Shown: positions 1 through 64,000 of the stretch, in pieces | How the letters are laid out: every line of letters starts with the position of its first letter | Position numbering within the stretch: the first letter of the stretch is position 1 | Assembly (NCBI GenBank): GCA_002269645.1 | Contig: NIVC01001533.1 | Span: forward strand, 1 to 64,000 | DNA length: 64,000 nt | Direction of reading: 5' to 3' | Source: Macrostomum lignano | Taxonomy: Eukaryota | The notes under the pieces: model-generated | What the model saw: only the letters and a program-made list of their open reading frames with translations | Told to the model about the DNA's origin: nothing | Databases searched by the model: none | Position numbers and translations under genes: made by a program

Positions 1-1879
1 ATCAGCGCCTCGTCGCTTCAGCGCATCGCCGTTTCACCGTCTGCCTGACTGCAGCCTACAGCCGCCCTCGGTCACTCCGCCTCTCTCTCTCTCTGTGCAG
101 CTGCCGGTAAGTTCCTATTACTGATTTGTGCCCTAATTGCCTTTGCTTAGCCGGAGTTTGCCTATTTTTCCATTCTCTGATTAGAGAGCTGAGCCAGTTG
201 TGATACCGTACCTTTTGCTGTATTTTTACTTAATAGTGAAGCCGCCTAATTGCCTGATTATTTGCCTAAGGGCCTAATTATTAACTATTAACTAACCTCA
301 TCATTATTCACTCTTTCACCATCATTTCACTCATGGCTTGCTAAGCCTTTCTCCCGGGGTATCAAAGCATAAGGAAGTTGGGTAAGCTAATGGCCTCTCC
401 CCGTGCAAAGCTCGCCTGTGAGTGCGTGCTGCGGGGCCGCGTGTGCGTGCAGTAGAGGGATTAGCGAGTCTTGGCACAGAATGGCAGTAGGAAGGTTGCA
501 ACCCCATGCTGACGCGTCCCTTCGCCCTGAGCAATCTAAACTATAGACAGTACATGTTCGCCTCATACTACTCTTAGTAATCAAAGTCGCAAGTCAGCCT
601 CGCTCACAGCCACAAAGGATCCCCTGCTGAGAAATCCTCCAGATTGAGCCCAGAGTTCCCGATCATGCCCCAAGCAGAGTCCCTGTACTCGCTGCATGTG
701 TCTCCCCTGTTAGCCTAAATCTCCTGGTAACCATCCCAGGCGGGCTCTAGCCTCGAGAGGTCTGGTAGAAAGATCCAGGTGCGCCAGGTCACATAGAGTG
801 GTGGCAGCCACTCGGTCATACTATGACCGAGTGACCAACTATTGCACCTTGGCTACAGGTGGGGTCCATGTGGGTCCTTGGCCCTCTGGTCACAAAGCGC
901 TACCAAAGCTATCAATCATGTGGGCGGGACAGTCTGGTGCTGGAGGTCCGTCAGGTCATTGCCCGGTCATAGGCAGCCTACGGTCATTACCCCCTCTAGT
1001 CATGCGTTCGTCTCTCTACGGAGCGGACAGGCGACAAGGGCGGTTACATCAAATATATAATTTATATTTATTATACAAATACGCGCAAAGCAGCACAAAA
1101 TCTTCGCTGCCATTCCATCTATTAAAATTAAAGCTCTTCCGCCTCACATTTATGCATAAATGCAGCAAAATTTTATTGCCAATTTTAAACATTTACGTCG
1201 TACGCACATATAGTGTGCTGCAATCCCAGACAGTATGCATCATAGTTTATCGGCAGCTTTTAGCTCGCATGCAATAAAAGTTTGGTATTCAACAAATTGG
1301 TGCAGTATACATGTAGACGCCACGCACTTAGCTACTTTCCCATTGCTTCGATCGTGCCTGCACAAAAAGGTCGCAGTTGCTGTGTGCGACAGAGTGCTTG
1401 CAAAAAAAGCAAGGATGAAGGCTACATGTATATTTCCTGTAATGCTGATGTTTCCTTTCTGTCTTTCTCCGGAAAATTTGCCGCATTGCTGCGTAGAAAG
1501 CACTCTTCCAGCCTGCATCAGCACTTGCGAACAGGAACTAGAATTTTTGTTTTTTGGCTGTATATGAGTGGCAGCTGACTTGCCTTAGCTGCGGTATGGA
1601 GACCTGAACTAGAGGAAAAAACATACGATTGTAAGGCTGCAACCTTCCCGGCGTTTAGTAGTAGCAAAACAAAAACTAAAGCTGTAACAATGGTCTACGT
1701 TCTATAGCTCTAGCTTGCGGAGTCCATCAATTTCGGTTAGCCTGATGCGAGTGAATGCTAGTGAGGAATTGGAATTCACTGGACAGTTTCAGCTGTTCCA
1801 AAACGAGCAGCGCCCCAATTGCTATTACACCCAATGTACGAGTATAATATCATGATTATTATCCAATATCAAAAATGGT

Positions 1880-2400
1880 CAGACTACAGAGTTGAGCAGG
1901 CATGGCACCATAGGAACGGAAACCTTTTTAGGGTACTCCAGACTTGGCTTTATTAGAGGAATGGAAGCTGGGGCGTGGGGACAGAAGAGGCAGCTTGACA
2001 CCATACCTGCTCCTCTTAGTCGGATGTACTGCTTGAACAGCAAGAGCCTCTTGTACAAGACCAGCGTTTCGTGGACGGAACATGCTGGCGCGACATGTAG
2101 TTGCTGCAGCTGATGCAGACACGGCTGGATTTTGGGCAAGGGCCAAAATTATCAGTCAAAATATCTTCATATATTCGTTCTCAGATTCCATGGCAAAAAG
2201 GAGTAAGAAAAGGCAGCAGGCAGTGAAACAGTAAACACAAATTTAGAGTGAGAGCAGCCGGCAAAGGAAAGGGGTGCTGCGAAAAGCAACTGTAAATCAG
2301 TATACGTCCAGAATTCGGGACAGCCGTCGGCAACAAGGGTGATGCCAAGCAAATACCAGTAGTTTTAATTAAGCGCCTTGACATATTTTAGCTTGTTACA
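1880..2400 (-). pseudogene. Degraded piggyBac-like transposase fragment
   Basis: Two overlapping minus-strand frames read SVHETLVLYKRLLLFKQYI and HPTKRSRYGVKLPLL. Joined by a frameshift, they match the piggyBac core motif S(V/I)DESxxxFKGRxxxKQYIPxKxxRYG(I/V)K. Stops and frameshifts are present; ends not defined. Confidence 0.6.
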
Positions 2401-3475
2401 GCCCCCGTAGCCTATTTTAATAAGGTGGCTCATTATTGTGTTAATTAGAGTCATAGTAATTTTCTTGAGTTGCATTATATTACACTAAGTAACTATTTTT
2501 CTTAACTAAAATCTGGTTTTGTCAAAGTAAAATTTCAGCAGCTTTAAAAAACTCGCCGTTGGTCCTTATATTCCTCAATCATATTGAAGTGCAGAATTTG
2601 CATACAAATAACATTTACAGCTGCAAATTCTGCGCCGAGAAAAAGTGCAAACAATTGATCCAAATCAAACCATTTTGTGACGTGAAAATCTAAAGAACAA
2701 TCTTTAGTACATGTCGTTCCTTTCAACGTCCTAAAATGAAAAAAATGTAAATGATGGAACCAGCGCTTCGTTCCTAATCGAGGTTTGCATATATCGTTAG
2801 CGAAGACTAACATGTACGAAGCAAAGCACTTGGTGAACTCCAGCCGGCGGAAGCAGCTGTTTGAGAGAGAGCTCAGACAGACTTTATTGATACTCGGCAG
2901 TGTACAGCCATGTTTTTAGTACAACCAGTTGGCAGGCGGTAATCCCTGTGTCAGCGCAAACGTCATCAATTTTGGCTTTAGAAATAATTATTAGGAACGC
3001 AAATTCATAGTCATTTGCGATGCTGAGAATTTGCGCGACTTTTAGCACTTTAGAGAAGTGCGGCCAGCTCTGTACTTTTTTATATGCACGAGCAGCAGGT
3101 GGTAGATCGATTTCTGAATATTCTCTTTTATGTCTGCCTCGGCAAGGACCAATCTAATCACAGGTCTCTGAATAATTTAGACCGCTGCTACACCCTACAG
3201 ATGTATTGAGTCATCGGATTAAGGGAAAAGATGAAAATCTTTATATGCGAGAGCATAGCGCATTCAATATTCATAATTTATAGATCTGTAGATCTGTAAT
3301 AGATCTGTTTCACAACAGCACAATATTGATGATTTTAAGAGTGTACGCTCTAAAAACTGAATAAGAAATGCAAACATCATGCTCATCGCCTATCACCAAC
3401 TTTGAGTGGTCGCAAAGGAAATTGCTTCAATAATCAGTTAATTAGTGAGATAGTGCGCGCTACAAGGCTGTTCCG

Positions 3476-6087
3476 TCAGATCATTCCCGTCTGTTGCTGC
3501 AGTTGCTGTGGCACCAGCGAATTGTCAGCCACTTCAGCGCAGCCTTCCGATGCTTTGCTCACCTTTTTCCTGTGCCGCTTCAGCAAGCAAAGTTCCAGTA
3601 GTTCAACGGCAAAGGCGCAGGTCAGACCCAGAGTGAGACTGCTCAGGCCGCCAACTTGACTCATCAGCGCGCTGAAGCTCAGCGACAGCGTCTCCGTTTT
3701 CTGGATGGTGTTCCGTGTCTGCCTCCGCACGGTGATGTATGCGAAGTCGCGACCGCTTGGCTCCAGCACTTGCGGTCCAGATATCGCCGTGAGATTTTTC
3801 GCCGTTAGGAAGTCGCGCAGCGAGTTCTTCGCCGACTGGATTGAAGCCTCAGCTTGGCGACGCTGCTCCGACGATGCGGTCAAGTCGGCCAGTCGTTCGG
3901 AGGCCTCAGCCAAATCGCGGAAACTTTTAGCCTGAAGGGCCAACCAGTGCAGTTGCCAGTCTGCCGCACGCCAGATTGTCTTGGAGGAGACCATCTCAAA
4001 GTCGTGATAGTGGCAGGGCTTAAGGCAGTGCGTGTCGCCCAGGTTTGCTCGCAAACTCGGCAGGTTGAGTGACTGCAGACAGGCCCGACTGCGCAGCACT
4101 GGCTCCACGCCACGGCGATAGTCGCCACAATACGGATGCGTTGCATTTGGTGGAGTCTCGCGCAGAAGGTCGGCAAAGTGGCAGCCGCAGGCTTTCAGCA
4201 CTATCCTGCCGAGCTCCTGGCGCAAGCAGCCCTCCTGCGAGTAGGCAAAGTCACGTCCGAGGTCCAACACGCGACGCGATAAGGCGATGGTTTCAGGCAG
4301 GCAAGCATCAGTCGGACTGCCAACCTCGATCAGGCGCACAGGTTGGTAAGCCATCTCGACCATCTTGCCCGGCGCCACGTGAATGCCTCGGTCGGTTGGT
4401 TCGGGGAAGCGATCGTGCTCCTGCAGCTGCACACGGAAGCCGCTAGCCTGCTGGAAGGCGTCCTGCACGAAGGCCTGCTCGTGTGGATCGGCTCCGTGTT
4501 GGTGGTGGCTGTCAGTGACTCTCAGCACTACCGTAAGCGAGTCGATAGTAGGAGTGGCCTGCGATGGTTTGAGTTTCAAGCGGGAATCTAGTTGCTATGG
4601 CACAAATACCCTGACTGTGCCTGCAATAAACCGTGAACAGTGGAGCTTGAGCAATCATGGCAGTTTTTTAGGTTAAATATTTTTGTTTTCAAGTTGATAA
4701 ATGGGAAAAATGACCGCCCACAATACAATCACTGTCACTCTCACCAAGCTCTTCAGCGATTAAAATTGAAGGTTCCCTAAAAATTTGGACGCGTCAGAAT
4801 TTAAATCGAACACTTCCGGTCCCGCGTCACAGCAGTCAGCTGTTGCTACATCTGGGCAGCGCTAACACAGCTCTCAGCTTTGGAATAACTATGTGCTAAA
4901 TACTAAAAAATTCTTAAAATACAAAATTTTCTCTTCAAACAGGTTAACAGTGTGATTACAGGACATTTTTTTTGCTTTCAATTCAAATTGAAAGTTCAAA
5001 CCTGTTCGTTACGAGGGTATCTTTGGTCAGAATAATAGGTCGTCTTTCTTCCCAATTTTGTTCGTACTAGTAATGATAATAATAATTGATTTTTTTCTGC
5101 CCTACGAAGGTAGGGCAGGGCCCCTGCCCTAATGTCCAGATGTGCAACCGACAGCTCAGCCGCAGCTATTTGCGCGGCGCATCTAAAGGCTGCGTACGGC
5201 TGTTCAGTCCAAGGACTGGGGGGTCGCCACACACCCTCAATTACCCCAGCTAATGCTGGCACCCATTTTACAGCAGGGTAAAATTGTTTAAAGTGTCTTG
5301 CTCAAGGACACAATTTTTTCGAGTGGGGTCAAGAATCGAAACCCCGACCTTTCAATCGTGAGTCCGACGCTCTAACCACTAGGCTACAACCCGCCTAAGT
5401 CTTCCCAACTCTATTTTGTACTATAGTTAAATCAATAGTTGATTCGCACACATGCAGCACGCAGCCCTGAGTCTAAGAACAGGTCGCACCTGCACTCACC
5501 TGAACCTGGAAGCAGTTGAAGTAGTCCGGCAGGCTGATCAACTTTAGCTGCATAGCGCAGCCGTCTCCGCTGCTCATCTCCATGAACGAGCCCGTGGCAT
5601 TGATGCAGAATATAAATAGCTGCTGGGCTGTGTGGCTCAGCTTCTCTGCGTCATCCGGCTCCAGGTTCTGATAATAGACCCGCTTGGAGTCGCTGGCCAG
5701 GATCTCTTCGGCGCCAATGTGATTCCCGGCGTCGAACATCTTCAGCGCGTGGGCGCGCAGCATTCTAGAAAAATTGGTCGGCGACAGGATCTGGCCGCTC
5801 TGCCAGAGCTGGCGCCCGCTCTCGGTGAACGGATAGTGACCGCACACGGTCACCGCAGGCCAGCTCAGCCCCGGGTCGTTCAGCACAACCGTAGTCTGGA
5901 TGACCGTCCTGTAGCTCAGGTAGTCGGTAACGATAAAGCAGACGCAGGTGACTAAGAAGGCGGCCATTGCGGCCACGTAGGCGGTCCAAATGCAGCGCAA
6001 CGGACGCGTCGGCGCTTTCACAGTTTTGGCAACCCCGCGAAGCGAAGTGGCCGTGCAGAACAGCTCGAAGTCCTGGCGCAGACCCAT
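3476..6087 (-). CDS. DEG/ENaC (ASIC/FaNaC-like) sodium channel subunit, 2-exon model
   Basis: Exon 1 6087-5500 (FCTATSLRG, TM1, WPAVTVC, FNCFQVQ|GTGAGT, phase 0). Exon 2 4558-3476 (acceptor TCGCAG|GCC, Cys-rich YSQEGC..ACGC, CLKPC, TM2 SQVGGLSSLTLGLT). A small intervening exon cannot be excluded. Confidence 0.88.
5121..5394 (-). mobile_element. tRNA-derived SINE with CORE-like central domain (copy 1)
   Basis: Reverse complement has an A/B-box tRNA head (GTAGCCTAGTGGTTAGAGCG...GGTTTCGATTC), GTGTCCTTGAGCAAGACAC and a 3' part shared with the other copies. Confidence 0.85.
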
Positions 6088-6841
6088 AGTGGGTCAAAGT
6101 TTTCCTGTCTTCACCCCGCCGGGACTTTGAAGTGTGATTCAGCAAAAAGATTGTAACAGAGCTGAAATATAAGCGAAGAGAGATTCTTCACACGAGGGTC
6201 ACGGTGGGGCGGTCGCTCTGCTGTAGGACCAATGGCGGCTCCCTTGCGTAAAAATATCGATATAGAGGAGCATTAGCATTGGTCAGAGGAAGTGAAGGAT
6301 CATCTGCTTTTTTATATACTTTAGACTTGGGCAGCGCAGCTGAGGGCAGAGGTTGATGGCAGCAATTAATTAAAGCCCAGAACCACGCTGCCACAATGTC
6401 AGTCGTGTTAGGGACCGCAAGCGTCAGCTCCCAAATAATTTATTTTAGCACTGACAAGACAGATTGCGTGCTTGAACCGCGACAACGGGGGCTGGAAGGG
6501 AGCAGAAAGTCCCAACTCTCAAACCAGCTGACCGCTTAGTCAGCCAACTACTGCAGTTGTCAGCACTAGATTGCTGGGGTAGTCGGGCTGGATAGAACTC
6601 GCAACGAATTCTGCGAGTCTTACTCAAAAAAAGCTTCTATGTTGGCCTTAAACTTTTCTAAGATTGTTCTCGTCTCACTACTATTCGATCGCGAAGTAGC
6701 GAACCGAGTTTCAAAATGCTCAAAACGGTAACGTTTGTTTGCCTGAGGTATTCCAAAATGTACAACTTATTTTAACAAACTGTAGTGTTACTTTACGTAT
6801 TTTAAATAAGTGAAATCTTTATTTTCACCTATGTAAGTTAA

Positions 6842-7410
<569 letters not shown>

Positions 7411-8351
7411 TTTGTGAGGTAGTGTGTACTTTTAATCCATTCTTCAAAACATTTGTTTAAACAGTATTTTCGAAAATTCAGGCATAAAAAACTAGAAATA
7501 AACATTTATGCTTGCATGTTGCTACTACTTCACCGAAAAGAGTAGCGAGATAAAGATTTTGAAATAGAAACCTGAGGAAATCTATTTTTATGAACTTACT
7601 TTCACCTTTTGTTTTTGGAAGAACTCAGTAAAACTATGACGCGATTGAGTTGAAATGACCAGCTGCAGAATTTCATGGAAACACAATCTGCTTAAAGCCC
7701 TAGTTATTCAAAACACTTTGCCTATCATACCGGCTTTCTGCAGTATCAGAGAAAATCCTTGCGTGTCAAGACCAGACAGAAAACTATAAATGTTTTTCTC
7801 ATAAAAAATCGAAGCTATAAGGCAGGTGCAACTGTTTGTATGGAGCAGCCCGAAATACGACAGACTGAGATGAAGGGTGTTTGCCTAATTTTTTCTGTCA
7901 GTCAAAGACACGCAAGATTTTCTCAAGCGGAAATGTTGAGTGTCTTCAGAAGAGATTCTCCAGTGGAACAGGGGGCCGGGCATCGAGAGGGGAGAACGGA
8001 GCATACGCTTGGCTCAGTGCCAAAAACCTCATGGCACATCGCCTTCCCTGAGGCGCTCCAATCATTTTAGACCCCGCCGTTCTCACTGCAGGAAAGTCTT
8101 CAGTGAAAAAATGCATTCCATAAGCCTGTTCCTGAGCATCTTTGCAACAACTGATGTTTCTTTAATCTGATCTGCTTCATTTTTCTCCCTCGAATTTAGC
8201 CCGTATCCCGCCTTCTTATCCCCTCACCTCTAATCTGATTGGTTGAGCAATGAGTGCTTCTGTGAGGTAGATATTAACAAGCTGTTGTAAGCAAATTCCA
8301 AACATAAAATACTACAGCTTCCTTGCTAGCTGTCAGGGTTCTGTCAGTCAG

Positions 8352-11300
8352 ATGCAGCAAGAAATGATTCCTAGAAGTCCCAAATTCGCGTTGAAGGTAA
8401 GTTGACCATTTGATTACCTGTAAACTGTATTTTGTTGCAGTTGACCCTATAGAAAATATTGAAGATAACGACTTATAGAAGCTTCTACATGCCTATAAAG
8501 GCTGTTAAAGACTGGTTACAGTCTGATAGAGGCTAGTAGAGACTGATACAGGCTTATACACGCTGATACAGGCTTACACAGATGGATACAGGCTTATACA
8601 GACTGGTAGAAGCTTATACAAACTTATACAGGCTTATAAAGATGATACAGGCTTAGATAAATAGATCCAGAATTATTCAGACTATTGAGATAGATCTCAT
8701 TGGCAAAGAACTGTATACAATTATTTTATTGTATACAAATTCTGACGGGGTTGTAGCCCAGTGGTTAGAGCGTCAGACTCACGACTTAAACGTCGGGGGT
8801 TCGATTCCCAATCTCACTCGGAACAATTTGTGTCCTAAGCAAGACACTTAACTCTGCATTGCTTCAGTTCACCCAGCTGTAAAATGGGTGCCAGCATTAG
8901 CTGGGATAATTGAGAGTGCGTGGCGACCCCCCAGTCCTTGGACTGAACAGCCGTACGCAGCCCACAGACCAAGAAATATAACCAAGAGTTATATTTCTTG
9001 GTCTGTGACGCAGCCTTCAGATGCACCGCGCAATAGCTGCGGCTGAGCTGTCGGTTGCACATCTGGCTGCCCAATTGGGGCAGGTGTAACCAATTAAAAT
9101 AATCCATTGTGTATGAAACTGCATATTCGCATTTTTACCAAAATCTGCTACTGATACAGACCAGTAGTATAGAGCAGCTTACAGCACAAGCAGTCAGTAC
9201 TGAATCCCTATAACTGAACTCTGGGTAAGCAAGTGATCAGAATCCCGAGGCCGATGCACCGATCTCAGCAGTTCAACATGATGAGGAAGGAAATTTGATC
9301 CGCAGAAATTCGATTACTTTACCCTGGCGAAAGACCGGGTGAGTGCTGAGGGGGGGGGGGCAGCTCCCATCATCGAACCAGATGCTGGCCAATCGAATGC
9401 TTCTAGTAGAGATGCTTTAATACTCGGATTTGCTGCTTCTGCTGTTGATCCTGCTTTCTGTGAGCAAAGGAGACAGGCGGGCTGCGACAGGCTGGGAGAT
9501 GGCAACCAGTGCTTTGAGATCGGGGCTGCAGGTAAGGCAATGAAACCAGAGTTTTGGCAGTTGAAGCCAAAAACCAACTACATGTATGTAGTTGGATGGG
9601 AATTTCATTTTTTACTTTTATTGGAAACAGATCTAAAGTTAATGCTTTTAACATGACTTTCATATCTTATGGGGGGTGGTAGCCTCGTGGTTAGAGCGTC
9701 GGACTTACGACTGAAAGGTCGGGGGTTCGATTCTCGACCCCACTAGAAAAATTTGTGTCCTTGAGCAAGACACTTTACCCTCTCTGCATTGCTTCAGTTC
9801 ACCCAGCTGTAAAATGGGTGCCAGCTTTAGCTGGAGTAATTGAGGGTGTGTGGCGACCCCCAGTCCTTGGACTGAACAGCCGTACGCAGCCTTCAAATGC
9901 GCCGCGCAATAGCTGCGGCTGAGCTGTCGGTTGCATATCTGGCCCAACTGTGGCAGGTGTAATCAGATATTATTGTTATTGTTATTATTAGTATTATTAA
10001 TGGCTACTTCAGTGGTTCATTGATTGTTTGTAAACCTTTCTTTGTACTCGTAATAAATAAGGGGATTTATATGTTTAGATTTTGGAATTTATATGCATCA
10101 TTGCAAAACAGCAATACTTTAACTTTAGGCCATTAAGTTACACTGTAAAACTAAGTAGTTCTTGGTTAAAATTATGTTAGTTAGACAGTTAAAACTCTAA
10201 ATCTGTGAAATTTAAACGTAAATTTACGTTTAAAAAAATTAAACGTAAAAGTTCACAATTCGTAAGCAGGGTCGCAAACAGCCGCCCACAGCAGCCAGAG
10301 ATGAGCCTCAGAGTTCGCCCCAGCGTCAAGTGAAGAAACAGGCGACGAAATCCGTCTTACAAGATTCTCCATCTAAGTTGCGGCGAGGGCAAAGCTCCAG
10401 GTAAGTCTGTGGGTGACACAGGCTGGGGGAGACACAGGCTGGGGGTGACACAGGCTGGGGGTGACAGAGGCTGGGGGTGACACAGGCTGGGGGAGACACA
10501 GGCTGGGGGTGACACAGGCTGGGGGAGACACAGGCTGGGGGTGACACAGGCTGGGGGTGACAGAGGCTGGGGGTGACACAGGCTGGGGGAGACACAGGCT
10601 GGGGGTGACACAGGCTGGGGGTGACAGAGGCTGGGGTGACACAGGCTGTGGGTGACACTGGCTGGGGGCGAAACAGGCTGGGGGTGACACAGGCTGGGGG
10701 TGACACAGGTTGGGAGTGACACAGGCTGTGGGTGACACAGGCTGGGGGTGACACAGGCTGGGGTGACACAGGCTGGGGGAGACACAGGATGGGGCTGACA
10801 CAGGCTGGGGGTGACACAGCCTCTTACACGCAATTTCACTAGCCGTCGCAAGAAACTAGAGTTGAGCAGGCTGTACTTTAAGTGTACTTCTCACACCCCA
10901 CGCTGCAGGACGGAAGTCGTGCTAGACCAGGCTGTGTGCAGAATCGAAGTCCTGGAGAGAGACGCTGACAGCATCAGATCAACTCTGACCGTAAGCCGGG
11001 AGCAAGACGCAGATAGTTTTTCTTGAGAGCCCATTAGCTTGAGGCGCTGGGGCCAGGAGGACAGCAAGATGCGATAGTGGCAGCGGCTGGGGCTGCCGAC
11101 GCCCGTGATTAATTGCTCGAATCTGGCGCGATACTTTTTTACTCCCCCCTCCGCCCTGGTCACTTCGCCATCAATGCTGGGCTTTGATCTTCGCCGCCGA
11201 CTAGACAACGGTTGACAACGGGGAAGTCGAGGGCAGACTGGCTTGTATTTTTCTGCTTTTATTGGAGCCGACAAAGTGAAAGTGCTTGTGCTACAGATAA

Positions 11301-14300
11301 GAGTAAGGCGGCTGTCAACTGCTGGGCCACCGACATCACTGAACCTAGCGCAAGTGTGCCGATTGTTTCCCTGACAGAGAATTTTGCAGATTCTTTCATG
11401 CTTATATTTTTGTTCCGTCTCGCCTATAGGTTTTTATTTCTAGTCTTTTGTCTCCCATATCCCATGTCAGATATCTAATCTCACACATCCAGAGGCCAAT
11501 TCTGATATCTAGTCTCACAGATTTCAACTCCCAACTCCCATCTCAGATCTCTAATCTCCCAGGTTCCATCGCCCAGTTCAAATATCTAATCTCACAGATT
11601 CTAGATCCCATCTCCTATTATCTAATCTCGCCGATTTGATCACCCAGCTACTCATCTCCGATATCTAATCTCACAGATTCCATCTCCGATCACCAATATC
11701 TAATCACACAGATTCCATTTTTCATCGTCATATCTAATCTGAAAGATTCTAGATTCCATTTCCTATTATCTAATCTCACAGGTTCCACATCCCAGCTCAG
11801 ATATCTAATAGCACATTTCACAGATTCCATTTTTCATCATCATATCTAATCTCACAGATTCCAGATCCCATCTCCGATATCTAATCTCACAGATTCCAGA
11901 TCCCATCTCTGATATCTAATCTCACAGATTCCAGATTCCATCTCCGATATCTAATCTCACAGATATCTAATAGCACATTTCACAGATTCCATTTTTCATC
12001 ATCATATCTAATCTCACACATTCCATATCCCATCTCTGAAATCCCATCTCAATCTTGCTAAAGAGTTCAGCCGATCCAGAAATATCTCAATGACATCGCA
12101 GAGAAGAGAACTGAAATCAGACAGCCAAGAACTCAATCTATCAGTCGAACAGTGGAACAGAAACAGAAAGCGCCGGGATGAAAATAGAGAGCCAGCTGAA
12201 GAGCTGGGAAGTCGAATATCGATCTTTAATTCAGAAATGAGAGACGGCAGCAGCAGAGCTGCATAAAGTCCGTTGGGAATGAGCGTCAGGGGGGGGGGAG
12301 TGGCGGAGAAGCAGGCAGTGATGAGAGTCGAAGATTTCTCCCATCTAGTTAAGCGCATGTATTACACTGGGTACAGGCAGAGTTCCTTCAGCGTACCAAC
12401 TACTGCTATGCCCTCCCGCTGTTCGGGAATTCAGATACTTAGAAGAACTTCTATCTGAAGTAGAGAATTACAGCTGGGGAAAGTTTGAAAGTTAAAGACT
12501 TCTAATCACCAATGGAGGAGTTTTTATCTATGATATAATATCTTCGTTAAACTTCACCCCAGCCCAGCCAATCGCAGGCCGAGAGCGGAGCTGTTCGGTT
12601 ATTTTTCTAACATTTTATTTTTCTATATTTCAAAACTTAGGGGAATCATATAGTTTTCTGTGAAATTAAATTACGCCTATTTCTCTACCTACTTGCTTCA
12701 GTAGCAATGAACGAGTTTTTTATCTTTAATTTGAGAACTTTTCTTTATGCTCAAAATTTTACGTCGTCGAATTACTAGTGCAGGTGTAGAAAAAATACTA
12801 AACTAAAGACTATTTAATTGGAGTTAAATTGAAGGAGCAGGAGGAGCAGTAAGTGGGCGCAGGGCCCAAACCGATATATTTATAGAACATTTAACTTTGG
12901 GGGGTTGAGCCCAGAATAATAAAGAGAGGGGGTGGAGTGCGCGACTGAGGAAAGAGGCGAGAACGGAGAGCCAATCAGAACGCAGCAAGGGAGAGAGAGA
13001 TAAGAATAACAAGATTGAGCTAGACAGAGAGAGAAAACGGAGTAAACAGAGACAAGTGAAGGTGAACTAAGAAATGACTAGGAAAGTCGCGACACCCCCA
13101 AAAAATGGAACATTTTTTGAATTTTCGAGTACCAATAGAATTATGAATTAGAGTTCAAGAAACAACTTTAAAGCAAATTTAACAATGGTGTACAAATACG
13201 ACTAAGAATTTCAATACAAAACCTGTGGAGACTAGAGTGAATGCAAATTTGACCAAGAAATTTCACGTGTGCGATTTTAATGAATAAATTGTTACAACCA
13301 AATGAAAACTGACTACATCTACTCTCTCCCCTAAAAAATTAATTTAATTTTTTACATTGTGACTACATGGTACGGTGAAAGAAAAAATTGAATGACGAAT
13401 TAACGAGGCGATCTGGCAGGCGATGAGCGAAGAGACGATCCGGCAGGCGAGCCCCGAGGCGCCCCGGCCGAGAATTTGAAACCGAGAGAGAGTCGAGAGA
13501 CCGAGGACACCGCAGGACGCACCCCCGGCAGACGAATCGATGAGGCCGACAGACGAAGCGATGAGGCCGACAGACGAAGCGATGAGGCCGACAGACGAAG
13601 CGATGAGGCCGACAGACGAAGCGATGAGGCCGACAGACGAAGCGATGAGGCCGACAGACGAAGCGATGAGGCCGACAGACGAAGCGATGAGGCCGACAGA
13701 CGAAATGACGAGATGACTGGTGGAGGGCTACGACTATGACGATGGCATGGCCTTTGCCAGCCTTACTGAATTGACTTAATTATTTTACATTGGGCGCCAT
13801 GTAGAAAAAATACTAAACTAAAGACTATTTAATTGGAGTTAAATTGAAGGAGCAGGAGGAGCAGTAAGTGGGCGCAGGGCCCAAACCGATATATTTATAG
13901 AACATTTAACTTTGGGGGGTTGAGCCCAGAATAATAAAGAGAGGGGGTGGAGTGCGCGACTGAGGAAAGAGGCGAGAACGGAGAGCCAATCAGAACGCAG
14001 CAAGGGAGAGAGAGATAAGAATAACAAGATTGAGCTAGACAGAGAGAGAGAAAACGGAGTAAACAGAGACAAGTGAAGGTGAACTAAGAAATGACTAGGA
14101 AAGTCGCGACAGCAGGGTTCGGAAATTGTTTTATTTCAAGGGTCAGATAGAGAACCTAGAGCATGACTGCAGGCTCGAGGAGAGGAGAGAGGAGAGGGAA
14201 TAGAGAAGAGAGCTGAGAGATGATAGATAGGAGAAAAGAGAGTCGAGGAGGGATTGGCGAGGCAAGGCGAAAAGAGAGGAGACGAGAGGAGAGAAGAGAT

Positions 14301-15864
14301 GAAATAGGAGAGAAGGCAGAGGAGAAAGGAGAGAAGAGAATGAGAGGAAAGGAGAGGAGAGGAGAGAAGAGGAGAGGAGAGGAAATGAGAGAGAAGACAG
14401 TTGAGAAGACACAAACCTTGAGCGGGCCGAATTGCTATTGCGAAGTTTCAAAGGACCCGAGGGCCAGAGAGAGGCTTGCGGGTCGCATGTGGCCTGTGAC
14501 TATACCCCTTGTTTAGTCAGTAGTCACTTTAGCCAGCTCAAAACTTAAAGATGCTGACGATATGAAATTGCAAGCTTGTGAAGTTTCGAGTTTCCAAAAG
14601 CGAACCTGCTTTCGCACCCAACCCGCCCGCGCCCAGGCCAGCCAATCGCAGGCCGATCAGCTGTTCAGCCGGCTGGAAAGCCTCGACCTCGAGGAGGCCG
14701 GCTGTGAGCGTCGGCTGGCCGCCTTGGAGCTGGACAGCCGCCGACTGCGCCGCGACCTGCTGCGAACCAGCCGCAACACTGACCAGCTGGCCAATCAGAT
14801 TGTCTGCAACTCTCTGGCGCACAAGGTCTGCTTTCAGAAGAGAATAAAATTGTCTAAATTAAAGCTTTTTTAAGTTCCCTATTAATGTTTGTTTACAACT
14901 CCATCAAATGAGTCATTGAATCGCACGGATCCGAGTACAAGTCACGTGATCGAACCGAATTTTGGTCGCGTCTCGTGACCAAAAACTTCCAGCAAATGTG
15001 ATTCCGCTCAGGGAGACCCGTCTGTCTCGCCTGCAGCGCGGTCCTCCTCACCAGCGGTTGGGAAGAAGCTGGCTCCTTCCGTGTCCCTGAGGTACCGGAC
15101 GTTAGCGGTATGCTCTCGGGCCTGCAAACCTCAAAGAGGTGATTGAGCCTGGCCTTGCTGAAAAACAGCTGATAAATTGTTCACAGTTTTCACTGCTTGA
15201 GCGGCAGACGAGACACCGCTCAAGCCATGGAAGAAACGGATGGAGGGTCGTGCTGACTACTTTGAGGTACCTCTGGTTCAGCCTAAGGAGGGCTCTAAGG
15301 AGGGGATGACAAGAGGCAGCATTTTTTCATTGATTTGTACACCATTCGTGCGATTTTAGGACTCAATTGATGGGAGGACACTCTTTCAGTTAGTTAATTG
15401 CCGCTAGGGGCTCTGGCACTGCCGAAAATCAAGAGGCGACAGCCGACCGGTTTCAGAGTCTCACCGAGCAGAGCCGCTACCTGCGGCTGCGCCTGGACGA
15501 GACGGAGCAGCGAAGTCGCCAACTGGCCGCGGCCGTGGCTGCGCTGACTCGACTGGTGAACCTGGAGCAGGCCGGTTGCGACCCCGAAGACCTGAGCTGC
15601 TCATCCAGCCTGAACTGCAGTGTGGAGCTCAACGTCGGAGGGGACGCTATCAATGACTGCGGAGATGATCGCGAATGTGCGGCAGCAGCTCCAGCTCGAG
15701 ACGATGACGGCTATTCGTCTCTGGCACCCACAGCGATGGCTGCCGCTGCAGCGGCTGCCGCGGAGGCTTCAGCCGGTCTGGCAACCCGCTTTGAGCCGAT
15801 GTCGATGGACGATTTTTACATCGACGATGACTTTGAGGTGCAGCGAGTTCTTGCTGGGAGATGA
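8352..15864 (+). CDS. Orphan coiled-coil protein, 7-exon model
   Basis: Phase-compatible exons 8352-8396, 9241-9338, 9465-9531, 10270-10400, 10870-10990, 14637-14825 and 15457-15864, mostly with GTAAG/GTGAG donors. Heptad-like segments LFSRLESLDLEEAGCERRLAALELDSRRLRRDL and LRLRLDETEQRSRQLAAAVAALTRL. The acceptor at 9465 (GAG) and the donor at 14825 (GTCTGC) are weak. No family recognised. Confidence 0.55.
8746..9096 (+). mobile_element. tRNA/CORE-like SINE (copy 2), interrupted by a 45-bp hairpin insertion
   Basis: tRNA head GTAGCCCAGTGGTTAGAGCG..GGTTCGATTC, CORE-like GTCCTAAGCAAGACACTTAAC..CAGCTGTAAAATGGG, and the shared 3' tail. Confidence 0.88.
8963..9007. mobile_element. 45-bp minimal TIR element: 20-bp perfect inverted arms, 5-nt loop, 8-bp TSD
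   Basis: CACAGACCAAGAAATATAAC-CAAGA-GTTATATTTCTTGGTCTGTG flanked by ACGCAGCC (8955-8962 and 9008-9015). The other SINE copies have one ACGCAGCC and no insert. Confidence 0.85.
9671..9998 (+). mobile_element. tRNA/CORE-like SINE (copy 3), full length with (TTA)n-type tail
   Basis: A and B boxes, GTGTCCTTGAGCAAGACACTTTACCCTCTCTG..CTGTAAAATGGG core, and a TTA-rich tail. Confidence 0.9.
10410..10820. repeat. Intronic minisatellite, about 16-17-bp unit GGGGGTGACACAGGCTG
   Basis: Fills most of the predicted intron 10401-10869, starting about 9 bp after the GTAAGT donor. Confidence 0.95.
11470..12045. repeat. Degenerate minisatellite (ATATCTAATCTCACAGATTCCA...)
   Basis: Recurrent ATATCTAATCTCACAGATTC motif at irregular period. 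Confidence 0.8.
12785..14111 (-). mobile_element. Non-autonomous LTR retroelement (TRIM-like), about 1.33 kb
   Basis: Near-identical TG..CA LTRs at 12785-13094 and 13800-14111. 5-bp TSD GCAGG (12780-12784, 14112-14116). PBS TGGCGCCCAA on the minus strand at 13799-13790. T6G5 tract before the 3' LTR. Non-coding interior with a 21-bp tandem repeat (about 13545-13705). Confidence 0.9.
14112..14510. mobile_element. hAT-type MITE with GA-rich interior (left terminus interrupted by the TRIM)
   Basis: CAGGGTTCGGAAA.. start, with internal blocks (AAACCTTGAGCGGGCCG..GAGGGCC..AGAGAGGCTT) shared with 33454-33941 and 52204-52689. Right end degenerate. Confidence 0.7.
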
Positions 15865-16663
15865 CACAGTGGGAGATGACACAGTGGGAGATGACACAGT
15901 GGGAGATGACACAGTGGGAGATGACACAGTGGGAGATGACACAGTGGGAGATGACACAGTGGGAGATGACACAGTGGGAGATGACACAGTGGGAGATGAC
16001 ACAGTGGGAGATGACACAGTGGGAGATGACACAGTGGGAGATGACACAGTGGGAGATGACACAGTGGGAGATGACACAGTGGGAGATGACACAGTGGGAG
16101 ATGACACAGTGGGAGATGACACAGTGGGAGATGACACAGTGGGAGATGACACAGTGGGAGATGACACAGTGGGAGATGACACAGTGGGAGATGACACAGT
16201 GGGAGATGACACAGTGGGAGATGACACAGTGGGAGATGACACAGTGGGAGATGACACAGTGGGAGATGACACAGTGGGAGATGACACAGTGGGAGATGAC
16301 ACAGTGGGAGATGACACAGTGGGAGATGACACAGTGGGAGATGACACAGTGGGAGATGACACAGTGGGAGATGACACAGTGGGAGATGACACAGTGGGAG
16401 ATGACACAGTGGGAGATGACACAGTGGGAGATGACACAGTGGGAGATGACACAGTGGGAGATGACACAGTGGGAGATGACACAGTGGGAGATGACACAGT
16501 GGGAGATGACACAGTGGGAGATGGCACAGTGGGAGATGACACAGTGGGAGATGACACAGTGGGAGATGACACAGTGGGAGATGACACAGTGGGAGATGAC
16601 ACAGTGGGAGATGACACAGTGGGAGATGACACAGTGGGAGATGACACAGTGGGAGATGACACA
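15856..16663. repeat. 15-bp minisatellite GGGAGATGACACAGT, about 54 copies
   Basis: Almost perfect array with one variant unit near 16522. It begins in the last codons of the coiled-coil ORF. Confidence 0.98.
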
Positions 16664-17676
16664 TCATCTCCATGTATCATATGGATCAAATGTATGTATG
16701 TATGTATCATATGGATCGTACGTTTCCATGTGCATTTCAAAAAATGTTTAAACATAAAAAAATATTTAATAATAATCTATTCAAGATTACGTTCACTAAC
16801 TTCAAACTTCAATATTTCCTGCTTAAAAATATTTATTCACACAGTAGTCTAGAAATGAATAAATAAGACATACGAACTAGATTTAAGACTTAGACAACAA
16901 ATTTACTTTGCTATTCAACAAAAACTGTGTATGGCTCAATTACGAATGGCATTGAAGAATCGCGAGCTCATAGGTCAAAACGGGCATGCTGTCGTGAAAA
17001 TTGCATAGCAATCTGTGCTATCCTAGAAAAGATAATGCTCTGAAACAAAGACAATCCTTGCATAATTAATACAAACTAATGCGAGAGCAATTAGTGAGGT
17101 GTGTAACGACAAAATAATAAATTTCTCCCTTTGATAGCCTAGCATTGGTCGAGTCCCCCTGCTCTGTGATAACTCGTCGGCACACAATATCCGAACTGAC
17201 TACTCGCGAGTAGTGAGTAAGCAGTCGACAGAAGGTGAGACACCCAGTGTGCGCAGAATTCATGGTTCAAAAAAATTGAAATGGACCACAAGGGAAACAA
17301 TACTCTAATTATAAAAAAATAGTGCTCAAAGCTTGCTCATGAGAGTTTAGTTGCAACTCTTTCGGTGCTGAAAGCAAAAAAAATTAGCGATCATAAAAGT
17401 GCAGGGAATTCCAAGTGAAGTGGCGCGTGCTTCATCAAGCTTTGCTCACAGGGAATATCTGGGCTTGCAATGCCATCCACGCAGGATTCTCTGTGAATTA
17501 AAGGGTGCAAAAGGTCAATTATGAGTACCTTATTCTCCAATTTTTGCTCACATGCAATGCAAAAGGTCAGTGTGTACATCACTATTCAGTCTGGTAAATG
17601 TACAATGGTCGCCCGCCTCATTCCACTCTCATACAGCAACCCCACTCCGCATTCTGATTGGCTGTGGCTTGGCAGT

Positions 17677-20600
17677 CTAGGCGTCAGTTTCAATCGGGGG
17701 CAGCGAGCTCTGCGCCACTTTGCCATTGGCCACAGTTGCTCCTCCCACGAAGCCGGAGTCGTTGCTCTCCGAGGCGGTCAAGTTGGTTGACTGCTGCTCA
17801 TGCTCCTGATGCTGTTGCTTCTGATTCCCTTGATGTTGCTTCTGCTTCTGCAGTTGCTGCTTTTCAGGCGACTCCGTCTCAGTCCGAGCTTCGTTGTCGT
17901 CAATTTTCCGGTCCGGGTTGTCCGGTTTCGCTTCCGCAGTGGGGGGCGGCGGCTTCTTCAGACCGAGGGAGGCCAGGCTGGGGTGCAGAGCGAGCGAGGG
18001 GATCAAAATTAGGGGAGCAGCGATTCGCCACGAATCCTGGCAAGAATGCGAGTAATCTTCGCAGTGATATCAGCTTCTTCCGAGATCCCAATTTAACAAA
18101 TTCCCGAATACCCTACCCCTGCTCGAGGGGAAGACCGCGGGAAAGGCCTCATTAAGCACGGCCTGGCTGCAGCTCGCTCCCCCCACGCAGTCTCCCAGCT
18201 GCCTCTCTCGCCACTGCTAGGCTGAAACAATCGCGCATTGAAAGCCCGCATCTCACTCTGCTCTTTGAATGGAGCAGCTCAGAGTATCCCAGATAAGCCT
18301 GTAAGCCAAACAGTAAGCTGTCTGTCTTGCTCAAGCCCTCACAGCCATCCTAATGACCAGTTCAGCCTAAGCATCAAGGTGAAACCGAATTATTTTTCTG
18401 TCCAAATGAATCCCGACTTAGTAAATTGACTTGAAAGGCGGGCCGTAGCCCAGTGGTCTAGTGCGGCGCTCTGATGTGCCAGCGGCCCTGGCTCGATTCC
18501 AAGTGCAGGCGCTAAATTGGAATCTCGGCTTGGCTCTGCACGTGCAATTAGCGCCCTTGAGGGGACCAAGGGGACCAAGGCACAGTGAAGTGTACATGCC
18601 TAACGATAAATAAAGTTAGGGCCGCTGTACACTCCTGTGTGAGTGTGTGCCTGTGCGTATGACTGCGTACGTATCCGCGCGCTTGTGTGCCTTGCTCAAG
18701 GGGATTAGAACCAATTTATGTATGGTTTTATCGAATTTTAATACATGGCTTAATGCTCTTCCAACCTGCCTTATATTGGTTGATTATTTCAGAGCAGCTT
18801 TGACCCGCTTTGTAGGGAAGAGGATACTAAAGCTACTGAAGGGGAACAAGACTAAAAGGGATAAAAGAAGAGGCAGAGAGGGGAAGATCAAGGGAGCAGG
18901 GAGTCGGAGAATGTTAAATCTAATTAAATCCTCGCACATCAACACCCCAGCCAGCCCTGCTACAGCCGCGGCCCTGAATGTGCGAATCAACTCAACCCCC
19001 ATCCCGGCTGCTGGCTGGCGTGATGTAAGCCGAGTCACGTCACCGTTTGTGCTCAATTACCTGATTCACAGGCAGGTAAGGTAAGGCATTATAGCTGGGA
19101 AGGGATAGGCAGACAGACCTGCTTAGGTTTTGCAGCCTAGACATTCGATAAAATTAGAAAGGCATGAGCAAGAAAAAGTAGGCTGTTTTTAATTGGAAGC
19201 TGCAGCTCGAGCCTCATCAGTTGCGTCTCTCACTAAACTTTGCTACTGCAGTTTCCAGGGTTGATTTAAAATAATGCTTGTTTGGAGCCGAAAGAGTTCT
19301 CTCTGTACTATGCTTTTATTATCTCAAATTCATATTATTTTTGAAAACGCTGAGTCTGCTTAAGTTGAAGAATTTTCATTAAAATATTCAAGTATATATA
19401 AGTTTTAGAAACTGCTTTTTACTGTTTGAAACTCCAATTATTATCATTCATTTTATCAGCAAGACAAGAATTCAGTTAAAATGAAACTTCTCTCTGAGTA
19501 CTGAATTTTTCTGACTCCTACTGACAAAATAAAGTGCCCGCTCAAGTAAAATGGCGCCCACTCAAGTGAAATGGCGCCTACTCAAGTAAAATGGCACTCA
19601 CTCAAGTGAAATGGCGCCTACTCAAGTAAAATGGCACTCACTCAAGTGAAATGGCGCCTACTCAAGTAAAATGGCACTCACTCAAGTGAAATGGCGCCTA
19701 CTCAAGTAAAATGGCACTCACTCAAGTGAAATGGCGCCTACTCAAGTAAAATGGCACTCACTCAAGTGAAATGGCGCCTACTCAAGTAAAATGGCACTCA
19801 CTCAAGTGAAATGGCGCCTACTCAAGTAAAATGGCACTCACTCAAGTGAAATGGCGCCTACTCAAGTAAAATGGCACTCACTCAAGTGAAATGGCGCCTA
19901 CTCAAGTAAAATGGCACTCACTCAAGTGAAATGGCGCCTACTCAAGTAAAATGGCACTCACTCAAGTGAAATGGCACTTACTCAAGTGAATGGCGCCCAC
20001 TTAAAACAAATGGCTCCGTCCCCGCCGCTCACCCGTGATTATCGGTCCCTTCAACAATTTCAGGCGGTTCCGGCAGCGGCTTATTGAAGTTGTCCTTGCC
20101 AACCAGCCAGTACGACTTCACCATGCCGCGGCCCTTCAGTTCGACCTCGCCTCGCAGCTGCAGGTGATAGCCGCCCAGCTGGTCAAGGATGGCCTTAGTA
20201 AACGGGCTCACGTGGATACGGAAAGCCGCTCCGGTGGACTCCATGCGGCTTGCAGTGTTCACCGTGTCTCCGAAGAGGCAGTACCTGAAAGACAAAAAGA
20301 TTTCCATGCTTTACAGAGCCTACAGATTAGATTGGGAACCGCTGGCAATCATAATTAACACCAGTTATTCCTTTATTGCGTCTTTTCTGGAATTTTCTCA
20401 ACTAAATCTTCTAAAGGTGAAATGTGAGCTGTCCAACTCAATGGCTTTTTATTAACTTGATTGGCTGTATTGTCTATGGCCGATTGCAGTTCTGCGGCAG
20501 TGGCTGCCATTGCGAGCTGTCCAATTCATTGGCTTTTTATTAACTTGATTGGCTGTATTGTCTATGGCCGAGTGCAGTTCTGCGGCAGTGGCTTCTGTTG

Positions 20601-23600
20601 CGAGCTGTCCAATTCATTGGCTTTTTATTAACTTGATTGGCTGTATTGTCTATGGCCGAGTGCAGTTCTGCGGCAGTGGCTGCCATTGCGAGCTGTCCAA
20701 TTCATTGGCTTTTTATTAACTTGATTGGCTGTATTGTCTATGGCCGAGTGCAGTTCTGTGGCAGTGGCTTCTGTTGCGAGCTGTCCAACTCAATGGCTTT
20801 TTATTAACTTGATTGGCTGTATTGTCTATGGCCGAGTGCAGTTCTGCGGCAGTGGCTGCCATTGCGAGCTGTCCAATTCATTGGCTTTTTATTAACTTGA
20901 TTGGCTGTATTGTCTATGGCCGAGTGCAGTTCTGCGGCAGTGGCTTCTGTTGCGAGCTGTCCAATTCATTGGCTTTTTATTAACTTGATTGGCTGTATTG
21001 TCTATGGCCGAGTGCAGTTCTGTGGCAGTGGCTTCTGTTGCGAGCTGTCCAATTCATTGGCTTTTTATTAACTTGATTGGCTGTATTGTCTATGGCCGAG
21101 TGCAGTTCTGCGGCAGTGGCTGCCATTGCGAGCTGTCCAATTCATTGGCTTTTTATTAACTTGATTGGCTGTATTGTCTATGGCCGAGTGCAGTTCTGTG
21201 GCAGTGGCTTCTGTTGCGAGCTGTCCAATTCATTGGCTTTTTATTAACTTGATTGGCTGTATTGTCTATGGCCGAGTGCAGTTCTGCGGCAGTGGCTTCT
21301 GTTGCAGAAAATTTTGGATTCTTTACTTAATCGGCTTAGTTATAAGCTTGACTGACAAAAAAAATACTGATTAACTTTTATAAACTATTCTAACTTGTGA
21401 ATCAGCATCGCGGAAAACACAAGTTTGCTATACTTGTAATTCGGAAACTCAGAAGGTAATCCTTAATAGTTTGAGTTACATAGCAGACAAAAACCGGCAT
21501 CCAGTGAAGTTTTCACAATTGGAGAGTGATGAGTGACAATTTGACAGCTACATGAGGCAAGGACGTATGAGCCACCCAGTTTTTTACTGCTGTCACTTTG
21601 TCACGTAAAATTAAAATTATTGTTTTTGTCATGCTAAGTTGAAAGCAGTATAGAATAAATATTGGTTGGGCCATAGACAACGAAGTTAACGAAGTCTGGA
21701 AACTGTCATGTCTATGGCCAAACCTTGTACAGACTGTTGCCAAGGATTTGCAACGTGGACAGGGTAAGTCAGGGCTACTGCCATTCGGAATATGTTTTTA
21801 AACTGGACAAGGTATTTAGGTAGCATTCAACAGTTAGCAAATATAGCTTTTTGCAGCCCATTCAGGCTTACGCGGCAATTGATTTGGTCCAACAAGCATC
21901 AATTTGGTCCATAGCTTAATTTGCAACTGCTGCGGAGGAGCAAGATCAGCCCCATGATTGTTGATCATATGCTAGGCTGTCGAATGAATGCCATTGGCTT
22001 GTGATCGAAGCACTCGACAGAGGTGAACACCCAAAAGGACATTGCAAGGCTGCTGAATGGAAAAGAAAATATGGTTTCCAGCATCCATCAGCGCGTTGAA
22101 CCACTGCCGGTCGCCTGCGAAAGGGTGGCAATCGCCAAGGCAAGTTGCTCAAGAGCCTCAAGTCCAGCTGCCACTCGATATTGCAGAAAATACAGCAGAA
22201 GTTGAAGGAACAGTTCCAGTTGGTTATCAGATTTCGACTATCAGCAGAGCTCTGGAAAAGCGACTGAAAATATTCGGTAAAGACGCTGACATTCCAGCGG
22301 TACACAACAACCTGCAGGCAGTTGCGAGAATTCAAGAGCTTGCCGAATGACTCACTAGTGTTTGGACCAAATTGATGCTTGTTGGACCAAATCAGATGCC
22401 GCTGTACCAGCCTTGCTACCATAGACAAAAGCTCCGTTTCTTTGGCAAACGTATCTTGGACTAAATTAAATGCGCGTAAGCCCATATGAACTGTAAAATG
22501 CTATACCAATTGTTAAAAAAATACAGGAGGAATTATTAGGAGGAACGGCTGTGGAATGTGATTTGATTGTAATTGGTGCAACTGTCGTGCCGCAGTGCAC
22601 CGTTGCATCCTGTTAGCATAACTTTCTCAAAAGGAAATTCGAGCAAAAAAGAGGTGAACTCGGCTAACGTGAACAGCGGGTTCAGCCGTCGCTCACCTGG
22701 GCATGGTGAGTCCAACCACCCCAGCCACGCAACTGCCGCTGTGCAGGCCGATGCGCAGTCGCAGCGGTATATCCGGCATGTGGCGAATGGTGAAGCTGCC
22801 GCACCGGGACAGCAGGTCCAGCGCCACAGTGGAAATCTCGCCCGCGTGCCGGTTTCCGTTGCGGGTTGGCAGGCCGGAGACGACCATGTAGGCGTCGCCG
22901 ATGGTCTCCACCTGGGCAGGTAAGCAGGAGTGGAGTTGAAAGATCTGCTGTTATAATTCTGTCTGTAGGGAAAATGCTACAGATAGAGCTGGATTTCTGT
23001 CGTGGCCTGAAAGAGATTTTGCGTGGCGATGGCGTTTCCTGTTTCTTGGTTGAGCTTCTTGTATGCGGAAATAGGCCAGAGACCCTTACGAGCATAAAAT
23101 GTACTAAGACAGCTTCAGAACACAGGATGTTGCACTTCCGAATATATTTCTAGATTTCGAAATGCCACTTTGAATTACACTTGTCTTCGTTTTCTGAGGG
23201 TGTAAAGACTACTAAAGCTTCATTCAGACACATTGAATCCAATCGGTCTTTTCGAAATTTGCCAATAGTCAACGGCAGGGGTCGGCAACCTTTTTCCACT
23301 TGAGGGCCAGATGAGGTTTTCAGTTCAAGACCACGGGCCACAGGTCGTCCCCCGATTACTTCGCCCCCCCCCCTGGGTCTTTCTTTATCCTCCAAAATCT
23401 GCCCTCTGGGTCTTTACCCTCCAGAATCCGCCCTCTGGGTCTTTACCTCCAAAATTTGCCCCATGGTTCTTTACCCTCCAGAATCCGCCCCCTGGGTCTT
23501 TACCTTCCAGAATCCGCCCCCTGGGTCTTTACCCTCCAGAATCCGCCCCGTCAGTCTTTACCTTCCAGAATCCGCCCCCTGGGTCTTTACCCTCCAAAAT

Positions 23601-26600
23601 CTGCCCCATGGGTCTTTACCTTCCAGAATCCGCCCCCTGGGTCTTTACCTTCCAAATTTTGCCCCATGGGTCTTTACCCTCTAGAATCCACCCCCGGTCT
23701 TTACCCTCCTGAATCGGCCCCGTCGGTCTTTACCTTCAAAATCCGCCCCCTGGGTCTTTACCCTCCAAAATCTGCCCCCCTGGGCCTTTACCCCCCATAC
23801 CATATTCGAAAGTTTGAACTGATGTGCTGTCTGTCTATAGTTTGTAAACAGCCACTTACACGATCAGTTCGGGTCTCATTGTTAACTAATTTGTTATTAA
23901 AGTTGGCAATTGAGGAAAGAAATTTCCCATTATTAGTGCACAAAACTTTTGTAGGAGAAACAATGAAGTTACAATAAAGGTGCGGGCCGGATTGTAATAA
24001 TTAAGATTAAGGAAGTTCGCGGGCCGCATAGAAAGTCTTTGCGGGCCGGATCTGGCCCGCGGGCCGGAGGTTGCCGACCCCTGGTCAACGGTGTGACGAC
24101 CTGTGTTATTACTTGAAACTACTTCAAGTCGTACTTGAAAGCGTCATCATGCAGAGTATAAATTTGTGACGATGATTTAGCTTTTTTACTCTTTTAGGTA
24201 TCCTACAGAAAGTGAGAAAATTTGAGAAGCAATGAATAAATGGTATATATTCCCCATTTATACCAGTGCTAGGGCAATAAATGCTTGAGTGACTTGTTTA
24301 TTAACCGAGGCGAAGCCGAGGTCAATAAGCGAGGCACGAAAGCATTTTTGCCCTAAACACTTGGTATAAACGGGGAATATGTGATGTATCCACCACTTGC
24401 CCCGGGCGAACGTCTATGACTCTATGGTCTCAGTGTAAATTTCATTTATTTGCATCGAAAGAGCAGTTGCACAGTGAAATAAACCGTTTATTTGCACCGA
24501 TGTAAATAAATGAAATTTACACTGAGATCATAGACGTTCGCCCGGGGCAAGTGGGGGATACATAATCAGCGGTCCCAGTGCGTGACAACGATTTGTCTAT
24601 GGCTCGCGCCTACCGGCGCTCGCCAGACAATGTATATCCATCCATGGCGCTCGCCAGACAATCGTTGTCACGCACTGGGACCGCTGATTCTTTACATTGT
24701 TTTCTGTTCGACGATCCTACAGACAATGCATTTTTTGTAGTAATGGATTGTTCTGCATTAAAAATGTGAATAATGATCGTCAAATTGCTAAGCAATCAAC
24801 TTTCATTCAGTTCGAAACAACTTGAAAAGTAATACGTTTAGAACACAGAAACACCTGAACTTCAACTTTGTACGAGTAAATCCATGCTAGCGCAAACAAG
24901 TTCTCTAAAAAGTTATTTGGCTGCTGTTTGAGAATGGCTTCGACTCCGTATGGTCTGAAGCAGAGTTTAAAATGAGTCTCACTTCAAGAAAACTTCAAGG
25001 TCGACTGAAGTATTACAGTAAAGCCTTAGAATTATAAAGCGTATCTGGGTTAGTCAGACAGGGCGCAGAACAGCTGGCTAAAACTGACTGATCAAGTTAC
25101 TTCGCTCAGTAGGAAGACTGTCTAAAGATACATTGGCTTTGAGAAAAATGCACCAGTGCAAAGAGGTGCAAGACACCATGGTTACAAACAAGTTGCCCCC
25201 CTAGCGTACTTGATTACCTTGTACACATCGTACTCCTCCAAGGTCTCGTCGAACATTGTGTACAGATCGTTGAGCAGGTCAACCACCTGCAGTGGCGTGC
25301 TCAGCGCCGAGATTGTTGTGAAACCGACGATGTCGCTGAAGTAGATGGTCACCTCGTCGAACTCCTCCGGTTCCACAGCCTGGCCCTCCATGAGGCTCTT
25401 CGCCACGATTCTGCGCGAGATCGGAGTGGTGGCGGTTTGTGACAGGTTTCTGAGTTTCTCTCCAACAAAGTGTTTTGCAGCATTCAGCTGGACAATGGCA
25501 TCATGGGATGCAGAAATGAGCGGTTTAATCAGTCAAGGGAAAAGATTTTTACTTAATAATTTTCCCCTCGTTTGCTTCATCCCATCCAGCTGCAACTTCT
25601 TAGCTGCTGGCGAAAGTCACTAAGCATAAGCACCTCTCGCTTCGCCTGGTAATTAGCAGGTTCGCAACTACTCTCCCGATCTCAGTCAGTTAGGAGTTCC
25701 TCTTCGTCCTCACTGAGCTATCTTCCATCCTCTGGTCGTGCCTTTTCCTTCTTTGCCCGGCTCAAATTTCAAGGCGAGAGGCGCTGCTCGTCCGCGCTTC
25801 GCCGTGGCGCTCTAATCTTCCTCACTACTGACGTCCTCCCTCCTCTCTGCCAGCCTCACAGCCATATAAGCCACTACGCGTCACCTCGTGCGTTGCATCT
25901 CCAGCGCCTTCGCCTGGGGCCGTGATCCTACACTCCTTGCAGGCTTATTCTACTTATTCGTCAGTCCAACGGCTAATGACCATGGCTAGTGGACTGAGGA
26001 ACTCTTTGAGTTAAAGAGCTTGGGCAATGCGAAAGTTTCTGTAACGAGTTTATACTGGGAATCTCTAATAGGATAGTAGATGCACTAATTAGCTGGAGAC
26101 GCATACGCTAGTTTAAAAAGCAAGGCTAAATTTCGACCTGCTGCAGTTTAGCCGACTCAGTCTCTGTACTCGCTGATGGGGGAATGTTAAACGACTCGAT
26201 CCCGGTTTCTATTTCATAACTGGGGCCGGAAATCAAACTGCGAGTTCTCCCCTGCCGTTCAAGCCAGCACCTGCCCAGCGCTATCAAACAGGACAGGCCG
26301 ATCGCCCGCTCAAAGCCTTCCTGAACTGATTAAGCTGGCAGTGTGGAGCTCGGGCTGATGCATCGTGCAATCGTGCATTCGTCCGATCTAGCGGGGGTGG
26401 TGCTGGCTGGCCAGTACAGAAACAGACAGAGCGACTGGCAAGGGGGGGAGAGACGGCTTGCATCCCACGTAGCAAAATTCATCTTGAACACTGATTCTCA
26501 CGATGGTCAACGGGAAAAATTTTTGCTATCTCAAGGTCGTCAGGTAAGGAGAGAGTTAATTAAAAATATAGGCCTCAAATATTCAATGGCTGTTTTCTTT

Positions 26601-29600
26601 CGCCAGTGTTTCTTTTTTACACTTTTCAAGAAAAAATACTGAGGAAGTGAAAGAGGAGTGAAGGTTAGGAGAATCGTGAGTTCACAGGTGCGTCGCACCC
26701 CTTTGTTCGATAGTTCAATAAACAATTGGAGTTCAGACAGATACAGATATCCTAATTAATTGGGCAACTATGAATGCTTAATTCTACTACTGTACAGTCA
26801 GGGTACTCAATGAACCCTCACCAGTATTTCATGGCTGATTGAGATTTACCTGATACTTTTATTAAAAAATCTCAATACTTAGTTACTAAGACAGCAGTCT
26901 GCTAACAACAACAGGCTACTGAGGCAGCAGGATACTTGGCCAATGGAACAGCAGGATACTTGGCTAATGGAACAGCAGGATACTTGGCTAATGGAACAGC
27001 AGGATACTTGGATAATGGAACAGCAGGATACTTGGCTAATGGAACAGCAGGATACTTGGATAATGGAACAGCAGGATACTTGGCTAATGGAACAGCATGG
27101 TACGTGGCTAATGGAACAGCAGGATACTTTGCTAATGGAACAGCATGGTACGTGGCTAATGGAACAGCAGGATACTTTGCTAATGGAACAGCAGGATACT
27201 TGGCTAATGGAACAGCGTGATACTTGGCTAATGGAACAGGATACTTTGCTAATGGAACAGCAGGATGCTTGGCTAATGGAACAACCGATTACTTGGCTAA
27301 TGGAACAGCAGGATGCTTGGCTAATGGAACAGCAGGATGTTTTGCTAATGGAACAGCGGGATACTTGGCTAACTGGGACAGCAGGATACTTGGCTAATGG
27401 AACAGCAGGATACTTTGCTAATGGAACAGCATGGTACGTGGCTAATGGAACAGCAGGATATTTGGCTAATGGAACAGCAGGATATTTGGCTAATGGAACA
27501 GCAGGATGCTTGGCTAATGGAACAGCGGGATATTTGGCTAATGGAACAGCAGGATACTTGGCTAATGGAACAGCAGGATACTTGGCTAATGGAACAGCAG
27601 GACACTTGGCTAATGGAACAGCAGGATACTTGGCTAATGGAACAGCAGGATACTTGGCTAATGGAACAGCATGGTACGTGGCTAATGGAACAGCAGGATA
27701 TTTGGCTAATGGAACAGCAGGATACTTGGCTAATGGAACAGCGTGATACTTGGCTAATGGAACAGGATACTTTGCTAATGGAACAGCAGGATGCTTGGCT
27801 AATGGAACAGCGGGATATTTGGCTAATGGAACAGCAAGATGCTTGGCTAATGGAACAGCGGGATATTTGGCTAATGGAACAGCAGGATACTTGGCTAATG
27901 GAACAGCAGGATACTTGGATAATGGAACAGCAGGACACTTGGCTAATGGAACAGCAGGATACTTGGCTAATGGAACAGCAGGATACTTGGCTAATGGAAC
28001 AGCATGGTACGTGGCTAATGGAACAGCAGGATATTTGGCTAATGGAACAGCAGGATACTTGGCTAATGGAACAGCGTGATACTTGGCTAATGGAACAGGA
28101 TACTTTGCTAATGGAACAGCAGGATGCTTGGCTAATGGAACAGCGGGATACTTGGCTAACTGAACAGCAGGATACTTGGCTAATGGAACAGCATGGTACG
28201 TGGCTAATGGAACAGCAGGATACTTGGCTAATGGAACAGCAGGATACTTGGCTAATGAAACAGCATGGTACGTGGCTAATGGAACAGCAGGTTATTTGGC
28301 TATTGGAACAGCAGGATACTTGGCTAATTGAACAGCAGGAAACTTGGCTAATGGAACAGCAGGATACTTGGCTAATGGAACAGCAGGATACTTTGCTAAT
28401 GGAACAGCATGGTACGTGGCTAATGGAACAGCAGGATATTTGGCTAATGGAACAGCAGGATATTTGGCTAATGGAACAGCAGGATACTTGGCTAATGGAA
28501 CAGCGTGATACTTGGCTAATGGAACAGGATACTTTGCTAATGGAACAGCAGGATACTCATGTAATCTGGAAGCGGAAAACTTACTTTGGTAGCATTCGAG
28601 CAATCAGCATCTCGGTCTTCTTTTTTTCAACCTCAAGTTCCGTTGTTCTTTCCCGCACTGTCTCCTCCAAATCTGCCGAGTACTTCTCCATCATTTTGAA
28701 CATGTGGTCCACGATGTTCATCTTGCGTCCCTGCAGGAGGCTCTTGAATGTCTGGTAGACTGAGTCCATGTCTGGCCGCATCTCTGGATTCTCAGCCCAG
28801 GCCTGTTTTAACACCTGGATGAGACAAAAACAAGACCGTGTATTGACGCTTTCTGGTGCTTAGACAAAAGAGCTTTACGAGACACACGTGTCTCCAGTCA
28901 CAGGTGTTTTGAGCCATCGTCAATTTTACCTGAATATAGGCTGGCGGCGCCTCGCTTTGAGTGACCTGCGGTCGGCAAAGCGGCGGAGGCTTGCGCACTT
29001 TACGAAGAATCTCTTCGGCCGACATGCCCATCATGCCGAAGGGCGAGTCCCGCGTGATGATCTCCTGCATGACGATGGCGAACGCGTAGACGTCGGCCTT
29101 CTGCGAGCCCGGATGCGTGCCGGTGGGCGGTGGCGGCTCGCGAAGCAGCTCAGGAGCCGTCCAGAGCATCTGCTCGTCAGTAAGCTGCGGCCGATTGTTG
29201 TAGATGTTGTACACCTGATTCAGGCCGTAGTCAGTCAGCTTCAGCACCCAGCGCCCGTCCACTACGCAGTTGCTGGAGTTGAGGCTTCCGTGCACTGACA
29301 CGGGACTGTGGTGCAGGTAGCGAAGGCCCTGAAAGAGAGATCAGCATCTTTTTACCTTACAAAGAGCAGAAGTGAATAGCTTTACCAGATTTACCATGGA
29401 CAACAAGACTCACCCTGACCAAATCCGTTAGCAGTGACAGCTTGAACTCCCAGTCAAGATTCACCGATGGGTTGTTGATGATGTCCTGGGAGGCGAGAGA
29501 GTTGAGAGATTTTGATCACTGAGAGCTACTGGTTCAACTAATGTACATGTATGCTTGTTTGCGGCGGTTGTACCCTAGTGGTGAGAGCGTCGGACTTACG

Positions 29601-32600
29601 ACTGGAAGGTCGGGAGTTCGATTCCTGATCTTATTGGAATAATTTGTGTCCTTGAGCAAGATATAACTCTGCATTGCTTCAGTTCACCCAGCTGTAAAAT
29701 GGGGCCAGCATTAGCTGGGGTAATTGAGGGTGTGTGTGGCGACCCCCCAGTCCTTGGACTGAACAGCCGTACGCAGCCTTCAGATGCGCCGCGCAATAGC
29801 TGCGGCTGAGCTGTCGGTTGCACATAAGGCCCAATTGGGGCAGGTGTAATCAATTGTTCATTATTATCAAATATTGTTTGTCAAAACGCACCTTCAGGCT
29901 ACCCCTGGTGCAGTGATCCCAAACCATGGCCAGGTACTCCATGTCAACCAGTAAGCCAACAAACGGATTGACATTTTCGTTGCGGATTTCTCTCAGCATC
30001 CGAATGTACGACATCATTCGGCTCTTCACAGAGTGACCGGGCAACTGCAGGTAGCTAACGTGAATGAAATCTCCCTGGAAATGAAGAATAGTAAATGCAC
30101 AAGCTTTATCAGTGCCCTACACGGTGCGTTAAAAGTATTAAAGGGAGCTCTCACATTGTACTTCGCAGTGTTGGAATCCGTGGCCTCGTTCTCGCTGGTC
30201 GGGCTCTTTAACGAGCGCCTCTCGGCCACAGCGTTCCGGAGCGTCTCAGCCTGGTGGTTTTGGTTCTGCAGCAGTCCTGGCAGGGCCACCTCTGCCACTG
30301 TGACGTCCGCCGCCTTCAGACTCTGCAAAAATCAGCGTTTATTTAGCGTTTAGCGTTCATCAGCCAAGGACCACTGTAGAATAACAGGACGTAAAACTCA
30401 AAGAGTGTGTAAGTTTAAGGAGGCCGATTTCCTGGAAAAAAATACATTAAGGAGATAGGAAAAATCATTTGTCATTTTTTTCATCACAAAATCAAAGATT
30501 TTGCATTTGATTTGGGGCAGTGAAGATTACTTTTTTAATTTAGGCATTATTGTAGGTATAGTTCCATTCAAATGCATATGTTTAGGTATTCCTAGACCTG
30601 TCTAGACAAGCCCTTAAATAATTAAATTTTTGTTTGTCTAAATAATTTTATGTAGACAACGTTTACCAATTATCTTTTCTCATTGTTGACTTTTTCGATA
30701 TCTATCAATTTTGAAGCCAAGAACGCAAATTTCACTTGTGAGTATTTACAAATTTAGCTGGGGCTTATGAAATAGCTAGAAAACAATATGAAAATGAAAC
30801 TTTCACTACACGACTATATAAAATACGAGTACAACAGAGTAACATGTTGTGCATGATAAATTAAGAAAAGGTAGCTTTCTCAGCCCCAGTTCAAATCCAA
30901 TCATTGATTTTTGATGAATAAAATGATTTTTTCTTATCTCCGCAGTGTACTTTTCTAGGAAATCGGCCTCCTAAAAATTGCATACTCTTTGAGTTTTACG
31001 TACTGTTATACTACAGTGGTCCTTGGTAGCAGCTCTGGGCTGCAGTAGAACAGGGTACCACAGCCCTCAGCATTTGATGCATGCAGCAACATATTTCAAA
31101 TCAATTAATGGCCGAACAGTCTCAAACCAATGCTCACCGGAACGCTCTTGTTGATTCGGTTCTTCTGGAACTCCACATCCATGGGATAGAGCAGCATCTT
31201 GTTGGGCCCCTTGGCCAGCTCCTTCCGGCTCTGGTATCGCCTGGAGAAGGTTTACAAAAAAGGGATTTTCCCGTTCCTCATCAGATTAGCAATCTCTAGT
31301 TCATAATGCAGATTCAAAACTAAAAAGCGAGGCCCCCCGAGCACCGCCTGAAGCTCGAAAATCGGATTTCTGTCTGCCTGCATTAGTCGCGTCAGTTTTG
31401 ATATATTCATCCGCCCTTTTAACGTCTCGGAGCACGCGATGGACTCAAGAAATCAAGAATTAGGCTCTTGATGATGATGATGGTTTTCCAGCGAAAGCAG
31501 TGCTAGTGTTTAAGCCGTTACGCACCTGAGCTCTGTCGGATCCCACAAGCCCCACCTTGGATGTTTGGCTCACCTGACCAGCAGGAAAATAACAAATCCG
31601 GCGCCGGCAACGAAGAGGAGCGAAGCCAGCAGAATCACGCCGTGCATTGCCGTAAATCCACCTGGGAGTCAAAGGCGGGACTGGGCTGATTTAATCACTC
31701 ATCACGCATTTAGAATCGGTAAAGGCACCAGATGAAATTGCTTGAATATTTGTCTGTTCCGTTCCTTCAAAATAAGTTTGCAATAGAACAATCTAGAATA
31801 ATTCTGTACATTTATAATCACGGGAGTAGGTTGTCGGTACTTGGGTAGGAATGCAAGGAGTGGAATTGTCGGTAGTGGGGTAGGAATGAGGGGAGTGGGG
31901 TTGTCGGTAGTGGGGTAGGAATGAGGGGAGTGGGGTTGTCGGTAGTGGGGTAGGAATGAGGGGAGTGGGGTTGTCGGTAGTGGGGTAGGAATGAGGGGAG
32001 TGGGGTTGTCGGTAGTGGGGTAGGAATGAGGGGAGTGGGGTTGTCGGTAGTGGGGTAGGAATATGAGGAGTACGAGCCAATTTGGCTTAGAACGGGTAGC
32101 TCAATAAGGCACAGGCTTACCCGCCACTTCCGGTTCCGGGCAAACAGAGAGGAAGCACGAGTCCTCGCCCGGCACAGCACCCAGCTCGCTAGCCAAAGCC
32201 TGCACTGAGTTGTACGCAGGCCAGTTGATGGTGAGCACTGGCATGAACTGGTTCCGGGTAGGCCAGTAATCTAGCAGCACAAGGTCTAGGAGCGCTTGAC
32301 CGTCGGAGTCGATGACCAGCTGGTCGAAGGAGCTGGAGTTCGCCAGAGGAACAGTCAGGTTGACGAAGGCGCCGACAGCTGGAAAGCTCGGCGATGCGCT
32401 GGCCAAGGCGGTCCAGGCTACGCTGGTCTGCATGCCGAAGTGCACCTGCTGGAATCGCGAAAGTGAGCAACTCTCTTTTTATTGCGATTGACTACATACC
32501 TTTGATGACCTTCAGATGTGACATGCTCGCTCACGAGGCTCCAAGGACCTTTCCCCAATCCTTCCCCTCTCGATCCCTTCTCCTCTCGATCCCTTCTCCT

Positions 32601-35600
32601 CTCGATCCCTTCCCCATCGATCCCTTCCCCATCGATCCCTTCCCCTCTCGATCCCTTCTCCTCTCGATCCTTCCTCTCTCGATCCCTTCCCCATCAATCC
32701 CTTCTCCTCTCGATTCTTCCCCTCTCGATCCCTTCCCCATCGATCCCTTCCCCATCAATCCCTTCCCCATCGATCCCTTCCCCATCGATCCCTTCCCCAT
32801 CGATCCCTTCCCCATCGATCCCTTCTCCTCTCGATCCCTTCCCCATCGATTCCTTCCCCATCGATCCCTTCCCCATCGATCCCTTCCCCATCGATCCCTT
32901 CCCCATCGATCTCTTCCCCATCGATCCCTTCCCCATCGATCCCTTCCCCATCGATCCCTTCCCCTCTCGATCCCTCCCTTCCCCTTAATTCTTCTCGATC
33001 CATCTTCTGTTTCAATTCACTCCCTCCTATCCCGAACTGCCAAACCAGCAGCTGCTCCGAGGCTCACCTGTCCGACCCGTCCGTCAGTGGAGACGGCGCT
33101 CGCATTGGCGCCGGCGGGCAGGGCGCCGAGGATCACCAGGGATCCGGCGGCTGACGCAGTCAGATCACCGCCAGCTGCCATCAGGCTGTCCCAGGTGAAC
33201 TTCAGATCCGGCAGAAGGAAGATGTCGCTAATTAGCACAAATATGTAGGTGGCATCGGTGTAGCCCAGGCTCCTGGTCTCCAGGATAGTGCGAACCGCTG
33301 CCGGGGTCTCCATCAGCATGATGACCACTGCGGGGCCAGATGCGGGTGGCTTGTTGGAACAGTCTTTAAGTTGTGACTTACAGTCTTACTTACTTTCAGG
33401 AGCAATTTGGCTTTAAAAGTTGCAAAAAGCCTGTTCTTTTCTACCCTCTAAGTCAGAGACTGGCGAAATTTTTTACCTCAAGGCCAGATAGAAAACATAG
33501 CGCATTACTGTGGGCCAGAGGAGGGAAAAGAGAGGAGAGGGAATAGAGAAGAGAGATAGGAAAAGGGAGAGGCGAGGGAATAAAGGAGAAGAGGAGAGGA
33601 AAGAAGAGAGAGGAGCGAAGCGAAGCGAAGAGGAGGGAAGAGGAGAGGAGAGGAGAGGAGAGGAGAGGAGAGGAGAGGAGAGGAGAGGAGAGGAGAGGAG
33701 AGGAGAGGAGAGGAGAGGAGAGGAGAGGAGAGGAGAGGAGAGGAGAGGAGAGGAGAGGAGAGGAGAGGAGAGGAGAGGAGAGGAGAGGAGAGGAGAGGAG
33801 AGGAGAGGAGAGGAGAGAGTAGATTCGACTAGGGAGCTGAGAAAAGACAAACCTTGAGCGGGCGGGATTGCTATTGTGAAATTTCAAAGTACCCGAGGGC
33901 CGGATAGAGAGGCTTCGCGGGCCGGAGTTTTCTGACCCCTGCTCTAAGTTAATCATTTGCTCCTTTGCCAACAATGCCAATCTACTCTCTGCAATCTCAA
34001 ATACCGAATAATATCTAGAGCACACGGCCGTGAGAGTCGATATTTAATGAGCGTACGGTGTGAAAAAGGTTTACAGATGAGTACCAATGCAAACTGCATG
34101 CATAGAAGCAATGCATTCGGCATGTAGCAAGGCAGTGCTAGCAGTGGGCTCCCAGTTTCAAAAAGGAAATTCGGTTACTATGCAAGTCGTCTCAAATTTC
34201 GCTTGGTTGCTATGGGCGAAATAAATTTCAAGCCAAGGATAGACAAATTTCAAAGGCAAGCGAGAGTATCCATCTTGATATCCGAATGAGGAACTGGATT
34301 CCAACTGTAGCTCGGGTGCCCCTTCCGCCGCTCCCCACTCCCCTCCCTCCGCCGGGAACCCGTGATTAGAAGCGCAAAGCTCTGCCTTCTCATTTGTGGC
34401 GTTTGCTCGCAATTTTTTTTCTCTTGCTTCGTCTTCTTCTTGTTCGCGCCGACTTGTTGCGAATTTTGTCTTTTGAGATTCTTAACCGAGCGAAGGGCCT
34501 TGCTAGCGAGTCTCCTGGAAGCAGAGAAAGCAGCAGCAGCAGCAGCAAAAGGCGGGAAATTGCTGGCTTCCTTTTAACAGAGCGGACAAACGGACGACTG
34601 AACCTCCCTGTGGCTAATTACCGATGAGCTCTTGGGTGGCGCAGGTATAATTGCTCCCCTCTTGGCCGGTTAAGATGAGGGAGGAGGGATCGGGCAGGAT
34701 AAGCCTCGGATTATAGCGTTTGTTGTGTGCTTTCGCCTGTGCCTCTGCTTTCAGTTAAAGCTGTTTTCTTTTACTAACGAAGCGATTCATGGACATGGGC
34801 TCTAAATAGTAGAAATTTATAAGTCATTGTGATTGAAGGAAGGGTGTCGTTTGAAAGAGAGTGTATGGAGGGTATTTATGGAAGTTATCTGTCTTTGAAA
34901 GTGTGTAAGGAGGGTACATCCGCATGATGCTTCAATAGTAATAGTAATTGATTACTGTACCTTCCCCAATTGGGCCAGATGTGCAACCGACAGCTCAGCC
35001 GCAGCTATTGCGCGGCGCATCTGAAGGCTGCGTACGGCTGTTCAGTCCGAGGACTGGGGGGTCGCCACACACACCCTCAATTACCCCAGCTAATGCTGGC
35101 AACAATTTTACAGCTGGGTAAGCTGAAGCAATGTAACTGTGTCTTGCTCAAGGACACAAATTTTCTAGTGGGAACGGGAATCGAACCCAGACCTTCAATT
35201 CCACTAACCACTAGGCTACAACCCCCTCAAGCAAGTGACATTATCTCCAATCGGTCGTAAGGGCATTTACAGAAGGGTATATGGAGGGTATCTTCTAGAG
35301 GTACTTTAATGAAAATAAAAAAGGGTATTGTCAAGCTGGTGCTTGAAGGGTCCGCCCTGCCCAGCTACAAAATGCAGCCTCGGAGCAGCCGCCATACCCT
35401 TGACGTTGGCCACTCGTCTTAGCCGGGCCAGCGCGTCCGCAGCGGCCCCTCCGTCGGCTCCGACGCTGAGGAAGGCGGCCGCCGGGATCTCGTAGTCCAG
35501 CAGCGACAGCTGCGCACCGAGCTGGTAGGCCGCCCGCTGCCAATAGTCCGAGCCAGACTGCCACAGCACCGCCAGGCCCTGCCAGCGGAACCGGCTAAGC

Positions 35601-36064
35601 AGGGCCACAGCGCCGCTGACCAGCGTCGTCAGCGACGGCGCCAGACTTGGCAGCGCCGGCGCGGGCGGGTCGACGCAATTCCACGACACGGCGGTGGCAT
35701 TGGCGGCGCCAACGCCGGTCCACGAGGCGGCGAGCTGGCAGAGGTCGGGCTCCGGAAAGCCCAGCCAGATCAGCGGCTCCCGACGGGCGAGGACATCGGC
35801 GACGGCGGCGCCGAGGGAGTCGCGGCCGGGCCGGCCGGTCATCGGGTCGCAGGTGAGCGGCACGGCTCGGACGGTCAGCGAGCTGGCTGGGACAGCTGGC
35901 GGCAGCATCAGCGAGGCGGTGGTGTTGAAGAGGCCACCAATGATCAAGCTGCTGGAGTTGACCCTGACGGTGCCGCAGTTGTCGCCCTGAGTCAGCACCC
36001 AGACTTCAACAGTGGCAGCGGTCGACAAGCCAACGGCAGCAGACAGCAGCAGCAGCATCAGCAT
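17677..36064 (-). CDS. Receptor (transmembrane) guanylyl cyclase: signal peptide, extracellular domain, TM, kinase-homology domain, cyclase domain
   Basis: Phase-consistent exons 36064-35398, 33327-33068, about 32448-32121, 31661-31574 ([24 protein letters not shown]), 31240-31138, 30322-30155, 30074-29892, 29485-29414, 29328-28930 ([23 protein letters not shown]), 28814-28585, 25410-25218 ([12 protein letters not shown]), 22911-22697 ([10 protein letters not shown]), 20284-20033 ([17 protein letters not shown]) and probable last exon 17977-17677. GTP-specifying E and C residues are present. Confidence 0.93.
18438..18640 (+). mobile_element. Second, unrelated tRNA-derived SINE-like element
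   Basis: GGCCGTAGCCCAGTGGTCTAGTGCG (A box) .. GGCTCGATTCC (B box), followed by a non-tRNA body. Single copy in the window. Confidence 0.5.
19540..20000. repeat. Minisatellite, 40-bp dimer of two 20-bp monomers (CTCAAGTGAAATGGCGCCTA / CTCAAGTAAAATGGCACTCA), about 11 dimers
   Basis: Strictly alternating monomers in the last guanylyl cyclase intron. Confidence 0.96.
20430..21305. repeat. 88-bp tandem repeat, about 10 copies
   Basis: Period 88 measured between CCAATTCA occurrences (20521, 20609, 20697). Two alternating variants (GCTGCCATTG / GCTTCTGTTG). Confidence 0.96.
21840..22505 (+). mobile_element. Internally deleted Tc1/IS630-like DNA transposon with long TIRs
   Basis: Inverted copies of TTGGTCCAACAAGCATCAATTTGGTCCA (about 21883-21910 and 22363-22390). 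Interior frames [22 protein letters not shown] and [15 protein letters not shown] resemble the two HTH motifs of Tc1-type transposases. No DDE domain seen. Confidence 0.5.
23276..24083. mobile_element. hAT MITE carrying an internal 28-29-bp minisatellite
   Basis: 16-bp TIR CAGGGGTCGGCAACCT at both ends. Perfect 8-bp TSD GTCAACGG (23268-23275, 24084-24091). Interior array of TGGGTCTTTACCCTCCAGAATCCGCCCC. Confidence 0.93.
24247..24689. mobile_element. Three abutting long hairpins (probable non-autonomous DNA element)
   Basis: Inverted repeats at 24247-24380, 24384-24563 and 24564-24689. The third has 30-bp perfect arms. Confidence 0.65.
26925..28557. repeat. 24-bp minisatellite GGAACAGCAGGATACTTGGCTAAT, about 68 units with variants
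   Basis: Directly visible array in a guanylyl cyclase intron, ending about 25 bp from the donor at 28584. Confidence 0.97.
29562..29853 (+). mobile_element. tRNA/CORE-like SINE (copy 4)
   Basis: Same head, core and tail as copy 3. Lies in the intron between exons 29892 and 29485. Confidence 0.9.
31825..32062. repeat. 35-bp G-rich minisatellite, about 6 copies
   Basis: Unit GTCGGTAGTGGGGTAGGAATGAGGGGAGTGGGGTT with three G4 runs per unit. Confidence 0.93.
32545..33000. repeat. 15-bp C/T-rich minisatellite CGATCCCTTCCCCAT
   Basis: Fills most of guanylyl cyclase intron 2. Confidence 0.93.
33454..33941. mobile_element. hAT MITE with internal (GGAGA)n expansion
   Basis: Perfect 8-bp TSD CTCTAAGT (33446-33453, 33942-33949). 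Right TIR ..GACCCCTG. Interior homologous to the 14112 and 52204 copies. Confidence 0.88.
34940..35225 (-). mobile_element. tRNA/CORE-like SINE (copy 5)
   Basis: Reverse complement matches copies 2-4. Confidence 0.88.
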
Positions 36065-36683
36065 GATGTCGGTGAAATCCGATTAGAAATTCGTCTCCTT
36101 CGGAAGTCTTTGTTTTCAATTCGAATCGATTTTCTGCTTCTAAGAACTCAGCGTTGCCGTCCCTCCCTGCTGGCCGATTCCGCCCGACCGTGACTCAGCC
36201 GTGCGAGAGAATAAATCCCCCATCAGAGGCCGAGCACGTCTGGGAAGGGAAGCTCGGAATCTTGGGGATCGCGCACGCCGCACGCCACCCCCCCCCCCGC
36301 AGTCGTCTTTTTCGCCTTTGCCCGTCCCGCCAGCGCGCACCTGAGCGTCATAATCTGTCTGAGCGAATCAAGCGGAGAGAGTGAGAGAGGTTGGGCGACT
36401 CTCCTTCGAATTCGAAGGGGACGGACGAGGCGAGTCAAGGAGATTTGGGGAGGCGGGAGAACTCGAAATTTTCACTAGTCTCGTCTCTCGTGGCTCTACC
36501 GTTGATTTGGCCCGGGTGTTTCTTTCTGCACGATTCCAGACTTGCGTGAGCTGTGATGCTTCTGAAGCTGTAATACGCAGAATTCAATCTGAGAAATCAA
36601 CTCAATTTTTAAAAGTATCTGATTTCCCGAGCGAGGTCTATGTCTTCAGCGATTCCGAAGCGGAGGTGCATAGAAACCATAAT

Positions 36684-36792
36684 ATTAATTAATAATTAAT
36701 AATTAATAATTGATTACACCTGCCCCAATGGGCAGATGTGCAACCGACGGCTCAGCCGCAGCTATTGCGCGGCGCATCTGAAGGCTGCGTAC
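36684..36792 (-). mobile_element. 5'-truncated SINE copy (3' end and TTA-type tail only)
   Basis: CAGATGTGCAACCGACGGCTCAGCCGCAGCTATTGCGCGGCGCATCTGAAGGCTGCGTAC is shared with the family. Confidence 0.8.
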
Positions 36793-38131
36793 TTGCCCAA
36801 CACTGTCAACTTGTCAGTTTTGATTGACCTGTTTCTTTTAGCTTTCTTGCTTAAAACATACTGTTGCATCATTTTTGCGTCACGTGTTATAACAACAATA
36901 CGGTATTTGTATTGTATCTCCTGTTCAAAACATAGAGATATTTCTTTGAATTCGACTTTATAGGAAGATAGTCCGTTCCCTCCGATCGTCAGTCTTCAAG
37001 TTTTTATATATATTTTTAAAGTAAGAACTCATATGAATATTCATCTCAGAGAAGAACCATCACATATGATGATTTCAATAATTACAATAGGTAAAAAATT
37101 ACAACAAATTTCCCGTACCATCGTGTTTAAACACAGCAAAGTTCAGTTCACGTTCCCGCCCGCCTATGTCACTACAAGGCCGCGTCACGCAGACCGCCAA
37201 CTCAAGCAAGATAATTATGTCAGGAAGGAAGACTGCGCAGGTCGCAGCCAAGCTCGCCGACTCCTTCCTTTCTCCCTCTGCTGTTGCCTTCCCAGGGTGC
37301 AAAAATGATTGGCCAAGCGACAGGAGTAAAAAGATTTTGCTGTCAGCTCTGCTGCAAGTAGAGTGATAGGGGCAGAATAACACAGTATTTAATAAACCGG
37401 TTGGTAAAAATACTTGTATATTGTGCAGCTTAATGTAGGAAGCTATCGCTCTTCAACCTCGGATTTTACAATAATTAAAACTAAGTTCTTTAGAAGCACT
37501 TTAGCTTGTCGCAAAAGTGCTTTCATATGCTGCAAAAAAGAAATGGCAACTTGCAAGCCGACAATAAAACGAAGTGAAAGTATTTAGAAAAAATAAATAA
37601 AATCATAATACACATGCCTCGGATAAAGTATTACATTACTAAAAAGAAAAATTATTATAAAATCAACACAGTAGTATTTCGCAAGTTTTTACTTTTTAAA
37701 TCCATATACTAAAAATGGTTTTTCGGTAGGTATCTATGTGATCGATTTCTTACTACGCTCGTATATAGCTACATGAAATCAAATTAGCAAAGTGCATACC
37801 AAAATAAATTAAACTAAACTAATTCAAAAGATACAAACAATAAGTAGCATGCCAGCTTACTTGTACATAAACCTGTCTATTTGTCTAATATTAAATCTGC
37901 AATAATCGAAAGTAAATCTCAAACTAATTTTACTATGCTAATTATTTTTTTAAGCAGACTCTTGTTTGTACTTTGCTTAGATTATATTAGTTCTCGCTTG
38001 TTCAACTATTTTAAAATTAGCCAGTTAAAAAATCTATAAGTTAATTTAAAGCTAATGAATTATGACAGTAACTACTCGTAAATCGGTAAACTTCAAAAAC
38101 ACCACAAACACTACAAATAGTTGAGAAGTGT

Positions 38132-40900
38132 TTACTTTTCGATAAGCACTCTTTGCAGCCTCATATCCTTGCACCAGTTGTTGCACTTGTGCTTCTGAAA
38201 GTACCTCCGGATGCCGGGTTTGCCCAAGTTCCATGGCAGAAAGCGAGTGACATCCAGGCAGTGAATCTTGGCACTTTTTATCAGGGCCTCGCCTGCTTCG
38301 TCCGGCACCGACTCGGAATATATCTGCAAAAATCACGGGAGTTATAGTCTACGAATGCATCTGAGCTGAAAAAAAGGTACTTGTAATTTGAACCTAATTC
38401 TTGTCCGTTAACTAACCTCCAGGTTTTCCACCATCAGATAGCCGCCAGTGACAGAATGTGTCCAATGCGCAAAACAGTTGAGAACAGAATTGCTTGGATC
38501 CTCCAGCTTGAATCGTTTAGGTGAGGACACAGAGGACCTTTGTGATGTTTGGCGATGAACAATGTAGCCCGGGGACGCCTGCTTAGAGGACGGGTTTCCA
38601 GCAGCTGAATGTGAAAAACCAGCTGCACCTCTGCGATCGGAACTGTAGTAAGAGTCGCTACTACCTCTGTCATAGGACGGGTTTCCAGCAGCTGAATGTG
38701 CAAAACCAGCTGCACCTCTGCGATCGGAACTGTAGTAAGAGTCGCTACTACCTCTGTCATAGGACGGGTTTCCAGCAGCTGAATGTGCAAAACCAGCTGC
38801 ACCTCTGCGATCGGAACTGTAGTAAGAGTCGCTACTACCTCTGTCATAGGACGGGTTTCCAGCAGCTGAATGTGCAAAACCAGCTGCACCTCTGCGATCG
38901 GATTCGTAGTAAGAGTCGCTACTACCTCTGTCATAGGACGGGTTTCCAGCAGCTGAATGTGCAAAACCAGCTGCACCTCTGCGATCGGATTCGTAGTAAG
39001 AGTCGCTACTACCTCTGTCATAGGACGGGTTTCCAGCAGCTGAATGTGCAAAACCAGCTGCACCTCTGCGATCGGAACTGTAGTAAGAGTCGCTACTACC
39101 TCTGTCATAGGACGGGTTTCCAGCAGCTGAATGTGCAAAACCAGCTGCACCTCTGCGATCGGATTCGTAGTAAGAGTCGCTACTACCTCTGTCATAGGAC
39201 GGGTTTCCAGCAGCTGAATGTGCAAAACCAGCTGCACCTCTGCGATCGGATTCGTAGTAAGAGTCGCTACTACCTCTGTCATAGGACGGGTTTCCAGCAG
39301 CTGAATGTGCAAAACCAGCTGCACCTCTGCGATCGGATTCGTAGTAAGAGTCGCTACTACCTCTGTCATAGGACGGGTTTCCAGCAGCTGATTGTGCAAA
39401 ACCAGCTGCACCTCTGCGATCGGAACTGTAGTAAGAGTCGCTACTACCTCTGTCATAGGACGGGTTTCCAGCAGCTGATTGTGCAAAACCAGCTGCACCT
39501 CTGCGATCGGATCCGTAGTTGTAATTTTTTCTGACGGGCTCTGAATCATGAGTTAGTATTGCATCAGATTTGATGGGCTTAGCTGACGTCACTTTGCCTG
39601 GATTCCAGTCATCGTCAATTATTTCAAATTGATTGGCTCCCGCGAGCTTCTTCTCAAATCGAAATGGGCATAGCAGTGCCGGAGCGAGTCCTGCACGTCG
39701 CGTCCTTGGAATGATGACAGCAGTCGGGAAAGGCTTGACGGCTGGTACGATTTTATTCAACCTGTTGAACTCCTGAAATAAAAACGTCGCTACCTGAAGA
39801 ATCTCGCAAGCATTGAGAAGTACGAAAGGCTGCTTGAACGTATTTTTGCAGTCGCATACAAGGAACTCTCGCACAGTTGCTTTGTGCCATGGCGCTTCCC
39901 CCTCTTTGAGTAGCGCAAAGTACTCTGCAACCAGTCCTTGGAACGCGAAGGGACGGGCAGCTTTCCTCACTTGCACGCTGAAGACGGTTCGGTTGAGTTC
40001 GGAACCGTCAACGATGCTCTGTATTGAAGCTGGCACGCCAATAGCATGGTACTGAAAGTCTTCTGCAGCCGCATCCTTCCAGTCCGGAGCGCCCGAATCG
40101 GGGGTGGCAGTTGCTACGGTGAAATTTGGAATACCGCAGATGTCAACTTTGACATTGCGGAACTGCTTGTTTGCATCTTGGAGAATTTTTTTTACAAGGG
40201 CGTCACTGCTCCTCAATTCAATGGCTTCCATGCCGACGAAGTGTTTCTGGAGTACAGTTAAAACTTTTTCATCCCAACTGATAGGGACCCAGTAGTAACT
40301 CAGATTCTTCTGACGGAAGCTGTCACCCACTCTCGACGCACGGTCCTCAATTGCTTTTGATGCTGGATTAGACTTCGGTGACTTTGCTGTAAAGTGGACG
40401 ACAGCTTTGAAGCTAGAAATCGATTCGTGCAACTCTTGACAAACCCCTGCGGCAAAGTTCATCGCTTCGAGCTCGTCCAATAACGAAACTGATGAATATT
40501 CACGCATACGAGTACCTCTTGGACTGTATACTAGGTCCAGAATGCTTTGACTGTTGGATGTAAAGCGGATGACTTGATAGCCTTGTTCCTTGTAAAATAC
40601 AGCCGCAAACACGGCAATTTTTTTTCGCTCCGAGCAATTCATTTTCTGCGACAATGTGAGGATAACTCGTCGAATTGAGTCACACCTAGAATCAGTCAAA
40701 ACGTGGCAGTTAATTACGAAGCAGATGAATACTTTTGCCTCTCGCTCTCCTTCTTCTAAGACCTGCTGAACTTTCTGATTTCGCAGTTGAATTGCAATTT
40801 GGAAGCGGCGGACGAGCTCCTCCTCATTCTCCGTGGGCCTTCCGTATTCCATATCGCTCTGCTCGAAGATCCACCGAATTCGTTCGTTAATGGACAACAT
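38132..40900 (-). CDS. Degenerate-VWA + alpha-kinase-like protein, predicted pseudokinase, with internal 29-aa repeat array
   Basis: ATG 40900 (MLSINERIR). Exon 1 to 38417 (VENLE|GTTAGT), exon 2 38323-38132. Colinear with the 42270 gene: FAAVFYKE, YYW, APDW, PFAFQG, CEILQVATFLFQEFN, CFAHWT, KIHC, NLGKPGI, HKCNNWC. MIDAS DxTGS is replaced by NCHVL, DLQG by NLE-I, and TDP by KSA. Confidence 0.85.
38588..39518. repeat. 87-bp tandem repeat, about 10.7 copies, in frame (29 aa: (E/S)SDRRGAAGFAHSAAGNPSYDRGSSDSYY)
   Basis: Period 87 measured (38588 to 38675). No stop codon in the gene frame. Confidence 0.97.
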
Positions 40901-42269
40901 GCCGTAGCATACGATGCAATGAACTGCAATGAGAATGACGAGTAATGGTTGCAAATTATAATTGTCTGAGTCACCAGTGAAAAATGGATATCATCCATAA
41001 AAGCGAGAAAAGACAATTATTAGGTAGGAGGAAGTCTCATTAAATTTTTGCCATTGACGGCTCGCATTGGGCGACGCAAAGTAAAAAATTTAAGCAATTT
41101 ATTGTAAGTAAAAAAGTTAAGCAATGCAATGCACGTCGTATCTAGTTTAGTTTATGGGCGTGGAACAAAAATAATTAGAGTCAGCACGGGGGAGGTGCTA
41201 ACATAGATCTTATATTCCCTAGATAGGCCACTTTGTATGGCGGTAATAGGGAAAGTGCGACCGCTGTTTTTTGTCACTTGTGCGAAAAAGCCGACATGGG
41301 TTGCTTATAAATTTGAGTTCAGTAGCTCAGGGACAAAGACGCTATTTTTTTAGAATTTAAAAGAACTTTTCATGAATTCAATAAAAAGCTATTCAATCAA
41401 ACTAATAATGATGCATGCACTGCAGTGACTAGTGACGAAATTGAGTTCAGTAGTTGATTTTCACGCTGTCGCGAGTAGCAATTTTTTTACATTAGCTTCT
41501 ATGGCCACATAAGTGGTTAATGAGTGGCCCATCTTGTGTATATAGCTCGTATGATCTTGGGTGCTAATACATGAAGTAACCAAGGTGACGTGCTGAGTCA
41601 CTCAGCCAGATAACTTCATTTCTGGGTTGGTGCGCATTGGTCGGTTTACTGGGCAGGCCGTCATTAAATGCGTTGGATTTAAATCAAGAGAAAATTTTAA
41701 ATAGTCGAAAAAAACATTAAACCAAAAATAAGTACAAATCGCAAGGAATTAGACTAGTGATTTCTGTTTAGTGATCCCACGGCGAGGATAAAGTCGATAG
41801 ATCCACAAGATATACCACCCATAAGAGTGCTAGCGTGCGTATTGTGCGTTTTGGAAGTTTAATTTGCCAATAGTAAAATCCTACCTTGATTTTTGGTAGA
41901 GACTTGCTGGTCCGGAACGAAAGCTTAGGCCAAATACAAGTGGAGATTAACCTACAGTAGACAGGAGGTTACTATGACATGAGCAAAACAGCTATACACT
42001 CGTAGGGGTCAAAATGATTAAAAAGATTGTAATGTTCAGGACTTCCTGAAAACAAACTCGATTTGGTTTAACCCTCTACTTTGCTTCCTGAATCGTGCTT
42101 TAAATTATTTATCTTCTCCTTACGTCATTGGTCATTTTATAATGAACGAATCGTATCCTAGCGCGAACCAGACGGTGAAAACTATTTCGTAAAAATGAAA
42201 AACCCTAAATAAGTTTTAAACGCATTTAAATTTTTTTCTGTTCACAAAATATACGAGTAAAGTCTGACT
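40901..42269. promoter_or_regulatory. Probable bidirectional promoter region between the two alpha-kinase paralogues
   Basis: 1.37-kb AT-rich gap between divergent start codons. Positional inference only; no specific motif identified. Confidence 0.45.
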
Positions 42270-44026
42270 ATGGAGAAACATATGGACCTAAGTCGGCTAA
42301 ACCAGAGGCTGCGCAACATTTGCGAGAACGGAGGCGTGGAGTTTGGTCCTGACCCCACAGATGAAGAGGAGCAAGTCAGGCGCTTCCAGCTGGCGCTGGC
42401 CATCACGCAGAACAACATTAAAAAGACCATGAGCCAAATAAAGCAATCGAGGAGTGTCGACATGTGCTTTCTACTCGACGCCACTGGCAGTATGGCTGGG
42501 CACATCAGAGGAACAAAGGACAGCATAAAGAAGATATTGAACACTCTCGTTCGCAGTCAGCAAAACCAGGCGACTGTTGAGAAGATCCGGTTTGCCGTTG
42601 TAGCCTACCGCGACCTGACCGATTCTGTTCCGCTTGAAGTATCCGACTTCAGCGAAAATGCGGAACAGTGCATCGGCTTTCTGGAAAGAATTGCTGCTAC
42701 AGGCGGAGGTGACGTACCGGAAGACGTGTTCGGAGGTTTGGAAGCCACCACGAAACTCAGCTGGTCGGAAACTGCAGGCACGCGGATCATTTTTCACATC
42801 TGCGACGCTCCGTGCCACGGAAACGAGTACCACCCAAGCTACATCCCTGACAGTTACCCAAATGGGGATCCAAAGGGTCGCACGGAGCATTATCTGTTCG
42901 ATCAAATAAAAAAGCTGAAAATCGACTATTACTTTGGAGAGATCAACAAGTCAACAGCGCAAATGCTGATCAAGTTTGCCATCGCCTACGGCAGAACAAT
43001 TGAGCACTTTGAAGTGGCAGGAATTGAGCAGATAGCTGGATCGGTTATTCAATCGATCGCCACTTCAGTCGAACGAAACGTAGAAAATTCCAAGTTGGTC
43101 GCTTGCCCCAAAAATTTGCCTGAAGTTGCGTTGAACCCAGAGATTCCAGACTGGTCAAAAAGACCCGTGAATGTAGGCCAATTTTTGGAGTTTGCCGCTC
43201 CATCTTCGATTGCTTGTATCATTGACGACAAAGCTATTAAACAGGAGCACGGTAGCTCCGTAAAAGTCAGGATATCCGAAAGTCCTTTTGCCCAGGGTGC
43301 AGAAAGGCTTGCGTTTTATGCACTGCTGGCAGATTTTGGGGAGCACACTTCTGGCGACAGTCCATCTTCCGACCAGCTGATGGTACTAAAAGAGCCAAAA
43401 AGCATGAATAAGCACGATAAAATCCTGGACAGATGCAATTCGTCATGTGAGGTGCAAACAATCGCAGCCTTTCTTGCCACCGAGTTCAGTAAGTCAACGC
43501 CCAGCGGTATCGAGATCAAGTTCATCACAACAAAGACGCTTGTTCTCAGCCAACCGTCCAGCAGAACAATGACGTGCGAAGAGTTCATGGGGAAGGACGC
43601 TCTGTTTGTGAAGTTTACAAACAACCTAAACTACACTGTGGAGAGGCGCGCTGACGAGATGAAGAAGTGTGGAATTGAGCCCGAGGCATTGGATTACATC
43701 ACGGCATTCTCGCACTGGACTTGGAACGCAACTAAAGGCTTTCTGATCGTTGTGGACCTTCAGGTTGTTCGCTTTTTATACTGCTGATCTGAACATAACA
43801 CTTTTCAGCATTTTTCTGTATAGCAAAATCATCACACATCCTACTTCAGGGGTGCATCCGAAAGTCGTCGGGAAACTCGAAACCGCAGATCTGGATGACT
43901 GACCCAGCAATCCACTGCAAGGACGTAACACGGTACCACCCGACAAACCTCGGTACGGAAGGCATCGAAGAGTTCTTTAGTACGCACCAGTGCAACCGTT
44001 TTTGCAAGGATCTGATCAAGCCTTAA
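42270..44026 (+). CDS. VWA domain + alpha-kinase (eEF2K/MHCK family), VwkA-like architecture
   Basis: Exon 1 42270-43763, exon 2 43850-44026 (phase 0). MIDAS DATGS, GGGDVPED, CDAPCHG. Kinase PFAQGAER, VLKE, KFTNN, AFSHWT, VVDLQG, TDPAIH, NLGTEG, HQCNRFC. Confidence 0.93.
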
Positions 44027-47000
44027 CTGCAGACAATCACTACTTACACGAATTTTTATTTTGACATTGAAGAAAACTATATTCAGTTGTATTTATTTAT
44101 ATATATTGTAACTCCCTCAATAAATATGAGGGAAATCTCATATTTATATATGCGTATTAGTAGTTAACAATCAAAATGTGCTGCATGCAGCTTATACGAG
44201 CGTAATGTACCATGCACATGAAGTGACTCGTAAATTAGTTTGCAATTCTCTTTGGCCTAGATTTTATAGTTAGCATCATCAAAGCTTTCAAGATAAGTGA
44301 AACCAAACGCCAAAACGTGCTTGCTTTACTTAAAGATAGTTAAAAACATGCCAATACGTATAATTGTTATTCGGATTTGTATTACGTCGTAATACTCATA
44401 GCTACATACGAGTAAAAAATGCTGAATAGCTACGCGTTCCGAAAACTTTTTTTTGCTTTTGTGCTTCAAGATTAAGTGTAAATTCTGTGATTTTTATGAT
44501 CGCTCATTTATCCAGCAATACACGGAACAAAACTGTTATTCTCTCTGTTATTTCTCTACTTTAGCTTATAGCTACTTGCTAGTTGCTTTTATTTGTCCGG
44601 ATTAGCTGAGTAATTAATTTGAGTTTTTATTTAAACATAATTTTAGTTTAAATTTACTAATTTGGGTGCAAAAGAAGGCCGAAACATCGAATTAATAAAA
44701 AGGCTGGGAAAAGACAATAAGGGTAATTAATCAAAAGCGCAGCAGCTAAAAGAAGGAAGAGACTCAGTCCCATTCCAGACAATAGTGAGTCGGCGAGACG
44801 AGCGAGGTGGTTGACGGGCAAAAGCACCCAGGCGGAAAAGATTAACGAGCGCGACGCGTGCCTGGGCTGGAGAACGCCTGCGAGAGAAGCATCGGGCGCA
44901 CCTGAGTTGGGCGACCAACCCCACGGAGCGTGGCAACCGGAGGGGTGGACGTGCGGCCTGACGCAAGCAAAATATGCAGCAAAAGACTCTTAGACTAGAC
45001 CTCCCCCAAATCGCTCAAACGCAACTTAGGCAAAATAACCATGCGTAAGCAAACTAACCTCGCCCACGTAGCAACTTGCTTGTCTAGCGCTGACAGCCGG
45101 AAAAACGTGCCGATGTAAATCGCTGCCGTTGCTAACCACGCGTAACCCAACCCCCCCGCCACAACGGCAGGGCGGAAAACAGTTTCAATACTAAAAAAGT
45201 GCGCCTCGGCTCGAGCGGGGATTACTCGGAGTTGGAGTAGAATACTTGTGATTCGTTATGCACAGTTGTTATTCCTCCATTTGAGCATAGCCAACGAGCA
45301 ATCTCAAGTGTAAGTTCACTAAGACAAAGGCGTATCAAGATACCAGACGAAAGAACCAAAAGAAAAAGAAAAGCTTACACCTATACCGAATATGTTATGC
45401 AAGCGTAAACGGCAGAAAAAAAAGCATTACACGCTTGTCCCAATAAACATTACAAGCCATAATTGACTTTACAATCAGCGACGTATACTATGCAGTAAAT
45501 TTGCAAAAACCTAAGAGTACTCTTTGGCGAAAACATACGAGTATTCTAAATTTGGTATACACGAGTATTTGTGACAAAAAACTGAGCAGACCAGAGGCTC
45601 GACTTATTATTCTAGTAGAGCAGACTAGTAGGGCAGACAGTTAAAACCAGTTTAGCGGTGCAGTCTGAGCTGATGACGTGATGTTTATCAAAGTAAGCGA
45701 TTGTGCTCCGCATTTCCTGCACCCAGTCACCCTACTCGTACGAAGAAAGGAAAGAAAAAATGAAGTTCGAAATCGCCCCATACTAAAATTTAAACAACCC
45801 ACCCTCTGAGTAGACTCCGTGCGCACTTGACAGTTCTAGCTATTTTGTAATCCAGTTTAAACCAGTTTGAAAAAAGGTAAGTAAATCATCGCAGATAAGC
45901 AGCCTTTCGTCTGGGTTCTATGCATTGCTACTTTTTAATTTCATACCCACTGTTTGAATGAACAGCCCGCCTATTTTCCAAAAGTACCAGCTCATAGAAA
46001 ACTTTAAATGCATTTGCGTCATAGACTTCTCACAAGGCAATTAGGGTTTGGCGATGTGACGAAGACAGAAGCATAATGCGGAGAACAGCGAGCGCTCAAA
46101 GATGCAGGTGAGCAAAAACACATAAAGTGCACAGGTTGGCGCCACTAACAACCCACCCCAGCCTCCCAGCGCAGACGTCATCCTCGCCATTTCTAACGTA
46201 TGCTGGCACTTTACCCGGGGTCTAAAAACTCCTAATAAAAAGTACACAAACACTTGATTTTTATTAAATCCTGAACGATTAAGCCAACAGACCGTTTTTA
46301 AAACTATACTCCAAAATGCTACGAGCGTATTCACATACGGGTTTATATAAAACAGAAAGTAAAACGATCAAATACGGTATTTCATTCGTAACTGAACCAG
46401 GAGCATACGATAAGATAAGATCTCGGATAAATACATGTAAGAGTACTTTATAAGAAACTGTGTATTTCATCTGCACTTTCCGAAAGTCAAGAACAACTGA
46501 ACGGTGAAGTTTGAAAGCATTTCTCAAATGAGTAAAGTTGAGCAAACTAAAATCAATATTTGCATAGCTACGCGAGATTAAGAAGCAGTTCTTTCAAGAG
46601 CGCAACATACAATTAACAGTTATGACCTATCGAACAAACGATACCTACTATTAGTAGTCAAAATAAAGAGTATTGGTTCGAGACAGGAACGAGTTTAGAG
46701 CAGGGTTTTTTAGCGTCAGAATTGCATGCCATTTAGCATGCGGGGTCCAAGGATGCCAGCTGGAAACAAATAAAATAAAATACTTGCATCACTACCCTAT
46801 CCTCCACACTGCTAAGCCTCTCTGACCTGCAAGCAGAAGTCTGCAGACTCCATGTTTACAGATTACTCAAATTTGATAATTGAAAGAAGTCTTGAAATCC
46901 CAAGAATACCAATATATTATAAAATAATTGATACTTGAATTGAATGGAATTCAGATTAGAAAAATACAGAGTGACACTTTGGGGTCCAAATGACACGCTG

Positions 47001-47509
47001 TGACACAAAATCCCAGTGTTCAGAGCATAGCAACACACTGCATTCTAGGTATTAGTATATTAAGCAACGAAAAATGATCTGCCAACCAGGTTCACAAGCT
47101 TAATGAGCTATTTACATAAGTACAAATTGACTCGCAGTAAAATCTAAAAAATCTGTAGCTTTTTTCCAGTCATGGAACACATGATATGAAAGAAAAGATA
47201 TGCTCTCTAAAATAAGAGTGATGCGGGAGCTTTCAACAATATAATGATCTCTCTATGAAACACAATGCGTTAGTGTAATCGCATAAGATATTATTAATAA
47301 GAAAATTTTACAAATTAGCATAAAATATATAACAAATGGGACGCCAACAAAAGCGCTACAATGGAGTCCGAAGTGACGCTCTGAACCGAACAGACTGCAA
47401 TTAATTAGTAGCGTACAGCGAAGATTTTTATCTGGGGCGACGGGTCACGAGCCAGAGCCACAGTACCCAAAGCTAATGTCATTGTAACAGAGTCATTCGC
47501 CGCGGAAGA

Positions 47510-47960
47510 GCGCCAGTTTAGCGCTGCAGAATAGATTTTAGCGCCAATTTAGCGCTGCAGAATAGATTTTAGCGCCAATTTAGCGCTGCAGAATAGATTT
47601 TAGCGCCAATTTAGCGCTGCAGAATCGATTTTAGCGCCAATTTAGCGCTGCAGAATCGATTTTAGCGCCAATTTAGCGCTGCAGAATCGATTTTAGCGCC
47701 AATTTAGCGCTGCAGAATAGATTTTAGCGCCAATTTAGCGCTGCAGAATCGATTTTAGCGCCAATTTAGCGCTGCAGAATCGATTTTAGCGCCAATTTAG
47801 CGCTGCAGAATCGATTTTAGCGCCAATTTAGCGCTGCAGAATAGATTTTAGCGCCAATTTAGCGCTGCAGAATCGATTTTAGCGCCAATTTAGCGCTGCA
47901 GAATCGATTTTAGCGCCAATTTAGCGCTAGATAATAGATTTTAGCGCCAGTTTAGCACTG
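47510..47960. repeat. 31-bp minisatellite AGCGCCAATTTAGCGCTGCAGAAT(A/C)GATTTT, about 14 copies
   Basis: Period 31 directly visible. Confidence 0.95.
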
Positions 47961-48086
47961 CAGGCTAGATGGAGCTTTACTTCGGATTCACTTCTAGAGA
48001 CTTGAGTTGACGAGAATCCCAGACTTGGGCTCAAATCCCCTTTAAAGCATCACAGCAGCATTTAGCAATTGCAAGGTCAGCCCAGG

Positions 48087-48434
48087 TCACCGTTGCTGAA
48101 CAGCGGACACGTCAGCTTCGACCAACCCCGCCGGCCAGTTCTCCAGCAGAGCCAGCCAGGCCTCCCGTTCGGCCAGCGCGTCGCCTTGCCGTCGATCCAG
48201 CTGACGCAGCACGTCGGAGCATTTAGTCAAGTTGCCAGACGGGTGCTCCTGCCGGCAGCGGGTGGCGGCCGCGTACCAGCTGGCGAAATAGTCGCTGCCA
48301 GGCTGCAGCGCGGTGGAGTAGCAGCGCAGACCGCCGCCCATCGGGTCCGACTGCTCATTGTCCGAGTTGTCCGCGGCCGAGCGAATTGTCTCTACGGAGT
48401 GACGCAACCGCTCCGAGATCAGCGTCTGGCCCAT
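48087..48434 (-). CDS. Probable coding exon of a helical protein, weakly dysbindin-like
   Basis: GC-rich ORF with exon-like codon style in AT-rich surroundings. MGQTLISERLRHSVE loosely recalls the dysbindin N-terminus from memory. Possible donor CG|GTGACC at its end; downstream exons not found. Confidence 0.45.
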   Translation of the reverse strand: MGQTLISERLRHSVETIRSAADNSDNEQSDPMGGGLRCYSTALQPGSDYFASWYAAATRCRQEHPSGNLTKCSDVLRQLDRRQGDALAEREAWLALLENWPAGLVEADVSAVQQR

Positions 48435-48635
48435 GCTGACTGCCTAGCGCTTATTTTATTAGGTATTTGTGCGCCACTGCTTCAAAACTGCATCAATTTC
48501 GGAAACCAATGCAAACAGGCTAATGCTTAAACATTGCACCTTTTTTCTTGTATGCGTTAACGATTTCATGATAATTGAAAGCGCTAATGCATTCCATTCG
48601 ATACCATGTAAATGTATGCCTTAGGGCCTAGGCTT

Positions 48636-48636
48636 A

Positions 48637-48710
<74 letters not shown>

Positions 48711-48717
48711 ATAGTAA

Positions 48718-48749
<32 letters not shown>

Positions 48750-48777
48750 ATAGTAGTAGTAGTAGTAGTAGTAGTAA

Positions 48778-48824
<47 letters not shown>

Positions 48825-48834
48825 ATAATAGTAA

Positions 48835-48866
<32 letters not shown>

Positions 48867-48935
48867 ATAGTAGTAGTAGTAGTAGTAGTAGTAGCTGTAG
48901 TAGTAGTAGTCGTAGTAGTAACAGCAGCAGTAGTA
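48636..48935. repeat. (TAG)n microsatellite, about 100 units with TAA interruptions
   Basis: Directly visible. Confidence 0.98.
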
Positions 48936-49597
48936 TAAAAGCTAGTTTCTAAGAAATAAACATATTTCTCAACCGGAGCCGCTGTTCATTAAACAAATAA
49001 TTTCAAAGCCGGAAAAACGCCAGGAAAGCAAGCCCAGCTAAAAAAATTCGAGAATAAAATATGAAAATAAGTTTATGAATGAAACAAACATTACAGCATC
49101 ACACCGATATTTAAAGAATGGACACTACTATACTAAAGTACTGACAAGTATGGAATATAAAAAAATAACAAATTTAATTGTAGTGCAGACAAATACCAGC
49201 ACTAATTTTATAGATTATTCGGTACAGTGAACTAAATAAGCTAGCGAAAAAAATGCAAAAACACAAAAAGATTGCAAAAATGCTCCGAGTTACGTAACTA
49301 GCACAGAGTTACGTAATAAGTAAGCGTTTGCAGGAATAACAACTAAGCAGATACAGTTGAGTTGAAAAAACCGACAGAAAAAATACACATTTTTAGAATA
49401 ATGAATAATAAAGTCGCAATCCTCGTGAGCGTCGCTTTTTAAAATAAATCGAATTTAAATTTTGTTTTGTTTGAATTACATTGAAAAAAACCGGATTTCA
49501 AAGATTGCCGGTAACGCCAGCTGGAGTAAAATTGATTTTGAAAAGTATCAAGTTGAGATGTCATTTTTTCGTCAGATTGCCGTCATCGGGTGGGTCG

Positions 49598-51570
49598 TCA
49601 CTTGCGGGCAGCTCGGGCCAGCCGCTTCGCCTCTTTCAGCAGATGTGGCGACGTCTGACAGCAGCCGGACTTTCGCTTGCGAGCCATCGTTGCAGCGTCG
49701 GCGGCTCCGTTGGCCCCGTCGCTAATGGCAACCGATTCTTCGACTATCGATGACGAACTGTTTGACGATGCCGCCGCCCTAGCAACTGCTGACGATTTCG
49801 TATTCGATGAAGAGGCCTTAGCAACAGGCGCTGTTGACCTTGGAGATGCCTTAGCAACACGCGTTGATTTTGGAGTTGTCTTAGCAACGGGCGTTTTCGA
49901 CCTTGGAGACGCCTTAGCAACGGGCGTTTTCGACCTCGGAGACGCTTTAGCAACGGGCGTTTTCGACCTCGGAGACGCCTTAGCAACGGGCGTTGTTGAC
50001 TTAGTAGGCGCCTTAGCAACGGACTTCGGCCTAGCAGAAGCCGCCGCTGCGGCAGTTTTTGCTGTCGCCTTGGCAACGCCATTGCTAGTAGTAGAGTCGA
50101 CTTTGTCGGCAGACGCGTCGGCCCGCCGCTGCAGAAGGGCCCGCAGCCGGGCATACTGCGGCCTCTCGTGATAGCCCAGCCCGGCGGCGTGGCGAAGCAC
50201 CTCGGCCACGGCTTCGGCGTCGGCGGAGCCTCTAGCAAATTGGCAGCGGCCGAGAAAGCCGGCCAGATCCGCCATGGCAGCCTCTTTCGCGCGCTGCACC
50301 CGCTCGTTTTCGTTGCGATATTGTTGCCACGGCAGGTCGCCAGTCAGCCAAGCCAGCAGGCACCAGCCAAGATTCTCAAGGTCGGCGCGGGGCGTCGGCG
50401 CGAGGCCGCGATGGGCGTCGCGGCTGCAGTACTCGGAGGTGCCGTCGTGACGACGCTTTGGGTCCTCCTGGGCGGTGCGGCCGGGGGGAAAAGTTAGAAA
50501 GGTGAGATTCACACTAGATCCTACATTGGCTACAGGTGAGATTCACACAAGATTCTACATTGGCTACAGGTGAGATTCACAATAGATTCTACCTTGGATA
50601 CAGGTGAGATTCACACTGTAGTCTACATTGGCTACAGGTGAGATTCACACTGTAGTCTACATTGGCTACAGGTGAGATTCACACTAGATTCTACATTGGC
50701 TACAGGTGATATTCACACTACATTCTACATTGGCTGCAGGTGAGATTCACACTAGATTCTATATTGGCTGCAGGTGAGATTCACACTAGAGATTCACACT
50801 AGAGATTCACATTAAGCTGCTCAGCCCCGGCACACACACGACACAGAAATCGGGAAATACTTCAGTAAGGCCGGATGGGCAACAGAGCTGCTAACCTTCT
50901 CCTCCTTCAGCCAGCGACCATCGGCTGAGTACCGAAACGCCAGGCCAAAGTCGGCCAGGTACACCCGGTCGGCGCCAGACGTTAACAAATTGGACGCCTT
51001 GACATCGGCGTGGGCGTAGCCGCTGTCGTGAACAAACTCCAGAGCGTCCAGCACGCGAACGGCCACGGCAAAAGCGCGCCTAGCGGGCACGCGGCCCAGA
51101 CTGTCCCGCTGCTTGTCGAACTGCTTCTCAAGATCCTCGCCCAGCCGTTCGATGGCCAGGAACCTGTGATCCTGACCGGCATGGCTGGCGGTGCCGCAGC
51201 CGTAGAATCTCGGCACGCCGACATAGTCGAGACGCTTAGCGGCGGCCCAGTCGCCAACCCGGCTGCCGTCGGCGGCACGCTGATAAAAGTGCATCTCGCA
51301 GAACAGCGGCCCGTTGCCCTTGGGCTCGGCTTTGATCACGCAGTCAATTGGCTGGGCGCCGTCTTCGCCGCCACCGCCGGTGCCGAGGTACACCAAGCCG
51401 AAGCCGCCCTCGCCGATGACGCGACCAACTCGCCAGATTTGCTTCTTTAAGTCGACAAGGCGGGTGCCTTCGGGCAATTGAATCTTGGCTGGCGTTCGTT
51501 TGCTAACACCTGCCGGCTTCTTTTTTGCAGCAGCGGCAGCAGCAGCGGGGCGCTTAGCGGGAGGTGCCAT
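49598..51570 (-). CDS. VRK1: Vaccinia-related kinase (VRK1/ballchen-like, CK1 superfamily)
   Basis: Exon 1 51570-50896 (IGEGGFGLVY, VIKAEPKGNGPLFCEMHFY, YAHADVKASNLL, VYLADFGLA). Exon 2 50467-49598 (EDPKRRHDGTSEYCSRDAHRG, RADLENLGWC), followed by a basic low-complexity tail. Confidence 0.9.
50500..50810. repeat. About 34-bp minisatellite (CTACATTGGCTACAGGTGAGATTCACACTAGATT) filling the VRK intron
   Basis: About 9 units visible. Confidence 0.9.
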
Positions 51571-52203
51571 GTTGCCAGGTAAGCCGGTCTGGGCATGCAT
51601 GAAATTCGTCTTTCAAATAAGCAGTCATTGCGAATTTAGGCAAAATAGTACTGATTGCTATACACTTATGGAGCTAGAAAAATACTATCTAGTACTAACT
51701 AAAAATATCTTCTTTCTTCTCTCTCCTCTCTTCCCTTTTATTCCCTCGCTTCTCCTTTCTCCCATCACTCTTCTCTTTTCTCTGTCCTCTGACCCGAATT
51801 CACGTACATGTACAGGTACAGGTACATGTACAGGTTCCCTATCTGACACTTGACGTAAAAAAGTTTGCCGAGCCCTGATGTAGACTGATTGAGCATTCTG
51901 TGTAAGTTCTGTAGCTTCTACAGCTGGGGCTGGGAGCTGTTCTCGCATCGAGCTTGCAGCCCAAACATTTCTCCTCCTGAGATTGACTTTTATTTGTTAT
52001 CCCTAACCCTACTTTTTGGCCAAGAAAAAGTTCACCAACGAAGATGAGTTGAAGAAAAGGGGACCCTGGATCAACTAAACAAAAAAGTGAATAGCAGGCC
52101 TATTAAACGTGCATAAAAATGTACATAATCTACATAAATCTATTGTTATCTTTGAAATGAATACTCGTAAAGGCGGTGGGAAATGTAATTTTTGTTACTA
52201 AGG

Positions 52204-52689
52204 CAGGGGTCAGCAAACATTTTTAACTCAAGGGCGAGATATGGAATCTAAGCGCATGACTGCGGGTCAGAGAGAGAAGAAAGGTGAGAGGGCATATGAG
52301 AAAGGACAGTGGAGAGGAGGGTAGAGAGGAGAGAGGTGAGATGAGAGAGGAGAGGGGGGAGTAGGGGGACACGAGAGGGGAGATGAGGAGAGACAGAGGA
52401 GAGGAGAGAGGAGGGAGCCAGAGGAGAGTGGGGAGATGAGGGGGACAAGAGATGTGAGAGGAGGGAGCCAGAGGAGAGTGGGGAGATGAGGGGGACAAGA
52501 GATGTGAGAGGAGGGGAGCCAGAGGAGAGGGGAGATGAGGGGAGCCAGAGGAGAGGGGAGATGAGGAGAGGAGAAAAAAGAGAGCTGAGAAAAGACACAA
52601 GCCTTGAGCGGACCGGATTTCTATAGTGAAGCATCAAAGAACCGGAGGGCCGGAGAGAGGCTTCGCGGGCCATATTTTTCCGAGCCCTG
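52204..52689. mobile_element. hAT MITE with purine-rich interior
   Basis: CAGGGGTCAGCAAAC start and ..GAGCCCTG end. Degenerate TSD (TACTAAGG / AACTAATG). Homologous to 33454-33941. Confidence 0.8.
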
Positions 52690-53839
52690 AACTAATGGGA
52701 CATGATGCTCTTTGATTTTTAACATTTCTAACACGTCAAATCTGTTTAATGGCGTTAATAAATGGACACTCATAGAAGAACAGACGTGAAATAAAATAAG
52801 TCTCCGTTTATTTGACCTTGAAACTAAACAAATCCAAAATAAATTTACACTACTATTAGTACTAAGAAGCATTATGCTACCGTTTAAAGCCAATTAAAAA
52901 GAGAAAATTGTATTTTTTAAAGATGACTGCATCGGGGCATGACAAAAGCAGCAGATGTAGGAGAAATAATGATTAGAATGTTCATTATAAACTAATAATA
53001 ATAGTAAAACACAGTAATCTCTAAGAACTTCGTTCGAACCAAACAAATAACAAGTAAAAAATGCAAACCAATTAGCAAAATAATGACTACAGAATAAAAA
53101 TTAACTAAAATTAATTTATATTTAGACTGAGCATACTGCTCAACTAAGCAATAAAGGAATTAGCAAATATGCATTTAAAAGTACAACCTAAGAGATTTAT
53201 TGTCTGAAGAAAATATGGGCAATAATAGACAGTAGACTGAGGACTTTACTAGTTTGTTGCAGCAGATTTCCAATAGTTTTAATAGACTATCTCTTTGCAA
53301 TATACTACTGCAGTAGTCTATCGTGTACACCAGTTATAATATTAAGAGAGCCAGCAGTAAAGTTAATCTAATTTTTAGAATATAAATTACATCGACAGCG
53401 AATGGGATAATCTTGGACAGATGACATAAATGAAAAAAGATCTTGGATAATACATATTTTAAAAAATTACAATCTCACACTACGATTGCTATCGCATATC
53501 AAAAGATAGGAGGACTCACATAATCTCTGTTAGATAGCATGAATCTCATAGTGAGATTGGATGACTCTCACAATGAGATGGGATGTATCTCATAGTGAGA
53601 TGGGATGAATCTCATTGTGAGATGGGGGATGAATCTCACTGTGAGATGGGGGTGAATCTCATAGCGAGATGGGATAAATCTCATAGCGACATAGGATAAA
53701 TGTCATATTAGGAGATTGGACAATCCCATACAGAGATAAGAGGAATCTTAAACTAAAATAATTATTATAGCAAGTTGGCCTGAATACCTCAGACACCAAT
53801 TAATGCTAAACCATACATAGACAATAAAAGTACATCCGA

Positions 53840-56800
53840 TCAGATAAACAGCATGCCAGACGTGCGGTAAACCTGATAGATCTTCTCAATAGCTCCGATG
53901 AAAGCTGCAGTGCGCAGGTCCAGGCCCAGGTTGTATTTCATGCCAATTCGCATCATGTTATTAGCCGATCTGGCCATTGTGTAGGCCAGGCCAGAGTGGA
54001 CAATGTCCACCTCGTTAGCGCCAGCCATTCTAGCCTCGTATTCGCTAGTGGGAGTCACAGGAATCTTGCCGCCGTGACGGCCGAACTTGCGCTCTAGAGA
54101 CTGCTGCACGCTCTCCAGCAGCTGGTAGTTGGAGTCGCGCTCGTACTTGAACGTGAGTCGGCCATAGCTCACGTGGTTGAGATTCTTCAGCCATTCAAAA
54201 TAGGACACGGTGACGCCGCCAGCGTTCAGGTACAGATCCGGAATCACCAGCACATTCTTGTCGCGCAGGATCTGCTCGGCTCCGCCTGTGGTCGGACCGT
54301 TGGCGCCTTCGGCTATGATGCGGGCCTGGATTCGATCCGCGTTGCCAGCATTGATGGCCTTTTCTGACGCGGCCGGCACCAGGATGTCGCATTTCTCGAA
54401 CATCAGCTCGTCCTTGGGCTCGTAGGCCTTGGCTCCGGGGAAGCCCACGATGCTGCCCTGCTCCTGTAAAGTAATACCCCCGGCTCATTAGTAATACCCC
54501 TGGCTCATTAGTAATACCCCTGGCTCATTAGTAATACCCTGACTCATTAGTAGTACCCCCGGCTCATTAGTAATACCCGACTCATTAGTAATACCCCGAC
54601 TCATTAGTAATACCCCGACTCATTAGTAATACCCCGACTCATTTGTAATACCCCCGGCTCATTAGTAATACCCCCGGCTCATTAGTAATACCCCGGCTCA
54701 TTAGTAATACCCCGACTCATTAGTAATACCCCGACTCATTAGTAATACCAGACTCATTAGTAATACCCCCGGCTCATTAGTAATACCAGACTCATTAGTA
54801 ATACCCGACTCATTAGTAATACCCCCGGCTCATTAGTAATACCCCGACTCATTAGTAATACCCCCGGCTCATTATTAATACCAGACTCATTAGTAATACC
54901 CGACTCATTAGTAATACCCCCGGCTCATTAGTAATACCCCGACTCATTAGTAATACCCCCGGCTCATTATTAATACCAGACTCATTAGTAATACCCGACT
55001 CATTAGTAATACCCCCGGCTCATTAGTAATACCCCTGGCTCATTAGTAATACCCCAGGCTCATTAGTAATACCCCTGGCTCATTAGTAATACCCTGACTC
55101 ATTAGTAGTACCCCCGGCTCATTAGTAATACCCCCCTCATTAGTAATACCCGACTCATTAGTAATACTCCCGGCTCATTAGTAATACCAGACTCATTAGT
55201 AATACCCGACTCATTAGTAATACCCCCGGCTCATTAGTAATACCCCGACTCATTAGTAATACCCCCGGCTCATTATTAATACCAGACTCATTAGTAATAC
55301 CCGACTCATTAGTAATACCCCGACTCATTAGTAATACCCCGACTCATTAGTAATACCCCCGGCTCATTAGTAATACCCCGACTCATTAGTAATACCCCCG
55401 GCTCATTAGTAATACCCCGACTCATTAGTAATACCCCGACTCATTAGTAATACCCGAATCTTTAGTTTAGTAATACCCGACTCATTAGTAATACCCCGAC
55501 TCATTAGTTCAATAATACGCGACTTACAATGCCGCTGCTGCCCAACTTACAATTTTATAATTCTCCAAATCCTTGGGATCAATGCCGTCAGGATTGTAAA
55601 TGGCTCCGTCAAACTCGATGACGCCCACGCACTTGGCTCCGGCCCTGTGCAGGTAGCGCATGGAGTGCAGGCCAACATTGCCGAAGCCCTGTATAATAAA
55701 GGTCTTATCGCCAAAGCCAGGCGTGAGGCCCACCTGGCTCATGTAGCTGGCCTCGTTGATGAAGTTCTCGATGCCGTGGAACACGCCCTGTGCAATTGAG
55801 TATGTACATTTTTCATAGCCTTACAAGCTTCAAATTTCACCTTTTATAAGTGTTTTAGGCCTGGTCACTTCCGCTAGCTCATAGCTTATAAAGAATCCGG
55901 CGATACTCGAATACTGGAAACTTTTTCATTGTTATAAATCTATCTATACATATACTAAAACTGATGTGTCGTTTATCTTTGTGTATGTTCGATAACTTAA
56001 ACTATAAAGGTAGAAGTTTCTGATTTTTAAATACATAAAATACTGCTTGAAATGTCCCATTTCTACTTTAAGTAGTCAAATTTGAATGTTTACTCCGTTA
56101 AATAAAATTGTTCTCCCTCACTCACCCGTCCGGTGGCGGAAATCCGGCCGTGAATGCCGCCCATAGAGATTGGCTTGCCAGTGACGCAGGCGTACGAGTC
56201 CAGATCCTTAAAGCCTAATACAAGTGAGCGTTTGGGTAGACAATAGACTGGGTAGAAAACAGACTGTGGAAGGGTAGACAGTGGACTGGGAAGAGTAGAC
56301 AGCGGACTGGGAAGAGTAGACAGCGGACTGGGAAGAGTAGACAGCGGACTGGGAAGAGTAGACAGCAGACTGGGAAGAGTAGACATGCAGCGGACTGGGA
56401 AGAGTAGACAGCGGACTGGGAAGAGTAGACAGTGGACTGGGAAGAGTAGACAGCAGACTGGGAAGAGTAGACAGTGGACTGGGAAGAGTAGACAGCAGAC
56501 TGGGAAGAGTAGACATGCAGCGGACTGGGAAGAGTAGACAGCGGACTGGGAAGAGTAGACAGCGGACTGGGAAGAGTAGACAGCGGACTGGGAAGAGTAG
56601 ACAGCGGACTGGGTACAGCAGACCACGAAGAGGGTACGACAGCGCGAGTAGACAGCAGAAAAAAATCTAAGCAGACAGTGAAGACAGACTGACAGTAGAG
56701 CTCCATCAGCGGACAATTAGCCAGCCTGAGCAGCCTCACCGTGTGTATTAGAGTAAGTGTCGGCAATCCAGCTCATCTCCCGCTCTCCAGTGCCCATATC

Positions 56801-58181
56801 GGGTGCGGGCACGTCAACGCCGGGCCCAATAAATCCTTTCTTAGCCAATTCGACAGTGAATCGTCTGGTGATTTTTTCTAATTCGTTCTCCGAATAGTCC
56901 TTGGGGTTGATGGCTAAGCCGGCCTTGGCGCCGCCAAATGGGACGTCAACTACGGCGCACTTGTAGGTCATTAGAGCGGCCAGGGCCATCACCTGGATTG
57001 ACGTGTGTGTAAATCATCAAGTGTAAGTCAAGTGTAAGTCATCATCAATCAGGAATGGAGGAGGGATCGCGGGGGTTCGAGATCAGAATCCCAACTTTCG
57101 CGGATATCCTGGGGATTTTGGGATCAGGATCACAATTTTTGCGGATATCCTGGAGTTCGGGATCAGGATCCCAATTTTTGTGGATATCCTGGGATTTCGG
57201 GATCAGGATCCCAATTTTCGAGGATATCCTGGGATTTCAGGATCAGGATCCCGATTTTTGCGAATATCTTGGGATTCCGGGATGAGGATCCGAATTTTTA
57301 CAGATATCTTGGGATTCCGGGTTGAGGATCCCAATTTTTACAGATATCCCAGGATTTCGGGATCAGGATCCAGATTTTTGCGGATATCCCAGGATGATTT
57401 CGGGATCAGGATCCCAGTTTTTGCGGATATCCCAGGATGATTTCGGGATCAGGATCCCAGTTTTTGCGGATATCCCAGGATGATTTCGGGATCAGGATCC
57501 CAGTTTTTGCGGATATCCCAGGATGATTTCGGGATCAGGATCCCAGTTTTTGCGGATATCCCAGGATGATTTCGGGATCAGGATCCCAGTTTTTGCGGAT
57601 ATCCCAGGATTTCGGGATCAGGATCCCAGTTTTTGCGGATATCCCAGGATTTCCGGATCAGGATCCTAACTTTTGCGGATATCCCGGGACTTCGGGAACA
57701 GGAGCTCCATTTTTGCGGATATCCTGGGATTCCGGGATCAGGATCCCAATTCATACCGGGATTACTAGACACGAACCTCGTTCTTATTAACATCCGTGGC
57801 GTAGCGGATGCCGCCTTTGCACGGAATCCTGTGCAGCGAGTGCTGCGCCCGCCAGCCGCGAATGATTTCAAATCGGCCGTCGTCGCGCCTAACCGGGAAC
57901 GTAACCTCGAGCACGTGATTGCAAGGCTTCACTGTGCTCAGAATGCCTCGAACGCGTTTGCTGCGCTCTTCAATTGGTATTTTCGACGGCATCTCGTCAA
58001 TTAGTTTCGGCTCGAGTAGGCCCGCCGCTTTGTCGAAGAATTTCTCGACCATCTCAAAGAACGGCGGCTCAGCCTGTCCGTCGGCGGCGGCTGCAGAGGA
58101 CAGAGCCGCTGTCGATCGATGCCAGCTGCCGCGCCGCATCGCGATGGCGGAGGAGGAATTGAAAAGCCGGCGTGAAAGCAT
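53840..58181 (-). CDS. GLUD1: Mitochondrial glutamate dehydrogenase (animal type, with antenna domain)
   Basis: Exons 58181-57777 (transit peptide; PCKGGIRY), 56992-56740 ([18 protein letters not shown]), 56214-56126 ([14 protein letters not shown]), 55787-55551 (QGFGNVG) and 54463-53840 ([23 protein letters not shown], antenna [12 protein letters not shown]). Confidence 0.97.
54470..55510. repeat. 18-22-bp minisatellite CTCATTAGTAATACCCC(CGG/GA), about 50 units, GDH intron 4
   Basis: Array abuts the 3' splice site at 54464. Confidence 0.96.
56270..56615. repeat. 21-bp minisatellite GACTGGGAAGAGTAGACAGCG, about 15 units, GDH intron 2
   Basis: Directly visible. Confidence 0.95.
57085..57750. 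repeat. About 40-43-bp minisatellite (TTTTGCGGATATCCCAGGAT..TTCGGGATCAGGATCCCAG), GDH intron 1
   Basis: Central units are near identical; outer units are diverged. Confidence 0.92.
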
Positions 58182-58644
58182 TCTTTAGCGAATCAAAAAG
58201 TTACTTTGCTGGTTTTTTGTTTTCTTCTTTTATTATTTTGTGTTCAACAGTTGAAGAAGAACTCGCTCTCTGCAAGTAACAGTTGCTATTGCGTGTATTT
58301 TTATAACCTTGCCACGCCCCCAGCCAACCCCAACCTGAAAGGCCAACCACAGACATAGCGAGTACTGATAGCAGCCAGTGTGGTGTGACATGACAGTACT
58401 TGAGGCACAGTCAGAGAGATAATATCTGACGCACTCAAGCTACCTACATACCCTGAACAAGAAATTAGTATCAACTAGCATTAGGGGCATTAGCAATTGC
58501 TACAAACTCAGGCTGACCTTCTAATGTTATAAAAGAACTGCTTCAATAGAGCAGTAATTGCGCCAAACAGTTTCATGATTGTAACAAAAGAATTGCTATT
58601 ATAAATAGACCCTCACATAAATTAATGCATGCTATGGGTATTGT

Positions 58645-58886
58645 CATACATGCACAACTTCCAAAATTCGGTCGGCCGTGCAACTTACATGTAAAAGAAG
58701 CCCTAAAGCAAAATTAACGCAACTTTGGGTAAACGGCGGAAATAACTATAGCTGTCTTATTAAGGCAAAATGCCTCGTCATCTACTTAGTACTACTTTGG
58801 TATTTATTCGGGTGGGCATTTTTGCGCCTTACCTTGGTTGGCCGCCAAATCGGTCGGCCGGATCGGCCGACTGTTGTGCATGTATG
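58645..58886. mobile_element. MITE, 14-bp TIR CATACATGCACAAC, 8-bp TSD GGTATTGT
   Basis: TSD at 58637-58644 and 58887-58894. Confidence 0.88.
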
Positions 58887-59138
58887 GGTATTGTTGTGAC
58901 TTTTCATTGAATCTTATATGATGAGCTCATTGTATGTGGAGCCTAAGAAGAGCAACTGCAACCCACTAAATGAGATTGATCAAGCAGATTTTAGAATGAA
59001 GCTAATGGACATAGCTAAGGACTCAAAAAGGCCAAAAGGTCAACATTAAACCTTAGCAATTTTGTTGGCCTAAATTTACTTACTAGTTTTGCTAAAGGTA
59101 CCTTCAGCTAGGCCTAGGCACCAACTAGTCTTTATTAA

Positions 59139-59461
59139 CATACATGCCCAACACCCGTCCGACAAGTCCGAACCGGACAGGTGAAATGGCTGCCGGCCAA
59201 GGTAAGTTGCAAAATCAAAAACACAAAAAAGGAAAAATTGGGGAAAGAAAGGAGAGGAAAAGGAAAAGAAAGGAGGGAGAAGAGAGAGGGGAAAGAGGAG
59301 AGAGAAAGAGAAGAAAAGAGAAAAAGGCAAGAAAAGTCATATACAAAGTGAAGATTAAGTTGCAATCAGGGGAACTAAGTCGCAATCAAGAGGAACTAAG
59401 TTGCAATTGGGAGGAACTAAGTTTCACTGGACAGGTGAAATTTTGAGTTTGGGCATGTATG
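59139..59461. mobile_element. MITE, 13-bp TIR CATACATGCCCAA, 8-bp TSD TTTATTAA
   Basis: TSD at 59131-59138 and 59462-59469. Confidence 0.88.
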
Positions 59462-61431
59462 TTTATTAATCTGATGAATATGACCATTCATGTTGCTTCT
59501 GAGTCCAACATTGCAATTCAAGCAGCTCTTCAGTCCTTGAGTGCAAAATGATGTTTGCTTCAGTCTTTGTGGCATTTAACTTGAAGCACCTATCATTCAT
59601 AGAGCCATTTCTAGAAGATTTTGAGTTCCTAAATAGGTTTAAAAAGTAGGAGTCTCATGCTCAAGGTTCATTTTTTACTTAAACAAATTCTAGAAAAGTA
59701 TGAGTAATTCTTTAAGTAATTAAAATGCAAATAAAATATAAATTTAAATAACATTTTTTAATTTAATACAAAAAATAGATCAAACTTATTTTTAAGTTGA
59801 CATTGAAATTTAAATCATTGTTTAAAATATTTCTAATGGTAACAATGCAATCAAAAGATAAGAAGCAGAGACAAAAAAAGCTCATTGGGCATCCTTGCTT
59901 ATTGGGCGCCCAAAGGGGGGGGGCGCACTAGATTGCTTCAACATTGCTATATACTGAATTTTTAAATATGTACTAATATCCAGTTTAGTAAATCTCAATA
60001 TGCGTATATACTAAATCTATAGGTTAAAGGTTTTAAAATCCAAGATTTGTTAAAATTGTAGCTTTTTAGACAGTGGGTGAGATACAAAGTCTCAACTAAT
60101 AGGATTCTAGATCAAGATAATAGAAATAGGATGTGTATACCTCAGATGCATATGTAGACTAAGACTAGACTAGAACTGGAAACCCAAAGGAATTATTGCA
60201 TGGTAATATGCAAAACACATTGTTTAGTCTAAAGGGATCATAAATCTAAATGGCACACTGTAAAAAAACCTTACAAACAAGAAAAAAGAATTTAATCCAT
60301 AAAGAATACTAGTCAATCTATAGTTATCCCTGCATATTGATTTAACATTTTGGTTCTTTGTGTTTCTTAAGTCTGAGGATTTGCTACTCTTCTTTTTTCA
60401 TTTATTGTCTCACTTTCTCCTTAGCCCTTTTCTACTTTTTGTTCTTTTATCTCTAATCTCTTTTCTATTTTATATGTAAATTGTATCTCAAGTTATCTAA
60501 ATCTTTCAACTTCTTATATGGTATCTATATTTCCATTTAAGAAAAATATAGATGCCATAAAGATTTGAAATCAAAACTGAAATTTTCAAGACCCAATTCT
60601 AATATTAAATTTTGGAACATTAATTATTTAATAAATGCTATTTAATTTGACTAGTAATTTATACTTATCTTATTTGTCCTAGACCTAAAATAGTATAGGC
60701 AAATTTGCTATAATTTTACTTTTATTTTTTGAACATACTGGTATTACTGATAGTTAAATAGTTACTTTTGCATACATTGGAAATCTTGTTCAAAGTAAAA
60801 TAGCAGTACATTTAGCACTTGATTTGGTAAAAATGTGATTGAAATTGGTCTAGAATTGCAATCTCTAGAGTGTTACAGATGGACAGACAGACAGACAGAT
60901 CTTAGACATTTAGTATATTTGGACTTTTAGCACTTGACTAGCAATTCTAGTGCCTTCCTTTGGGGCATGAAATAAGTAAGGAGCAAAAATTATTCATGAA
61001 AAACAATTTAAAAAGCACCTTTTCTTTTCTTAAGCACATTTCCTTCTTCAGTTTTAAGAATCACTTTATTTGAGTAAAATTTTTATGGACAAAGATTTTT
61101 GCTATGAATCTCTTTTTTTCTAAAATTAATAGAAAGACAACAAAATAAAGTTTTCACAAAGATAACAGACATTCCCCCCTAATAGAAAACATCCCCAAGA
61201 CAGCAAGCATCCCCCAAATAGCAAGCAACCCCAAGATAGCAAGCATCTCCCAGACAGCAAGCATCCCCTAAATAGCAAACATCCCGTAGACAGCAAGCAT
61301 CTCCCAGATAGAAAGCATCCCCCAATATCAAGCAACACCCGGATAGCAAGCATAACCCGGATAGCAAGCAACCCTGGATACAAAAAATCCTTATAGATAG
61401 CTAGCAACCCCCTCACAGATGGCTCTTTAAG

Positions 61432-61720
61432 TTTAAAGTGGTGGCTCTTTTATGTTTGACATGGTAGCTCTTTTATGTTTGACATGGTAGCTCTTTTATG
61501 TTTGACATGGTAGCTCTTTTATGTTTGACATGGTAGCTCTTTTATGTTTGACATGGTAGCTCTTTTATGTTTGACATGGTAGCTCTTTTATGTTTGACAT
61601 GGTAGCTCTTTTACATTTGAGATGGTGGCTCTTTTATGTTTGACATGGTGGCTTTTTTATGTTTGACATGGTGGCTCTTTTATGTTTGACATGGTAGCTC
61701 TATAACTTTTGACATGGTGC
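61432..61720. repeat. 23-bp minisatellite TTTTATGTTTGACATGGTAGCTC
   Basis: About 12 units visible. Confidence 0.9.
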
Positions 61721-63079
61721 CACTTTTCTGTTTGATATCGTGCTTCTTTTATGTTTAGCATTTTGTGTTTTTAGGGTGTTTTAATAAAAAAATCTTTTTT
61801 GCACTACTAAAATTTGAACCTAGGTTGCTACATTAGCAGCCTAGTCTGTTTGCCTCTAGGCTATCTCTTTTCAATTGGAGAACATGAACTGTTGCCTTTA
61901 TACTTCAATTCTAATAGCAAGTCAGTTAGAGTAAAAAGTTATGATACAATGAATTTCTTAGTCAGCTAGTATCAATCTCAATTCAAGTTAGCAATATTGG
62001 TTATGCAATTTAAATCAAGTCTTGTGTGCATTTCTTTGGCACTGTTTTCAACTTGTTATGGTGCTATCTTTATTAGAATTAAAATTCAATCAGTTAGGTT
62101 TTTCTCTAACATTCTTACAATTGCATTTCAAGTCAAAAAAATTGCTTTAACTTTGCAAAAAAGCATGTTTTTCAAATATTTAATCTCTTTAACATCGAGC
62201 AATTTCTTAGCCAAGATACATACAAGATTCTTAGCCAGGAAAATTTCTGATTGAATGGTACAAGTTTGAAAAAAATCAGTTGAGCCAATTTATATTAGTA
62301 TATGTCCTATATAACAAATTATACCAAATCACATATACACATATGTGCTTTTTTACATTATTCTCCATTTTCCATTCTCCATATACTAAAAATGGTCTCT
62401 CTGTGTCTATCCATGCAATCAATTAGAGAAAAAATGGCTCAACCAATTTTTTTCGAACTTGCACCATTCGATCAGAAATTTTTCCGTGATAGTACATGCA
62501 TCGTTGCTAAGAAATTGCTCAATGCTAAAGGGATTACATATTTGAAAAACATGCTTTTTTACAAAGGTAAAGCAGCTCTTTCAACTTAAAATGCATTGTA
62601 AGAATGCTAGCAAAAAAACTGACTGGTTGAATTCTGATTCTGAAATAGATTGCATCACAAAATGCTTTTTAATTCTTATCTGTGTACTGACTGAATTTTG
62701 TGTACTGACTGAATTTTGATACTGAATTGAATTGCATCACAAAATGCAGTGTGGAAGAATAGCACAAGACTTGATTTATATTGCGTAACCACATTGCCAA
62801 CTTCAATAGAGTCTGGTACTGACTTGCCTAAGAAATTGATTATGTCATAACTGCTTTTGTCATATGTCATGACTTAATTGATTTGGTGTGAGTGTTAAAT
62901 TATAAGTGCTACAAATTCATTTATAAATTCAATGAGAGCTAGCCTAGATGTGAACACACTGAGACTACTAATGCAACAACCTAGGTTCAAATCTTAGCAG
63001 TGTAAAAAAGTAGTAAAAGTATAAATAAATAAATGCAGCATACATTTTTATTGAAAGCTTTTATTAAAGGACTAATAAA

Positions 63080-63380
63080 AAACATCTGGATTATGGCGCT
63101 TGATAAACCAATGAGTATTGCACTTGATAAGCCAAGGATTTTTGCATTTGATAAACCAAGGATTATTGCACTTGATAAACCAAGGAATACTGCACTTGAT
63201 AAGCCATGGATTATTGCACTTTGATAATAAGGAATATTGCACTAGATAAACCAAACAATATTGCACTTGCTAATCTAAGGATTATTGCACTAGATTAGAA
63301 AGGGCTATTGCAGTAACTGTGACATCGATTTTTGGACTTGATGAGTAAAGGATTATTGCACTAGATGAGAAAATGATTAT
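63080..63380. repeat. Degenerate 24-bp minisatellite ATTATTGCACTTGATAAACCAAGG
   Basis: Recurrent TTGCACT(T/A)GATAA motif. Confidence 0.8.
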
Positions 63381-64000
63381 TTCACTAGCTGAAAAGCTGA
63401 TTATTGTGCTGTCTAAAAAGAGATTATTGTGGTAGCTGAGATGTAGATTGTTGCACAACCCAAGAAAATGATTATTGCATGAGTGGGGCACTAACTATTT
63501 GCTATCTGGTAGATACTTGCTATTTGGAGGGATGCTTGTTATTTGCCAAATGCTTTGTATCTGTAGATGCTTCTATCTAGGGGATGCTTGCTATTTGCAG
63601 GATGCTTGCTATCTGGGTAGATGTTTGCTACGAGTATTGGGAGATGCTTGCTAACTATGGTTGCTTTTTTGGAGAGGGGTATTTGCTATATAGTGGGATG
63701 CTTGCTGTATAGGAATATTTTCTATTTAGAGGGAATGTCTATTGTCTTTGTGAAAGCTATATTTTGTTGTCTGTTTGTTAATTTTGGAAAAAAGAGATTC
63801 ATTGTAAATATCATTGTCCGTGACAATTTTACATGAAAAAGGTGATTTTTAAAACTGAAAAAAAGAAAATGTGCTGTTTTAATTGTTTTCTATTATCTAT
63901 CTAGGGGGTGCCCAATAAGCAAATAAGCAAAGGGGGCACCCCAAAGGCCATCAAAGCTTGGATGGTGGGGTGCCACCAACTGGAGTCCACTGGGCCGACT

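Follow-up and report, generated by a model that had tools for sequence, protein, structure and literature searches.

Head-to-head genes in Macrostomum lignano encode an intact VWA-alpha-kinase and a colinear paralogue lacking canonical catalytic residues

Layout of the locus

The window (the whole stretch analyzed, 64,000 nucleotides of Macrostomum lignano contig NIVC01001533.1) contains two divergently transcribed, head-to-head genes whose start codons lie 1369 bp apart, in agreement with the spacing of about 1.37 kb given in an earlier note on this DNA. We refer to them by strand, as the plus gene and the minus gene. Their parts are as follows:

42270..43763, plus strand: plus gene exon 1, active VWA and alpha-kinase (aa 1-498), from the ORF, splice junction, and translation
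43764..43849, plus strand: plus gene intron (86 nt, GT..AG), splice junction read in the sequence, in phase 0 immediately behind ..VVDLQ
43850..44026, plus strand: plus gene exon 2 (aa 499-556 and stop), encoding the G of DLQG, TDPAIH, NLG, and HQCNRFC
40901..42269, no strand: intergenic region, 1369 bp between the divergent ATGs, a putative shared promoter
38417..40900, minus strand: minus gene exon 1, catalytically dead paralogue (aa 1-828, ATG at 40900, ending ..ENLE), from the ORF and translation
38324..38416, minus strand: minus gene intron (93 nt, GT..AG), splice read in the sequence, in phase 0 immediately behind NLE, at the position homologous to that of the plus intron
38132..38323, minus strand: minus gene exon 2 (aa 829-891 and stop), with KSAKIH replacing TDPAIH and with WNLG and HKCNNWC retained

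Our model of the plus gene product (556 aa) exactly matches the public protein PAA66754.1 (BOX15_Mlig011109g1), and that of the minus gene product (891 aa) equals PAA66753.1 (BOX15_Mlig014766g1; UniRef A0A1I8H2M5), whose public gene model uses exactly the splice predicted here. RNA-seq data and a transcriptome assembled de novo underlie the Mlig_3_7 gene models (M. lignano genome paper); the minus gene is an intact ORF with a model from this RNA-seq-based annotation, and its catalytic residues are lost. Sequence comparison at the locus found no DNA-level inverted repeat left between the two genes. The 300 bp adjoining the minus ATG are conserved in a duplicate block elsewhere in the assembly (L004). 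Neighboring genes encode an ASC channel, a receptor-kinase-like protein, a protein kinase, and glutamate dehydrogenase.

The plus gene encodes a complete VwkA-type protein

The plus protein has matches to two Pfam domains, both above the respective cutoffs (27 bits for VWA_4 and 21.3 bits for Alpha_kinase):

42462..42818, plus strand: VWA_4 domain (aa 65-183), Pfam PF25106, 42.9 bits, E 4.9e-11
43290..44005, plus strand: Alpha_kinase domain (aa 341-550, interrupted by the intron), Pfam PF02816, 141.3 bits, model positions 1-185

The MIDAS elements D70ATGS and G145GGD lie within the VWA_4 match, and CDAPCHG (aa 178-184) straddles its end. Motifs of the kinase domain were called by alignment to PDB 4KUJ, TRPM7 (1IA9), ALPK1, and MHCK-A: they are PFAQGAER (339), VLK374E, FSH482WT, D496LQG, TD516P, NLG, and H544QCNRFC. 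All catalytic residues are present (P-loop G343 and R346, K374, D496, Q498, and D516), and H482 together with H544-x-C546-xxx-C550 supplies the ligands of a predicted structural Zn site. Judged by these motifs, the plus protein is a complete VwkA-type protein, with an N-terminal VWA domain that retains its MIDAS followed by an alpha-kinase domain with every catalytic motif; the MIDAS, Lys, DLQG, and TDP that the earlier note had described can all be read in the sequence, within a VWA_4 match and a full-length Alpha_kinase match.

The minus protein has lost catalytic and metal-binding residues but kept structural ones

Three regions of the minus protein correspond to domains of the plus protein:

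40151..40744, minus strand: degenerate VWA-like domain without a MIDAS (aa 53-250), colinear with the plus VWA domain
39671..40063, minus strand: degenerate alpha-kinase N-lobe (aa 280-410), from alignment; AF2 pLDDT 80-96
38171..38506, minus strand: alpha-kinase C-lobe (aa 799-879, interrupted by the intron), PF02816, 46.3 bits; pLDDT about 95

Pfam recognizes only the C-lobe part of the alpha-kinase domain (model positions 114-185, 46.3 bits, against a cutoff of 21.3); the N-lobe lies outside this match and is recognizable solely through alignment to family members. There is no Pfam VWA match in the minus protein, although the region is still colinear with the plus VWA domain. Here the minus protein has INCHV where the plus protein has DATGS, and the CDAPCHG segment is deleted. 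In the N-lobe, the P-loop reads PFAFQG..V, with its Arg gone; TVR344E places Arg at the position of the Lys; and IIDDD stands for FTNN. In the C-lobe, N826LEI stands for DLQG and KSAKIH for TDPAIH, so that both catalytic aspartates and the Gln are replaced. A check for catalytic competence thus found the P-loop Gly and Arg, the Lys, the Asp and Gln of DxQG, and the TDP Asp all replaced, bearing out the earlier report of a lost MIDAS, Asn and Ser for the two aspartates, and Arg for the Lys. Its companion claim, that Zn-site residues and NLG are kept, also held: putative Zn ligands are present at H812 (FAH812WT) and at H873-x-C875-xxx-C879 (H873KCNNWC), and WNLG and the hydrophobic core are retained.

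The sequence supports the view that the minus gene, colinear with its plus neighbor, belongs to this family but has lost the residues for canonical alpha-kinase catalysis and MIDAS metal binding. The intact ORF supports the view that it is not a decayed pseudogene. In its AlphaFold (AF2) model, the N-terminal helix, the VWA-like fold, and the two kinase lobes are predicted with confidence and the insert is disordered, though this fold is driven by an alignment of mostly active, VWA-containing homologs. When used as a Foldseek query, the VWA-like region of the model matched VWA structures with a probability of 1.0 and a TM score of about 0.6; among the matches were TFIIH p44 and Rpn10, interaction modules that have no MIDAS.

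A tandem repeat array separates the kinase lobes

Between the two lobes, the minus gene carries a tandem array:

38587..39519, minus strand: 87-bp repeat, 10.7 copies (TRF: 98% matches, score 1740)

The array encodes 29-aa units rich in S, A, G, R, D, and Y (SDRRGAAGFAHSAAGNPSYDRGSSDSYYE), spans codons 464-782 of the minus gene (∼310 codons), and is predicted to be disordered (AF2 pLDDT < 35). Both the duplicate copy of the minus gene in block L004 (X) and an older paralogue (Y) have a single repeat unit. The earlier note took about 830 uninterrupted codons as a sign of selection. The ORF is indeed intact, but that count is inflated by the array: it is open in three frames, so only about 580 minus codons are informative on ORF maintenance. 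These non-repeat codons are open, without stops or frameshifts, after divergence to 22% identity.

The two genes belong to one family but show no specific kinship

A BLASTP comparison of the plus and minus proteins yielded two colinear HSPs, with 22% identity over 416 aa (E 1e-14) and 36% over 89 aa (E 1e-16), confirming homology along their length. Within the N-terminal part, the N-terminal helix is the best-conserved segment (33%, versus 21 to 25% elsewhere). However, the identity of the minus protein is much the same to the plus protein (22.5%), to the paralogues P0002 (21%) and P0003 (24%), and to a nematode homolog (23%); by these values the dead gene has no special closeness to its plus neighbor. 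The phase-0 intron, which the earlier note had listed as shared by the two genes, is present at the same position in both genes, but a phase-0 intron after DLQ is also found in P0002 and P0003 (4/4 M. lignano family genes examined), and it therefore marks the family rather than this pair.

Within the dead lineage, the linker and N-lobe are 89 to 90% identical and the VWA-like region 71%, whereas among active proteins the VWA domain is 52 to 62% identical and the linker 20 to 35%; on these identities, the conservation profile of the dead lineage is inverted relative to that of the active family. An exhaustive profile HMM search found no strong matches to the dead lineage outside M. lignano, and a word-indexed search with P0123, a protein of paralogue Y, likewise returned M. 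lignano proteins only; because collections hold few macrostomid genomes, this absence elsewhere is weak evidence. The plus gene is single-copy, as is the intact dead gene; for P0002 and for P0003, by contrast, both duplicates are still present. The DV1 line is reported to have extra large chromosomes and its assembly substantial redundancy (M. lignano genome paper).

Duplicate copies point to modest purifying selection on the minus gene

In duplicate block L004, the active gene is completely lost and the dead copy, X, is truncated and frameshifted: it carries a 5' truncation and four indels (three frame-breaking and one of 3 nt, in frame) in about 650 nt. The window dead copy acquired no indels while X gained four. 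Paralogue Y (P0122/P0123) is 67 to 90% identical to the dead copy, depending on the region, although public Y models are all partial or have internal gaps, and one Y-type model, P0271, includes a frameshifted stretch. The PFA.QG, TVRE, IIDDD, and KSAKIH substitutions are common to the window dead copy and Y, indicating that the motifs were lost before Y split off and that the frames have been maintained from then on. Where the catalytic Asp once stood, the copies now differ (N for the window copy, D for X, and G for Y), as expected when a position no longer does chemistry.

Between the minus gene and X, dN/dS was 0.54 over 340 codons (P=0.017), an estimate from 61 substitutions and a single comparator that is itself now a pseudogene. 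It fell to 0.27 in the N-lobe core (P=0.009) and was about 0.9 to 1.1 around the disordered insert. The proposal that a non-catalytic protein is under selection agrees with the overall and N-lobe values but not with those near the insert. When amino-acid changes in the N-lobe were polarized by Y, the window copy had 7 to 8 private changes and X a single dispersed one, which suggests that the window copy is not strongly constrained; over all regions X has 12 private changes, mostly clustered beside its indels. Divergence among the window copy, X, and Y is a mosaic (downstream flank 98.8% identical, exon 2 dS 0.026, N-lobe dS about 0.1), and gene conversion may distort both dN/dS and the regional pattern of conservation. 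Overall, these few substitutions, scored against a decayed copy, argue for modest purifying selection on the minus gene.

A lineage-specific pseudokinase is the favored explanation

On balance, we think the minus gene probably encodes a lineage-specific pseudokinase derived from the VwkA-type VWA and alpha-kinase family, most likely with a non-catalytic binding or scaffolding role, and that its adjacency to an active gene is a leftover of duplication. A VwkA-type ancestor would have given rise to the dead lineage, so far seen in M. lignano only. With loss of the MIDAS, the P-loop Gly and Arg, the Lys, the DLQG Asp and Gln, and the TDP Asp, phosphotransfer would be gone, and nucleotide and metal binding almost certainly with it. 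The protein would still be expressed and, as modeled, folded, comprising the N-terminal helical segment, the MIDAS-less VWA-like domain, both lobes, and the structural Zn site; expansion of the 87-bp repeat would recently have placed a long stretch of disordered, low-complexity sequence between the two lobes. It may partner or compete with active family members through the N-terminal helix and kinase-domain surfaces, possibly as a heterodimer. Its position beside the active gene would most simply reflect local duplication rather than functional coupling.

A competing reading, which we regard as possible though on the unlikely side, sees the minus gene as a relic that is turning into a pseudogene: transcribed and open but functionless or nearly so, with a frame that reflects past constraint. 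The decay of X, with no sign of compensation, fits this, as do the frameshifted stretch in P0271, the 7 to 8 private non-synonymous changes in the window copy since the X split, a dN/dS of about 1 around the insert, the tolerance of a 930-bp repeat expansion within a kinase domain, the N/D/G drift at the former catalytic position, and the restriction of the lineage to one species in databases. The absence of stops and frameshifts from about 580 non-repeat codons, set against four indels in 650 nt of X, argues the other way, as do the low N-lobe dN/dS, the retention of Zn ligands, NLG, and hydrophobic core, and the confidently predicted fold; moreover, loss of one copy after whole-genome duplication would be normal fractionation and does not make the other copy dispensable. 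If the dead copy does prove dispensable, the locus is an ordinary case of paralogue decay after duplication. It is very improbable that the minus protein has kept an enzymatic activity, using non-canonical residues for phosphotransfer or another nucleotide-dependent reaction. Re-purposed enzymes are known among proteins first classed as pseudokinases, and the Arg at the Lys position, Glu at the Gln position, Asn (Asp in X) at the first Asp, predicted fold, and Zn site speak for this reading; however, at least six functional elements were lost together (P-loop Gly/Arg, Lys, FTNN, Asp, Gln-Gly, and TDP), and variation among N, D, and G at the first Asp is incompatible with a conserved catalytic role.

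We consider it unlikely that the pair is an obligate kinase/pseudokinase module, co-regulated through a shared bidirectional promoter, with the dead protein acting as a sensor or regulator, possibly in immunity or stress. The head-to-head layout with just 1369 bp between start codons suggests it, and since upstream regions of ≤2 kb sufficed for faithful reporter expression of tested M. lignano genes (genome paper), promoter sharing is plausible. The relatively high conservation of the N-terminal helix between the two proteins and the ability of alpha-kinase domains to heterodimerize, as seen in TRPM6/TRPM7, are also in its favor, as is the parallel fate of the two genes: both are single-copy, unlike P0002 and P0003, and both, not one alone, were lost or disabled in L004. 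Deletions within a single contiguous stretch would account for that joint loss equally well, however, and the truncation of the dead copy alongside loss of the active gene runs counter to the module proposed in the earlier note. Nor do such pairs recur: four other active loci (L002, L003, L005, and L006; the Y locus lay outside this comparison) have no dead neighbor within 10 kb, and the profile search, in collections with few macrostomid genomes, found no orthologous pair in another species. The dead gene lacks specific kinship to its neighbor, and the surrounding channel, kinase, and glutamate dehydrogenase genes are not immune-related, which leaves the suggested link to immunity without local backing. 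A more specific version strikes us as less likely still: here the dead protein would serve solely to regulate its active neighbor, the two being co-transcribed from the 1.37-kb bidirectional region and forming a heterodimer via the conserved N-terminal helix and the kinase lobes, with the recently expanded, disordered S/G/Y/R-rich array tuning localization or assembly. If true, it would be the first kinase/pseudokinase pair to be described for alpha-kinases.

Comparison with known systems

The likeness to paired plant NLRs (sensor/executor pairs), drawn in the earlier note, goes no further than two paralogues transcribed divergently from either side of a short stretch of intergenic DNA. What defines paired NLRs is that the pairing is conserved, that each gene requires the other genetically, and that the proteins interact physically. 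The flatworm pair occurs at one locus among those examined and was not kept in L004, and nothing links it to immunity.

The closest comparison is with Dictyostelium VwkA and invertebrate vwkA-like proteins. The plus protein has the same order of domains, an N-terminal VWA domain with MIDAS and a C-terminal alpha-kinase domain; the minus protein is colinear with this type but lacks the MIDAS and catalytic motifs and has a ∼310-aa disordered insert between the lobes. Database relatives in octocorals are named "alpha-protein kinase vwkA-like," and the architecture is broadly present in invertebrates (review), where these widespread proteins have no known function. Dictyostelium VwkA has a part in regulating myosin II and acts at the contractile vacuole (review), a role that is not transferable to the flatworm proteins.

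By analogy, TRPM6/TRPM7 may serve as a model for regulation of an active paralogue by a dead one: their kinase domains dimerize via an N-terminal segment required for activity, and the paralogues can heteromerize (review). Unlike the flatworm pair, both are catalytically competent and channel-fused.

The functional analogy for the minus protein itself would be ALPK3, the sole alpha-kinase pseudokinase characterized so far, whose alpha-kinase domain has diverged at conserved residues and has no detectable catalytic activity, and which is an essential scaffold (PMC9698156). The earlier statement that no such pair is known to have been described is fair for the VWA architecture, but ALPK3 is a precedent for a dead alpha-kinase domain (PMC9698156). 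ALPK3 differs in being a vertebrate Ig-domain muscle protein that lacks a VWA domain, is conserved across vertebrates, and has a proven function; the minus gene has a putative role and has so far been seen in one species, and its losses are far more extensive. Beside ALPK3, the locus provides a natural, fully degenerate copy, with MIDAS and catalytic site gone, the fold predicted to be kept, and a young disordered array. With an active copy adjoining the dead one in a flatworm tractable for transgenesis, it would be a simple system for studying the non-catalytic surfaces of this family.

Gene structures and motif content

Two divergently transcribed genes, with start codons 1369 bp apart, each consist of two exons.

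Gene structures of the pair
42270-43763 (+): plus gene exon 1 (ORF, splice reading), ending in ..VVDLQ
Between 43763 and 43850 (+): plus gene intron, 86 nt, GT..AG, phase 0, directly after ..VVDLQ
43850-44026 (+): plus gene exon 2, completing a 556-aa product
40900 (start)-38417 (-): minus gene exon 1, 828 codons, ending in ..ENLE
Between 38417 and 38323 (-): minus gene intron, 93 nt, phase 0
38323-38132 (-): minus gene exon 2, completing an 891-aa product

The plus product is identical to PAA66754.1 (BOX15_Mlig011109g1) and the minus product to UniRef A0A1I8H2M5; NCBI model PAA66753.1 (775 aa) corresponds to the minus protein less four 29-aa repeat units. The shorter model does not reflect assemblies with different repeat numbers: the 22.8-kb locus of PAA66753.1 (L001) matches window positions 28132-50900 at 100% identity without gaps, which places the window in contig NIVC01001533.1 of assembly GCA_002269645.1, and the model merely omits four units encoded by the same DNA. 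Either transcript assembly collapsed the array or splicing occurs within it. M. lignano gene models of this assembly were built from RNA-Seq data and a de novo transcriptome (StringTie/TACO/TBONE; PMC5730564).

The earlier note described these genes as an intact VWA-alpha-kinase and a colinear, catalytically dead paralogue; we confirmed this observation, with caveats. BLASTP aligned the two proteins colinearly in two segments (22% identity over 416 aa, E 1e-14; 36% over 89 aa, E 1e-16). Pfam assigned VWA_4 and a full-length Alpha_kinase domain to the plus protein, whose kinase domain aligns with solved alpha-kinase structures (4KUJ, TRPM7 1IA9, ALPK1, and MHCK-A); in the minus protein, it assigned only the C-lobe half of Alpha_kinase, at a score still above the curated cutoff. 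Every residue-level statement made previously about the pair agreed with a family alignment and motif positions.

Motifs of the plus and minus proteins
MIDAS: plus, DATGS, GGGD, CDAPCHG; minus, INCHV replaces DATGS, CDAPCHG segment deleted
P-loop: plus, PFAQGAER; minus, PFAFQG..V, Arg lost
Lys: plus, VLK374E; minus, TVR344E
N-lobe motif: plus, FTNN; minus, IIDDD
First Asp: plus, D496LQG; minus, N826LEI
Second Asp: plus, TD516PAIH; minus, KSAKIH
Zn ligands: plus, FSH482WT, HQCNRFC; minus, FAH812WT, HKCNNWC, kept
NLG: plus, present; minus, present (WNLG)

The phase-0 intron is indeed common to both genes, but it does not mark the pair: it also follows DLQ in both other M. lignano family genes examined, the active paralogues P0002 and P0003, and is therefore a character of the family.

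Relatives and origin of the dead lineage

The family of the plus protein spans flatworms, nematodes, octocorals (where members are named vwkA-like), mosses, oomycetes, dictyostelids, and ciliates. Its closest active M. lignano paralogues, P0002 (46%) and P0003 (44%), are each present as two near-identical copies; the plus gene is single copy. In the nematode Pristionchus mayeri, the partial gene model P0001 (894 aa) contains two consecutive kinase-domain units of this family, which indicates either a tandem duplication or a fused model.

The dead lineage occupies at least three loci: the intact window copy (W), a decayed duplicate (X), and an older paralogue (Y; P0122, P0123, and possibly P0271, known from UniProt only), which is 70-90% identical depending on region and carries the same degenerate motifs. 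A profile of this lineage searched against 1.84 billion representative proteins gave three strong matches, all from M. lignano (P0121, P0123, and P0124); the remaining matches were restricted to the C-lobe, none better than E 4e-16. Neither a word-indexed search with P0123 nor the strong matches of the profile search included a member outside M. lignano.

The dead protein shows roughly the same identity to its neighbor (22.5%), P0002 (21%), P0003 (24%), and a nematode homologue (23%). In a neighbor-joining tree, the dead lineage sits on a very long branch, basal to the flatworm and nematode clade in 62% of bootstraps and sister to the Macrostomum active genes in 12%. Searching the DNA of the two genes for leftover inverted repeats returned only short AT-rich chance matches. 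The minus gene may plausibly have arisen from the neighboring plus gene through a local inverted duplication.

Loss of catalytic motifs is not confined to the minus gene. Of the 165 alpha-kinase C-lobes collected as matches, 13 fail the DxQG or TDP pattern in addition to the six dead-lineage entries from M. lignano. About half of the 13 lack both motifs, and some fail by a single neighboring residue; they come mostly from protists and metagenomes. Ten C-lobes (P0161, P0162, P0174, P0179, P0191, P0196, P0199, P0218, P0235, and P0266), mostly from protists and metagenomes plus Ostreobium, lack DxQG and/or TDP by these patterns while keeping the Zn-site motifs, and some retain one of the two aspartates. 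Degenerate alpha-kinase domains seem to have arisen repeatedly.

Repeat expansion and a decayed duplicate

Part of the minus gene's long open frame is made up of a tandem array.

Tandem array in the minus gene
38587-39519 (-): 87-bp unit, 10.7 copies, 98% matches; minus gene codons 464-782

The earlier note had pointed to about 830 uninterrupted codons. The frame is open as described, but the array can also be read without stops in two other frames, one on the same strand and one on the opposite strand, so its codons are uninformative on selection and only ∼580 codons count. Both X and Y hold a single repeat unit; given the single unit in X, the array expanded recently and in the window copy only. 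Further long, near-perfect tandem arrays occur in the window at 15620-16852, 26943-28758, 10326-10851, 32394-34025, and 56090-56766, among them one of 15-nt units that reads GDDTV ∼70 times and another of 24-nt units that reads MEQQDTWL. These arrays are coding-frame neutral, show up as multiframe ORFs, and agree with the 15% of tandem and simple repeats reported for the genome.

X lies in a duplicate block (L004) on contig NIVC01000192.1. The block shares with the window, at 96-99% identity, an upstream protein-kinase gene, a 115-aa gene, and the downstream flank. L004 9229-11580, the counterpart of window 37099-41201, contains no plus gene, and its dead gene has lost the first ∼256 codons and is frameshifted, with deletions of 14, 10, and 3 nt and an insertion of 2 nt. 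The pair was therefore not kept in the duplicate, and X is a picture of unconstrained decay at this locus. Sequence at the former catalytic Asp now drifts among the copies, with EDLEI in X, ENLEI in W, and EGLEI in Y. The decayed gene still has a transcript-derived model, P0124 (BOX15_Mlig003895g1), which does not end at the usual stop but takes in a downstream exon, whose homologue in the window is the ORF at 37099-37383 (-).

Selection and conservation

We compared W with X using Nei-Gojobori estimates, in which P refers to an excess of synonymous changes.

Substitution rates, W versus X
All comparable codons (340): dS 0.096, dN 0.052, dN/dS 0.54, P 0.017
Kinase N-lobe core, aa 268-425 (146 codons): dS 0.091, dN 0.024, dN/dS 0.27, P 0.009
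Stretches flanking the disordered insert: dN/dS 0.9-1.1

Exon 2 showed one synonymous and no nonsynonymous difference. With X now a pseudogene, the estimates above are too high for dN/dS along the W lineage. The earlier proposal of selection on a noncatalytic minus protein finds limited support overall and in the N-lobe, but not in the stretches beside the insert, and the estimate rests on 61 substitutions among copies that may have exchanged sequence. Divergence between W and X is mosaic (window 38132-40132 versus L004 9459-13300): the downstream flank is 98.8% identical, dS is 0.026 in exon 2, and it is ∼0.1-0.17 in the N-lobe. Three-way amino acid patterns likewise depend on region, with W=X≠Y at 5, X=Y≠W at 7, and W=Y≠X at 1 position in the N-lobe, and W=X≠Y as the only pattern, 19 times, in exon 2. 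Together, these suggest that the dead copies may have undergone gene conversion.

Across regions, the dead lineage shows the inverse of the conservation profile seen in the active family.

Identity by region: dead lineage (W versus Y); active family (plus versus P0002 / plus versus nematode homologue P0004)
N-terminal helix: 88%; 40% / 29%
VWA or VWA-like: 71%; 62% / 52%
Linker: 89%; 35% / 20%
Kinase N-lobe: 90%; 42% / 37%
C-lobe (exon 2): 70%; 50% / 45%

This profile would fit a shift of constraint in the dead lineage from the metal-binding VWA to the linker and N-lobe surface, although gene conversion could have produced it instead.

Predicted structure of the dead protein

An AlphaFold2 model was built from a 51-sequence family alignment.

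Regions of the model (775-aa numbering)
1-52: N-terminal helical segment, pLDDT 85-97
56-250: alpha/beta VWA-like domain, pLDDT mostly 60-90
280-400: kinase N-lobe, pLDDT 80-96
410-686: repeat insert, pLDDT <35, disordered
687-775: kinase C-lobe, pLDDT ∼95

Foldseek matched the model to VWA domains in the PDB (probability 1.0, target TM ∼0.6), including vWF A1/A3, CMG2, and the MIDAS-less interaction modules Rpn10 and TFIIH p44. Since VWA-containing homologues in the alignment help to shape the model, it indicates compatibility with a VWA fold, short of proof.

A proposed paired module and a proposed role in immunity

The earlier note had read the two genes as a co-regulated kinase/pseudokinase module, possibly acting in immunity. 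Consistent with a module are the short divergent intergenic region and the relatively conserved N-terminal helix (33% between plus and minus, compared with 21-25% across the remainder of the N-terminal half); alpha-kinase domains can heterodimerize through an N-terminal segment, as in TRPM6/TRPM7 (PMC2827801). Against it, active/dead pairs do not recur: tblastn with the dead proteins at the four other active loci available (L002, L003, L005, and L006, which hold P0002, P0003, and their duplicates) gave matches solely inside the active genes themselves, and hence no dead neighbor within 10 kb, and both genes of the pair were lost in the duplicate block. The immunity context was rejected because of the genes that surround the pair.

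Genes around the pair
3476-6087 (-): amiloride-sensitive (ASC/DEG-ENaC) channel
28792-36064 (-): receptor-type gene with ANF-receptor and kinase-homology parts
49598-51600 (-): Ser/Thr protein kinase with a repetitive Lys/Ala/Ser-rich tail
53840-54448 (-): glutamate dehydrogenase

We found no papers or supplementary tables naming Mlig014766, Mlig003895, Mlig014772, or Mlig000706, and nothing usable on M. lignano alpha-kinases. The module and its immune analogy are therefore conjecture; no test that we ran supported them.

Comparison with known systems

The plus gene adds an ordinary new member to the vwkA-like family. That the minus gene is a pseudokinase is reasonably supported, and by analogy it would be closest to the ALPK3 type, in which a noncatalytic alpha-kinase domain is kept as a scaffold. 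It differs from ALPK3 in its degenerate VWA, the extent of its losses, and its young disordered insert, and also in that its function is putative and its lineage was found only in M. lignano. The minus gene represents a lineage-specific variant of a known phenomenon.
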